64,000 nucleotides of DNA, from assembly GCA_002269645.1 (NCBI GenBank), contig NIVC01000068.1:62001-126000 (forward strand), written 5' to 3'. The position numbers and the translations under genes were made by a program. Every line of letters starts with the position of its first letter. Position 1 is the first letter of the stretch. This DNA comes from Macrostomum lignano (taxonomy: Eukaryota). Below the pieces are notes generated by a model that saw only the letters and a list, made by a program, of their open reading frames with translations, searched no databases and had not been told where the DNA came from. This document shows positions 1 to 64,000 of this stretch, piece by piece.

Positions 1-747
1 TTGACAGATTTAAGGACTGTGTACATTGGGGGTTAGACTGGAGAGTCGCAATATTAGGGCCTGTGTGTTCTGTGTACATTGGGGGTTAGACTGGGGAGTC
101 GCAATATTAGGGCCTGTGTGTTCTGTGTACATTGGGGGTTAGACTGGGGAGTCGCAATATTAGGGCCTGTGTGTTCTGTGTACATTGGGGTTAGACTGGG
201 GAGTCGCAATATTAGGGCTTGTGTGTTCTGTGTACATTGGGAGTTAGACTGGAGAGTCGCAATATTAGGGCCTGTGTGTTCTGTGTACATTGGGAGTTAG
301 ACTGGAGAGTCGCAATATTAGGGCCTGTGTGTTCTGTGTACATTGGGGTTAGACTGGAGAGTCGCAATATTAGGGCCTGTGTGTTCTGTGTACATTGGGG
401 GTTAGACTGGGGAGTCGCAATATTAGGGCTTGTGTGTTCTGTGTACATTGGGGTTAGACTGGGGAGTCGCAATATTAGGGCTTGTGCGTTCTGTGTACAT
501 TGGGGGTTAGACTGGGGAGTCGCAATATTAGGGCTTGTGCGTTCTGTGTACATTGGGGGTTAGACTGGGGAGTCGTAATATTAGGGCCTGTGTGTTCTGT
601 GTACATTGGGGGTTAGACTGGGGAGTCGTAATATTAGGGCCTGTGTGTTCTGTGTACATTGGGGGTTAGACTGGAGAGTCGCAATATTAGGGCCTGTGTG
701 TTCTGTGTACATTGGGGGTTAGACTGGGGAGTCGCAATATTAGGGCT
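1..747. repeat. Tandem minisatellite, 52-53 bp unit (CTGTGTGTTCTGTGTACATTGGGGGTTAGACTGGGGAGTCGCAATATTAGGGC), about 14 copies, runs off window start
   Basis: Direct head-to-tail repetition; overlapping ORFs here are periodic translations of the unit. Confidence 0.97.
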
Positions 748-941
748 TTCAGTGTTTTGAGTACAGTTAGAATCAAGTGAAATGATGTAGCGTGGGTTTT
801 TATGTACTGTTCAATTACTACTAGTATAGATTGTAGAGTTTTACAGAGAAATAAATTCCAAGACTGATTATATAAACGGATGCATTAAATATCGTGTATT
901 CTGCATAGTTAAGCGCCGACTTTAATTTATGTGAACCCATC

Positions 942-2678
942 ATGTACATGGACACTGACGATGACGGAGAGCTCGAAGTGATACGTTTTGCTCCGCCTTC
1001 GCCAAAGCCAGAGAAGCGCAGTATACTTCTTGGTAAGCGTCGTTATAAGCCCAATAGCACCAATTTAAACAGTCGTATTAAACTTGAGCAGTCAGACGAC
1101 GCCATTGATGACGAGGCTTCCCAGTACGACAAAGGCGAGGAAGAGGTGATCACACGTCGGTATAGAGATCCTCGACGGACATCTGCTGCTTCGTCGGTAC
1201 GAGTGAAGCGCGAACCAGTTGACGAGTTCGATCAGAATGAGCAAGTCAGAAGTCACCAGCCTAGTCACCGGGAGCTTCGCTTATTGGACTCGCTAGGCAT
1301 ATCGATTGATGAGTTTGAAAAGGCCGATCCAACAGTTAGCGGCGGTGTCCGTTCCGAGGCCTTGCACCTGACTGGCGTGAGCAATATGAACACCGCCGGC
1401 GTGTTCGATTATTTATCACAGAATGCCGGCTCACCGCCCGAGTGGATCGAATGGATCGATGATAATTCCTGCAATGCCGTCTATCCGGACGGTCCGTCAG
1501 CCTTGTCGGCGCTGTCCGCCCTGACAACAGTTCGGGGTGGAGACGAGCGAATTGAACCAGAAATACGTGTTAACAGCGGTAGTCGCTGTCTGCGCTGCCA
1601 GACCACAGTCAACATGTTGGTTCGCTTAGCTTTGTCCTCGGATAGGAAGGGTAAACACGCCAATTTATCGTCCAATTATTATCGTCGTCATGGCAACCCG
1701 AACTACGACAATATGTGCGGCATCATTAGTCAGAGCTTCAGGCGTCGGGTAAATTCCAAACGATGCGCGTTAGACATGCGTCGGCTTGCTGAGTTTGGCG
1801 TTGCGTCTTCGACGACTGCCGCGCCAGCTGCAACAGAAGCAGTTGTCGATTCGTCTGCTAGAAGCAGCAGACGTCGGCGCCGAATCAGTAGCGGCAGCGG
1901 TGCAGCAGCTTTTGTTGAGAAATCGCCACGAACAGATTACAATGACCAAGGATCCAAGAGGCGCCGTCTAGATAGCGGCAGCAACGATCTAAGGCACAGC
2001 CTCAGACGCATTCGACAGTCCCGCAGTAGTCGGCATCGTCGGCCTAGCAGCCATCTTACCGACGAGGATGTCGAACTAGTAGTCGTAGACGATGCCGGCG
2101 GCAAGTCGGAGTTTAGCGAGCCTGAGGATTCTATCAAGCAAGAGCCTATCGACACCAAACTCGAACCGCAGCAGCCAGCTGAACATGATGACGAAGATGA
2201 AATTATAGAATTAGACAATTATCGTCGAGTATTCGTCCTTTCTGGCAATTCTTCTCGACTGTCTTCGGTTGTGCAAATGCCGCTGCCTCCGCCGCCGCCT
2301 CCGGTGCAGCAGCAGCCTCTGAGATCGGCTGTGGTGTCTCGTCGACACGGTCCACAAAGACAGCAGCAGCAGCAGCCTCAGCCGCAGATTTGTCAGAATT
2401 CGCACCGAAGAGATCGTCAGCAAAAGCGGCAGCGGCCACGTCGCAGCCGTTCTCGATCGTCTTCGTCGAGTTCGACGTCTTCGTCAACTAGCGGGTCGTC
2501 GGCAGCTTCCGGCTCTTCTTCATCGTCGAGATCTTCGTCGTCATCTTCGAGCTCGTCGTCCGAGTCCTCTTCGTCTTCCGAGCACGAAGACGGTTCGTCT
2601 ACGGAAGGCGAGGGCGAGGTGGCCGAATGGACGGCGAGGACAGCGGAGAGCGGCGGGATTGTTGGAAAAGCGCGCTGA
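942..2678 (+). CDS. NCBP3: Nuclear cap-binding protein subunit 3 (C17orf85-like), single exon, 578 aa, with RS/Ser-rich acidic tail
   Basis: RRM-like segment EALHLTGVSNMNTAGVFDY..PEWIEWIDDNSCNAVY and downstream YYRRHGNPNYDNMCGIISQSFRRR match the conserved NCBP3 motifs (IEWLDDTSCNVVW, YYMKYGNPNYGGMKGILSNSWKRR); uninterrupted ORF. Confidence 0.88.
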   Translation: MYMDTDDDGELEVIRFAPPSPKPEKRSILLGKRRYKPNSTNLNSRIKLEQSDDAIDDEASQYDKGEEEVITRRYRDPRRTSAASSVRVKREPVDEFDQNEQVRSHQPSHRELRLLDSLGISIDEFEKADPTVSGGVRSEALHLTGVSNMNTAGVFDYLSQNAGSPPEWIEWIDDNSCNAVYPDGPSALSALSALTTVRGGDERIEPEIRVNSGSRCLRCQTTVNMLVRLALSSDRKGKHANLSSNYYRRHGNPNYDNMCGIISQSFRRRVNSKRCALDMRRLAEFGVASSTTAAPAATEAVVDSSARSSRRRRRISSGSGAAAFVEKSPRTDYNDQGSKRRRLDSGSNDLRHSLRRIRQSRSSRHRRPSSHLTDEDVELVVVDDAGGKSEFSEPEDSIKQEPIDTKLEPQQPAEHDDEDEIIELDNYRRVFVLSGNSSRLSSVVQMPLPPPPPPVQQQPLRSAVVSRRHGPQRQQQQQPQPQICQNSHRRDRQQKRQRPRRSRSRSSSSSSTSSSTSGSSAASGSSSSSRSSSSSSSSSSESSSSSEHEDGSSTEGEGEVAEWTARTAESGGIVGKAR

Positions 2679-2859
2679 GGAAGCTGAGAGATGAAGAATA
2701 GGGGAAGCTGGATCAGACCCCTGCGCTTTCTGTGCCGTGCTCAGCTTAATTTTAGTAGTTGCTGTGGGCCTAATTCCTTAGTGTCTGCGTGTATATTTTC
2801 ATAAAAAGGATGAGCCACGGAAATTCCCAGCCCTCCTACTGTTGCTGGGCCACCACTGC

Positions 2860-3360
2860 CACCTCAGTTGCTCCTCAGATCCTCAGTTGCTCCTCAAATC
2901 CTCAGTTGCTCCTCAGATCCTCAGTTGCTCCTCAGATCCTCAGTTGCTCCTCAAATCCTCAGTTGCTCCTCAGATCCTCAGTTGCTGTGCCAGCCTCCCA
3001 GACCTCAGTTGCTGTGCCAGCCTCCCAGATTCCCAGTTGCTCGGCCAGCCTCCCAGATCCTCAGTTGCTGGGCCAGCCTCCCAGATTCCCAGTTGCTCGG
3101 CCAGCCTCCCAGATCCTCAGTTGCTGGGCCAGCCTCCCAGATTCCCAGTTGCTCGGCCAGCCTCCCAGATCCTCAGTTGCTGGGCCAGCCTCCCAGATCC
3201 CCCAGTTGCTGGGCCAGCCTCCCAGAGTGTCAGTTGCTGGGCCAGCCTCCCAGATCCTCAGTTGCTGTGCCAGCCTCGCAGAGTGTCAGTTGCTGGGCCA
3301 GCCTCCCAGATTCTCAGTTGCTGTGCCAGCCTCCCAGATCCTCAGTTGCTGGGCCAGCCT
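2860..3360. repeat. Minisatellite: 19-bp unit (CTCAGTTGCTCCTCAGATC) grading into 28-bp unit (CTCCCAGATCCTCAGTTGCTGGGCCAGC)
   Basis: Direct tandem repetition; same 28-bp unit recurs at 6826-7731. Confidence 0.95.
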
Positions 3361-4286
3361 AGTTACTATATCCTCAGATTGGGCAGTGAGACTCTGTTAA
3401 TTTTCATTTTTTGTTGCCTCGTGGGCCTGCTTGCATTATGTTAGCAAGTTTATTTTTAAAAACAGATTTATAGACACAGACCTAATTAATTTCGGCAGTC
3501 AGAACAATGGCATTCGGTCAATAGTTGCATTATTTAAAGTACATATTTCCTTTCAGTTCATTTTTGTATGATTTATTTATTGTTGCATTACCGCAAAAAA
3601 CTGGTTTATTAGCTATAAGAATTGGCATTTTTCTGTTTGATTATTTCACCAATCATCTCTGTTGTTAGAGTAAATATAGATAAATACTTGATACTTCGCT
3701 AATATCTCTCAACTAATGTTTTCTTGACACATTCAGACAGAACGCTGATCGTAATTTAATGTATGCAAAGAAATGCTCGCTAATTTCTACTAGGATATAT
3801 ATAGTTGACAATTTTAATGCATGCTATCCAAAATTAAAAAGTACATTGAACTAGTTTGTATTTCATCTTATACATGCTATGTCAACTGCGTTCACTGTAC
3901 TATATGCTTAAGTAGTATTCTATACTTATATGATTATATTAATTCTTATGTTTTCTTGCAACAAAGGAATTGACTTTGCAAAATATGGTTTTTGTAGGCA
4001 GTTTTTAGCGACGTCTTTATTGCTTTATAACTACATTACTTGCTATGTATCATCAAATGCTCAAAGTAAAATTGTTTTGACATGAAACTGTTTATCTTAG
4101 CTTTTATATTCTTTATATTAGTATTTTTTATTTCTAAGTGTTAATAGAGTCTAGAGTGAGGAGTCGGTCAGTATAATAGGCAGAGCCTATTATGTGTAGA
4201 AATTGACTATATAGAAAATCTTATTCTGGTAAATTATTGTCTACCTTACTGTCTGTCAACATCTCCTGATTAGGGAGGAAAAGGAG

Positions 4287-7200
4287 ATGGAGCGCCTGTT
4301 TAAAATCCTCATCATCGGCGACGGCACAGTGGGCAAAACTTCCTTTGTTCAGCGCTACGTTAACGACGTGTTTCGGCAAGACTATAAAAGTACAATTGGT
4401 GTGGATTTCGCTTTGAAAGTGGTGAAATGGTCAGACACTGAGACCATTAAATTGCAGATGTGGGATATTGCTGGCCAGGAGAGGTGAGAACTTGTAGTTT
4501 TGTGATATCTTGCATATTTGTACAAGCCGTGACCACTCAGTTGACTCTCTAATCGCTGTTAATCTAGGATCAGTGACTCTAATCTTTAATCTTTGAATGT
4601 AGAATCAGTGACTCTAATCTCGATCGGGAATGTAGGATCAGTGACTCTCTAATGATGGGAAATGTAGGATCAGTGACTCTAATGGTGGAAATGTAGCATC
4701 AGTGACTCTCTAGTCGCGGAAATGTAGGATCAGTGACTCTCTAGTCGCGGGAATGTAGGATCAGTGACTCTCTAGTCGCGGGAATGTAGCATCAGTGACT
4801 CTCTAGTCGAGGGAATGTAGGATCAGTGACTCTCTAGTCGCGGGAATGTAGGATCAGTGACTCTCTAGTCGCGGGAATGTAGGATCAGTGACTCTCTAGT
4901 CGAGGGAATGTAGGATCAGTGACTCTCTAGTCGCGGGAATGTAGGATCAGTGACTCTCTAGTCGAGGGAATGTAGGATCAGTGACTCTCTAGTCGCGGGA
5001 CTATAGGATCAGTGACTCTCTAGTCGAGGGAATGTAGGATCAGTGACTCTCTAGTCGCGGGAATGTAGGATCAGTGACTCTCTAGTCGCGGGAATGTAGG
5101 ATCAGTGACTCTCTAGTCGAGGGAATGTAGGATCAGTGACTCTCTAGTCGCGGGAATGTAGGATCAGTGACTCTCTAGTCGCGGGAATGTAGGATCAGTG
5201 ACTCTCTAGTCGCGGGAATGTAGTATCAGTGACTCTCTAGTCGCAGGAATGTAGGATCAGTGACTCTCTAGTCGCGGGAATGTAGGATCAGTGACTCTCT
5301 AGTCGAGGGAATGTAGGATCAGTGACTCTCTAGTCGCGGGAATGTAGGATCAGTGACTCTCTAGTCGCGGGAATGTAGGATCAGTGACTCTCTAGTCGCG
5401 GGAATGTAGGATCAGTGACTCTCTAGTCGCGGGAATGTAGGATCAGTGACTCTCTAGTCGAGGGAATGTAGGATCAGTGACTCTCTAGTCGCGGGACTAT
5501 AGGATCAGTGACTCTCTAGTCGAGGGAATGTAGGATCAGTGACTCTCTAGTCGCGGGAATGTAGGATCAGTGACTCTAGTCGCGGGAATGTAGGATCAGT
5601 GACTCTCTAGTCGCGGGAATGTAGGATCAGTGACTCTCTAGTCGCGGGAATGTAGGATCAGTGACTCTCTAGTCGCGGGAATGTAGGATCAGTGACTCTC
5701 TAGTCGCGGGAATGTAGGATCAGTGACTCTCTAGTCGCGGGAATGTAGGATCAGTGACTCTCTAGTCGAGGGAATGTAGGATCAGTGACTCTCTAGTCGC
5801 GGGAATGTAGGATCAGTGACTCTCTAGTCGCGGGAATGTAGGATCAGTGACTCTCTAGTCGCGGGAATGTAGGATCAGTGACTCTCTAGTCGCGGGAATG
5901 TAGGATCAGTGACTCTCTAGTCGCGGGAATGTAGGATCAGTGACTCTCTAGTCGCGGGAATGTAGGATCAGTGACTCTCTAGTCGAGGGAATGTAGGATC
6001 AGTGACTCTCTAGTCGCGGGAATGTAGGATCAGTGACTCTCTAGTCGCGGGAATGTAGGATCAGTGACTCTCTAGTCGCGGGAATGTAGGATCAGTGACT
6101 CTCTAGTCGAGGGAATGTAGGATCAGTGACTCTCTAGTCGCGGGAATGTAGGATCAGTGACTCTCTAGTCGAGGGAATGTAGGATCAGTGACTCTAGTCG
6201 CAAGAATGTAGGATCAGTGACTCTCTAGTCGCGGGAATGTAGGATCAGTGACTCTCTAGTCGCGGGAATGTAGGATCAGTGACTCTCTAGTCGAGGGAAT
6301 GTAGGATCAGTGACTCTCTAGTCGCGGGAATGTAGGATCAGTGACTCTCTAGTCGCGGGAATGTAGGATCAGTGACTCTCTAGTCGCGGGAATGTAGGAT
6401 CAGTGACTCTCTAGTCGCGGGAATGTAGGATCAGTGACTCTCTAGTCGCAGGAATGTAGGATCAGTGACTCTCTAGTCGCGGGAATGTAGGATCAGTGAC
6501 TCTCTAGTCGCGGGAATGTAGGATCAGTGACTGCAATCACTAGACGCAGGTCTCCAGAGCCGTGCATAGCAAAATCTCAGTAAATTATGCCCTTGCATAA
6601 CAACCTCTATCAGGTTCACCTCCATGACCCGCGTGTACTACAAGGACGCCAACGCTGCTATTGTAATGTTTGATTTAACCGCGAAGAACACATTCCACTC
6701 TGCGCTGAAATGGAAGCGAGATTTGGATAGCAAATGCAGCCTGTCGGATGGCAGTCCCGTGCCAGCTATTCTGCTGGCCAACAAATGCGACCTGCAGAGG
6801 CGCGAAGTAGATCAGGTGACTGCATTGGGCCAGCCTCCCAGATCCTGAGTTGCTAGGCCAGCCTCCCAGATCCTCAGTTGCTGGGCCAGCCTCCCAGATC
6901 CTCAGTTGCTGGGCCAGCCTCCCAGATCCTTAGTTGCTGTGCCAGCTTTCCAGATCCTCAGTTGCTGGGCCAGCCTCCCAGATCCTCAGTTGCTGGGCCA
7001 GCCTCCCAGATCCTCAGTTGCTGGGCCAGCCTCCCAGATCCTCAGTTGCTGGGCCAGCCTCCCAGATTCTGAGTTGCTGGGCCAGCCTCCCAGATCCTCA
7101 GTTGCTGGGCCAGCCTCCCAGATCCTCAGTTGTTGGGCCAGCCTCCCAGATCCTCAGTTGCTGGGCCAGCCTCCCAGATCCTCAGTTGCTGGGCCAGCCT

Positions 7201-8049
7201 CCCAGATCCTCAGTTGCTGGGCCAGCCTCCCAGATCCTCAGTTGCTGTGCCAGCCTCCCAGATCCTCAGTTGCTGGGCCAGCCTCCCAGATCCTCAGTTG
7301 CTGGGCCAGCCTCCCAGATCCTCATTTGCTGGGCCAGTCTCCCAGATCCTTAGTTGCTGTGCCAGCTTCCCAGATCCTTAGTTGCTGGGCCAGCCTCCCA
7401 GATCCTCAGTTGCTGGACCAGCCTCCCAGATCCTCAGTTGCTGGGCCAGCCTCCCAGATCCTCAGTTGCTGGGCCAGCCTCCCAGATCCTCAGTTGCTGG
7501 GCCAGCCTCCCAGATCCTCAGTTGCTGGGCCAGCTTCCCAGATCCTCAGTTGCTGGGCCAGCTTCCCAGATCCTTAGTTGCTGTGCCAGCTTCCCAGATC
7601 CTTAGTTGCTGGGCCAGCCTCCCAGATCCTTAGTTGCTGTGCCAGCTTCCCAGATCCTTAGTTGCTGGGCCAGCCTCCCAGATCCTCAGTTGCTGGGCCA
7701 GCCTCCCAGATCCCTAGTTGCTGGGCCAGCCTCTCTAAAGGGGGAGTTTGGCTAGTCTTCTTCTACTCTAAAACTGAAACCCACTGTAACCCGCCAGGCC
7801 GAGGTCGAGGGCTTCTGCCGCGAGCACGAGTTCATAGGCTGGACAGAGACCAGCGCCAAAGAAGGCGTCATGGTTGACGAAGCGATGCGCTTCCTCATTG
7901 AAGCCGTCCTGGCCAAATCCTCGCGACTAGGCGACAGCGGCGAAGGCGCCGACGGAGACGGCAGCGGCAACGGCGCCGGCACCATCAAGCTGGAGAGATC
8001 CTACCGGCAGGACAGCGACGGGGCAAGCAGATCGGGCTGTTCGTGCTAA
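4287..8049 (+). CDS. RAB29: Rab32/38/29-subfamily small GTPase, most like RAB29 (RAB7L1); exons 4287-4483, 6614-6815, 7798-8049, 216 aa
   Basis: GDGTVGKT P-loop, WDIAGQER (subfamily-diagnostic), spliced RFTSMTRVYYKDA, LANKCD, ETSAK, C-terminal CSC prenylation motif; GT-AG junctions keep frame (197+202+252=651 nt). RAB29 versus RAB32/38 is from recalled motifs; an upstream coding exon is possible (acceptor at 4272-4273). Confidence 0.85.
4570..6535. repeat. 31-bp minisatellite (CAGTGACTCTCTAGTCGCGGGAATGTAGGAT), about 60 copies, fills Rab intron 1
   Basis: Direct tandem repetition with degenerate copies at the 5' edge. Confidence 0.97.
6826..7731. repeat. 28-bp minisatellite (CTCCCAGATCCTCAGTTGCTGGGCCAGC), about 32 copies, fills Rab intron 2
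   Basis: Direct tandem repetition starting about 10 nt after the donor site. Confidence 0.97.
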
Positions 8050-8224
8050 AGTACATTGTTAAACTGGAATACCTGATTGCGCCGTGTTGTTCGCTTAGAA
8101 TATCCCATTCCTTTTAGAATTTCCTGTTTCAAGTTTTTGAGTATTGAAATTATTCGAGTTCGAAGTGTTCTATGCTGTGTTAAAATGAAGTTTGAGCTCA
8201 TAGGTGATGAATATTATTTTGTCC

Positions 8225-8705
8225 GTATTCTTGTGATTTCTCTTTACCCTCTTTACCCTCTTTCCCACCTCTTCCTTACCCTCTCCCCCTCTTTACCCTC
8301 TGTCCCTCCTTACCCTCTAACCATCTTTACGCTCTCACTCCCTTTGCCATCTACCCTCTAACATATTTTCCTCTTTACCCTCTTTACCCTCTTTCCCACC
8401 TCTTCCTTACCCTCTTCCCCTCTTTACCCTCTGTCCCTCCTTACCTTCTAACCCTATTTACGCTCTCCTCCTCTTTATCCTCTCCCCCTCTAACATCTCT
8501 TCCTCTTTACCCTCTCCCATTCCTTTTCCCCCTCTTTACCCTCTCTCACTCCTTACCCTCTCCTTCTCTTTACCCCCTTCCCTTTTTTACCCTCCCACAC
8601 TTTTCACCCTCTCTCCCTTACACTCCCTCTACCCTCTCCCTCTCTTTACATTCCCCCTCTTTCCCCGCACCCTCTCTTTACCCTCTACCCCTCTTTACCC
8701 CTCCA
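8225..8705. repeat. CT-rich low-complexity tract built on CTCTTTACC(C) motifs
   Basis: Pyrimidine-rich with recurring ctttaccct and a duplicated segment. Confidence 0.85.
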
Positions 8706-9324
8706 TTTGTGCATCTCTCTAAGCCAATCACAGCAAAGCATTACTGAATTGCGTCGTGTTGGTGCCAATTTTATTCAACAAATTTTTTTTGATTTCATAT
8801 TGATTTTAGCCAGTCAACTTGTCACTGTGCGGATGGAGGCAATTTAACGCGTGATCTTGTAAGTTATTTTGTTTTACTATTTCATGATTTGGTTCTAGTT
8901 TAGTAATTCTCTATATATTCTGTTATGCTATTGAGGAATCGTTGCATTCAATAATAATTTTTATTAAAGATTTTGCATTACTTAACCAGCATTGTCTACT
9001 GTGAGTAGTTTGCCATTTTGATTTTACCTGGCTTCAATTTCCGGAATCGAAGCCGATTAATGCATAATAATACTCTTCAGAAATCCTATGCTACTATTAG
9101 TAATGTTTTATCTTTTAACAGTAGTATTTTGTACTATTTTTCTATTTCCTCTACTTCCATGACCAAATTTTTAATGCTAAAGATTTTGCGAAGTAGATTC
9201 GATTTTTTATAGTTGATAGATTATATGCAGGCTATTATAATACACGTTTTACTGTTCCTGGTCGTCAATAAATGAAGGAACTGACTCACTAATTGTCAAT
9301 ACTTTTGCCTTCAAATACCACATC

Positions 9325-9602
9325 TCTGCCTGTGTGTCTGTCTGTCTGTCTGTCTGTCTGCCTGTCTGTGTCTGTCTGTCTGTCAGGCTGTCTGTCTGTC
9401 CGTGTCTGTCTGTCTGTCTGTCTGTGTGTCTGTCTGTCTGTCTGTCTGTGTGTCTGTCTGTCTGTCTGTCTGTGTGTCTGCCTGTCTGTGTGTCTGTCTG
9501 TCTGTCTGTGTCTGCCTGTCTGTGTGTCTGTCTGTCTGTCTGTCTGTCTGTCTGCCTGTCTGTGTCTGTCTGTCTGTGTGTCTGTCTGTCTGTCTGTCTG
9601 TG

Positions 9603-9661
<59 letters not shown>

Positions 9662-9787
9662 GTATGCTTTTATGTCTTTGTGTCTTTCTGACTGTCAGGC
9701 TGTCTGTCTGTCTGTCTGTCTGGACTGTCTGTTTGTCTGTCTGTGTCTGTCTGTGTCTGTCTGTCTGTCCGTGTCTGTCTGTCAGGC

Positions 9788-9830
<43 letters not shown>

Positions 9831-9970
9831 GTATGCTTGTATGTCTTTGTGTCTTTCTGACTGTCAGGCTGTCTGTCTGTCTGTCTGTCTGGACTGTCTG
9901 TTTGTCTGTCTGTCCGTGTCTGTCTGTCTGTGTATGCTTTTCTGTCTTTGTGTCTTTCTGACTGTCAGGC

Positions 9971-10053
<83 letters not shown>

Positions 10054-10100
10054 GTATGCTTGTATGTCTTTGTGTCTTTCTGACTGTCAGGCTGTCTGTC
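9325..10100 (+). repeat. (TGTC)n microsatellite with interspersed longer repeated blocks
   Basis: Tetranucleotide repeat; SVCL ORFs are artefacts. Confidence 0.97.
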
Positions 10101-10534
10101 TATTCTGTACGCGTATGTACTCGTACCTGATAAGACCGGTAACTAGTAGATTTAATTAACTAAAACAAATAAAAGCTAAGTATATATGACCCTTAACGAA
10201 AACATACGAAAGGGTATTTAAAGTATAGTGTGGCTATATGATAATACAAGTAACTAATATACGCTGCAAAACCAGTGGCACTGTGTAGATTCAAAAGTGC
10301 AAAAAACATTAGGCCTGCACGAAAGTATCAAGAAAAAAGTGCAATCATATTCACTTCAGGACAGAATCAATATATTAAATAAATTTCGTATTAGTAAATT
10401 AATTAACACCAGAGATTGGATAGAAATATTTGACATCATTTTAAAAGTGAAAAAATATTGATATATTCATTTTTTTATATTTATAAATACAATCGACCGA
10501 ACGTCTTTTTATAAGTAGATGAAATATTTGGTCA

Positions 10535-10980
10535 GGGGGGATTAAGAATGGGATCAGGGAAGAGAGAATTAAGAATGGGATCAGGGAAGAGAGAATTAAG
10601 AATGGGATCAGGGAAGAGAGAATTAAGAATGGGATCAGGGAAGAGAGAATTAAGAATGGGATCAGGGAAAAGAGAATTAAGAATGGGATCAGGGGGGAGG
10701 GGAATTAAGAATGAGATCAGGGAGGAGGGAATTCAGAATGGGATCAGGGAGGAGGGAATTCAGAATGGGATCAGGGGGGAGGGGAATTAAGAATGGGATC
10801 AGGGAGGAGGGAATTCAGAATGGGGTCAGGGAGGAGGGAATTCAGAATGGGATCAGGGGGGAGGGGAATTAAGAATGGGATCAGGGGGGAGGGGAATTCA
10901 GAATGGGATCAGGGAGGAGGGGAATTAAGAATGGGGTCAGGGAGGAGGGGAATTCAGAATGGGATCAGGGAGGAGGGAAT
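10535..10980. repeat. About 27-bp purine-rich minisatellite (GAATTAAGAATGGGATCAGGGAAGAGA and variants)
   Basis: Direct tandem repetition. Confidence 0.93.
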
Positions 10981-11122
10981 TATGCATGGTATTCAAAGCT
11001 GCAGCAAATGTGGGAATGAATGAATTAGCAAATTACGAAGAGCTAGGTAAAAATCAAAATTACCAGGGGGGTTAGAGACAATTTTCCTCTCTACACATCC
11101 GCAATCAGATGGTTTCTTCAGG

Positions 11123-14100
11123 TCACGACTTCCCAGCGGCCCCTTTGCCTTTGCCTTTCGGCTTTCCGTCTCCATCCTGCGGCGGCGGCGGCTTGTTGAG
11201 CTGGTCAACCTTGGCCTTGAGCTCGTCGTGACTCTCGTGAATTGATTTGAACTCTTCAACACGAAGCTTCTGTTCTGATTGAATCTTCATGCCTAGCACA
11301 GTCTTGACAGTCTGCACCGCCTCGGCCAGCTTCCTCACCTGCGCGTGGCACTCTTCCAGCTCGGCTGCAGTCACGCCTCCGCCAGCGGCTGGCGCGGCGC
11401 CAGTGCTAGGGGCGCCAATTTTGGCGCGCAGTCGATCCAGCTCTTTGTTTAATTCGTCCACTGCTTTGGCGCGATCTGACACCTCGGCTGACAGGCTGGA
11501 GCGAAGATCGTCGCGAACTGTGCCGACCAGAGCGCTGGTGGAGCTCAGCTGGTGTTGGGGGACGTGAAGCCAAACTTAAATGTTCGCTCGTAGATAACTA
11601 CCCACTTCGGTGATTAGTGGGAAGCTGCTCTACCCACTTCGGTAATTAGTGGGAAGCCGATCTACCCACTTCGGTAATTAGTGGGAAGCCGCTCTACCCA
11701 CTTCGGTAATTAGTGGGAAGCTGCTCTACCCACTTCGGTAATTAGTGGGAAGCTGCTCTACCCACTTCGGTAATTAGTGGGAAGCTGCTCCACCCACTTC
11801 GGTAATTAGTGGGAAGCTGCTCTACCCACTTCGGTAATTAGTGGGAAGCCGCTCTACCCACTTCGGTAATTAGTGGGAAGCCGCTCTACCCACTTCGGTA
11901 ATTAGTGGGAAGCCGCTCTACCCACTTCTGTAGTTAATAGGAAGCTGCTCTACCCACTTCGGTAATTAGTGGGAAGCTGCTCTACCCACTTCGGTAATTA
12001 GTGGGAAGCTGCTCTACCCACTTCGGTAATTAGTGGGAAGCTGCTCTACCCACTTCGGTAATTAGTGGGAAGCTGCTCTACCCACTTCGGTAATTAGTGG
12101 GAAGCCGCTCTACCCACTTCGGTAATTAGTGGGAAGCTGCTCTACCCACTTCGGTAATTAGTGGGAAGCTGCTCTACCCACTTCGGTAGTTAATAGGAAG
12201 CTGCTCTACCCACTTCGGTAATTAGTGGGAAGCTGCTCTACCCACTTCGGTAATTAGTGGGAAGCCGCTCTACCCACTTCGGTAATTAGTGGGAAGCTGC
12301 TCTACCCACTTCGGTAATTAGTGGGAAGCTGCTCTACCCACTTCGGTAATTAGTGGGAAGCTGCTCTACCCACTTCGGTAATTAGTGGGAAGCTGCTCTA
12401 CCCACTTCGGTAATTAGTGGGAAGCCGCTCTACCCACTTCGGTAATTAGTGGGAAGCTGCTCTACCCACTTCGGTAATTAGTGGGAAGCTGCTCTACCCA
12501 CTTCGGTAGTTAATAGGAAGCTGCTCTACCCACTTCGGTAATTAGTGGGAAGCTGCTCTACCCACTTCGGTAATTAGTGGGAAGCCGCTCTACCCACTTC
12601 GGTAATTAGTGGGAAGCTGCTCTACCCACTTCGGTAATTAGTGGGAAGCTGCTCTACCCACTTCGGTAATTAGTGGGAAGCCGCTCTACCCACTTCGGTA
12701 ATTAGTGGGAAGCTGCTCTACCCACTTCGGTAATTAGTGGGAAGCCGCTCTACCCACTTCGGTAATTAGTGGGAAGCTGCTCTACCCACTTCGGTAATTA
12801 GTGGGAAGCCGCTCTACCCACTTGGATCCTTAATGCAACTACGTAGAGTGAAACTCATTTAGTCATGCAAACAATCTCAGTTATACTACTGTCTGCAGTA
12901 TCAATAAAATTTTCACCCTGAAACTGCATCAGCTCACCAAGTCGTCCGTAGCATTCTGTCTATTCTGCACAGCGGTTATCTGTCCCTTAACCAGCTCCTG
13001 CCATTTTATTGAATCGTCGAATTTCTCTGTCAACTCGCGTAGTAGCGTTGCTAAATTCTGAAATTTAAACAGCAAGATTATCTTGTTTGCGATTGTCTTA
13101 CAGATTTTATCAACACCAGCTTCTAGCGTCTATCCTCTCTGTATAGATATCTTAGAACCACCCCTGAACCACCAAAACCTTCACTTGCTACCTTTGGCAA
13201 CCACCTGAACCCCTGACAACCTTCACTTGCTACCTTTGGCAACCACCTGAACCCCTGACAACCTTCATTTTCTATCTTTGGCAACCACCTGAACCCCTGA
13301 CAACCTTCATTTTCTACCTTTGGCAACCACCTGAACCCCTGACAACCTTCATTTTCTACCTTTGGCAACCACCTGAACCCCTGACAACCTTCATTTTCTA
13401 CCTTTGGCAACCACCTGAACCCCTGACAACCTTCATTTTCTATCTTTGGCAACCACCTGAACCCCTGACAACCTTCACTTGCTACCTTTGGCAACCACCT
13501 GAACCCCTGACAACCTTCATTTTCTACCTTTGGCAACCACCTGAACCCCTGACAACCTTCACTTGCTACCTTTGGCAACCACTTGATCCCCTAAAGAACC
13601 TTCACCTATTCTTGAAAACACCTAATAAAACCTTTAAACCACAGCAAAATTAGCGCAGATCCAAATCTCGTGCACGGTAACTTACATCCGTCTTCTGTTT
13701 TTCCTATAAGAAGTAAAGGAAGATGGTCTTTTAATAATTCAGTTTTCTAACTACAGCAGCTTAACTGCAGTAGAGGCCAAGTTGCATTCTTACCAAATTA
13801 GCATTAGTATCAACCTTGTCAGTGAGCTTATCCAATTTGGTTGACAAAGATTGCATTCGCTCGTCAGTGTCAGTCACGCGACGCATTGTCTCGCGTCTGT
13901 AATCTTCCAGCATCGTCTGCAGCTGCTGCGAGTCCTGTTTTAAGAGCGAGCATTTTTATAATAATTGTAGAAATATTTTAGTCCAGTCCAGTTTGATCTT
14001 TGTAAGTAGTATGTTAAGATTGTTATGTTAACTTAATAGGTTCCTGTGTTGTAACAGCCCATGGGTGCTCTCAAAGTAACAACGAAATTAAACATCTCCT

Positions 14101-16034
14101 TTTATAAACATGCATCTTCTGAAATTGCTTTCTATACAGAGGCACGAGAACAGTATGTTAACTAGCAATCTGCGCCCCCCCCCCCGTAAGCCTTGACATG
14201 TCAGCAATTCCTCCCAAGATCCAAAGCATGAAAATATCTCGCGACAGATGCGAGCTGAGCTGATGTACAGACTGATTAGCGGTTAGCAAGCGCGGCAAAG
14301 AAAGGATTAAGTCGATAGACTAATAAAACAGGGTTAGAAAATTAACGGACTGATGTACATTTTGTCAGCTTGCGAGCGAGACAGAGAAACGAGTAATCTA
14401 AATGTACATTCGCAGTGAAACACTAAGGGTGGGGGAGAGGATAGGCTAGAAAATGGGGGGTTAGTGGGGTGAAGACACGATGTACATTTGTTGGCGGCCT
14501 CTGATAATGTACAGTGTCAATGAGTAATTAAATTAAAGAACTAACTGCTGAATATGCTGAGTATAAAAATAGTCAAATAGAAAGTCAAGAGCAATAAACT
14601 ATAATTGATTGAATCAATTAAATTACGAGTAGGCTATACGAGATTTAGAGTTACAAACAAAAAAATACATGCATTTACAGGAGGGCTGTGCTGTGTGCAC
14701 ACACTGGCGCAACGCCTTCGGTGACATTGCATCACAACCAGCACTCTGACAATTCTGTCTGCCCATCCCCGCTGACTTCTGAATCCTGAGCCATATACAA
14801 ACATAAGGTGTACGACGCCTCGGTGATTGGCCCTCGTGGGTGTACGACGACCCCCGTGGCCATTTTTTTCTACTCAGCAAGGCCAAAATGAATGTGGCGC
14901 GAGTCAGGCGCGCTTTACCGGTGAACGGCTCTGCTACCTATTTTTTTATTCAATACTACCAAAAATACGAGGGTTGTCCCATAAATAGCGAGAAAAGCCG
15001 GTACAGAGGCTGACTGTGATATTCGAATTTGATGCAACTTGCGTCATAAGTAGAAAAATATCCAACGGTTGTTTTGCTTTTTAAATGGGGTAAAAATGTC
15101 AATTCAACCTAAATGTTCTAATTATAGGCATAACTTTTGAATTAATTGACATTTTTACCCCATTTAAAAAGCAAAACAACCGTGGGATTTTTTTCTACTT
15201 ATGACGCAAGTTGCATCAAATTCGAATATCACAGTCAGCCTCTATGTTTTCCCCGCTATTTCTAGAACAACCCTCGTAGTTGCGGATTTGAACTCACCGA
15301 TGACGGCAGATTGCGCAACTTCTGCGCCAGCGCCGCCACCTCTCGGTCGGTTTTGTCCGCCCGAGCCTCGGCGTCGCGCGCGTTCGCCGCCGATTTTGAC
15401 GCGGCCGCCTCGGCCGCCTCCTGGGCCCGTCTGGCGGCTTCCACCAGCTCCACCGGCGGAGACATCGATGGCGGCGGCGGTGGCGGTGGCGCCTGTTGCT
15501 GCGGTGGTGGCGGCGCCGGCGGCGGTGGTTTCTGCTGCTTCAACGCCCGAATGGCCTCAGTAAGCCGCTGCTCCAGCTCCAGCCGAGCCTGGCGCTCCCG
15601 GCCAGACCGGATGTCCAGCTCGCCCAGCAGCATCCGCTCCGACTCCGTCTGGCCCCGGGCCGCCTCCTCCCGCAGCCGGACCTCTTTAGCCAGCATCCGC
15701 TGGTTCATCAGCTCCACAGCCTCCTGGATTCGAGTCTGCAACAGCAGCAGGTCAGCGTCCTGTAAGATGCTGCCGTTTCCAGCGGCACCGGAAGGCTTCT
15801 GCGACTGAGTTTGAGCCGCCTGCTGCTGCTGCTGCTGCTGCTGCAGCTGGGTGACCTGGCGCTCAAGCCGGCCTCGCTCGGCCGACTCGCGTTTCACCCG
15901 GTTCTTCAGATCCGACAGAGCGCGCTGGATGCCCGCCGCCGAGTTCCCGTCTCGATCTCGCGTCGCCCCACTGCTGCCGGGTCGCTGGTGCTGCTGGCTG
16001 GGCTTTTCCGGCTGTTGCTGGGGCTGCGGCGGGG

Positions 16035-16066
<32 letters not shown>

Positions 16067-17717
16067 GGGGGCGGCTGCGGAGCTGTCTGCTGATACTGCT
16101 GTTCGTATCGATCGTTTCGCCTTAGTGACGCAACCTGAATAATAATATGCGACGCGATAATAAAAAGATGATAAATAACTACAGGAGGGCCGCGAGCTGC
16201 AATGCCTTCGGCGACATCCACGCCAATTTTCGCACACGAATCGAACCAGGGGGTCGTGACTCGAGGGTGAGCTACGACCGTTAAGCTGCTCTGCCCTTTC
16301 CCCATAATATTCCGGGTTATTAATAGCAGAATCGTTGAAAGACGAGTTGTTTATTGCATGATAAACGATTTTTTAAGCCTCGTCATAAGGATTGTTTTGA
16401 TCATCGCCATTAAGGGTTATATTGGCCTTGAGAAGTGAAGTGTCGATAATATAAAGCGACCTTTTTTAGGTCGCAGTTTGTGGACCACTCCTCATTAAGG
16501 ATCATACTATCATCGACACAGGATGCGTTCTCATCCTCAGACAGTGCACACACTTCATAGGCTTGATTAGCTTCCAGTCCAATACACCCACCTCCTGAGC
16601 CAGCCTGTTTGTCAGTCTGTCCTGCTCAGCTCGACCTCTGGTCAACTCCGACAGCTCCGCTTCCAGCGCTTCAATCCGCGCCATTGTCTGCCGCTCCAGC
16701 CGGTCGATGCCTCCTCCGCCTCCTCCGGCGCCGTTTCCGCCACCTCCTTGGTTCGCGGCCACGGCAGCTGCGGCCCGCATAACGGCCTCCTCCATCGCCT
16801 GTCGAGTTCGTCGCTCTTGCCTGGCTGTGTTCGACCGCAACTCGTCCTGCGTGCGAGCCACCTCGGACAGTAGGGCCCGATTGGCGCGTTCGGCCACTCG
16901 AAGCCGCGCCTCCAGATTGCGCATCCGCTCCTCTGGACCTTCGGCACCGGCTGGCGTCGACGGCTGGTCGGCTCCGGCACCTGATCTGCCGACTAAGTCC
17001 TGAGATGGCCGAGCTATTGTGGGGAACTCCCATGCCCTGCGATTGGAAATAGATCAAATACAGTTGGAATATATTTGGAGTGAGGTGGTTGCAAGACTAT
17101 GCGGAGAGTGCTGGGGTAGGGAGTGAGGTGGTTGCAGGACTATGCGAAGAGTTCTGGGGGCAGGGAGTGAGGTGGTTGCAGGACTGTGCGAAGAGTTCTG
17201 GGGGCAGGGAGTGAGGTGGTTGCAGGACTGTGCGAAGAGTTCTAGGGGTAGGGAGTGAGGTGGTTGCAGGACTGTGTGGAGAGTTCTTGGGGCAGGGAGT
17301 GAGGTGGCTGCAGGACTGTACGAAGAGTTCTGGAGGCAGGGAGTGAGGTGGTTGCAGGATTGTACGAAGAGTTCTGGAGGCAGGGAGTGAGGTGGTTGCA
17401 GGACTGTACGAAGAGTTCTGGAGGCAGGGAGTGAGGTGGTTGCAGGATTGTATGGAGATCACTTGGGGCAGGGATTGAAGTGGTTAATGACTTGCGGAGA
17501 GTACTGGGGGACAGGGCGTGAGGCGGTTGTTTAAAAGAAATCCATTCAAAATAGTTATTGCATGTACAGTTTATGACTATTGTTTTGTGTATAATTTTAG
17601 GCATATTTATGATTAGAGTTTTTCCATTTGTAATGATTACTGTTACTGCCGATACGCAACTCACCTGATCGTTGGATTTCTGTTCCTAACAACGTAAGTC
17701 TGTTTTACTCCGTGCAT
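11123..17717 (-). CDS. CCDC154-like coiled-coil protein; exons 17717-17665, 17036-16592, 16134-15298, 13934-13794, 13057-12938, 11548-11123 (673 aa)
   Basis: All five introns are GT-AG and phases join into one open frame of 2022 nt; heptad-rich segments (NLEARLRVAERANRALLSEVAR; KLAEAVQTVKTVLGMKIQSEQKLRVEE) resemble CCDC154 from memory. Gene model is strong, family assignment moderate. Confidence 0.7.
11598..12823. repeat. 32-bp minisatellite (CTACCCACTTCGGTAATTAGTGGGAAGCTGCT), about 38 copies, in last intron of the coiled-coil gene
   Basis: Direct tandem repetition, internal CCCACT/AGTGGG inverted pair, no spacers. Confidence 0.97.
13160..13585. repeat. 42-bp minisatellite, about 10 copies, intronic
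   Basis: Unit CCACCTGAACCCCTGACAACCTTCACTTGCTACCTTTGGCAA repeated. Confidence 0.95.
14968..15276. mobile_element. Tc1/mariner-type MITE, 309 bp, long terminal inverted repeats, TA target duplication
   Basis: TA|CGAGGGTTGT at 14966 and ACAACCCTCG|TA at 15278; arms pair over more than 100 bp (GAGGCTGACTGTGATATTCGAATTTGATGCAACTTGCGTCATAAGTAGAAAAA and its reverse complement). Confidence 0.9.
17075..17520. repeat. 44-bp minisatellite, about 10 copies, in intron 1 of the coiled-coil gene
   Basis: Unit GGGAGTGAGGTGGTTGCAGGACTGTGCGAAGAGTTCTGGGGGCA. Confidence 0.93.
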
Positions 17718-19519
17718 TATTAGGTATTTTCTGTTGTAATCGCTTCCGTATTGTGTGCCGCTTATTTTCCGAGTGAAAAATGTAACAAAACTAAAAGAAA
17801 AGATTCACTGTTTCCCTGTTTAACACCGGTCTCTAGTCCCAGAAATTCTTGCCTCTGCCTGGCAACGTAAGACAACCAACCCCTAGCCAGCCTCCATCTG
17901 GCTTCATCTGGACCAATTAAGTCCCCGCCAAAACTTACTCTCCTTCCTCTCCACATTTCCTACAACTCTGTTCTTCCCTCGGCTGCAGTTCCAAAGCATT
18001 ATTTTCCTGCGTACGCAGCCAAAGCTGTCCTGTTGCGTTCCCAGCTCTGCCTCCGCCCCCCCCCCAGCTCCCAGAATCTTCCTCTGGCCATCGCTGTCTC
18101 TCTCTACACCTGGCAGCGGAGTTCTCCCCAACCAAACGAAGATGTACTCACAAAACTTGAAAGGAAACGGCGCTCCCCTGCAGCTGGTCGACTCTTCTCC
18201 TCCCACAAGTCTCTCTTCCCATCTGCTGGGTTGCCATTGACAACCTGCGCGTACTCTGTTTATCTACACTAACCGATACATGAATACTTAATTATGCAAT
18301 GCCACCAATTGAATACATTGTGGAATGCCTTGTTGTAAAACTTCATCATCAACTTGAATGGATACATTGGAATGGAGTTGGACGATTGCTAATTGTATCT
18401 AAATGACATGAAGGACAGTGGTCTGGCGCGGCAATCTGGTGTACCAGCGACCCAGGTTCGATTCCAAGTGCAGTCACATTAATTTGGGGCTAAATTGGAA
18501 TCTCGGCTTGGCTCTGCTCATGCAATTAACGGCCTTGAGGGCCAACCCCCAAGGCGCAGTGAAGTGTACATGCCTAACGATAAATAAAGTTAGGACCGCT
18601 GTACACTCCTGTGTGAGTGTGTGCCTGTGCGTATGACTGCGTACGTATCTGCGCGCTTGTGTGCCTGCTCAGGGGAGTCGGCGGAATGGGCAGCAGCAAT
18701 GCCTCTCGCCGGTTGTGTGACAATGTCGCTTAAAGTCCGCCAGGGTGCCACACAGCCCCTTGCTTCTAATAAAAAAGACATCAATGACTCTTAGCCCGCA
18801 GCTAGCGAGAAGGCCAGCAGGCATTCACCATCCCGCTGGCCTCTGAGCACGAACACGCAGGCACGGCGCTCATACAGAGTGTACAGGGTACAGCGGCCCC
18901 AGACTCTCCCTCTTGAAGCTCGTGGTCGCCAACTTTTTTTCGTGATACATAATTTTATAATATGCTACTTACTTACTAAGTAGTATCAACCATGATAGTT
19001 CCATCATTAATCCTTTAAAAACAGTTATATATATATAAGCAAAACTTCAAATTCATATTTAAATACATGCAATTTAATAAAGAGCTTTTAAGCAAAAACC
19101 TTTAAAGTGTATTTATAATAAATGATTATTAACCAAAACAATAAAACGAGAAGTACAAGACCTTATGCTTCGAGTACAAGTGCACTTTAACCCAATCGCA
19201 TAAATATCATAAATTGCACATAAATATGTTTTATATCAATATGAAGTATTTTCGCAGGCACCAAAACAGCAGCACTAAGTAGAACAGAAAATATGCATAT
19301 TAAGTCTGTCTTAAATTTGATATGCTTTTCCGACATTTCTTGGAAAACATACACAAGTTAATTGACAGAAAAAAACTAGAAAAATCTAAGCAAACAAGAA
19401 ATTAAGCGGAGTGGCTGTTGTTTGTTTTAAAAAACACTCAAAATTTGCAACAAGTTTCGTCACATTCGTCACAATAGAGAAAGACAGAAGCACAAGATGC
19501 TAAAAATGTGGCGTTAAAA

Positions 19520-21050
<1,531 letters not shown>

Positions 21051-21217
21051 GTACTCATCGCATTGCAATAATGCACTGCCACTAATTGAAAAACTAATAT
21101 AATCATGATGAATAAGAGCTCATACGTTGTGACTAGAATGCGTCATTTAAAATTTCGTCCAATTGACTCGAATGAACCGAAGCAATAAAAGCTTGGAAAT
21201 GAACTGTATTCCTTCAG

Positions 21218-24200
21218 CTAGATGTCCACGCAGCCCAGCAGCGGATCTCCGCAGCATCCCAATTTTGATGGAGAAGATCCAGTCTGCTGACCAACCGGCT
21301 CGTCAATGTGACTGCCAAACAGGGTGAGCAGTCGCGGATTAACTCGGCAGACAATATCGGCCGCTCTGAGCAGCTCTCCGTCGCTATTCCAAGCAGACAA
21401 CGGCTGGTCGTCCTGCTGCCTGTGCAGAATTCTGACAGAGAATGCGCTCACCCGACGGACAGCCACGCTGTCTAACTGAAACTGGGTCTCGACACCTTCC
21501 CAGCCACCCTGCTGCTCATCGATCAGTTTGGGCATCCAAGCTGGCCGGCAGGTGAGTCTGGTCAGATAATGCAGAAAGTGCAGCCGGTCCCGGCCCGGCA
21601 CCGTCACCAGGTCTGCCAGGCCGTCGGCCAGATGAGCAAACGGCACTGCGCCGTGAGGACTCTTGGCCGATCGACACGGCATTGTGAAGCTCGATACCGA
21701 CGCGTAGCGCCGGTGCGACTGACGCCATGCGTAGGCGTTACCGTTGCTAGGCAACGAAGCAACCGGTTGACGACGAATTGGGTCGACCCGATGTCCTGAC
21801 ACTGCCGGGCCGAGGTCGCGAACCGCCTGGCGGGCGATGTCGGCACTGGGAGGGTTGGCGCACAGCTGGCAGCGACGGTGGCAGGACAGCGGCTGACTGC
21901 AGACGGGAGTTTCGGTTTTTTTAAAGCTTGGGTTGAATAGACAGCCTTGTTTAGCTGAATTTTGTGGAGTTTTAGTGGAGGTTCTCTGTACTGTTTTGAG
22001 TTTATGACTTGGGATGCGTTACCTTGGGATCTGGGAAGCGTTACCTTGGGATCTGGGAAGCGTTACCTTGGGATCTGGGAAGCGTTACCTTGGGATCTGG
22101 GAAGCGTTACCTTGGGATCTGGGAAGCGTTACCTTGGGATCTGGGAAGCGTTACCTTGGGATCTGGGAAGCGTTACCTTGGGATCTGGGAAGCGTTACCT
22201 TGGGATCTGGGAAGCGTTACCTTGGGATCTGGGAAGCGTTACCTTGGGATCTGGGAAGCGTTACCTTGGGATCTGGGAAGCGTTACCTTGGGATCTGGGA
22301 AGCGTTACCTTGGGATCTGGGAAGCGTTACCTTGGGATCTGGGAAGCGTTACCTTGGGATCTGGGAAGCGTTACCTTGGGATCTGGGAAGCGTTACCTTG
22401 GGATCTGGGAAGCGTTACCTTGGGATCTGGGAAGCGTTACCTTGGGATCTGGGAAGCGTTACCTTGTCATCTGGGATCTGGGAAGCGTTACCTTGGGATC
22501 TGGGATTTGGGAAGCGTTACCTTGGGATAATGATTTTAGGAAGCGTTACCTTGGGATCTGGAATCTGGGAAGCGTTACCTTGAGATCTGGGATTTGGGAA
22601 GCGTTACCTTGGGATAAGGATTTTAGGAAGCGTTACCTTGGGATCTGGAATCTGGGAAGCGTTACCTTGAGATCTGGGATGCGTTACCTTGAGATCTGGG
22701 ATGCGTTACCTTGAGATCTGGGATGCGTTACCTTGAGATCTGGGATGCGTTACCTTGGGATCTGGGATCTGGGAAGCGTTACCTTGAGATCTGGGATGCG
22801 TTACCTTGGGATCTGGGATCTGGGAAGCGTTACCTTGAGATCTGGGATCTGAGAAACGTGACCTTGGAATCTGAGAAATGTGACCTTGGGATCTGGGAGA
22901 CGTGATTTTGGGATCTAAGAAAAGTAAACTTGGGATCTGAGAAAAAGTGACCTTGGGATCGGGGAGACGTGATTTTGGGATCTAAGAAAAGTAAACTTGG
23001 GATCTGAGAAAAGTGACCTTGGGATCGGGGAGACGTGATTTTGGGATCTAAGAAAAGTAAACTTGGGATCTGAGAAAAGTGACCTTGGGATCGGGGAGAC
23101 GTGATTTTGGGATCTAAGAAAAGTAACCTTGGGATCTGAGAAACGTGACCTTAGGATCTGCGAAACGTGACCTTGGGATCTGAGAAACGTGACCTTGGGA
23201 TCTGAGAAACGTGACTTTGGGATCTGAGAAAACTGACCTTGGGATCTGAGAGACGTCACCTTGGGATCTGAGAAAAGTGACCTTGGGGATCGGGGAGACG
23301 TGATCTTGGGATCTAAGAAACAGGAATGGCATCTGACCTGTTAAACTTGACGTGACCTTGGGATCTAGAATCGCTGAGCTCAATAATCCCAGCTACATTG
23401 GACGAATGTTTTAGCAAAACCATCAATGTACACACCGAACAGGCTCAGTCTCGATCAGGGTGACCTCCAGCAGGTGCCTGGGCAGCCGCATCAGAGTCAG
23501 TGCGCCCATCAGATCGTAGCGCATTGGTCCCAGCCAGCGCAACGACTCGCTGCCTTTGCAAATATCCCCAAAATAGCCGTACGACAGCAAGCCGAGGTTA
23601 TAAGCGATAAATTCGCCAGTGTGCAAATCGTACACTGAGGTGACGTCCATAGCAACCCGGTTGCCAAGCAGAATATGCACCAATGCAGTTGTTGCGTCGG
23701 TGTTGTTATTGACGCTGTGCACGATTGCGTCCGTGCTGCCTGAAATTGGCGAACAAATTTTAACTGCAATATTCGCCTACTGCTACTTAAAGTAGTCTAA
23801 TTTTAAAAAGTAATATCTCGTATATAGAAAAATGGAATTGGGATTCTTAAAATAGGGATCGGGATTAAAAGCTTAGGAATCGTGACTCAAATATTAAGGA
23901 TTAGGATCTATATATTAGGGATCCGGATCTATAGATTAGGGATCTTATAGATTAGGGATCGGGGTCCAGAGATTAGGGATTGGGATCTATAGATTAGGGA
24001 TCGAGATCTATAGATTAGAGATCGGAATGTATAGATTAGGGATCAGGATCTATAGATTAGGGATCGGTGTCCAGAGATTAGGGATCGGGATCTATAGATT
24101 AGGGATCGAGATCTATAGATTAGAGATCGGGATCTATAGATTAGGGATCAGGATCTATAGATTAGGGATCGGTGTCCAGAGATTAGGGATCGGGATCTAT

Positions 24201-26467
24201 AGATTAGGGATCAGGATCTATAGATTAGGGATCGGTGTCCAGAGATTAGGGATCGGGATCTATAGATTAGGGATCAGGATCTATAGATTAGGGATCGGTG
24301 TCCAGAGATTAGGGATCGGGATCTATAGATTAGGGATCAGGATCTATAGATTAGGGATCGGTGTCCAGAGATTAGGGATCGGGATCTATAGATTAGGGAT
24401 CGAGATCTATAGATTAGAGATCGGGATCTATAGATTAGGGATCAGGATCTATAGATTAGGGATCCGTGTCCAGAGATTAGAGATCGGTATCTATAGATTA
24501 GGGATCGGAATTCGTAGTTTAGGCATCGGGATTCACAGAGTAGGGACCGGGATCTATAAATTAGGGATTGGGATCTATAGATTAAGGATCGGGATCTATA
24601 GATGAGGGATCGGAATCTATAGATTAGAGATCGCAATTACATTAGACATCGCAATTCAAGGGATCTTGGCACCTACCGGACGGTATCACTCCGATCGGCA
24701 TGTCGGCAGGGTGCTCAGCGTCCAACTTGGAGTGCCCGTCGATGCCGAGGTCGAGCCGACGCCGCAGCAGCAAGCCGTGCACCAGCTCCGACAGGATTCC
24801 GTCACCGCCGACGCAGGCAACGCTGAATCAATCATAGGGTAGATTTGCATTGTTTACAGGCTAAATTAACGCGTCATGTGCAAGTTATCCTACTTAAAAA
24901 GTAGGAAAAAGGAATTTTTAAACAAACGGGAGCCGCTATGGCACCATAAAACACACCCAAAAGATGGTCATAAATGACACGCAAGATGGTGATAAAGATA
25001 CCCAAAAGTTGGTCATAATAAATACACCTAAAATACGGTTAAAAAAGACACCCAAAATATGGTAATAAAAGACACCCCAAATATGGTCATAAAGCCACCC
25101 CGAATATGGTCATAAGACACCCCAAATATGGTCATAAGACACCCCAAATATGATCATAAAAGACAAGACACCCCAAATATGGTCATAAAAGACACCCCAA
25201 ATATGGTCATAAGACACCCAACCAAAATATGGTCATAAGACACCCCAAATATGGTCATAAAAGCCACCCAAAATATGGTCATAAGACACCCAAAATATGG
25301 TCATTAAAGTCACCTCAATTATGGTCATAAAAGACACCCCAAATATGGTCATAAAAGACACCCAGAATATGTTCATAAAAGCCACCCCAAATATGGTCAT
25401 AAAGCCACCCCGAATATGGTCATAAAAGTCACCTCAAATATGGTCATAAAAGACACCCTAAATATGATCAAAAGACACCACAAATATGGTCATAAAAGAC
25501 ACCCAAAAGAGGGTCATAAAAGATACCCAAAATATAGTCATAAAAGACACCCCAAATATGGTCATAAAGCCACCCCGAATATGGTCATAAAACACCCAAA
25601 ATATGGTCATAAAAGTCACCTCAAAAATGGTCATAAAAGACACCCTAAATATGATCAAAAGACACCTCAAATATGGTCATAAAAGCCACCCCAAATATGG
25701 TCATAAAAGCCACCCCAAATATGGTCATAAGACACCCCAGATCGCGACATACAACGCCCATCCCGTACCAATCAAATTTCGCTAAGCACTCGCGCAGCAA
25801 AAAGTCCCTAGCATGATAGCGCCGCTCGGTGCGAATGGTAACTACTTGAATGCCGCAGGCGGTTAGCCAGGGCAGCACCAGACTCTTGGCCAGGGCATCG
25901 GAGCCGCCGCCGCCGCTTGTAGGATTAATAAACAGCAGCAGAGATTTCAGGCGTCTGAAGTGGCAGAAATGGAAGCGCAAGGGCGGGTGACTAAATATTG
26001 ATTGTGAATGTGCAAAGAATGAAAACTAGCGAGCTCAAAACTGATGTCCTCTCTTATCTAGCCTAGGTTATTAATCTGTCCCCTAAGATAAAAACAGTTT
26101 GCCTTACCTTAGCCTGTAGGGCCACGAGGACACAGCGTGCAACCGCCAAAAGCATTTTAAAGTTCAACTTTGACCCTCCCCCATTCACAATTTGTGACTT
26201 GACCTACACGAGACACCCAATTTCATAGCGAGTGTCATGAAATCATGGAGTCTGCAGACTTCTGCGACTTCGGTAGGTTGGAGAGGATCGGCAGTGAAAA
26301 GGGTAGGGTGGAGACTTAGGTGTTTTAATCTAGCATCTTGAAGCGCTTAAAAACCTTTAATGGAATCGAAGAGGGGATGGGAGAGAAGGGAGAAGAGGAA
26401 AGAGAGGAAAGAGCTGTGGTTAAAGGTAGAGGAGGGAAGGAAGAGAATAGCAGAGAAGAGAAAGGGA

Positions 26468-26505
<38 letters not shown>

Positions 26506-27729
26506 AGGGCACCTCCAATCTCAGGCACTGACACGGTAACGGTGAAGAGGACTGAAGAAAGAAGAGAGAGGAGAGAGAGAAGAGAAAAGGAGATGTGAGA
26601 CAGGAGGGAAGAGAATAGGAGGAGATGAGAGAGGAGAGAAGAGAGGAAAAGGAGGTGAGAGAGGAAAGAAAAAAGAAAAAGAGGAGATAAGAGAGGAGAG
26701 AAGAGAGAAAATGAGGAGATGAGAGAGAAAAGGAGATGAGAGAGGAAAGAAAAAAGAAAAAGAGGAGAGAAGAGAGGAGAGAAGAGAGAAAAAGAGGAGA
26801 TGAGAGAGGAAAGAAAAAAGAAAAAGAGGAGAGAAGAGAGGAGAGAAGAGAGAAAAAGAGGAGATGAGAGAGGAAAGAAAAAAGAAAAAGAGGAGAGAAG
26901 AGAGGAGAGAAGAGAGAAAAAGAGGAGATGAGAGAGAAAAGGAGATGAGAGAGGAAAGAAAAAAGAAAAAGAGGAGAGAAGAGAGGAGAGAAGAGAGAAA
27001 AAGAGGAGATGAGAGAGGAAAGGAGATGAGAGAGGAAAGAAAAAAGAAAAAGAGGAGAGAAGAGAGGAGAGAAGAGAGAAAAAGAGGAGATGAGAGAGAA
27101 AAGGAGATGAGAGAGGAAAGAAAAAAGAAAAAGAGGAGAGAAGAGAGGAGAGAAGAGAGAAAAAAAAGGAGATGAGAGAGGAGATACAAAGAGACACAAA
27201 CCTGGAGCGGACCGAATGCCTTTATGAAGTTTCAAAGGACCCGAGGGCCAGCTGGTAGAGAGGCTTTGCGGGGCTCAAGTGGCACATGGGCCGGAGTCCA
27301 CCTACCCCTGCCTTAGCCATTAGGACACATAAGCACAGGCCACAGTTACTGTCAAACTAAATCACCTCACCTGTAAACTTTCAACCGATCCAACAAAATC
27401 CGACTGCACTCCAGCGCGTCTGGCATGTTAGTAAATCTTAACCGACTTAGCGACCAAAGCGCACTGTCGCCTGGCAACCGCTTGGCAACAATCAATTCCA
27501 GTGTATTAGACACGAGATTGTCATTGGGAGTCAATGCGTTCAACACTAGGCTAAGAGGGACACTCTCGGCAGTTTTAGGACTGTTGGCAAATTGCCAAAT
27601 CAGACGCTGCTGCAAACTATTCGAACTTGTTAAGCCGGCTGCGGGTAGCTGAAGTTTACAGGCCAGTCCCATAAACTGACAGTCGAATTGGAAGCTCTGC
27701 GCTTCAGTAGCGGCGGCGGATTCTGACAT
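21218..27729 (-). CDS. CERK: Ceramide kinase; exons 27729-27371, 25954-25769, 24822-24677, 23739-23436, 21926-21218 (567 aa)
   Basis: Spliced product has LLFINPTSG, CVGGDG, IGVIPSGSTD, GLLSYGYFGDI..SESLRWLGPMRYD, the CERK CxxxCxxC motif (CHRRCQLC, 21883-21860), AHLADGLADL and SAWNSDGE; all junctions GT-AG, total 1704 nt in frame. Confidence 0.92.
22010..23365. repeat. 22-bp minisatellite (TTGGGATCTGGGAAGCGTTACC) grading into a GACCTTGGGATCTGAGAAACGT variant; CERK intron 4
   Basis: Direct tandem repetition. Confidence 0.96.
23900..24650. repeat. About 21-bp minisatellite (GATCTATAGATTAGGGATCGG) with higher-order alternation; CERK intron 3
   Basis: Direct tandem repetition. Confidence 0.95.
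24950..25740. repeat. About 22-24-bp minisatellite (AAATATGGTCATAAAAGACACCCC); CERK intron 2
   Basis: Direct tandem repetition ending about 25 nt from the exon 2 donor. Confidence 0.95.
26440..27190. repeat. AG-rich low-complexity/tandem tract; CERK intron 1
   Basis: Purine-only repeats on plus strand; Leu/Ser/Phe and Arg/Glu/Lys ORFs are artefacts. Confidence 0.95.
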
Positions 27730-30063
27730 GCCGCGGTGTACAATCTGACAGGCATGCTGTGGGTTGTGAATTTCACTTAGCTCACAGTTTCTAAAACTTC
27801 AGTTTGTATTTCCACAAAGTATAAATTATGATAGACTCTAAAATGGCCAAACTTACATACATTCTCTGTACAAATCTAGTAATTAGTGCCAGTAAGCAAA
27901 TTTCAAGATTTTTAAGACTTTTTGACTTTCAATTTTTAATAATTTAATTAGCTAGGCCTCAATGCTAAGTATTTTGATTTTTATAAAGTATATTTTCTAG
28001 ATTTTATATTTTCAACAATTTTCTATATTTTAGCTTAGTTAGATGATCCCTGATTAGAATACCTACTAAATAAAAGTCAATATTAACAACAACAAGTATA
28101 TGTTTATTTATTTAATGATATCACCATCATATAATCCTATCCTTGAACTATAACAATATTGACAGTAGGCCCAATGCCCATAGATAAATTGGCCCATAGG
28201 GCATAGGTAAATAGTTTATATAAATATAATGGTATTGTCATTGTATTTAAAATCTCTTAAAATATCTACAATGAATTTTTAAATGAAAATAAATTATTGT
28301 TAAGGGGTCTAATGAGATTTCTTAAAGGCTATTTTGTACTGAAAGTTCATGTTGTTTCAACCATAACTCATCTAAAAATAAGTATTTTTTAATTAAAAAT
28401 TTTACTTGAAGAATTATTAACCATAGATAAACTAGCTCCTTAAAAGCTACTCTGCTATAAGCCAAATTGTTTGAATCTAGGTATATCAACTTTGAGTATC
28501 TATATTATATACAATATGCTGAGAAAAGCAAAATTAAAAAATGGACCTAGTCACCTAGACAATATGCACTTAACAATTGATGCTTAAGAATATAAAAAAT
28601 AACCTAGAAGATGAGAAATGATCTCTAGTGATCTTTATCTTTTATCTTTTGGTCTTGCTAAGTACTTAAGGAATGACCAAAATATATTTTTTCTATTCTT
28701 TAAAAGGATCTATATGTCTGAGGTCTCATAATAAAACTAAGCAAGATAAGATTGATAATGGTCAAAATAGACAAAGTTTAAATAGATGTTGCATTTTTTG
28801 CAAAGGAAAATAAGTAGTAAGTCAAGTTTTGTTGCCTTGAATCAAGTAGCTTGCATTGAGTTGAGTAATTTTTACATTTTTTTGTTAATATTTTGATAAA
28901 ACTTCTTATTAATTAATATTTTGTACTTTTAAACTTGAAAAAAACTATTGTATTTTGTTTATTTTTTGCTGCTATCTTGTGTTATAATAATAAATAATGC
29001 TTGCTATTATTTTAATAATTTTTTAATATGCTAAAGCTTGTTTTAATAGCAATCAATGAATAATGATATCATGAAAAGAAAAAAAAATATTGCTCAATGA
29101 CATTAAATCATTATTTATAGCCTATTTTATAGTGTGTTATAGTTGTGTTTTATAAGTCTTTTGGCTTAGTATTAGGCTCTTAGTGACCAGCCATTGCTTG
29201 GAAATCAAATTGAATTGATATTTTTTATTTATATTTCAATAATCTAGCAATAGGCAATAGCCAATATTTAATAACAATAGGCTCCGCTCTATATCTTTCT
29301 AACATACTATAGGCCTAGTAAAAATAGGCCTTATCATCCATTATATTTAACTTTTTATTTCACATATTGCATGAAAGTATTTTTATCCTTATTTCTGTTG
29401 AGTATTGTGTATAGGCTACTGTATATTTCTTTCTTTTTAATTGCTTTTAGCTCTAGTCTAAGTCTAAAGTATTTTAGCAAAAAACCTATCCTTCTATTCG
29501 AATTTGTCTGTTGCATGCATTTTAGCACTTCACTTCACTTAGACAGTTGAAGGCGACAGGTAAAACAAGCATAAATAGGCACACTAGGCAGAACTACTTT
29601 TACTTCCTCAACACAACGCCCTCAATGAAGTCACAGCTTACAATTACAAATATTGTCTGCCTCTACTAAGTAAGCACTTAAAAAATATAGTACAGCTACT
29701 AATTGTGTGAGTAATTTAATAACTCAAGACTAATTCCGTGATTCGAATACTCAAAATACAAAACTGAATTTATTTCAACAGTATAAAACTGTAGCTTAAT
29801 TTACTATTGTAAAATTCAAAGACCTTGCCCTCCTATTGCCGATGCATATTTCTTAGAAAAACTCGTGTTTAAAGTTTTGCAAATTTGTTTAACATGTGTA
29901 GCATGGGAGATATTCGAGATATTATGTACATTATTATTATTATAAAATAAAAATTTGCAAAATAGCTTATGACAAAATTCCTTGATTAAGAATTGTTGAA
30001 TAAAATATATATTGTTGAAATATATTGTTGAAAGTACGTAATTTGCATTGCTAAGTACCATTA

Positions 30064-31375
30064 GACAACACCCAGAGTGTTGACCACCAGTCCGACACTC
30101 GCCGCAACAGCAGCCAGCTTTCCAGTTGTCTCTGGGCGCCTTCGACAGTTGAGGACAGCAGAGCGAGATCGGACGTCGGCGGCGTAGCCAAGCGCGCTGA
30201 GGCTGAGCCGCCTCTACTTTCTTCGATCGAACCACGCGTCGCTGCAACAGAAAGCAGCTTCGCCGTTGGTAGAAAGAGCGGTCCGCAGCACCCAGTCAAG
30301 CACCAGACAAGGACCGCTGTATATAGTGGTCCTTGGCAACCAGAACAAACAGGAACGGCGCAAGCGAATCTCCCTGAAGCCTGAAGCACCCCGCCGGAGG
30401 ATGTCTCAAAGAAGTCCGATCGATAGGCCGTCCGCGGTGTTAAACAGTAGCAGTTTTCGCATCGCGGTAAATCGCTATTTATGATGGCAAAAGTGAACTG
30501 CTTTGACACGTTGTACGCACGGAGCACATTTGGTAGCACAGACCTGAACACTGAGTCGAATGCCTTTTTGAAATCTGCAGTTAAACAACTTCGCAGCGAA
30601 TGCTCGACCTCAAGCCTTATGGTGCCCGGCTTTTTGTGGTGCTCGTCGAGGTGCTCGTCGCAGGAACTGCAACGATGTGCGCCGTGGTACACTCGTAATC
30701 GGGTGCCTCCTCACCGAAGAACACGGGATCTCACTGAGACCTCACTGGCCACACAGTGGATGCGTAGCGCCTCGATGGGCACCTCAATCCGAACCCAGCG
30801 CTTTCCCGCGCACGGTTGACTGTTGGGCGAGCCTCACAACACCGGCTGTGCTGACTGGTGCTAGGCTGAAACTCTCCTCTGCCGGCAAAGGCATCTCCGG
30901 CGGCAGCGTCAGACTGTCTGGCAGCGGGGGTGGCGGCGCATTGACAATGACGGTAAAGAACTCACGCAGCTCGTTCCTGCATGCGCTTGTCCACAGAGTC
31001 GCCTGCCAGGTTAGCGGAATGCGCCGCTTTTCGCCCCGTCAGAGCGTTGATAGCCGACCAGGCTACGCGGCCTCTAGCATCGGGCCCAGCGGCAGCGACG
31101 GCCCAAATGGCTTCATCAGCAGCAGCCTGCTGTCGCTGCAGATAGACAGCCGCCAAGGCCTCCTCTGCCTCGTGGGTTGGTCGCCTGCTCAAACGGAGTC
31201 TCTCCAGCTCTTCCCTCGCTTGCCGAATCGCGGAGTCGTCTTGCCATACCGGCTGCTCCCGCTGGGCCGGTCGCATCAGCGGGACTGCTTGTTCCGCGGC
31301 GGCTCGAACTACAGCACACACCTCCACGTGCTCGGCATCTCCAGCGCAGTGATGAAAGCGCTATCAAAGCGGCTG
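30064..31375 (-). mobile_element. Degenerate RTE-type LINE ORF2 fragment (linker + reverse transcriptase), inverted relative to its 3' part
   Basis: Minus-strand translations RGRVAWSAINALTGRK, KKPGT, DFKKAFDSV..VLRAYNV, GVLQ, DLALLSSTVEGAQRQL, VGLVVNT; frameshifts and internal deletion. Confidence 0.85.
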
Positions 31376-31440
31376 CGCAAGGCTTCTGACCCCTCCTTCA
31401 CCCCGATGACTCATCACCCTCCTCTCGAGCAACTTTTTTC

Positions 31441-32097
31441 CTATTTTCTGCCGAGGCGCTGACAGGCAGATAACGGAGCTTCCGCGCTGTCAGCAGTTCG
31501 TCTACCTCGGCGGTCTGGTACCTGACATCCGCGAAGATCTGCGGCGTCGCCGCGGGCTCGCTTGGGCTGCCTTTCGCTCTGTGAGGGCGGTCCTGCAGTC
31601 CGAGGCCCTACCTGACCGCCAGAGGGCGGCGCTGTTCCAGGCGGTGGTCGAGACCGTCCTGTTGTACAACGCCGAGACCTGGACGCTGACGGATTCGCTC
31701 GAACAGCAAGTCAACGCGGCGCACGCTGGCCTGCTGCGCGCCGCCTTTAAGATCAGCGACGAGCGGATCACTAACGCGGCACTCTATCGCCGTGCCGGCC
31801 TGGCTCGTCCAAGTGAACTGCTGCGACTTCGGCGACTCCAGCTGGCAGGCCACATCATCCGCGCCGAGTCCTACTGCCTGCAGCCGGTGCAGGAGGTGCT
31901 GCTGCTGACAGTGCAGGCACCCTACCGGCGCGGCCAGGCCCGAACTCGGCGTTTCGTCGACTGCCTGCTGGCCGACGCTGGCGCCCCGGACTCTGCCGGC
32001 GGTGCGGCCTTTGTTCGCGCCCAGGCTCTGAAGCGTGCCCTGTGACGCTGCATTTTTTCCACCTGACAGCGTATTTTGTTGTTGTTGTTGTTGTTGT
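31441..32097 (+). mobile_element. 3' end of RTE-type LINE with (TTG)n tail
   Basis: LPRCQQFVYLGG..AWAAFRSV..FQAVVETVLLYNAETW..LQLAGHIIR; stop at 32045; (TTG)n at about 32076-32097. Confidence 0.88.
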
Positions 32098-34503
32098 CTC
32101 ATGCTATTGCTCTCTTCTCGAAATTTCTCATGCGACACCCACCCTTCCTCCGCTCCTATTGTTCTCGTTTTTTATTCTTTTGTTCTCTTTTCGCTCCTAA
32201 TTATCAAATTTTCCCAGATTTTCTCGTTCTATTGTTTCTTCTTTCGCACCCAAGTAGCACCTTTTTCTCAATGTTTACTTTTCTATTGTTCTCGGTTCTC
32301 CCCAATTATCCCCGATTTCCATTTCTTTTGTTCTCGGTCCGGATCCCATTGTTCTCAATGTTTGCTTGCGCAACACTTTTCCGGCGCCCCACTGTGCTTA
32401 TTTTCCACCCACCCCTCCTCCGGATTGCGCAATCCTCCCATTTCTCATGTCACCATGCCGTTCTCATGCTTCTCATCATGACTCATTCTGACGTCATCTT
32501 CCCAGCAGCCAATCAGAGAGAGGGAGTCATGGAAACGACCTTGGAGCGGCGGCCGTGGGGACTATTTAAGGAAGCGATTTTCGGCGTGAGAACCTCAGAT
32601 CTTTTCTGTTTTTCGCGGGTTTCTCCCGTTCGGACCTTAAGTCTTCCAGTCCTACTATTGGACTTACTTCGTCTATAAGGCGAACCTCTGCCGGCCCGCG
32701 GTCTGATACCGCCAAGTTTCCTCAGCTCCCCTAGCGAGCTCATCTGCCGGCCCACGGTCTTTTACCACCCAGCATCCTCAGCATCACCTGAGCTACATCA
32801 GCGCATCGCCGCTTCATTGTCTGCCTGTCCGCAGTCCACAGCCGCCGTCGGTCACTCCATCGCTCTCTCTCTCTCTCTGTGCAGCTGCCGGTGAGTTCCT
32901 GTACTAATTTGTGCTTTAATTGCCTTTGCTTATCCGGGGTTTGCTTTTTTTCCATTGCTTGATTAGAGAACTGGGCCAATTGTGTACCGTACTTTGCTGT
33001 ACGAGCTATTTTACTCAATAGTGAAGCCGCATAACTGCCTGTTGATTTCGCCTAAGGGCCTAATTATTAACCATAACTAAACTCCTCATTTTTAACATCT
33101 TCACTATCATTTCACTCATGGCTTGTTGAGCCTTTCTCCCTGGGTGGCAAAGCATAAGGAAGCTGGGGTAAGCTAATGGCCTCTCCCCGTGCAAAGCCCG
33201 CCTGTGTGTGCGTGCTGCGGGTCCGTGTGTGCGTGCAGTAGAGGGGATTAGCGTGTCTCGGCACAGAATGGCAGCAGGAAGGTTGCAACGTCCTGCTTAC
33301 GCGTCCCTTCGCCCTGAGCAATCTAAACTATAGCTAGTACATGTTCATCTCGCACTACTCTTAGTAATTGGAGCCGCAAGTCCGCCTCGCTCACAGCCAC
33401 AAAGGATCCCCTGCTGAGAAATCCTCCAGATTGAGTCCAGAGTTCCCGAATATGCCCCAAGCAGAGTCCCTGTACTCGGCTGCATGTGTCTCCCCTGTTA
33501 GCCTAAATCCCCTGGTAACCAATCCAGGCGGGGCTCTAGCTTTGAAAGGTCTGGTAGTAAGATCCAGGTGCGCCAGGTCACATTGAGTGTTGGGCGGTGG
33601 CAGCTATTCGGTCATACCATGACCGAGTGACCAATTATTGCACCTTGGCTACAGGTGGGGTCCATGTGGGTCCTTGGCCCTCTGGTCATGAAAGCGCTAC
33701 CAAAGCTATCAATCATGTGAGCGGGACAGTCTGGTGCTGGAGGTCCGTCAGGTCATTGCCCGGTCATAGGCAGCCTACGGTCACTGCCCCCTCTGGTCAT
33801 GCGTTCGCTTCCCCGCGGAGCGGACGGTCATCAAGGGGTGTTACATCAAATTAATAATTAAATCTAATCTGTTAAATCTATTAAATCTAAATCTAATTAT
33901 CAATTAGATTTCAAGTTAATATAATAAGCTACAATACTTCTTCCTTCTTTATACCTACTTTAGTAGTATTTTACATACAAGTATTTACTTATTATTTGTT
34001 ACTTTCTTACTCGTAAATGGCTTGGATGACCTCTCTGTGTCAGCTGAAAAGATGTACAGTATAAGCAAAGACAGTAGTGTATTATAAAGTCTGTTTTGAA
34101 AAAGTGCCAGTCAGTCAACTCAACGAAATTAAGAGTTAATAAGTTCAGATCTTTTTGTTTTAACACTATCGCATTTTTCCATTAGCAAAAGCCATTACAG
34201 TGCCCAGCAAAACAAAATTACTGTTTCAACCGTCATCTTGTGACGACTAAAGAACGAAGTTCTAATAGTTAATTCACTAAATTATTGTCAAGCCCGAGCA
34301 AATTCATTACATGTGGGTATACTCGTACATGTATATCCTCTCAACAGAATTGTTATGTTTATGGCAAATTTGTAAACTTATTGTCAAATCGACCATCAAT
34401 CGCAATACACATACATGTAAATTTATGTGCTGTGACTAGAAAAGTTCGGTAAAACACTCAGCACTCAAAGCAGCTTACCGGAATTAGAGAATTTGATCGC
34501 CAC

Positions 34504-36621
34504 ATGGAGACAATGCCAGCAGCTTTTCTGTACTTAGTAACGACGTATTTTGCCCAGCAACTATGTGTCGCCGTACCACAGCCAGAGTTTCAAAGAGACA
34601 GCAACCGAACCAGCAACTTTCTGGCGAGCGACGAAGTGTGGGTGCCCGGAACTACTACCCTGGTTACTATGCGAATGGTTGGAGAGCCGCTGGACATTGC
34701 AGTTCGATTGCTCAATGGTCCCGCTTCGTTTGGACAGCCTAAACTCTACCTAATGGTGAAATGTTCGCAGTCGGACAGTTTCGTTACAGCGGAGCTGTTT
34801 ACCGGATTTACTGAGCCCATTTCTGCTACGGGTGAGAATAACAACAAACTGGGGCGCGTGTTCTGTAAGCACAGGCAGCCATTCTCTGTTCAGCCAGTAC
34901 AAAGTCGGAGCAACCAGTTCAGGCTGAAGCTGATTGACAACGCCGGGAGAGTTCCGTTTGAGGAATCGCTCGACTTGTCAGCAGAGATAGCTGTACGGGC
35001 CGCGTACAACAGACTCGAGCTGACTTCGAGTAGTCTACTCATCTACAACTGGGACTCTCTACTCAGCTTTAAAGTCCAGCCCGCCCAGCATCCTGGTGCT
35101 GCATCGCAATCTGTGGACCGCGTGCTCTCAGAGGAGGGCAAATCTTATCTGTTTTCTCTCTTTTATGAAGTCCAGCAACCTTTTTTGCAAAAGGTGAATT
35201 TCTTAAAGCAAAGTTTCATTAAATTAGTGAATAACGCGTCTCTTGTAATGCGCAGGCATTTGACAGTCTCGATAATAGTTCGCTTTGACGAAAAATCCTG
35301 CTCAGAGCCAGTAGAGACCAGCTCGGCAATCGTTATTTCATCTGGCGATCCAACATTGAGAAATGAATCCTATTACAAGCGATCTGACTTCTTCCAGCCT
35401 TGTTGTGTCTTAAATTTGCAAACAGGTGCTTTAGAAGTAAACGAAGTACTTCTTGGTAATTTATTCTGGCAAGTGATTAGAAGACGGAAAAGTATTTATT
35501 CAGCCGTATTTTTCTGCCTTGCGATATCTTCAAGCAATAAAGCGATGCGATATCATTCATCTTTAACCCTCAAAAAGGCATCAACTATTATTCGTCCCGA
35601 GTTGATTAACGAATATCGCAACGATTCTGGCTCTGAAAACGGGAAAACTAAGCAGACCCCCGCTCGTGTTTATCCAAGCCAGAGATTCGAAAATGAGTAT
35701 ACTTCTGTCTACCCAAGCTGGTTTATAGGGACGGCAGAAAAATATTTCAAAATTTCAAGTGCTCTCGATGATGTTCGGCGGCAAAAATGTAGAAATAGCG
35801 CGGATAGCATGGAAGTGCAGCTCATTTCTGGAATGATTGACGTCCTCATAAAAACGCCAATCACGTGCTTCAAAAGTAGCAAGGCCTATCGCGTGTTCCA
35901 CAATGGCACGGTGTGCGCTGGTCAGGTGGGAGGCGACGGCTTTCGAAACTGCAGTCAGTACTCAGTTAGCAAGTTTTACTCAGCTATCCGGTTTGATGGC
36001 ATGCTTAGCACTAAACATGCTGGAGTTTACACATTCGCTACAGAGGACACAGTGTTCAAGTTCATAGTGACAGTGAAAAGCCTACCTTTGTTCCGCACCG
36101 ATGCTCAGTCTGGAGATCTCCAAGCGGAATCGATGGTCACCGAGCTGGTCCAGCTGTTTAACCTGAGCTGCACTGCGTTTTACTCCGGCGTGTCACCTGT
36201 CAGTCTGAGGCCGTCATTTTTAGTTAAGGCTGCCGGAAAGCTGCTGGAGTTGTCTGTCCACGAGTTCACTCAGTACTTGGGTACGGCTCCTCAGAAGCTA
36301 GAGGTGAAACGTAGCGACGACAACAACAGCAGCAGCAGGCTGCAGCTGTACATGCCTTACGTGGAGAAGCCAAGAGCAGAGGCCATTTCCTTTGTAGTCC
36401 GTTGCCGGGCCTCACTAACGGCTGCAGTTACAAAAGAGCTTCTTGGCACGTCAGTGGAGTACTCAACTGAAACTCGTGGCATTGTCCGCTTTACGCATTC
36501 TGATGAAGATTGGACTTTTCGGAACTTATTGGCAAAACTCTTCTCGCCGAGACTTTGCTGCGACGCTGTGCTACTCACAACAGCTCTGTTACTAGCTACT
36601 GTTGCCAAGTACTTAAATTGA
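34504..36621 (+). CDS. Uncharacterised predicted surface protein, paralog A (705 aa): signal peptide, Cys-containing ectodomain, hydrophobic C-terminus (possible GPI signal)
   Basis: Long intact intronless ORF; N-terminal AAFLYLVTTYFAQQLCVA; C-terminal AVLLTTALLLATVAKYLN; many NxS/T sequons; paralogous to 41052-43094. Confidence 0.8.
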   Translation: METMPAAFLYLVTTYFAQQLCVAVPQPEFQRDSNRTSNFLASDEVWVPGTTTLVTMRMVGEPLDIAVRLLNGPASFGQPKLYLMVKCSQSDSFVTAELFTGFTEPISATGENNNKLGRVFCKHRQPFSVQPVQSRSNQFRLKLIDNAGRVPFEESLDLSAEIAVRAAYNRLELTSSSLLIYNWDSLLSFKVQPAQHPGAASQSVDRVLSEEGKSYLFSLFYEVQQPFLQKVNFLKQSFIKLVNNASLVMRRHLTVSIIVRFDEKSCSEPVETSSAIVISSGDPTLRNESYYKRSDFFQPCCVLNLQTGALEVNEVLLGNLFWQVIRRRKSIYSAVFFCLAISSSNKAMRYHSSLTLKKASTIIRPELINEYRNDSGSENGKTKQTPARVYPSQRFENEYTSVYPSWFIGTAEKYFKISSALDDVRRQKCRNSADSMEVQLISGMIDVLIKTPITCFKSSKAYRVFHNGTVCAGQVGGDGFRNCSQYSVSKFYSAIRFDGMLSTKHAGVYTFATEDTVFKFIVTVKSLPLFRTDAQSGDLQAESMVTELVQLFNLSCTAFYSGVSPVSLRPSFLVKAAGKLLELSVHEFTQYLGTAPQKLEVKRSDDNNSSSRLQLYMPYVEKPRAEAISFVVRCRASLTAAVTKELLGTSVEYSTETRGIVRFTHSDEDWTFRNLLAKLFSPRLCCDAVLLTTALLLATVAKYLN

Positions 36622-37478
36622 ACGATTGCCCTCGTTAAACTAGGGTGGAAACTTCACATAGTAAATAATGGCACTACTCGATGCATTCAAAACATATAAG
36701 ATTTAAATGGTAGGGTTGGATTGGGTGGTAGGATTGTAACATTGTTACAGATGAGATATTGCATTTCGCTACCCATTTTGATTTAATTTGCTTTACTTTT
36801 TAGGTCCTGCATGATTTTAAAGGTAGATTACTTGTAGCTAACTTTATATATACTTTGGTGTCGATTGCTGGTATTCGCGTGCATTTATGAAAGCTTCATC
36901 ATTTTTATTGGCTCCTCTTGTTTTTGGATAAGAATATCGGAAACTATATGTGAATTAAATAATCTTATGGCTGTTTTGATATTTGACCTGCGCTACGTAA
37001 TAATTAAACAAAAATTATTAAACCATTTATAGCATTTTTTTGTCTTTCCAACGTCTTCAGATCTTCACGGACTCGAAAATAGCAAATCTGCTATTTGAAG
37101 ATTAGAGAAGTTATATAAAGAACTGCTAAATCAGGCTCTTTCGAGATCGAGCTGTAGTGTTTAAAACTACATTAGATAAATATCATTGCAGGTAAAACGA
37201 ACTAATTAGTTTGTATTCTTGTAAATTCCTTGATTCAAAAAATAAAGAATCGAAAATATTCGATAGACAAATACAGATTGACGGTTTGGACAACTGAAGT
37301 GAAAGTCTTTCAATTTTTAGCACTAAAATACCCTCGCCTGGATCTACTCACTCACAGGTTTATTAAACAATTTTTACGAAATGCTATCGGACAACAGCAA
37401 GTAAGCAAAGTTTCAGGCTGAATTTCAGCTGATCCTGTCTTTTAATTGTATTTTTTAGTTTAATTAAACACTATCAGA

Positions 37479-37632
37479 GGAGTTCTAGCCTAGTGGTTAG
37501 GTTAGAGCGTCGGACTCACGACTGGAAGGTTGGGGGTTCGATTCTCGACCCACTCAGGACAATGTGTGTCCTTGAGCAAGACACTTAACTCTGCATTGCT
37601 TCAATTCACGCGCTGTAAAATGAGTGCCAGCA
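37479..37632 (+). mobile_element. tRNA-derived SINE with CORE-like central domain
   Basis: A-box TAGCCTAGTGG, B-box GGTTCGATTC, followed by TGTGTCCTTGAGCAAGACACTTAAC..CTGTAAAATG resembling the CORE-SINE consensus; 3' boundary uncertain. Confidence 0.7.
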
Positions 37633-38211
37633 TTCCGCTCACCTTCACCCAGTTCCGCCAACTTGACTAGGTTAAGTGCAACAAGCCTTCTCCATCGCTA
37701 GACAATATCATCCTGCCACAGGTCAGAAGGAACGTGCTCGATCAAAGTCAGTGTGAAGTCAACGAGTCATCTCATCAAGCAAGCAAGAAGACCAAGTTTC
37801 AACGTGTTACGCTCGTATAACATCATCGAAACCGGAAGCCCAACGTAATGTACATGGGCAGCCCTGCATAAAAGCAGATGCTCAAACACAAGTGACACCG
37901 AAGGACCTGGACGGTGGGCGATCAGTGGCCTCTGGAACCACGGACCCCGAAGGGGGAGTCACTCGACTCCCACAAAGGGAATGGCCAGGGGGCGACTGTG
38001 CGCCTGCACGTGCAACAACGTCTTCCTGGCCAACGCTCCAGACGCACCGCACCGCCTGTTCGTCTGGCGCAATCCCAACGGGGCGTCCCTGGAAACAGAT
38101 GATTGACTACAAATGCTAATTAACTAAATGACACTATTTGAAAATTCACATTTTACTATCAATTATTATACTGATTAATGGCCACACTTAATTTCCTATC
38201 CCCTATCAATA

Positions 38212-38613
38212 TTGGTTTTGTCAGCCTAACTGAGAATAAAGCCACCCAAAATGAGAATCCTGCTTACGCTGACTGCGAACGGCCTGGCTGCGTGCAGCCT
38301 TGGTCTATGGGCCATAGACAATAAAGGACAAGCAAAGTGATAAAAAGCCATCCAATGTGAGAATCGATTGGTCTATGCGTCGTATTCTTTTATTTTTATA
38401 CCTTCTGAGCCATACATGTATGACTAGCCAATAGCTTGAACGGAATAACGGAAACAGGAACACACTGGATGATACAGTACAGTAAAGTAAAGAGTTAAAA
38501 TAGCCGTCCCTCAATGCACTGCCCAAAGAGTCATTAGCTAGGCCCTTCGTATTCAGCGTAGGCAGGATTCTCACTTTGGATGGCTTTATTCTCAGTTAGG
38601 CTGACAAAACCAA
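38212..38613. mobile_element. MITE, 402 bp, about 60-bp terminal inverted repeats, TA flanks (Tc1/mariner-like)
   Basis: TA|TTGGTTTTGTCAGCCTAACTGAGAATAAAGCC... and ...GGCTTTATTCTCAGTTAGGCTGACAAAACCAA|TA. Confidence 0.88.
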
Positions 38614-40064
38614 TACTATTTTATACTATTTCATTTCAGACCCAGGAGAATAATCCTCGTTGCACAAGGATTTCAAAAAAGGGGGAATAATATAGGGATT
38701 AGAAATTAGGAAAAGTCTGAGAAAGTAAAAAGATTCGCTAAAGGGCAAAGTAAGAAGCAAAAATCAGGGGGCGAAAGTTCAATTTAGAGATAAGACACTT
38801 GAGTAAAAGTAATTAAAAGAACGGTGCAAGAAAGCGAAATAAATCATAGATTGATAAGAACTTAACTGTCACTTTCACCCAAGATTTCAGACCAAACGAG
38901 ATAACTTCAAAGTCGGCCGAGGTACCAGACAGAGTCAGTCGGCGCGGTGCCAGGAGAATCGATACGGCAAGATACCCCGACTGGCGGGCGAGATACAGCG
39001 ATGGTCAACAGGCCAAGGTCAGCGGTGATGTACGTGGATCAGCCCAGGGAGCGAAAGCACGACTCACCGAGGGACGCACGGGTGGTCTGACGTGCGAATC
39101 GACTCGAATAATGAGCCCTGAACTGACCTTTAACCATCGTCTGATGCGACCAACTAACAGATATTAAATTACCTCTCTCGCCCCGTAGCAACGTGCTAAT
39201 CTAATGTTGCTGCGTCTGTTGCTAATCAGCAGCGGGGATGACGTGTATCTAAAAATCAATAAAATAGACACGGCCTCGGCCCCGAATGGGCGCTCTAAAA
39301 AGACCTTAAGTGATAGAACTCCTGTGCAGTTCATTCAGACCCAGCGACTTATATTTGTCCTTTTTGTAGCCAAAGGCACAATTTGTAGCCAACCGGTAGA
39401 CGATCTCGGTTGTAAAATCTTTTAGGCTTAGGAATTAGTTAGAACGGAAGCACATAAGAGACCAACTTGGGTAAAAGTCAGTAAGGCCTAAAAGAAGACT
39501 TACAGTTAGGTCAATTCTTTTTTTTCTTCACTTGTCATTTGTCAAATTATTATAATTTTTACAATTTGTTACAATACAGAACAGCCACATTCAAAACCAC
39601 ACGGTCACTTCCACTGCATCATGTCATCAATTTAAGTTCAAGGGGAAACGTCGGAAGAGAAGTTCCGGGGGGAAACGACCGTAAGCCGGGGCATTCCCAG
39701 ATCAAGTGCTCCGCATTCTCAACACCAGAGAGGTGTTAAATCGGATGACTTCTCAGAACAAAAGAATAAGGAAAAAAGTCGGATTCTTCAAAGTATTTTC
39801 TTGCCTTCAGCACTTCCGCGGTCTCGCGCAGGAACACAAAACTTATAAAAAACTTACCAAAGAACTTATCAAAAAATTACTATTTAACGTGGGGTTGGGT
39901 TAGCAGAGAGAGAGGGGGGTTAGCTCATTAAATGAACATTAAATGAAGAAAAAAATGCATGTACAGTTAAATATGTAAACCCCCAACAATATAGCAAAAA
40001 TGAACCTTCAGAACAAGAGGCAGAATGGGCATTACTCACTGAGGATTTTTTCTTGGAGGTGACG

Positions 40065-40690
40065 ATTCCCTGGAGTTGGCAAAACAGCCATGTCCCGAGA
40101 GAGCCATGGTCACCGCCCTGATGTCCCTGCGGTTGAGTCCAAGCAGGGGCCCTGCAGAGCCCGGGAGAAGGACAGGGGACAGCCACGCTGGATTGCCGGC
40201 AGTCGGGGGTGTTAACCTACCTCAGCTCCGTGTGCTTAGATGCCACCCAACTGGTTGATCCGAGTGGTGACAATGGCGGGGGGGTGGGGGCCACTGGCAG
40301 GGGACCAGTAAAAGAACCGGTCAAGCCAGCCTTGGCCAGGCGATTGGCCAATTCGTTGCCAGGGTGGACCCCAGTGCCCAGGGATCCACCTTAGGGACAC
40401 CTTGTTGGAGACGCCTAAGCTGTTAAGCTGCCCGATGCAGTCGAGGACTGTACGCGAGCAGGTGGTGTTGCGCTCAAGGGCGTGGATCGCCGCTTGACTG
40501 TCTGAGTGAAGAATAATCTCCTTCCCCCAGACGTGCATGGCACAGGAGCTGATGGCGAGAACTTCGTTCTGGAAGATGGTTGATCAGGTGCCGGTGTGCT
40601 GGGAGAAGGTCCCCACTGTTCACACTCTAGACACAATGCAGGAGCCGGAGCCAGAGGCGGAGTTGATTTGTGCCCCACAAAATTCTAATT
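40065..40690 (-). mobile_element. I-group non-LTR retrotransposon fragment, RNase H domain, frameshifted
   Basis: IILHSDSQAAIHAL, LRWIPGH, then (shifted) GNELANRLAK; downstream RRDIRAVTMALSGHGCF. Confidence 0.82.
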
Positions 40691-41051
40691 TTTTTACAAC
40701 TGTATTTGTCACAGATCAACTTGGTCCTATTTTATGGAGATACTACGATGGAATTTTTACTGCGAATTCAACCAGCTAAAAAAATTCATTTTAAACCGAA
40801 GAAGTACAAGTACTATTATATGAAGTAGCTAGGTCTGTAGCTCGTGAGAGGTCTTCGGATGATGCAAACGTTAGATTCGTCCCTCAAAGGGCCATAGACA
40901 TTTCAATACGGGCTGTATGGCTCAAAGTTAAATAGCTAATCGAAAGTGACTTACTTTGATACCTAGATCGTGAAAATTTAATTTAATTTAAAAGAACCCA
41001 AGTGTAACGAGTCGGACTTAGCCATACCTTACGGACAAAATCCCAATTTCA

Positions 41052-43094
41052 TTGAGATTAACAATGCTAGCAGCCTTTCAAAGCGTGATTGCAGCGTGCA
41101 TTGTCGGCCAAATACTCGGTGTAGGATCCATTTACCCTACGGAACACAGGCAACAGCCAGAGTTTCAAAGAGACAGCAACCGAACCAGCAACTTTCTGGC
41201 GAGCGACGAAGTGTGGGTGCCCGGAACTACTACCCTGGTTACTATGCGAATGGTTGGAGAGCCGCTGGACATTGCAGTTCGATTGCTCAATGGTCCCGCT
41301 TCGTTTGGACAGCCTAAACTCTACCTAATGGTGAAATGTTCGCAGTCGGACAGTTTCGTTACAGCGGAGCTGTTTACCGGATTTACTGAGCCCATTTCTG
41401 CTACGGGTGAGAATAACAACAAACTGGGGCGCGTGTTCTGTAAGCACAGGCAGCCATTCTCTGTTCAGCCAGTACAAAGTCGGAGCAACCAGTTCAGGCT
41501 GAAGCTGATTGACAACGCCGGGAGAGTTCCGTTTGAGGAATCGCTCGACTTGTCAGCAGAGATAGCTGTACGGGCCGCGTACAACAGACTCGAGCTGACT
41601 TCGAGTAGTCTACTCATCTACAACTGGGACTCTCTACTCAGCTTTGATGATGAGGCTGACGACCAGAGTTTTTCCGGAGGGTCAGCTCCAAAGAACCAAC
41701 ACCAAATACTTTCCAAGGAAGCCATTGATTATTTATCGTTTCATTTTGACTACCTGCATGGTTCAAAATTCAAGAAAGTTCCATTTTTGCACGACAGGTT
41801 TGCTAAAATGGTGCAAAAATCTTCTCTAGTAGTGCGCAGCAGCTTAGTTTTCTCGGTAATTGTTCGCTATAACAGCAGCTCCTGCTGGGATGTTTGGGCA
41901 CCAAGATCCGATATCGTTGTTTCATCCGGCGATCCGGATTTCGGCAGCAACTCGACTTACATTCAGTCAAATTTGAAACCGTGCTACTACTTGGATTTGC
42001 GAACTGGAGTTTTGGAGGTCAACGGACACTGCATGAACGGCCGAGTGGACAAGGCTGCCAGACTAATCAAGAACGACACGCAAGTTGTGTTGACTTGCTA
42101 CCGGATATCTGCAAGTAACAAGGCCTGGCGTTATAACGCATTGAAGCCAGTCAAAGTCAATTACATGGATTTAAGATCTTTTCTTGTTGACATTAGAAGC
42201 GGTTTATTTTTGGAAGTTTTTAATAATTTTGAAAGCTACAAACGATTCGTAAAAAAATGCCATACCAGCTTCGATAAAATTGAAGTACAGCTATTTTCTG
42301 GAATGATCGACGTCATTTTACAAGTGCCAGTCGTGTGTTCCATAATCCAACGCGTGTTCCACAATGGCACGGTGTGCGCTGGTCAGGTGGGAGGCGACGG
42401 CTTTCGAAACTGCAGTCAGTACTCAGTTAGCAAGTTTTACTCAGCTATCCGGTTTGATGGCATGCTTAGCACTAAACATGCTGGAGTTTACACATTCGCT
42501 ACAGAGGACACAGTGTTCAAGTTCATAGTGACAGTGATAAGCCTACCTTTGTTCCGCACCGATGCTCAGTCTGGAGATCTCCAAGCGGAATCGATGGTCA
42601 CCGAGCTCGTCCAGCTGTTTAACCTGAGCTGCACTGCGTTTTACTCCAGCGTGTCACCTGTCAGTCTGAGGCCGTCATTTTTAGTCAATGTTGACTTTAA
42701 TCTGGTAAAGATGGCTGTCCACGAGTTCACTCAGTACTTGGGTACGGCTCCTCAGAAGCTAGAGGTGAAACGTAGCGACGACAACAACAGCAGCAGCAGG
42801 CTGCAGCTGTACATGCCTTACGTGGAGAACCCTGGCGACAAGGCCAATGCGTTTGTAGTCCGTTGCCGGGCCTCACTAACGGCTGCAGTTACAAAAAAGC
42901 TTCTTGGCACGTCAGTGGAGTACTCAACTGAAACTCGTGGCATTGTCCGCTTCACGAATCAGGTTCGAAATTTTCGAAACTACATGATGAGCAAAGACGT
43001 CTCGTCGGCAGTGCATATCGACATTGCGCTGCTTACTACATCAATGTGCTTTTCTATTGTCGTTAGTAGCCTGACTGTAATCGATATGGGATAA
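41052..43094 (+). CDS. Uncharacterised predicted surface protein, paralog B (680 aa; start may be the ATG at 41064)
   Basis: Long intact intronless ORF; hydrophobic N-terminus MLAAFQSVIAACIVGQILGVG; hydrophobic C-terminus IALLTTSMCFSIVVSSL; shares four near-identical blocks with paralog A. Confidence 0.8.
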   Translation: MRLTMLAAFQSVIAACIVGQILGVGSIYPTEHRQQPEFQRDSNRTSNFLASDEVWVPGTTTLVTMRMVGEPLDIAVRLLNGPASFGQPKLYLMVKCSQSDSFVTAELFTGFTEPISATGENNNKLGRVFCKHRQPFSVQPVQSRSNQFRLKLIDNAGRVPFEESLDLSAEIAVRAAYNRLELTSSSLLIYNWDSLLSFDDEADDQSFSGGSAPKNQHQILSKEAIDYLSFHFDYLHGSKFKKVPFLHDRFAKMVQKSSLVVRSSLVFSVIVRYNSSSCWDVWAPRSDIVVSSGDPDFGSNSTYIQSNLKPCYYLDLRTGVLEVNGHCMNGRVDKAARLIKNDTQVVLTCYRISASNKAWRYNALKPVKVNYMDLRSFLVDIRSGLFLEVFNNFESYKRFVKKCHTSFDKIEVQLFSGMIDVILQVPVVCSIIQRVFHNGTVCAGQVGGDGFRNCSQYSVSKFYSAIRFDGMLSTKHAGVYTFATEDTVFKFIVTVISLPLFRTDAQSGDLQAESMVTELVQLFNLSCTAFYSSVSPVSLRPSFLVNVDFNLVKMAVHEFTQYLGTAPQKLEVKRSDDNNSSSRLQLYMPYVENPGDKANAFVVRCRASLTAAVTKKLLGTSVEYSTETRGIVRFTNQVRNFRNYMMSKDVSSAVHIDIALLTTSMCFSIVVSSLTVIDMG

Positions 43095-43324
43095 TATCTA
43101 CTGTTCATGGTTCAATCAGCGTAAACATAATTTACAGATTATTTGCCAGCAGCAAACTGCGCAACATTTCCTTTTGCTTTTATTGCTTCATTACCTGTGC
43201 TACTTGTACTTCGTATGATTTGGCCATAGCTATTTAGCGTAGTTTATTCTAGCCCGAATCCTAATCTCTCATTATTAGATTTATCCATCTCCTATAGTTG
43301 CTGAAAAAATTTATCACAGAAGTA

Positions 43325-44079
43325 ACCTTCGCGCTCTCCTAAGACAATGATTTTCTAGTTTATACGATATGTATGCCTTGGAAAATATATTCCTGAGGAT
43401 TCCTGAGATATACATGTTTTTGCATTGACATTGTTTCATTAAGTGGTCGTAAAACCAGTAAATTGTAACCAGCTTGGAATATACTGCTTCAGCAGAAGTC
43501 TCCACTTGTACAGAATCAGCGTCTCATCGATGGCGACATCCTGCTCTGGTCGATAGGTTTCGCGACAAATTCGGCTAATCAAGTCCAGAAAAGACATTAC
43601 TTTGCACAGTGGGTCGTTGATATTGAACTCTCGGCAGTCGTAGCACCGGAAGTAGGCCAGTAGCTGAAGAAATCGCCAACGGGGAAGGCTCTGCTTGCTG
43701 AAAGTATGGATTCCGATACATGACGTCTGTGGACCAGTAGTAGCATATGCTTCTGATCAGCTTCTGGATCCATGCTTTCCGACTCCATTTCTGACTCAAA
43801 AACCGTCGAGTCATCGCTTGATAAAGCTTCTTCCGAATCGGAATCGAGTCCCAGTCTGCGCAAAGCGTTACTTTTAGCTGTCCTTTTCAGGCGCGTAGAA
43901 GCCATTTGTGGGTAGGAAGCTTTGAACAGGAGCTAGCAGAAAATCTCTGTGGTATACTACTTCTGGGCTTCTAGAGTGTGCATTCAATTCAGCAAGAAAG
44001 GCAAATTTGTCTATGGACTGCTCTGCAGGCCTTTGGGCTTTTAAGCGATCTTACAGAACCAAGCTTGGGCGCGAAGTGG
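43325..44079 (-). mobile_element. piggyBac transposon remnant (internally deleted)
   Basis: Minus-strand YYWSTDVMYRNPYF and NDPLCKVMSFLDLISRICRETYRPEQDVAIDETLILYK (piggyBac DDE N-terminal motif); TTAA at 44080-44083 followed on minus strand by CCACTTCGCGCC, with a degenerate match AACCTTCGCGC near 43324. Confidence 0.65.
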
Positions 44080-44394
44080 TTAATGTGTAGGGGCCTAATG
44101 AAAAATCCCCTGCGCTTCGGCCCTTGGAAGGGCTCTTGCGCAACTTTTTTTTAAAGTCGAATTGTTGATTATTGACGTGTATGATAGTCACATCTTCAAC
44201 TGCTCGACACTTATTAGGAAACTCCCAACTCTCGACCTTTCCCTAACATTAACAATCCCCAAGCTAAAACTACTGGTAGTAGTGTAAAAGCATATCTGCC
44301 CTACTACACTTGCAATAAAAATAAAAAAGAATTAAACTCTAACAAACCTCCAGTTGTAGTGAGTTCGATTGTTGTACTTAAGAGCACAGACTCA

Positions 44395-47070
44395 GTTAAA
44401 TACTCTATTAAATGAGCTGAGCTGTCTCGGGCGTGAAGCAGACGCGCTGGTTGTCTTTCAGATGAACGGCCAGCCTGATGACAGCCGGATACCGACTGTG
44501 CACTTCAAAGCCCAAGATGGTGTTTACCGCCTCCATGGGGCCAATGTACCTGCCCAGAAGGTTGTCAAAGGTGAAATTCGCCTTGTGACCGCCGCGCACC
44601 TTCGTCACCGAGAAGCCGCCCATCTCGGTTGATCTGAGATGATAGTGCGGGTAGCCGTTCTCTTGAATCATGGTGACTGCCTGGAACTCTCGGATAGCGT
44701 TTGCTGCATGCGCCATTCTCCACGCACGACGCGGCTGGATTCAGCTGCATTCCACAGGGACAATGCAGGAGATTCTCAGCGACCAGCTTGTGCAGGTCCG
44801 CGTCGGCAACGGGATCCGGGAGTTCTGCACTGATGATGGCGTCATATTGATCCGGCTTCAGCTTGACAGCCAACCAAAGCAGTGCGTGCACGTGGGGAAG
44901 ACCTATTTGAGTGGGATTTGGTTCATAAATGAAAAGTTTATTTATCCAGACATGATCAGCAAATATAACTAATTTTTATTTTTCTTCAGGAATAGCTTTT
45001 TTAACAGTTTTATTAATACACATATTTAAGTATGCAATAAATATTTACATGATAGTAGTTACCTCGAATTTTGGTACTCTAGAGCGTAGACTCGAGCCAG
45101 CGTGTCCCCAAGCAGACTCTTCAGACTGTCGAGGAAGGCCTTCTTCTTCAGCTCGAACACCCTGGCGGTGATGTCCGGCCGATCCACGGCAGTTTGGCCA
45201 GGCAGCAGCAGCTCAGCAAGAATCTCAGGCCACTTCGGGTTACACGTCATCGTCAGGAACAGGTCTGGGCGGCCGAAGGCGTGCACATACGCCATGGCAT
45301 CCTGCTGACGTTCTAGACGGTACCGAGGGCCACCGATGACGTATCCAGACGTCAGGATGACGTGGTTCCCGATGTCGATCCCCATCGGGTCGATCTCGCT
45401 CGGGTTCCCGTCGTTCGCGTGGAGGGCATCTCGCAATCCGCGCAGGCGCTCTGACAGCAGGTCCTTCTGGTGCAGTCGGATGTAGTTGAGCCTCTCCGAC
45501 CAGATACTGCTGGAACAGCCGGCCTCCGTAGTGCAGGCTGTTGAACTGGCCTGGGTGGACCTGGATCATGAAGGCGTAATACTTGATGATAGTGATGCCA
45601 CGATCCTGCTTGAGTCCGATGCTCCAGCCGTCCTCCCCAAATGGGAACAGCAGGACGTCCTTCAAGGGATCGTAGGAGCGGTGGGTGTCACAGATGCTCT
45701 GGAGGCCTGTGAATAAAAAATGATCGATGGGCGAATTCCGTCTTTTCTTAATGCAAATACAGCAATTACATCAATTTAACTAAATGCTTGAATCTTCCAA
45801 TCGACACAAAAGCAAGAGATGATAAAATGCTTCGTTATTCAAGGGATACATGTGGGATTAGGGATATATAATTGTGCATCTCATTATCATATAAAAAAAG
45901 CGAAAAAATCTGAGTCTTATGGAAAATGATTTAAAAGTTTGTACTAACAAATAAAAATAAAAATAACATAAATTTCGGGTCGCAGAACTCACCACTGCCC
46001 CTCAGACGCAAAATCATGTCTCGCCGTCGCGTCTGGGCTAGGCTGGTATCGCCTAGGACCGTCAGGATGCCGACTTCACTGCACTCGGGCAAATTGAAGC
46101 GCCTGGCATGCTCCCCAGATGGACGGGCATCCGGGTTGATGACGACCTTGGCGCTTTGCAGCTGAGGGTCGTTGCGCTGCGCACGTAGCCGTTGCACGCA
46201 TGCAGCATGGCTTGCAGCTCTTCCAGCAGACGACCGTTCAGTCCGGTGGCCCACTGCAGCCGGGTTTGCGGCTCCTGGTCCACAAAAAGACCTGGCAGAA
46301 CCTGGCCTCATCCCCCGGATCCGGCAACAGGCTTCCGATTCGATTGTGCATCTGGCCATGGAAGATGAAGCTCGGGTTCCAGCCGAGCTGCTCACGCTGC
46401 TTGGCTCCGAGTGACGTCATGTACAACGCTCCGTTGTACTTCCTGATGTCCTTCAGGAACTGCGAGCTGTCCGGGTGCTGGCCGCTTCAGGACATCATCG
46501 GGGGGGGGGGGGGGGGGGGGTGGGGTCACGGCGGGGCTCTAGGACGGTCTGAGAGTTGGATTAAAGTAAAAATATTTATCACTTTATGACTGTGGCTTGT
46601 CTTTAAATTCCACTTTCTATTAGTAAGTTATTTCTTACTAATAAACTTTCTTAGCAAAAATATTAAAAACATAATCACCTTGTCTCCATGGCAGCAAGCG
46701 CTGGCGAGCTCAGCTTTCCAGCGTAGGGCGCCGCAGTTCGGACACTGAACATCCATGCGGCCGAGTACATGCGGCTGGTGCGCCAATTCCAGTAGTCTGG
46801 GATGCAGAAATAAATCTAGCAATGCTGTCGTGGCGACGAACTGACTGTGTGTGCAGACTGAGGTTGCGGTCATCAGACGGCTCCGCAATGCGAAGCTGAT
46901 TCTGGCGATGCTGCTGCAACTGCAGGTGATTCAAATGGTCAGTCTCCGTTTCGCCCTCGCGCTGACGGATTGTGCGCAACCGGTTCTCGTCAAGGCGATG
47001 TTGGCGCTCGGGCTCGTCCTCTGCCTGGCCGCGGTATACGTTAACAAAAGAATTGCGAAACAAACTGAAT
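44395..47070 (-). mobile_element. Helitron Rep-domain remnant with AT-rich GT-AG introns, frameshifted and 3'-truncated (no helicase seen)
   Basis: FLKDIRKYNGALYMTSLG, YDPLKDVLLFPFGEDGW, GRLFQQYLV, GRPDLFLTMTCNPKWPEI, DRPDITARVF, EYQ..GLPHVH, HCPCG..NPAASC..CSKRYP, PAVIRLAVHL. Confidence 0.88.
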
Positions 47071-48174
47071 GGTGTAGACTATAGCACAATGCTAATATTG
47101 TCATGTGTAGCGCTACCTAAACTAAATGTCTGAATATTTATGTTGATAGAAGGGAAAGGGGTTGATAGAAAAAAGCAACTATAACTTTAGTAGTCGATTG
47201 TTGTGTACACTCCAAAAACATCGATATTTATCTTGCAAACCCTCGACAAGTCAGTTTCATTCGTGTATGATAACTGAAGCATTGCATGCCTACTTCAAAC
47301 CTCTCTTGCATTATTGATTCATGGGAACGCAGCGACTGTCTCTGCAGCTGGTGGCTTCGCCCTCTGTCAATTTCTTTTTGCTGCTAACTTGAGCTCTTTA
47401 TTTTCTTCATACATCGGCATAATTGAAGTTTGCTTGTGCAACAAACCTGGAGACAATATGACAGTTCGTATGACTGACGGACTTCGATATAATAGAAAGT
47501 CACCTGCACTCATGTGAATTATGTATTCGTTAAAGTGAAGTGGTTGGTGATTGTGGTGATCAACTCCCTCCCACAAAGCCTCTATTGAAACTTCAAGGTC
47601 TCATCTCTCTTCTCCTCCTCTCCTCCTCATCTCTCGTCTTTTCTCTCCTTTTATCTTCTATCTCATCTATCCTTTCATCTTCACCTCTCACCTCTTCTCT
47701 CGCTCCAAGGTCTCAGCTCTCTTCTCTTCTCTCTTTCCCCTTCTCTATCCTTTTCGCTTTCATCTGACCCCCCTTAATATAAAAAGTTTGCATACCTTTT
47801 GTCCTAGAGAAACTGGAAAAAATACAATTTGAGTGGAGCAGCGTCTCATTATTGCGCATACCTTCCGCAGAGCTGAGAGCTGGTTGCCATGGTGACGCCA
47901 AAAGTATTGACATTTCAGGCAGCACCTGCTTAATAATGCATAATTTTTCGACTAGGGCAGCCTACGATTCTGACTGTTCTGGCAGTTTGTTCACGGAATC
48001 TACCTGAGTTTAATTGACAGAATGTCTGAAGCGGCGCGCATACATCTGCCATTGGCTCCGCCAATCTTCTTTGGGTGGCTACAAATTCAACTGTCGATTT
48101 GCCACGGGGTGGAGCGTCTTTTCCTCCCCAAGAACTCCTGCCTCTAGCACGCTATTGTCAAGCTAGCTGACAAC

Positions 48175-49177
48175 ATGAGCTCCCAGTTTCTTCTGGCCCT
48201 CGTAACCTTTACAGTAATTTCTGCTTTGTTTGCGCCCACTGCATCGGCGAAAAGGCAGCTGACGTACCAATACTTGGGTTGCTTCGTCGAAAGCGTTCCC
48301 GCGAACCGGGATCTGGTAGGTCTGGCAAAGCTGGGTCCTCACGATGTAACTATCCCAGCGCAAGGACTGACCTCAATCGCAACGATGTCGGTTGACTTGT
48401 GCAGCGAGCTGTGCTCACTTGGTGGATTCACATACTTTGGAGTGCACTTACGCACTCTCAAGTGTCTTACTGCTCGTGCGACTTTACCTACGGTTCCTTT
48501 GGAACCCCCAACGAGTCCGACTGCTACATGAACTGCGTGGGAAATGCCTCTCAGAAGTGCGGAAACAGCTATCGAAGTTCGATGTACAAAATCTCTTTTT
48601 TGAGTGAGTTTCCAAAAGAGTAAACAGAAATTTGAAATAGATAAATTAAATTTTGCGGCGTATTCTAATCTACTTCTAGAGTAAACTCACTTCTAGACTC
48701 TCGATGCAGAGAAGACAGCATTAGGGTATACAGTATAAGATTCAAAGTTAATTCCAGCTCGCTTATTAAGATGTACTTATCAGTATGTGCACTACATGCG
48801 ATCTCTTCTCGCAGAAGAGCTTCAATTTCATACCGGATCTTGTCAGCTCACCGGTGCTGCTCGACGCCGCATATCCTGCCGGTGTCGTAACCAACCGAAT
48901 GTCTGCTGCCAACACTCTTCTTCGCTGCCTCCTCGACTGCCAGGAGAACCCGGTGGCGATGTGCCAAGCTGTCTTGTTCGAAGCAGGCGGCAGACGCTGT
49001 CACCAGCTGACGTTCGCTGCCATTCCAACTGAGCTCTGGAATGGCCAACCGAATTCTGGGCCAGAACGTGAAATATTCAACCACCAAGTGCAGATCGGTG
49101 ACGGATTCTGGCAGAAGAAAACAAGAACAAAACTTTTTTGCGTTGCATATACGTACCTACACGCACTAGATACGTAG
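48175..49177 (+). pseudogene. Secreted WSC-domain + PAN/apple-like protein, frameshift near 48466; probable intron 48620-48846
   Basis: Signal peptide MSSQFLLALVTFTVISALFAPTASA; WSC pattern YLGCF..MSVDLCSELC..GFTYFG continues in another frame as YCSC..DCYMNCVGNASQKCG..RSSMY; second exon LRCLLDCQEN..CQAVLF..CHQL. Confidence 0.65.
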
Positions 49178-49440
49178 AAATGTCAAAACTTTTGATTGCA
49201 TGCCTTACTCGTATCAAGGCATTCCTCTGATCGATCAATCAACTAAAACACTAAGTTTTATGAAATTAGAAAAGAATACTTAACTAAACGTAGCTGCTAT
49301 CAGATATATAACATCTCGTTACATTATTGAAATTGACATCGAAACAAATAGATTTCTTAAGATCTTTTTGCCAATAGAGCGATACTTGACTAGTCACGCA
49401 ACTCAAATTCATCATTTTTTCGCGTGTGATTTTTATTTAC

Positions 49441-50680
49441 AATAATAATAATAATATAATAATATCACGCCCGCGCCGACCACACAAGTGACCAAAAAAG
49501 GGTTGCGTCAAATCGCGCGCTTCAGGACAAGGTCTCTGACGTGCTTCACGCCGGCTGACTGGCTGGGGGCTCGCGCATCATCGATAAGACGGTCGATGCT
49601 CTTCCCTATCCGCGCCTGCGGGTCCCTGCGGAGTCCTGCAGTGGCTCTAGGCAGTAGGCTTCGGCCCCTATGATATGCCCGGCAAGCCGCAGACGTCGCT
49701 TGCTAAGCAGGACAGAAGGCCGCATCAGGAAGTCTGTCGTCTTGCTGCCGGGGCCGCGGCGGGCGCTGAAGCGGCACGAACCAGCTGCCTCTCGAACGCC
49801 TCGGTCAGCGTCTAGGTTTCAGCATTGTACAGGAGGGCGGTCTCGAAAACAGCCTGGAACAGCTGGGACCTGGCGCTGTCCGACAGGGCCTCCGAGAGCA
49901 GCACCGCCCGAACAGATCGGAAGGCGGCCGAAGCCTTGCCGCGCCGTCTCGCCAGGTCGTCACTCACGCCCGGCAGCAGCCCGCCGAGGTAAAGGAACTG
50001 ACGACACTTCGGAAGCACCGTCACAGGGCCATCGCCGTCTCTGAGTCGAATCTCGGCGGGTGGATCGTGAGGCACCGTCAGCACCTCGGTCTTTTTGGCG
50101 TTGATGACTAGGCCGACCCTCGCAGCTCCGCAGTCAGGCCATCCAGCAGCCGTTGGGCGCCTTCTTCTCCGGGTGTCGCTGACTGGAGCGCCTTTGCAGT
50201 AGAAAGCTGTCCTCTGCGGTCGGCAGGCCGGTCCTGAGCACCCAGTCCGTCAGCAAAACAAAGAGGAAAGGCGCCAGAGTGTCACCCTGCAGCACTCCGG
50301 AGGTCGTGCTGAACAGGACCGACGGTCCGTCTGGCGTCGCTACCGCAACGGTGGTGTCCTGGTACAGCGCCATGATGGCGGAGATCAGTTGCTGCTGTAC
50401 GTTGTAGGCACGGAGCACGCGAGGCAGCTCACCGTGGGCCACCGAGTCGAAAGCCTTGAAGAAGTCAACAAAGATGACAACTAGGCTTGACTGGTGGATG
50501 TGCGCTTCCTCGATGATGCAGCGGAGGGCCAGGATCTGCGTCACTGTGCCACGACGGGGCCGGAACCCGTTCTGCTCGTACCGCAGGTATGGGTCCAGCA
50601 CAGGCTGTAACCATGCTAACAGCACCCGGTTGAACAGCTTCGCAGCACAGGACATCAGCGAAATCCCGCGATGCTTCATT
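49441..50680 (-). mobile_element. 5'-truncated RTE-type LINE (RT + C-terminal region) with (TAT)n tail
   Basis: HRGISLMSCAAKLFN, EQNGFRPRRGT, FVDFFKAFDSV, GVLQGDTLAPFLF, deletion across the YADD region, FLYLGG, LLYNAET; tail AATAATAAT on plus strand at 49441-49465. Confidence 0.9.
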
Positions 50681-52408
50681 CACAGCTCTTCTGTATAAGT
50701 ACAGAGACGGAGTACGGAGAGTGAGACATCGTGAGAGGCTACTTAAAAGCTTCTTCTTTACCGTAGCTGTCATGGCCGTGGGCGCACCCATTCATGCAAC
50801 AGCTTCCGCCACCACTGCCCGTCTTCGCTGCTCTCCTTAGCCTCTCCATTTTCCATCCGGTCCATTCTGAGGTCATCCTCTCACTGCATTTTCGGCCTTC
50901 CTTTTCTTTTTTCGCCTTCTAGTTGTCCTTGCAGTCTGATGTCTGCATGATGATCTCCTCCACAGATTCTGGTTCCTTTCCCAAAACCTCCCTAGCTTTT
51001 CTCTATAAGAGTTAGAAATCTGAAGTTTTGACCCTAAGTTAGAAAATAGGTAGAAATTAATGAAATGCCCAGGCGCAGTGAAGGGCGAGGCAGAAGAGCA
51101 CAATGGAACCCCTAGATAGCTATTAGAAGGGCAAACAGAAGCAGCTTTAAGATAATTAATCAACTGTCAAGTCAATTTGAATAGCCGAATCTAATAAAGC
51201 CCCTTTCCATTCCAGTCAGTAGCGACACCCCACCGCAGGAACAATGGCGACTAAACCGGCCGGGAAAAGCAAACTGAGCAGCGGCCTGACCTAGAGAACA
51301 ACGCGGCACGCGGCACCTTCTGGCGCACCCTGAGGGAGAAAACGTGAGGCCCACCTACAGACTCCTATTCAACCCGAAGCGGCCCAAGAAGGCGAGATCA
51401 ACCCCAAGCTGCCTGACAACCGAGAGAAACAGAGGACTGTTTAATCATCAATGGACAGAGTTTAGAGACGGAAAATTAAGCTCTTTTTCTATAATCTTTC
51501 TATCCCAAATTTTATCCAACTCAACAAATAGATTTGCGAAACCCAGAGTAATCTCTAACCCTCACACTTAGCAACCTACTAGAACTAGAACTAACTTAAT
51601 TCATGTACAACTAGGGGACTGTGTCCCAGATTGTTATTGCTCAAAACCCCCGCCGTTGCTAACCACGCGAAGACACCCCACCGGCGGGCGGGGGAGGTCA
51701 AAAATGCTAATTGGTATAAATAGACGCTCATCTCAAACTGGAGCGGCTCTTCGTTTTTTGCTGCGCAGTTTTCGATCTCGAATTGCTCCCTTTGAATTAG
51801 TCTCTGGATTACCCAGTTGGCACAAATCTAAGTCTTCAATATAATTATTTGTCTTAATTGTCGCGCAGAGCAAATCTTAGAGAGACTCAATCTCAGCTTA
51901 GTAGGAGATCCCGTCAGTTTATACGGTTTTCTCTGATGGCCTGATAGGAGAGATTAAGAGCTGTAAGAACCTTAGACCGCTAGACATCTATCTTAAGAAA
52001 GTGAGAACCCAAGCTCAAAGGCCCCAGAGAAAAACGCGTATATTCTCCAAAAACAGGCATTTGTATTTTTCTCTTTCCATGAAATCTTTTATAATTCTTC
52101 TGTAATATTTCATTTCAAAGGCTTTGAGTATCTCCACACTTTTCTTCCCCCAGAGTTCAGCTTTCGGACCCATAACAGAGTTAGTGGTAGTTTTGCTGTG
52201 CATGACTGGGTGAAAAGGAAAAAATACTCGCGCAAATGAGAGAGGCTACAATTGCGGAAGTTTGAAGTCAGTCTGTTCCATAGACAAACTTGTAGCTTCA
52301 GTTAGCAACTTACTCCGAATTAGGTTTATTGGGATTTTGTGTTCCACTAGCATTTCTATGTTGATTCGCGGCGGTAGTTTTTGCTGAGAAATTTCGAGGT
52401 TGTCAACA

Positions 52409-53918
52409 ATGCAACTGGGCACTTTTCAGCTCTATTCGGAGGCCAGCGCTGCCGACCTGCTAGCTACCGAACCGGATCTCGAGTGCCAAGTTGAGCACAC
52501 CGGCCGGCTGATCCTGCCTGACCGGCTGCTCCACCGATTGGCCGCTTGCCAGCCGCCATTTCTGTTTCGACTCTCGACCGCGTCGGCCACTGTGCACCTG
52601 GGCTATCCCGTGTTTCGCGGCTTTCGACCGCAGAAATCCGATGGCATATCAATTGGCAACGCTCTGATTGCTCCAGCATGGGCGGCAAAGCAGCTGTCCA
52701 ATGCCGGCTCGAGCTTGACAGCTGACACCCAGGATGCCTTCAACAACTGCAGGGCCGTATTGTCGATTGTCGCCCTGCCAACTGGTAGTTTTATTCGGCT
52801 GCAACCAATGCAGCCAGACGAAGTGTTCGGCTGGACCAATCCGACTGCCACTCTGAATAAAAAGCTGCGCGACTTTGCCTGCCTATCAGTTGGATGCGTG
52901 TTCAGCATTCTCTATATTGACAAGTAAGCCGCAACGTCCATTCATGGAGCTGTTTTGGGTAGTTGGTTGATATGCAGCTTGTTTAGATTGCTAGTTTAAG
53001 AATATGGCACAACTGATCAACCGCTCTAACCGGCGCTCTAACCGCTTGGCTACAACCCCCTGAGTGACCGAGAAACTAGCATAACGTCTCGATCAGTTAA
53101 TTCGTGGATTTTATGGAGAGCATTGAATTAATATATTTTGTATTGTATTCTATCTGTTTAAGCCATTAGACTAGATGTTTCGGTCTAATGAGGGAGACCT
53201 TCGTATTAGTAGATGGAGTTACAGGAAACCATACCGAGAGTCTACTTATGACAGGATCTATTTTGAACTAAACATAAACTTGTAACTGCAGCGACGACAC
53301 TGCTTAAAACGTTCCCCCCTTCTCAGAACATTTCATTTCGAGGTGAAGTCATTAAAGCCAGCCGAGGCAGTCTGCATAATCGACTGCGACATGCAACTGG
53401 AGTTCGACTTCTCGTCTAATGACCCTGCTCAAGGTGCCGGAACTAGCCAAGTCGACCGAAACCGACACGACGATGTTGTACTGAACGACGATCGACTGCT
53501 TCGTTGTGGCGTCTCCACGAAGCCAGCGGTCAGTGCGGATACAACAGACTCGGACATATCAGCCAAGATGCAGCCCACCGATCCGGCACCGAGATGCAGC
53601 GACTTGCTCAGAGACGCTCTCGGTCGGGCCAGAGAGTCCGTCAATGCCGCCTCGCGTCGCTGGGGCTCGGGTGTGGAGCTGGCCTCCGGCCAGACGGTGG
53701 GCACCTCAGCGCCGCTGCTGCCACCAGCCGAGGAGGCCAAGGCTAGAAAAGCAGACCCTGTACCAAATCTGTCGTACCTTTGGGGTAGCCTAAACTTTCT
53801 TCGACCGGTTGGCAGGGTCAGTTCAGATCAAGATGCTGCTCGATCGGCAGTGGATGCGCAGGATTCATTCGGCGCTGGTCGAGGCGTGCGGCTGAAAGAC
53901 AGCCTGACGCCAGAGTGA
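52409..53918 (+). CDS. Divergent UFD1-like (ubiquitin fusion degradation 1) protein; exons 52409-52923 and 53327-53918, 368 aa
   Basis: GRLILP, PFLFRL, TNPTATLNKKLRDFACLSVG, spliced YIDKTFHFEVKSLKPAEAVCIIDCDMQLEFD match UFD1 UT3 motifs ([52 protein letters not shown]); C-terminal SFGAGRGVRL resembles an SHP box; AA|GTAAG and TCTCAG|A junction in frame. Confidence 0.82.
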
Positions 53919-55302
53919 CCGCATCGGCGTGACGTAACAGGAAACGAACCGTAAAGCCTCGTAAAACATTGAAAAGTTGTTGACGAATTTCAAGGCGAGC
54001 TTGATTGATGATTGGCACTTTTTGCCTGCCACTGTGTCTCTCAGCTTGATGTCGTTTAAGTTTGTTTTATTTAAGAAATCTATTTTGACTCGAGTAAATC
54101 GTTTCAATTTTATATTTTTGTTCCGATGCTCAATAAAAAATTGAAAAACTTGAAAGCGACAATCATTAGATTCGGCTATAGTTTGTCTGTTTTTTTACCA
54201 ATTTGAAGGGATTTTTTTCGCCCCCATTACGGTGATGACAGTCGGGGTGATGACCGAATGCTTGAGAGACTAGCTGAGGATGTCCAGCAGTTGCGGCTTG
54301 CCCACTGCCGAGGCTTGATCAGCGAAACTCGAGAAATTTGCAACAGCGTGTCCAATAGTCATCTGGTGCCACCTGTTGAAGGTCCAGAAGCTCCACCTGG
54401 GTGTTAATTAAGCGTTGATCCTTTGATCTGTTAGAAACATTAGTTGCTTTGTTGATAAAGATTATCGGACCATAGTTACGAGTACTTTACTAAGAGTAGT
54501 GAAATACTTCACTACTGAAGTAAGCTACGATTTTGCGTTACTTTTTGTTCTCTTTCGTTACCCTCTTTTTACTTTTTTACTTTTATTGTCTACAGAGTTT
54601 CTACATGTACATGATTTTTCGCACTGTTTCCTGCATCATGTCGACAATCGTTAGGGTTTGTGTTATAACGGTTAGATAGTCAAGCATTCGGTTAGTAGTT
54701 TTCTACCAATTTTGCGCGACTAAATATATTTACGTGTACGTGATCACCTCAATAATTAACGTCCATTTAGTTTCAAAATTGTACTAATAAATTAAGCGTT
54801 TAAATTAAATTATTTATGATTTCGCTGCATTTTAAATGTAAAGCAGGTCGAGACGATTCACATTCTTTCGTTATAAGATTTTTAATAGGATCAAAAACAA
54901 GACGAATGAATTCTGGCGGATTTAACAAAATATGGTCCAAATAAATTGTTTTTGTAGGACCACCGCGCGCGGTTCGCAATTTTATTTGTGCCTTCTCTCT
55001 GATGCTGAAATTGATCATGGAATATATTTGAAACGCAACTAACGCAGGCTTTCGTCACTAGAACTCAATATTTAAATTGCAGCAGATTTTGCAGAACTCT
55101 GATATTTTTGGGAGACTTAGACTTAAAATCAAACCAACTAATTGAGGAGCGACTAAAAATGAAAGCAATTATTCAGATAATTCTATCATCAGAGCGGCAA
55201 CCTAAACTCGTTTTTCACCGTCTTTTCGCAGAAAAATTCGCACAGAACTGTTTAAACAAGAACTCCGTCAGGACTCGAAATCAGACCAGTTTTTTCTTCG
55301 TT

Positions 55303-55659
55303 TTACTTTTCCTCATCTGTGTCCTGCTCCTGTTCTTCTTGCGGTCGACGAGCCTGCGGCTGCTTCTGCTTCTGCTGCTTCGTTGGAGCAGTTTTAGAAT
55401 TCTTTTTATTCTCATCGGCACCTTCGCCTCCCATCGCATACTTCCTCAAAATGGCCCAAACCTTCTTCTTGTACTCCTCCTGGCAGTCTTGTATCTCTTT
55501 TCGCATCTGCTCGGAGTTCATGTTGATGCCCAGGCATTGGCCGTGCAGAAATGGATTGAAGTAGCATTCGTTTAGCTTCGGCGGCTGCCGGATGCAGAAC
55601 GGGTCCAGCACGGCGCTGCAGTTCGGGGTGCAGTACGGTCTGCAACAGGCCGGGTTCAT
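55303..55659 (-). CDS. Hypothetical 118-aa protein, Cys-rich N-terminus and Lys/Glu/Gln-rich tail
   Basis: GC-rich coding-like island in AT-rich flanks; ATG at 55659; no recognised family. Confidence 0.4.
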   Translation of the reverse strand: MNPACCRPYCTPNCSAVLDPFCIRQPPKLNECYFNPFLHGQCLGINMNSEQMRKEIQDCQEEYKKKVWAILRKYAMGGEGADENKKNSKTAPTKQQKQKQPQARRPQEEQEQDTDEEK

Positions 55660-56291
55660 GTTTTTTGTTGCAGCTAGCTGTGGTCTTTTGTTGCGGATGA
55701 AAATTGTTTTCTTGTCTCGTCTAGCTCTGTCGACACTTAGATTTAGAATATCCAGACACACTTTTGCCTTTATAGCCTTTAATTGAGCAAGTTTGGTCTG
55801 TTCTCAAGCTATCGCTGCATGTCTATGGTAAATGCAGCACCATGAAAATTATTGACATTTGCTCAAATATGGAGTCAGGGATCGCAACTACTGTATAAAT
55901 GCAGTAAAATTCCTCCTGGTAGTGCAGGGTAATGAAACCTGCATGTACTGTACACCTTACATTTCTACTTGGCTGGCTCGTATGAACAGAACTCTGTACA
56001 GCCATTCGACGTACATGCAATTGCTATATAGGGGACTTATTAGAGTTCAAAAATTGACCGCAGACGAATTGCCCGCCGAGATTTCTCCAACGAGATAATT
56101 GCCCGCAGGAGATTCGCCCGCAATGCTTTTTCCTGCAGTGCACTTTTCTACACAGCAGATTTGGTCTGCATTGCCTCCCCGATGCTTATAGTAAGTCTTA
56201 ATAAAAGATTTACCCGATCCAAAACGTTTCGATGGTAACTGTATATCAAATGCATATTCTACTTAAGGTATATACACACGCTCGTACAGGA

Positions 56292-57152
56292 GTACATCTG
56301 TGAGCTACATGCATGTACATCTGTGAGCTACATGCATGTACATCTGTGAGCTACATGCATGTACATCTGTGAGCTACATGCATGTACATCTGTGAGCTAC
56401 ATGCATGTACATCTGTGAGCTACATGCATGTACATCTGTGAGCTACATGCATGTACATCTGTGAGCTACATGCATGTACATCTGTGAGCTACATGCATGT
56501 ACATCTGTGAGCTACATGCATGTACATCTGTGAGCTACATGCATGTACATCTGTGAGCTACATGCATGTACATCTGTGAGCTACATGCATGTACATCTGT
56601 GAGCTACATGCATGTACATCTGTGAGCTACATGCATGTACATCTGTGAGCTACATGCATGTACATCTGTGAGCTACATGCATGTACATCTGTGAGCTACA
56701 TGCATGTACATCTGTGAGCTACATGCATGTACATCTGTGAGCTACATGCATGTACATCTGTGAGCTACATGCATGTACATCTGTGAGCTACATGCATGTA
56801 CATCTGTGAGCTACATGCATGTACATCTGTGAGCTACATGCATGTACATCTGTGAGCTACATGCATGTACATCTGTGAGCTACATGCATGTACATCTGTG
56901 AGCTACATGCATGTACATCTGTGAGCTACATGCATGTACATCTGTGAGCTACATGCATGTACATCTGTGAGCTACATGCATGTACATCTGTGAGCTACAT
57001 GCATGTACATCTGTGAGCTACATGCATGTACATCTGTGAGCTACATGCATGTACATCTGTGAGCTACATGCATGTACATCTGTAAGCTACATGCATGTAC
57101 ATCTGTGAGCTACATGCATGTACATCTGTGAGCTACATGCATGTACATCTGT
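56292..57152. repeat. 23-bp minisatellite (GTACATCTGTGAGCTACATGCAT), about 37 nearly identical copies
   Basis: Direct tandem repetition; contains the palindrome TACATGCATGTA across the unit junction. Confidence 0.97.
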
Positions 57153-57639
57153 GCTAAATGCGCTGCAAGAAAAAAGCATTGCGGGCAAATCTCGGCGGGA
57201 AAATCTCGTGCTCCCTACTTGCTATATAGTATATAGTATATAATTTAACCATACGTACTGGTCAAGCTATTAGAAACTTATCGCACTATTCATAGGGAAC
57301 AGGCAATTGGAATCAAGCTTATTGATGATTCTAATTAATATGCAAAATCGAACCAGTTTGGAATCGAGAGCTAAAGCTGTTACTTTTTTTAAACAAAAAT
57401 GACTAAAACTTTTTTATTTGTTTTTGCTAATTGAATCCGTCATCACATTTGAAAGCTGCAGCTAGTGCATGACTTTTGTCCTTGCAAAATGCACAATTTT
57501 TTTCAGTTTCAGAAATACTTTAGCTCTTATTTCTATGCGATATATTGACTTTTTTACTTACTTGACTTTGCTGCAGGGCTGTCCCGGAGGGAACACAGCA
57601 GGAAGGCGCGAACTCCCATTCCGCTAATCCCTGAACGGC

Positions 57640-58080
57640 CCGTCGCTGAATGACGCCGCCCAGGGAGGTCCCCCAGTGTCGTTATAGCAGCTATGATGCT
57701 CTCTAAAAGGGAGAGTTCAGCCCTGCGGGTGGCCCGGAGGTAGTGCATGAGCTGATTAAAATTTTCGGGTTTGCACGCTTCAGTAATTGATGTGTGCGGC
57801 CCGAGGTAAGTGAGTCTGGATCGCATATGATGGCGGGAAAGATGCTGACGAAATGTTCAACGGTTTCGTCTCCTGAGTTACATAAAAACTGCAGATGGCG
57901 TTGGTGGCGTTGCCGTGCAGGTACTGGTGCCTGGAGAAGCAGCCGTGGCTTGAGAGGGTCATGGTGGCAGCCCGGATGTCTCTACGCGAGAGGCGCAGTA
58001 GGAGCTTCCGAAACTGGTGAGAGGGCTGAGGGACAGCGCCTCTGGATTGCCTGCAGGTGTAGTGCAGTTTGCCCAGGTTG
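57640..58080 (-). mobile_element. 3' fragment of I-group non-LTR retrotransposon (C-terminal zinc-knuckle region), same family as 40065-40690
   Basis: CRQSRGAVP, RRDIRAATMTLSSHGCFSRHQYL..AICSF..ETVEHFV; shares the RRDIRA.TM.LS.HGCF motif with the 40 kb fragment. Confidence 0.72.
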
Positions 58081-58590
58081 AACGATGCGCTATATTACTT
58101 TATATAGACTTTTTTAACTACGAGAGAGTTTCCCTCAATAGTGTTCACCCATCTTTCGGTGTTAGCTAGAAAACCCCATCAATGCATGAGTTGTCATTTT
58201 TTCTCTGTTTTGGTCGAGCGGAATGTGTCATGCGTCAATATATCATTGCGACAAAAATAAAATTTATTTTGTGTGATATGCAAAGCAACATACATGTGAT
58301 GAGGACGCACTTTTTCCCAAATCCCGCGCTAGCACATGGGCTCTAAACTTACTTGCCTACTAACAGTGGGCAATGGGCATTTTAATCCTTTTTCTGCGAA
58401 TTTTCATAGAATCTATACTAGATATAATGTCTGGTCATACTAGTAGTCATAATAACATAGGCGCAGCTTTTTGGGTCATAAATCATCGCTTTCGAAGCTG
58501 GTCTGACAGCCACCTGCGCCTCACTTAGTGTTGAGGCGGGCGCCAGATGGTCTGAGAGGATGCGGGCGGTAGCTTTTTTTCTCATCAATA

Positions 58591-58894
58591 AAGGTAAATA
58601 TCAACATAAAGTATTATTTGAGTTGCCGATGCATTTCGTCCATTTGCATTAGGACATCGTCAGGGTCTTTTTATTTAAGAAACAATTTGAACGAATATTC
58701 AGTATATATAGATAGTTGAGAGTAACAAGAGTAGTTGAATTGAGTTTTTAATTGATGGTTTAAAACTTGTACATATACAAATATAAATATTCGTTCAAAT
58801 TGTTTCTTAAATAAAAAGACCCTGACGATGTCCTAATACAAATGGACGAAATGCATCGGCAACTCAAATAATACTTTATGTTGATATTTACCTT
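58591..58894. mobile_element. Foldback MITE, 304 bp, about 115-bp near-perfect inverted arms, TA flanks
   Basis: AAGGTAAATATCAACATAAAGTATTATTTGAGTTGCCGATGCATTTCGTCC... pairs with its reverse complement ending at 58894. Confidence 0.9.
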
Positions 58895-61767
58895 TATTTA
58901 TCTACTATTCATCAAGCGAGCCACTTTACCTGATTTTTTCTCATCATTTTGACAGGCCATCAAGATTTATGAGGTCAGGGCCTATTGTTCGTGTTCACTC
59001 AAGCGTGTGACAGCTTTGACAGCTATGCGTTTTACCCCTAAAAGTACCTTGGGATTAGCGATTAGCAATTTCTTTTCATTATCTTCACTTTCTATTTAAT
59101 AAGAGCTTTCTAATGTATATTTTTTCATTAATTTCTGTCAATCCTACGCGAAAAGTCATAAATCATTTTGTTGCGATTTTGATTGATTTATGGCGGCACC
59201 TGTAATCTTTTTACGACCCTGTGGGAACTGATAGGATCTCGCGGTCACGTGATTCTGGGTAGCAACAAGCTTAGCCAATCAGAAAATTCGGCGCTCACTT
59301 TAACAAAACGGCTCAGCCAATCAGAATCGACGTGTTCCATTATAACAAACTGCAGTCCAGTTGGCGGCTATTTAAACCGGAGTTTTTGGCCCGCTCGGAC
59401 GGCAACCTCCTGGGAACTTGGCCTCGCTTGAGACCTCCCGGAGCCTGACCGTCGTTTCTTGATCCCCGGATTGCGACTTCCCCCCATCATCATCAAGGAC
59501 AAGTCCCCCGGTCATCAGCAGCGAACATCAAGTGAAGAGCATCACCTGCTAGCTAACAGCGAAGATTGTGACAGCATCATCCCGAATCTACAGCTGCAGA
59601 GCATCAAGCCGATTCGGTCACTGTGGATCACCTGGTCTCCGGCTGTTGAGTTTCTGATTAGTTGGGTGAGAGGCTGCCTAGACTTGCTTGATTGGGTGAT
59701 CCCTTATCTGTCCCCTGTTTCAGTAGCTGAATTTGGCGCACACTTTTGCTCATTTTGTTCAGTAGTGCTGTTGCTGAGGCAGAAATCATTCAATAATACT
59801 GCTAGTAGTCTAAGACTCCAATTCATTCTTAAGTGTGAGGTGAACTAAGGAGAAGGTTAAATCTAACAGTTATTTTTATCGGGTTTATTTCTTTGTTCGC
59901 CGATGGCTCAGATGAGTAGCTAAGCTAGTAGGCGCCGGTCGCAGTGGACCAATGGCAAGGCAGTTCTCAGTCGACCAATCTATCAAATCAGTGAGCAAAA
60001 CTGCCAGAAGTGCAGAATCGGCGCCAGAGATGTACTCTGTGCACTCTAGGGTAGCCAAGCGGCTCGGGTAATGAATCATGCGAGGTCTCTGAAGTTCGAG
60101 TTAGTCTATCATCAGCGCTATGAGAGGCTAGTTGGCGCGTTGAAGGCCAAAAGTACATGTCTTCGTATTTAGCAATGTAATAGTACATGTAGCTACCCCA
60201 TAGACTCGCCACCGCAAGAATCCCCTGCACAAGTCCCTTCTGTACCTGCATGGCCAATGCGATCTAGTCCCAGCAGTGTCCCTTAACATCGGCTATGACT
60301 TCGAGATTGACAGCAAAAAGACACTAGTTGGCAGGTAAGTGCAAAGCCCCTTCTAGTCGGAAGCCCGATTTCGAGAGTCCCGGTGTGGTGAGCCAGGGCG
60401 CACGGGCTGGTGGCAGCAAGTTAATTGATCTGCGGATTAGCTAATTTCTACTTTCAAAATTCTCCCTGCTCGTCTCTCGCTGTCCCTCTCTTAGCTATAG
60501 GACCTAGACTGCTCGCCACACGCTCAAGCTACCATGGGGCTGACCATCTGACAGGAGTGGGGGGCCAGGTCTCTAATTGATTTATTTCTGAGCCTGAGGC
60601 CCGAAGGCTTACCTAACAAGGAGCCCGAAGGTCGAAACCCATCAAAATCATAAAAAGGTCTCAGAAATTCGGTTCAAAGATCTGTTCAAATTTTGGCAGG
60701 CGGGTTGCCACGTAAAGATGCAATGAAACTTGAACTTGATTTTTTTTAATTCTTGCATGAACGTGGTGCATGACGTTTTCCCCCATTATTGGAGTGACCT
60801 CACTCCCGTTGCGGGATTTGACTGTACCCGTAACATGTTTTTTTACTCACATGCCGCGGGATGTGCACATTAATTTTTGTTTTTTTCTGTGTTTCATGCC
60901 GCCGCGCTACCCCTACTGAAACTGCCCTATACTGAAAGTAACAAGCTCAGCTAATCGACGCATTAATTTACGGAGTCAGAAATCTCCGGTGTTTCAACGC
61001 ATTGAACCACCGCGCCGCTAACGACCGCTCCGCTACGAGTACAACTATACCCTCCCCCCGGACTTGAGAACCCGGCAGTCGGAGTAAAAGGAGAAAGATT
61101 TCCGTTGTGATTCGTCTGCGCAAATTTTTCCGGTTTTATTCGTCGAACTCAACGCCGGCGGTAATTCAAACGTGGAATTCGCCCCACCCAAGGTCCTCCG
61201 TTAGTCGTCCAAGTTTCGTTAATAACATTTTCGCGTTCGTTAAAATACCATATTGCAAAGCTCGTACTAATCGTAATTAAACAACTAATGCTAAATTGTT
61301 TCCTATTCCTGAAGTATCTTAAATACACAGAAATATATTGGCGAAACAGGCTTCTTGCCTGAGCCAACTTACTACTACTACTACTACTTTAGCTAGCCAT
61401 GTTGGGGCCTAGTTATAAGTATAAGTCAACTGGTGTCTGCAAATCTTCAAAAGCAACCGTTCCAAGAAAATCTTCTCCACCCCCACCTCAAAATTTTTGG
61501 CAACTGAACGTTGGTCTGATTACGGAACGGGACGTCATCGTCGCTGCCATTAATTGGGATTGTGATTTGTGAATTGTAATGACTGTTTTTCAGTTACAGT
61601 TCCAAATTGGCCTGGAGGGATAAATTAGCCTCGTAACTGCACTACAGAGTTGAGGAACGAAACACTTATTGTTTTTGCATGCTTTGTTATTATTTTATGT
61701 GTCCAATGTGAATATGCAGGGGGCTTGGGCGGGCCGGGCCTATAATCCTATTATCCTATATATAAGT

Positions 61768-62471
61768 GGGTTACACCGAATTCGTCAACATCTAATTCGT
61801 CAACAGACCTAAAATTTAGGAAATCGAAGGAAATCGAATTCGTCAACAGTTAAAACAAGCTGAGCGAATTCGTCAACAATAATTAAAGACAGATTTACTA
61901 AAATGTTTTTTCCTTAACGCAATAAACGTAAATTTCTGTAATTCAATGAGCAAAATATTGCCAAAGACTTCAACAAGACTTCATGAGTGCACATTCTAAA
62001 TGCTATTGTGCATACAAGACTCAAATCTAACGCTTTAATTCAAACACTTTAAGAAATAACAGCCCTTGCGGAAATTCAAATCAAACAAAGTCCCTTTCTA
62101 TTGAAACAGAAGAACTTCAATTCAGACTGTCTGTGGCCAAAATTGTCCCCGAGTAACGCGCATGCGCAGATTTGAAATTCAAAAGAAACAAAGTCACATT
62201 CTATTTCGTCAGATTAAGTATGAAGTCAGATTATAATGCGTGCAAAAATAGTTCCGGGGCTTTATTGCAATTCAACGAATTTAAAATCCGCGGGTTTTAC
62301 CAGTAAAAAAACTATTCGATTTTGTTATTTTATATGTATTATAGATATACTAGCTGGTCTGTTCAATAGCGTATTTCTCAGGTAACCGATTTCGTCAACA
62401 ATGCTTGGTAAGGTAAACCGAATTCGTCAACAGAGTTGACGAATTAGATGTTGACGAATTCGGTGGCACCC
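61768..62471. mobile_element. Non-autonomous DNA transposon, 704 bp, 8-bp target duplication ATATAAGT, GGG..CCC termini, subterminal AATTCGTCAACA repeats
   Basis: TSD at 61760-61767 and 62472-62479; TIR GGGTTACACCGAATTCGTCAACATCTAATTCGTCAAC versus reverse complement of the right end GGGTGCCACCGAATTCGTCAACATCTAATTCGTCAAC. Confidence 0.92.
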
Positions 62472-63649
62472 ATATAAGTTAGGCCCTAACTTAGGGGCGT
62501 TAGGGCCTACACTGCTTTTGCAATGGTCTTTTCAGAATTTTCATGCTAGTAAACATTCATGCTTGTTAACAATATCCCCCAGCATTGAGTTTCAGAATTC
62601 AGACTTTATCTCTAGAGTCTGGCTACTAAAGTCAAGACTAGGCCTAAAGTTGTTTATATGGAGATTTTATTTGGCCCAGCAGTGCAGTAGGGCCTAGCAG
62701 GCAGTTTTTTTCCTGAGCTAATTTTAATTTGAGGCCAATACTATAATATCATATTTGTCTATACCCCTAGGCCTAATAATAAATTTTTGCTGAGTAGGCC
62801 TGCTGCCTACATGGGATATAAGACTAGGCCCTAATAATTCCCTGAATCCTGATAAGTATTTATTCTTATACTAAAGGGTTTAGATCTTAGTTTGAGTTTG
62901 ACAATTACTTTTTAATGATAAGGCACAGATATTGTTATAGTGACCATATAATATAAATAACAAAATGGTTAAGCCTATTTTTACGGTTAATGTATAAGAC
63001 ACTATCTGGATGATTGGGCCTTAGGTCTTTACTTAATTTAATCATATAAATAGCAAAACTATTATTTTTATGGTCACTGTAGGTAGGAAGCAAAATGGCT
63101 ATTTTTATAGGCCTAGTGGAATTTTAGTGAAATTACAAATAGGCCTACAATGTAATTGTTAACAATTACCTAAAGTAAGCTATTGCAAAAAGAACCAAAG
63201 AACCAATGGTTACTACAAGTACTAGAAGTAATCATTGTGAACCTATCAATATATTTTAATTTAACCACCTTAGCTTAATATTTGCATTGCAAGTTTGTCA
63301 CTTCATTTAGAGGGTATTTGTTTTAATGTTGAGCTATAAAAATAACCATCTTGCTATTTATATAATCACCGTAACAATAGGCCTAATAATTGCCTAATGA
63401 TAAACTAGGCATCTAGTAGGCCTAGGCAATACCAATATAGGTATATATATAAAGACCCAAAGATTATGATATATATCTTGCGTGCACATGCTTGCAAAAA
63501 AGACAAGGACAGTTTATGACAGATTGTAAGGTCAGGTTAATGGCTTATAGGTCAGACTTTAGCATGGCGGTCAGCGTGGCAGTCTAGCCTTGGCCCTATT
63601 AGACACTTACACTCAGTTGGTTGATATAGCAAGGTGAGTGCCAGCGGGT

Positions 63650-63930
63650 TTTGCCCCTCTCTACCATAGCTACAAAGGCAGTGGCCAATAAGCATTATCT
63701 AGCGCTAATAGAAGGTGGCACTGAGCTGAAGTATGCAGGCTCTTGCTATCAATAGGTCCGTTGGCAACTGCTCTGGATAATGGATAGGGCCTACCAAGTG
63801 CAAATGGCAGTAGCAATTGGTAGACAGTGTCCAAGGCTTGAGACCTCAAGTCAGTCATTGGCACTACCTCTAGTCCAAATAGGAAGATTGGCTCTATGAA
63901 AGCGCGGAACAAGTGTATCTTTAGGTTGTC
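63650..63930 (-). mobile_element. Degenerate LINE C-terminal fragment (RTE-like)
   Basis: FRAFIEPIFLFGLEVVPMT..ALDTVYQLLLPFALG resembles the post-RT VLLYG.ETW region. Confidence 0.5.
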
Positions 63931-64000
63931 ATTGGCTAGGCCTATGACCTCTAGTCAGCAATGATAGAGTCAGGGCTCATCACAAGGGAGCCCAGGTACT

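What the first reader, a model, noticed from the sequence alone, without database searches (positions are those of the whole stretch)
34504..43094. Paralog pair built as a mosaic of near-identical constant blocks and deeply diverged variable cassettes
Seen: genes A and B show no nucleotide difference I could find over 493 nt (34578-35070 = 41153-41645) and are nearly identical over three more blocks (35890-36224 = 42351-42685, 3 mismatches seen; 36254-36368 = 42715-42829; 36391-36491 = 42852-42952, 1 mismatch). Between them lie a large variable region (819 versus 705 nt) that is clearly homologous but old (SLVMRRHLTVSIIVRF/SLVVRSSLVFSVIVRY, SSGDP, LNLQTGALEVN/LDLRTGVLEVN, SNKAMRY/SNKAWRY, VQLISGMIDV/VQLFSGMIDV) and two short same-length swaps (KAAGKLLELS/NVDFNLVKMA; KPRAEAIS/NPGDKANA). 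Signal peptides, C-terminal tails and flanks are unrelated. Boundaries are sharp and both frames are intact. A simple duplication cannot give this pattern. Known: segmental gene conversion diversifies surface-protein families (trypanosome VSG, Borrelia vlsE, chicken Ig, sea-urchin Sp185/333, Hydractinia Alr). Inference: an undescribed constant/variable surface-protein family shuffled or homogenised by gene conversion, possibly for self/non-self recognition, immunity or gamete interaction.
Basis: partly seen in the sequence, partly recalled or inferred. Interest (0 to 1): 0.82.

Follow-up and report, generated by a model that had tools for sequence, protein, structure and literature searches.

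The report
Flatworm surface-protein paralogs patched by gene conversion
Two neighbouring genes of the flatworm Macrostomum lignano, encoding an uncharacterised immunoglobulin-like surface glycoprotein, are old duplicates whose first and last domains are kept almost identical by gene conversion while the middle domain has drifted far apart; this is a clean but not unprecedented case of domain-restricted concerted evolution.

Summary
Genes A (34504-36621) and B (41064-43094) are identical over 493 nt. They differ at 3/335, 0/115 and 1/101 sites in three further blocks. Between and around these blocks lie a middle region saturated at synonymous sites (pS 0.73-0.77), two short diverged islands (29 and 22 nt), and diverged signal peptides and tails.

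The window is Macrostomum lignano contig NIVC01000068.1. Two further syntenic copies of the locus show the same mosaic with their own private differences, so it is not an assembly artefact.

A second tandem pair of the same family (C/D, another contig) has the same architecture, with boundaries at nearly the same alignment columns. There, the constant block groups by locus and the variable block by gene. That is direct evidence of conversion after the loci split.

GC3 is raised in the constant blocks of both pairs but is uniform in non-mosaic relatives, as expected from GC-biased conversion.

The proteins carry a signal peptide, N-glycosylation sequons and a hydrophobic C-terminus. They have no Pfam match. 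The predicted fold resembles multi-Ig adhesion molecules, and distant longer relatives have an L1CAM-type cytoplasmic tail. All relatives found are from M. lignano.

I found no cassette archive and no combinatorial shuffling. The function is unknown.

The parts
34504..36621 (+). Gene A: intronless ORF of 705 aa with a signal peptide, 9 N-X-S/T sequons, 15 Cys and a hydrophobic C-terminus
   Evidence: annotated as a protein in GenBank assembly GCA_002269645.1
41064..43094 (+). Gene B: intronless ORF of 676 aa from the ATG at 41064 (the mechanical ORF starts at TTG 41052, 680 aa); same architecture as A
34578..35070 (+). N-constant block of A (= 41153-41645 in B): 0/493 differences. Encodes the whole predicted first domain (aa 26-189). 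GC3 0.59
41153..41645 (+). N-constant block of B
35071..35889 (+). Variable block of A (819 nt): second domain plus a disordered linker. 32% aa identity to B, pS 0.73-0.77 (saturated), GC3 0.42
41646..42350 (+). Variable block of B (705 nt). GC3 0.47
35890..36491 (+). C-constant region of A (= 42351-42952 in B). Three near-identical blocks (3/335, 0/115, 1/101 differences) encode most of the two Ig-like domains. They are interrupted by island 1 (36225-36253, 13/29 differences, C-C' hairpin of the last Ig-like domain) and island 2 (36369-36390, 10/22 differences, E-F loop)
42351..42952 (+). C-constant region of B, with island 1 at 42686-42714 and island 2 at 42830-42851
36492..36621 (+). Diverged tail of A, ending in a hydrophobic segment (possible GPI signal or short membrane anchor)
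42953..43094 (+). Diverged tail of B, ending in a hydrophobic segment
36622..41051 (.). Spacer between A and B. It has no similarity to the genes and differs in length and content among the three copies of the locus (about 4.4, 4.9 and 11.5 kb)

Best explanation
A and B are old tandem duplicates of a Macrostomum-specific surface glycoprotein. It has a signal peptide, a first beta-rich domain, a fast-evolving second domain, a disordered linker, two Ig-like domains and a hydrophobic membrane-anchoring C-terminus. Non-allelic GC-biased gene conversion between the two copies keeps homogenising the DNA that encodes domain 1 and domains 3-4. The signal peptide, domain 2 with its linker, two short loops of domain 4 and the tail have escaped. 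These parts are now too mismatched to take part in heteroduplex repair, so they keep diverging. Shown: the mosaic itself, the age contrast between blocks, ongoing conversion, the GC3 signature, and the same pattern in a second pair. Inferred: domain 2 and the two loops carry paralog-specific binding specificity, and selection helped them escape. The identical domains would then serve as a common scaffold or bind a shared partner.
For: (1) Age contrast. Synonymous divergence is 0 in the N-constant block and saturated (pS 0.73-0.77) in the variable block, so purifying selection on the protein cannot explain the identity.
(2) Three syntenic copies of the locus (window, L002, L003; 2-3% apart overall) all show the mosaic. 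A-versus-B differences in the constant blocks (0-5/493, 0-3/335) are no larger than differences between orthologous copies. There are no fixed A/B differences in three of the four constant blocks, and polymorphisms are shared between paralogs at gene nt 1644 and 1684.
(3) Copy A2 in L002 carries the B-type island 1 (13 of 13 sites) and a hybrid island 2. This shows short tracts being transferred.
(4) The sister pair C/D on contig NIVC01000506.1 has the same mosaic (447 nt at 98%, 713 nt at 99.2%, middle about 45%), with boundaries at nearly the same alignment columns.
(5) In C/D the constant block groups by locus. Five sites are shared by C2 and D2 against C1 and D1. C2-D2 differ at 4/712 and C1-D1 at 6/713, against C1-C2 at 10/713 and D1-D2 at 8/712. 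The variable block groups by gene.
(6) GC3 is higher in constant than in variable blocks: A 0.59 vs 0.42, B 0.59-0.60 vs 0.47, C 0.77-0.81 vs 0.49, D 0.79-0.80 vs 0.56 (Fisher p from 0.004 to 3e-16). It is uniform in relatives F and G.
(7) Block boundaries match predicted domain boundaries.
(8) Protein nature: signal peptide, sequons and hydrophobic C-terminus. Foldseek hits are multi-Ig adhesion molecules. Distant relatives P0008 and P0009 carry the Bravo_FIGEY tail.
Against: The assembly was polished with Pilon using multi-mapping Illumina and RNA-seq reads (PMC5730564). Exact counts of single differences within near-identical blocks, including the shared polymorphisms, could be distorted. 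For the A/B pair alone, most single-site differences fit mutation after the loci split, so post-split conversion rests on A2 and two sites. The strongest phylogenetic evidence comes from the C/D pair. Selection on domain 2 is not demonstrated: dN/dS there is below 1 and unreliable because dS is saturated. A purely mechanistic mismatch barrier explains the data equally well. The AF2 model has only moderate confidence (pLDDT 61.6), there is no Ig signature at sequence level, and domain 2 has no structural match. Expression site and function are unknown.
Confidence: 0.85

Rival explanations
1. The identical blocks were created by collapse or by short-read polishing of truly diverged paralogs.
For: The assembly used Canu on PacBio reads followed by Pilon with Illumina and RNA-seq reads. 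Multi-mapped reads can erase a few real differences between near-identical blocks.
Against: The mosaic is present on three independent contigs for A/B and on two or three for C/D, each with private variants. The locus-specific variants shared by C2 and D2 cannot arise from homogenising polishing. The blocks (0.1-0.7 kb) are far shorter than long reads anchored in the unique variable regions. Polishing cannot turn sequence at about 55% identity into 100% identity.
Confidence: 0.03
2. The duplication is recent, which would explain the identical blocks. The middle, the islands, the signal peptide and the tail of one copy were then replaced by ectopic conversion from other, diverged family members (cassette import or shuffling).
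For: The boundaries are sharp. L002 carries an orphan 129-nt B-type fragment inserted 370 nt downstream of A2, which shows that short pieces can be copied to new places.
Against: No donor exists among the available sequences. The 90%-cluster search found only the A and B clusters. The exhaustive search found only relatives with 16-36% identity. This model needs five separate replacements plus replacement of both flanks. The variable regions of A and B are each other's closest relatives. The GC3 contrast indicates a long history of conversion in the constant blocks rather than in the variable ones.
Confidence: 0.05
3. A and B form one transcription unit with constant and alternative variable parts, as in Dscam or protocadherin, and splicing between them makes hybrid proteins.
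For: The GenBank models PAA73632 (709 aa) and PAA60426 (520 aa) at the two other loci join gene A to gene B inside an identical block.
Against: Both genes are complete intronless ORFs with their own start, signal peptide, stop and anchor, and they are annotated separately on the window's contig. One chimeric model is frame-shifted at the junction and truncated, as expected when a spliced aligner places a junction freely inside identical sequence. The annotation is StringTie/TACO-based.
Confidence: 0.04
4. The mosaic is maintained mainly by diversifying selection on domain 2 and the two loops, which would act as a recognition code, rather than by a passive mismatch barrier.
For: Two pairs show parallel escape of the same domain. 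Domain 2 evolves faster across the family (16-21% against 31-36% aa identity between pairs). All 5 differences in the variable block between A copies are nonsynonymous. The only copy with converted islands (A2) also has a premature stop.
Against: The counts are small (5 nonsynonymous against 0 synonymous is not significant). B copies show 3-6 nonsynonymous and 0-4 synonymous differences per pair. Long-term dN/dS is below 1. A faster-evolving, less constrained domain would escape conversion without any positive selection.
Confidence: 0.3

Closest known systems
Partial (domain- or segment-restricted) gene conversion between tandem paralogs, e.g. human gamma-globin HBG1/HBG2, red/green opsins, RHD/RHCE, MHC and KIR genes; theory by Innan and by Teshima & Innan (own knowledge, not checked here)
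   Same: Old duplicates carry tracts of near-identity that include synonymous sites. The boundaries are sharp. Polymorphisms are shared between paralogs. Converted parts group by locus and unconverted parts by gene. GC3 is raised in the converted parts.
   Different: The gene family and the organism are new. The same domain-level pattern occurs in parallel in two separate tandem pairs. Two very short unconverted islands (22-29 nt) sit inside a converted block.
L1CAM / neurofascin / contactin-type immunoglobulin-superfamily adhesion molecules
   Same: The predicted fold of A matches multi-Ig ectodomains such as contactins, DCC, Sidekick and Dscam Ig1-4 (TM-score about 0.5 normalised by target). 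The distant family members P0008 and P0009 have a transmembrane helix and a Bravo_FIGEY (PF13882) cytoplasmic domain above Pfam's cut-off. The Cys...Trp...Cys Ig signature is readable in those longer members.
   Different: A and B lack the cytoplasmic tail and the membrane-proximal region. There is no Pfam Ig or fn3 hit and no PDB sequence match. Domain 2 has no structural relative. The 6 Ig + FN3 architecture is not seen.
Cassette-based variation systems (trypanosome VSG, Borrelia vlsE, chicken Ig pseudogene conversion)
   Same: Gene conversion acts on genes for surface proteins that have constant and variable parts.
   Different: In those systems conversion diversifies the variable part from an archive of donors. 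Here conversion homogenises the constant parts, the variable parts are stable, and no archive exists.

Membership tests
Non-allelic gene conversion / concerted evolution of tandem paralogs | Tracts identical at synonymous as well as nonsynonymous sites, flanked by anciently diverged homologous sequence | tested here: met
   dS is 0 over 164 codons against pS 0.73-0.77 in the adjacent block. The identical run is 493 nt against at most 59 in 10,000 shuffles.
Non-allelic gene conversion / concerted evolution of tandem paralogs | Phylogenetic incongruence: converted blocks group by locus, unconverted blocks by gene | tested here: met
   Clear for the sister pair C/D, where 5 sites are shared by C2 and D2 against C1 and D1. 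For A/B it is partial: polymorphisms are shared at gene nt 1644 and 1684, and A2 carries the B-type island.
Non-allelic gene conversion / concerted evolution of tandem paralogs | GC enrichment at third codon positions of converted tracts (GC-biased conversion) | tested here: met
   GC3 in constant against variable blocks: A 0.59/0.42, B 0.59/0.47, C 0.79/0.49, D 0.80/0.56, with p from 0.004 to 3e-16. The relatives F and G are uniform.
Non-allelic gene conversion / concerted evolution of tandem paralogs | Conversion events seen directly (pedigrees, sperm typing, population haplotypes) | not testable with these tools
   Neither reads nor population data are available here.
Immunoglobulin superfamily, L1CAM-like adhesion molecules | Ig-fold ectodomain modules | tested here: inconclusive
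   The AF2 model (pLDDT 61.6, pTM 0.65) matches IgSF ectodomains with Foldseek E of 1e-7 to 1e-8. There is no Pfam Ig hit and no PDB sequence hit.
Immunoglobulin superfamily, L1CAM-like adhesion molecules | Transmembrane helix followed by an ankyrin-binding FIGQY-type cytoplasmic domain (Bravo_FIGEY) | tested here: not met
   A and B end in a hydrophobic segment with 3-4 residues after it. The domain is present only in the distant relatives P0008 and P0009.
Cassette-archive antigenic or receptor variation (VSG, vlsE, chicken Ig) | Many silent donor cassettes that feed variable segments into an expressed gene | tested here: not met
   tblastn and blastn of the window find only A and B. The other loci hold one orphan 129-nt fragment. 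Database searches find two variable types only. The whole genome could not be searched.
Dscam/protocadherin-type alternative variable exons | One transcription unit with arrays of alternative exons spliced to shared constant exons | tested here: not met
   There are two complete intronless ORFs, each with its own constant parts. The chimeric annotated models are probably mapping artefacts.
GPI-anchored surface proteins | N-terminal signal peptide plus a C-terminal hydrophobic signal preceded by a small-residue omega site | tested here: inconclusive
   Hydrophobic N- and C-termini are present in A to E. No dedicated predictor or experiment was available.

The most novel reading that the evidence does not exclude
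The family is a flatworm-specific cell-surface recognition system. Each tandem pair would offer two alternative specificity modules: domain 2 plus the C-C' and E-F loops of the last Ig-like domain. Selection would keep these apart while gene conversion keeps the scaffold domains interchangeable. This would be a two-allele-like 'code' built from paralogs, possibly acting in cell-cell, gamete or partner recognition in a hermaphrodite under strong sexual selection.
Probability: 0.12. Interest if true: 0.65.

Novelty: new member of a known kind. Interest (0 to 1): 0.4.

Why it matters
The locus is a compact, well-replicated natural example of how gene conversion and divergence partition a gene by protein domain. 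It offers two independent pairs, three genomic copies each, sharp boundaries, a GC3 signature, and even 22-29 nt islands that resist conversion. It also flags an uncharacterised Macrostomum-specific family that seems to derive from L1CAM-like adhesion molecules. M. lignano has transgenesis and RNAi, so the roles of the constant and variable domains could be tested directly. It does not reveal a new kind of diversity-generating mechanism.

Tried and rejected
- A Pfam scan of A and B found nothing. The PPR_1 hit at E 0.04 is noise.
- The word-indexed protein search, with one sequence and with a 7-sequence profile, returned only A and B. It did not even return the known relatives, so it is uninformative about family size.
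- A PDB sequence profile search found nothing.
- A separate AF2 model of domain 2 (pLDDT 69) has no significant PDB fold match; the best E-value is 0.66.
- I looked for expression or function of Mlig007554, Mlig012689, Mlig015344 and Mlig023923 in paper texts and in the supplements of three M. lignano papers and found nothing.
- I tested whether the tandem duplication predates the A/B versus C/D split, which would group A with C or D in the variable block. It does not: within-pair identity (32-36% aa) exceeds between-pair identity (16-21%).
- I considered the islands as compensated frameshifts and rejected this. The nucleotides differ at 13/29 sites with no offset similarity, and both versions resemble other family members.
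- I considered an envelope gene of a retroelement, given the signal peptide, glycosylation sites and C-terminal anchor. I rejected this because of the conserved synteny between ceramide kinase and UFD1 and the cellular IgSF-like relatives.
- My reading of ORF 40236-40538 as RNase H-like was not confirmed by Pfam.
Full report
**Identity of the sequence.** Gene A's product is found exactly once in the public collection. It lies on contig NIVC01000068.1 of assembly GCA_002269645.1, with window position 34504 equal to contig position 94504. Cluster members are named as Macrostomum lignano hypothetical proteins BOX15_Mlig007554g1 and g2. The window is therefore nuclear DNA of this free-living flatworm. 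It is rich in simple repeats and retroelement debris. The locus lies between a ceramide-kinase gene and a UFD1 gene.

**Check of the observation.** Two intronless ORFs lie 4.4 kb apart on the + strand. A is 34504-36621 (705 aa). B is 41052/41064-43094 (680 aa from a TTG, 676 aa from the annotated ATG).
- blastn of the two genes with 1 kb flanks gives 34578-35070 = 41153-41645 at 100% over 493 nt.
- It gives 35890-36495 = 42351-42956 at 95.6%, plus a 42-nt island at 83%. Nothing in the flanks matches.
- These blocks are separated by two same-length islands with 13/29 and 10/22 differences, and by a middle region of 819 against 705 nt.
- Shuffling the 1989 aligned columns 10,000 times never gave an identical run longer than 59 nt.
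- One detail needs correcting. The signal peptides and tails are alignable (TM.AAF at the start; tail 36% aa identity, dS about 0.8). The two genes are therefore homologous over their whole length, and only the DNA outside them is unrelated.

**Age of the parts.** By Nei-Gojobori counting, the N-constant block has no synonymous or nonsynonymous difference in 164 codons. The variable block has pS 0.73-0.77, which is saturated, and pN 0.42-0.44. The islands, signal peptide and tail have dS of 0.3-1.5. Identity at synonymous sites rules out protein-level constraint as the cause of the constant blocks. Saturation in the middle rules out a recent duplication followed by fast protein evolution. The genes are old duplicates, parts of which have been made identical recently.

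**Replication in other copies of the locus.**
- The DV1 assembly is known to be redundant because of duplicated chromosomes (PMC5730564).
- Two more syntenic copies were found. L002 (NIVC01001001.1) has A2 at 10001-12115 and B2 at 17023-19053. L003 (NIVC01002153.1) has A3 at 10001-12115 and B3 at 23647-25677. They are about 2-3% diverged from the window overall and have different transposon content in the spacer.
- All three show the same mosaic.
- In the constant blocks, A-versus-B differences (0-5/493, 0-3/335, 0-2/115, 1-4/101) are no larger than differences between orthologous copies.
- There is no fixed A/B difference in three of the four blocks.
- Gene positions 1644 and 1684 carry a polymorphism shared between paralogs, with A2 and B1 against the rest.
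- A2 carries the complete B-type island 1 (13 of 13 sites) and a hybrid island 2 (A-type at nt 1866-1876, B-type at 1883-1887). It also has a premature stop at codon 656.
- L002 also holds an orphan 129-nt copy of the B-type block 2 plus island 2, inserted 370 nt downstream of A2 and absent from the other copies.
- These features show that short tracts move between the paralogs. They also exclude an artefact confined to one contig.
- Caveat: the assembly was polished with Pilon using short reads and RNA-seq. Counts of isolated differences inside near-identical blocks may be slightly wrong. Multi-site features such as the A2 island are not affected.

**The family, and a second pair with the same architecture.**
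- An exhaustive HMMER search of 1.84 billion representative proteins with the A/B profile found only five other clusters, all from M. lignano.
- P0007 (C, 723 aa, one 83-nt intron) and P0011 (D, 658 aa) are tandem neighbours on contig NIVC01000506.1, about 9 kb apart.
- At DNA level they share 447 nt at 98% and 713 nt at 99.2%. Signal peptides, middle (about 45% nt identity) and tails are diverged.
- On a common alignment, the start and end of the N-constant block and the end of the C-constant block fall within a few codons of those in A/B. The start of the C-constant block lies about 40 codons earlier in C/D, where A/B have intermediate identity of 64-75%.
- Between the pairs, constant domains are 31-36% identical in protein and the variable domain 16-21%. 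Within pairs the variable domain is 32-36% identical.
- So the variable domain evolves faster throughout the family. The two pairs reached the mosaic independently, or escaped whole-gene homogenisation independently.

**Direct evidence of conversion after the loci split.** A second copy of the C/D locus (L006: C2 at 10001-12264, D2 at 16875-18847) was compared with the first.
- In the C-constant block, five sites (C1 gene nt 1562, 1613, 1616, 1712, 1724) have one state in both paralogs of one locus and another state in both paralogs of the other.
- Differences there are C2-D2 4/712 and C1-D1 6/713, against C1-C2 10/713 and D1-D2 8/712.
- In the variable block the grouping is by gene: C1-C2 9/858, D1-D2 3/583, and C against D about 255/577.
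- This incongruence is the classical signature of concerted evolution. Polishing would homogenise all copies alike, so it cannot produce this pattern.

**GC-biased conversion.**

| Gene | GC3, constant blocks | GC3, variable block | Fisher p |
|---|---|---|---|
| A | 0.59 | 0.42 | 3e-5 |
| B | 0.59-0.60 | 0.47 | 0.004 |
| C | 0.77-0.81 | 0.49 | 3e-16 |
| D | 0.79-0.80 | 0.56 | 1e-9 |
| F (L009) | 0.65 | 0.59 | n.s. |
| G (L008) | 0.88 | 0.84 | n.s. |

F and G are relatives for which no mosaic partner is known, and their GC3 is uniform across the homologous blocks. This fits a long history of GC-biased conversion restricted to the constant blocks.

**What the proteins are.**
- A and B have hydrophobic N-termini, nine N-X-S/T sequons, 14-15 cysteines and a hydrophobic C-terminal segment followed by only 3-4 residues. 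This suggests secreted, glycosylated, membrane-anchored proteins (GPI or a short anchor; not tested).
- There is no Pfam match and no PDB sequence match.
- An AlphaFold2 model built on a 12-sequence family alignment has moderate confidence (pLDDT 61.6, pTM 0.65).
- It shows a beta-rich domain 1 (about aa 26-189) and an alpha/beta domain 2 (about 200-360).
- A disordered linker (361-427) follows, and then two beta-sandwich domains (about 430-530 and 545-662).
- Foldseek against the PDB returns multi-Ig adhesion molecules: contactins, DCC, Sidekick, Dscam Ig1-4, VEGFR-2 D4-5 and RAGE. E-values go down to 4e-8 and TM-scores reach about 0.5 when normalised by target.
- Domain 2 modelled alone (pLDDT 69) has no significant match.
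- The longest relatives, P0008 and P0009 (about 900 aa), add a membrane-proximal region and a transmembrane helix. They also add a Bravo_FIGEY (PF13882) cytoplasmic domain scoring 37 and 61 bits against a cut-off of 23.8. Canonical Ig motifs such as 'SGVYRCEA' are readable in them.
- The family therefore looks like a lineage-specific offshoot of L1CAM-like adhesion molecules. A to E would be truncated, anchor-only versions.

**How the mosaic maps onto the structure.**
- The N-constant block equals domain 1 and ends exactly where the low-confidence linker begins (aa 189/190).
- The C-constant region ends with the last strand of domain 4 (aa 664).
- In C/D the C-constant region begins at the end of the disordered linker.
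- Island 1 (aa 575-584) covers the end of strand C, the turn and strand C' of the last Ig-like domain, at the position of the conserved Trp in the longer relatives.
- Island 2 (aa 622-629) is the loop before strand F.
- In Ig domains these two elements lie next to each other at one end of the GFC sheet.

**Mechanism proposed.** Shown: old tandem duplicates, with recurrent GC-biased non-allelic conversion confined to the blocks that encode domain 1 and domains 3-4 and continuing after the recent duplication of the loci. Inferred: the regions that diverge fastest (signal peptide, domain 2 and linker, two loops, tail) passed the mismatch density at which heteroduplex repair is aborted. They now act as barriers that fix sharp tract ends. 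Selection for different binding properties of domain 2 and the loops may have helped. Three things hint at this but do not demonstrate it. The same pattern arose in parallel in two pairs. All five differences among A copies in the variable block are nonsynonymous. The only copy with converted islands is also the one with a premature stop.

**Comparison with known systems.** The phenomenon belongs to the well-known class of partial gene conversion between tandem paralogs (gamma-globins, opsins, RH, MHC/KIR; cited from my own knowledge). It differs from cassette systems such as VSG or vlsE in direction and logic. Here conversion homogenises the constant parts, the variable parts are stable, and there is no donor archive. 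The A-to-B chimeric GenBank models (PAA73632, PAA60426) are most likely artefacts of spliced read mapping in identical sequence. One of them is frame-shifted at the junction.

**Verdict.** The recognition-system interpretation remains speculative. Novelty: a new member of a known kind, in an undescribed flatworm-specific family. Interest is moderate (0.4).

Noticed in passing
L002 12483-12611 (NIVC01001001.1): An orphan 129-nt copy of gene B's constant block 2 plus B-type island 2 (95-96% identical) is inserted about 370 nt downstream of A2. It is absent from the window and from L003. It looks like a footprint of templated repair.
   Followed up: partly
L002 10001-12115 (copy A2): A2 has a premature stop (GAA>TAA at codon 656), a C429Y change of a family-invariant cysteine, the B-type island 1 and a hybrid island 2. 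It is possibly a decaying copy.
   Followed up: partly
L002 10001-19056 and L003 10001-25114: The GenBank gene models PAA73632 (709 aa) and PAA60426 (520 aa, frame-shifted) join gene A to gene B across the spacer, with the junction inside an identical block. They are probably annotation artefacts. If real, they would be intergenic splicing.
   Followed up: partly
window 33614-36013 versus L002 and L003: Divergence between the locus copies drops to 0-1% across gene A and about 900 nt upstream, against 2-5% further out. The three A copies have 0 synonymous differences in 296 synonymous sites but 6 nonsynonymous ones. The B copies show about 3% synonymous divergence. This is unexplained. Possible causes are exchange between the locus copies, polishing, or selection.
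   Followed up: partly
L006 16875-18847 and L007 4913-6842: Copies D2 and D3 of the second pair carry a 1-nt frameshift and a 47-nt deletion respectively, both in the C-constant block. They are pseudogenes or residual long-read errors.
   Followed up: no
L009 12930-14839 (- strand) versus 6001-8616 (+ strand): The long, L1CAM-tailed family member F (P0015) has an inverted, 98.6-100% identical partial second copy about 4 kb downstream. Local duplication with homogenisation may therefore be general in this family.
   Followed up: no
window 38210-38289 and 38536-38615: An 80-nt inverted repeat (91% identity) lies in the spacer between A and B. It may be a small foldback or MITE-like element.
   Followed up: no
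window 2789-3444, 6906-7577, 9334-10083, 13123-13578, 19500-20350, 21962-22714, 24027-24605, 26325-27235: There are many long tandem or simple-repeat arrays with strong strand skews, for example AT skew 0.53 at 20001-22000. An AT-rich stretch (GC 0.27) lies at 28001-30000.
   Followed up: no
window 942-2678 (+), 21218-21802 (-), 50134-50679 (-), 52400-53918 (+): Neighbouring features are an NCBP3-domain protein gene, a ceramide-kinase C-terminal exon, a reverse-transcriptase fragment (RVT_1) and a UFD1-like gene. The CERK...UFD1 synteny is conserved in L002 and L003.
   Followed up: partly
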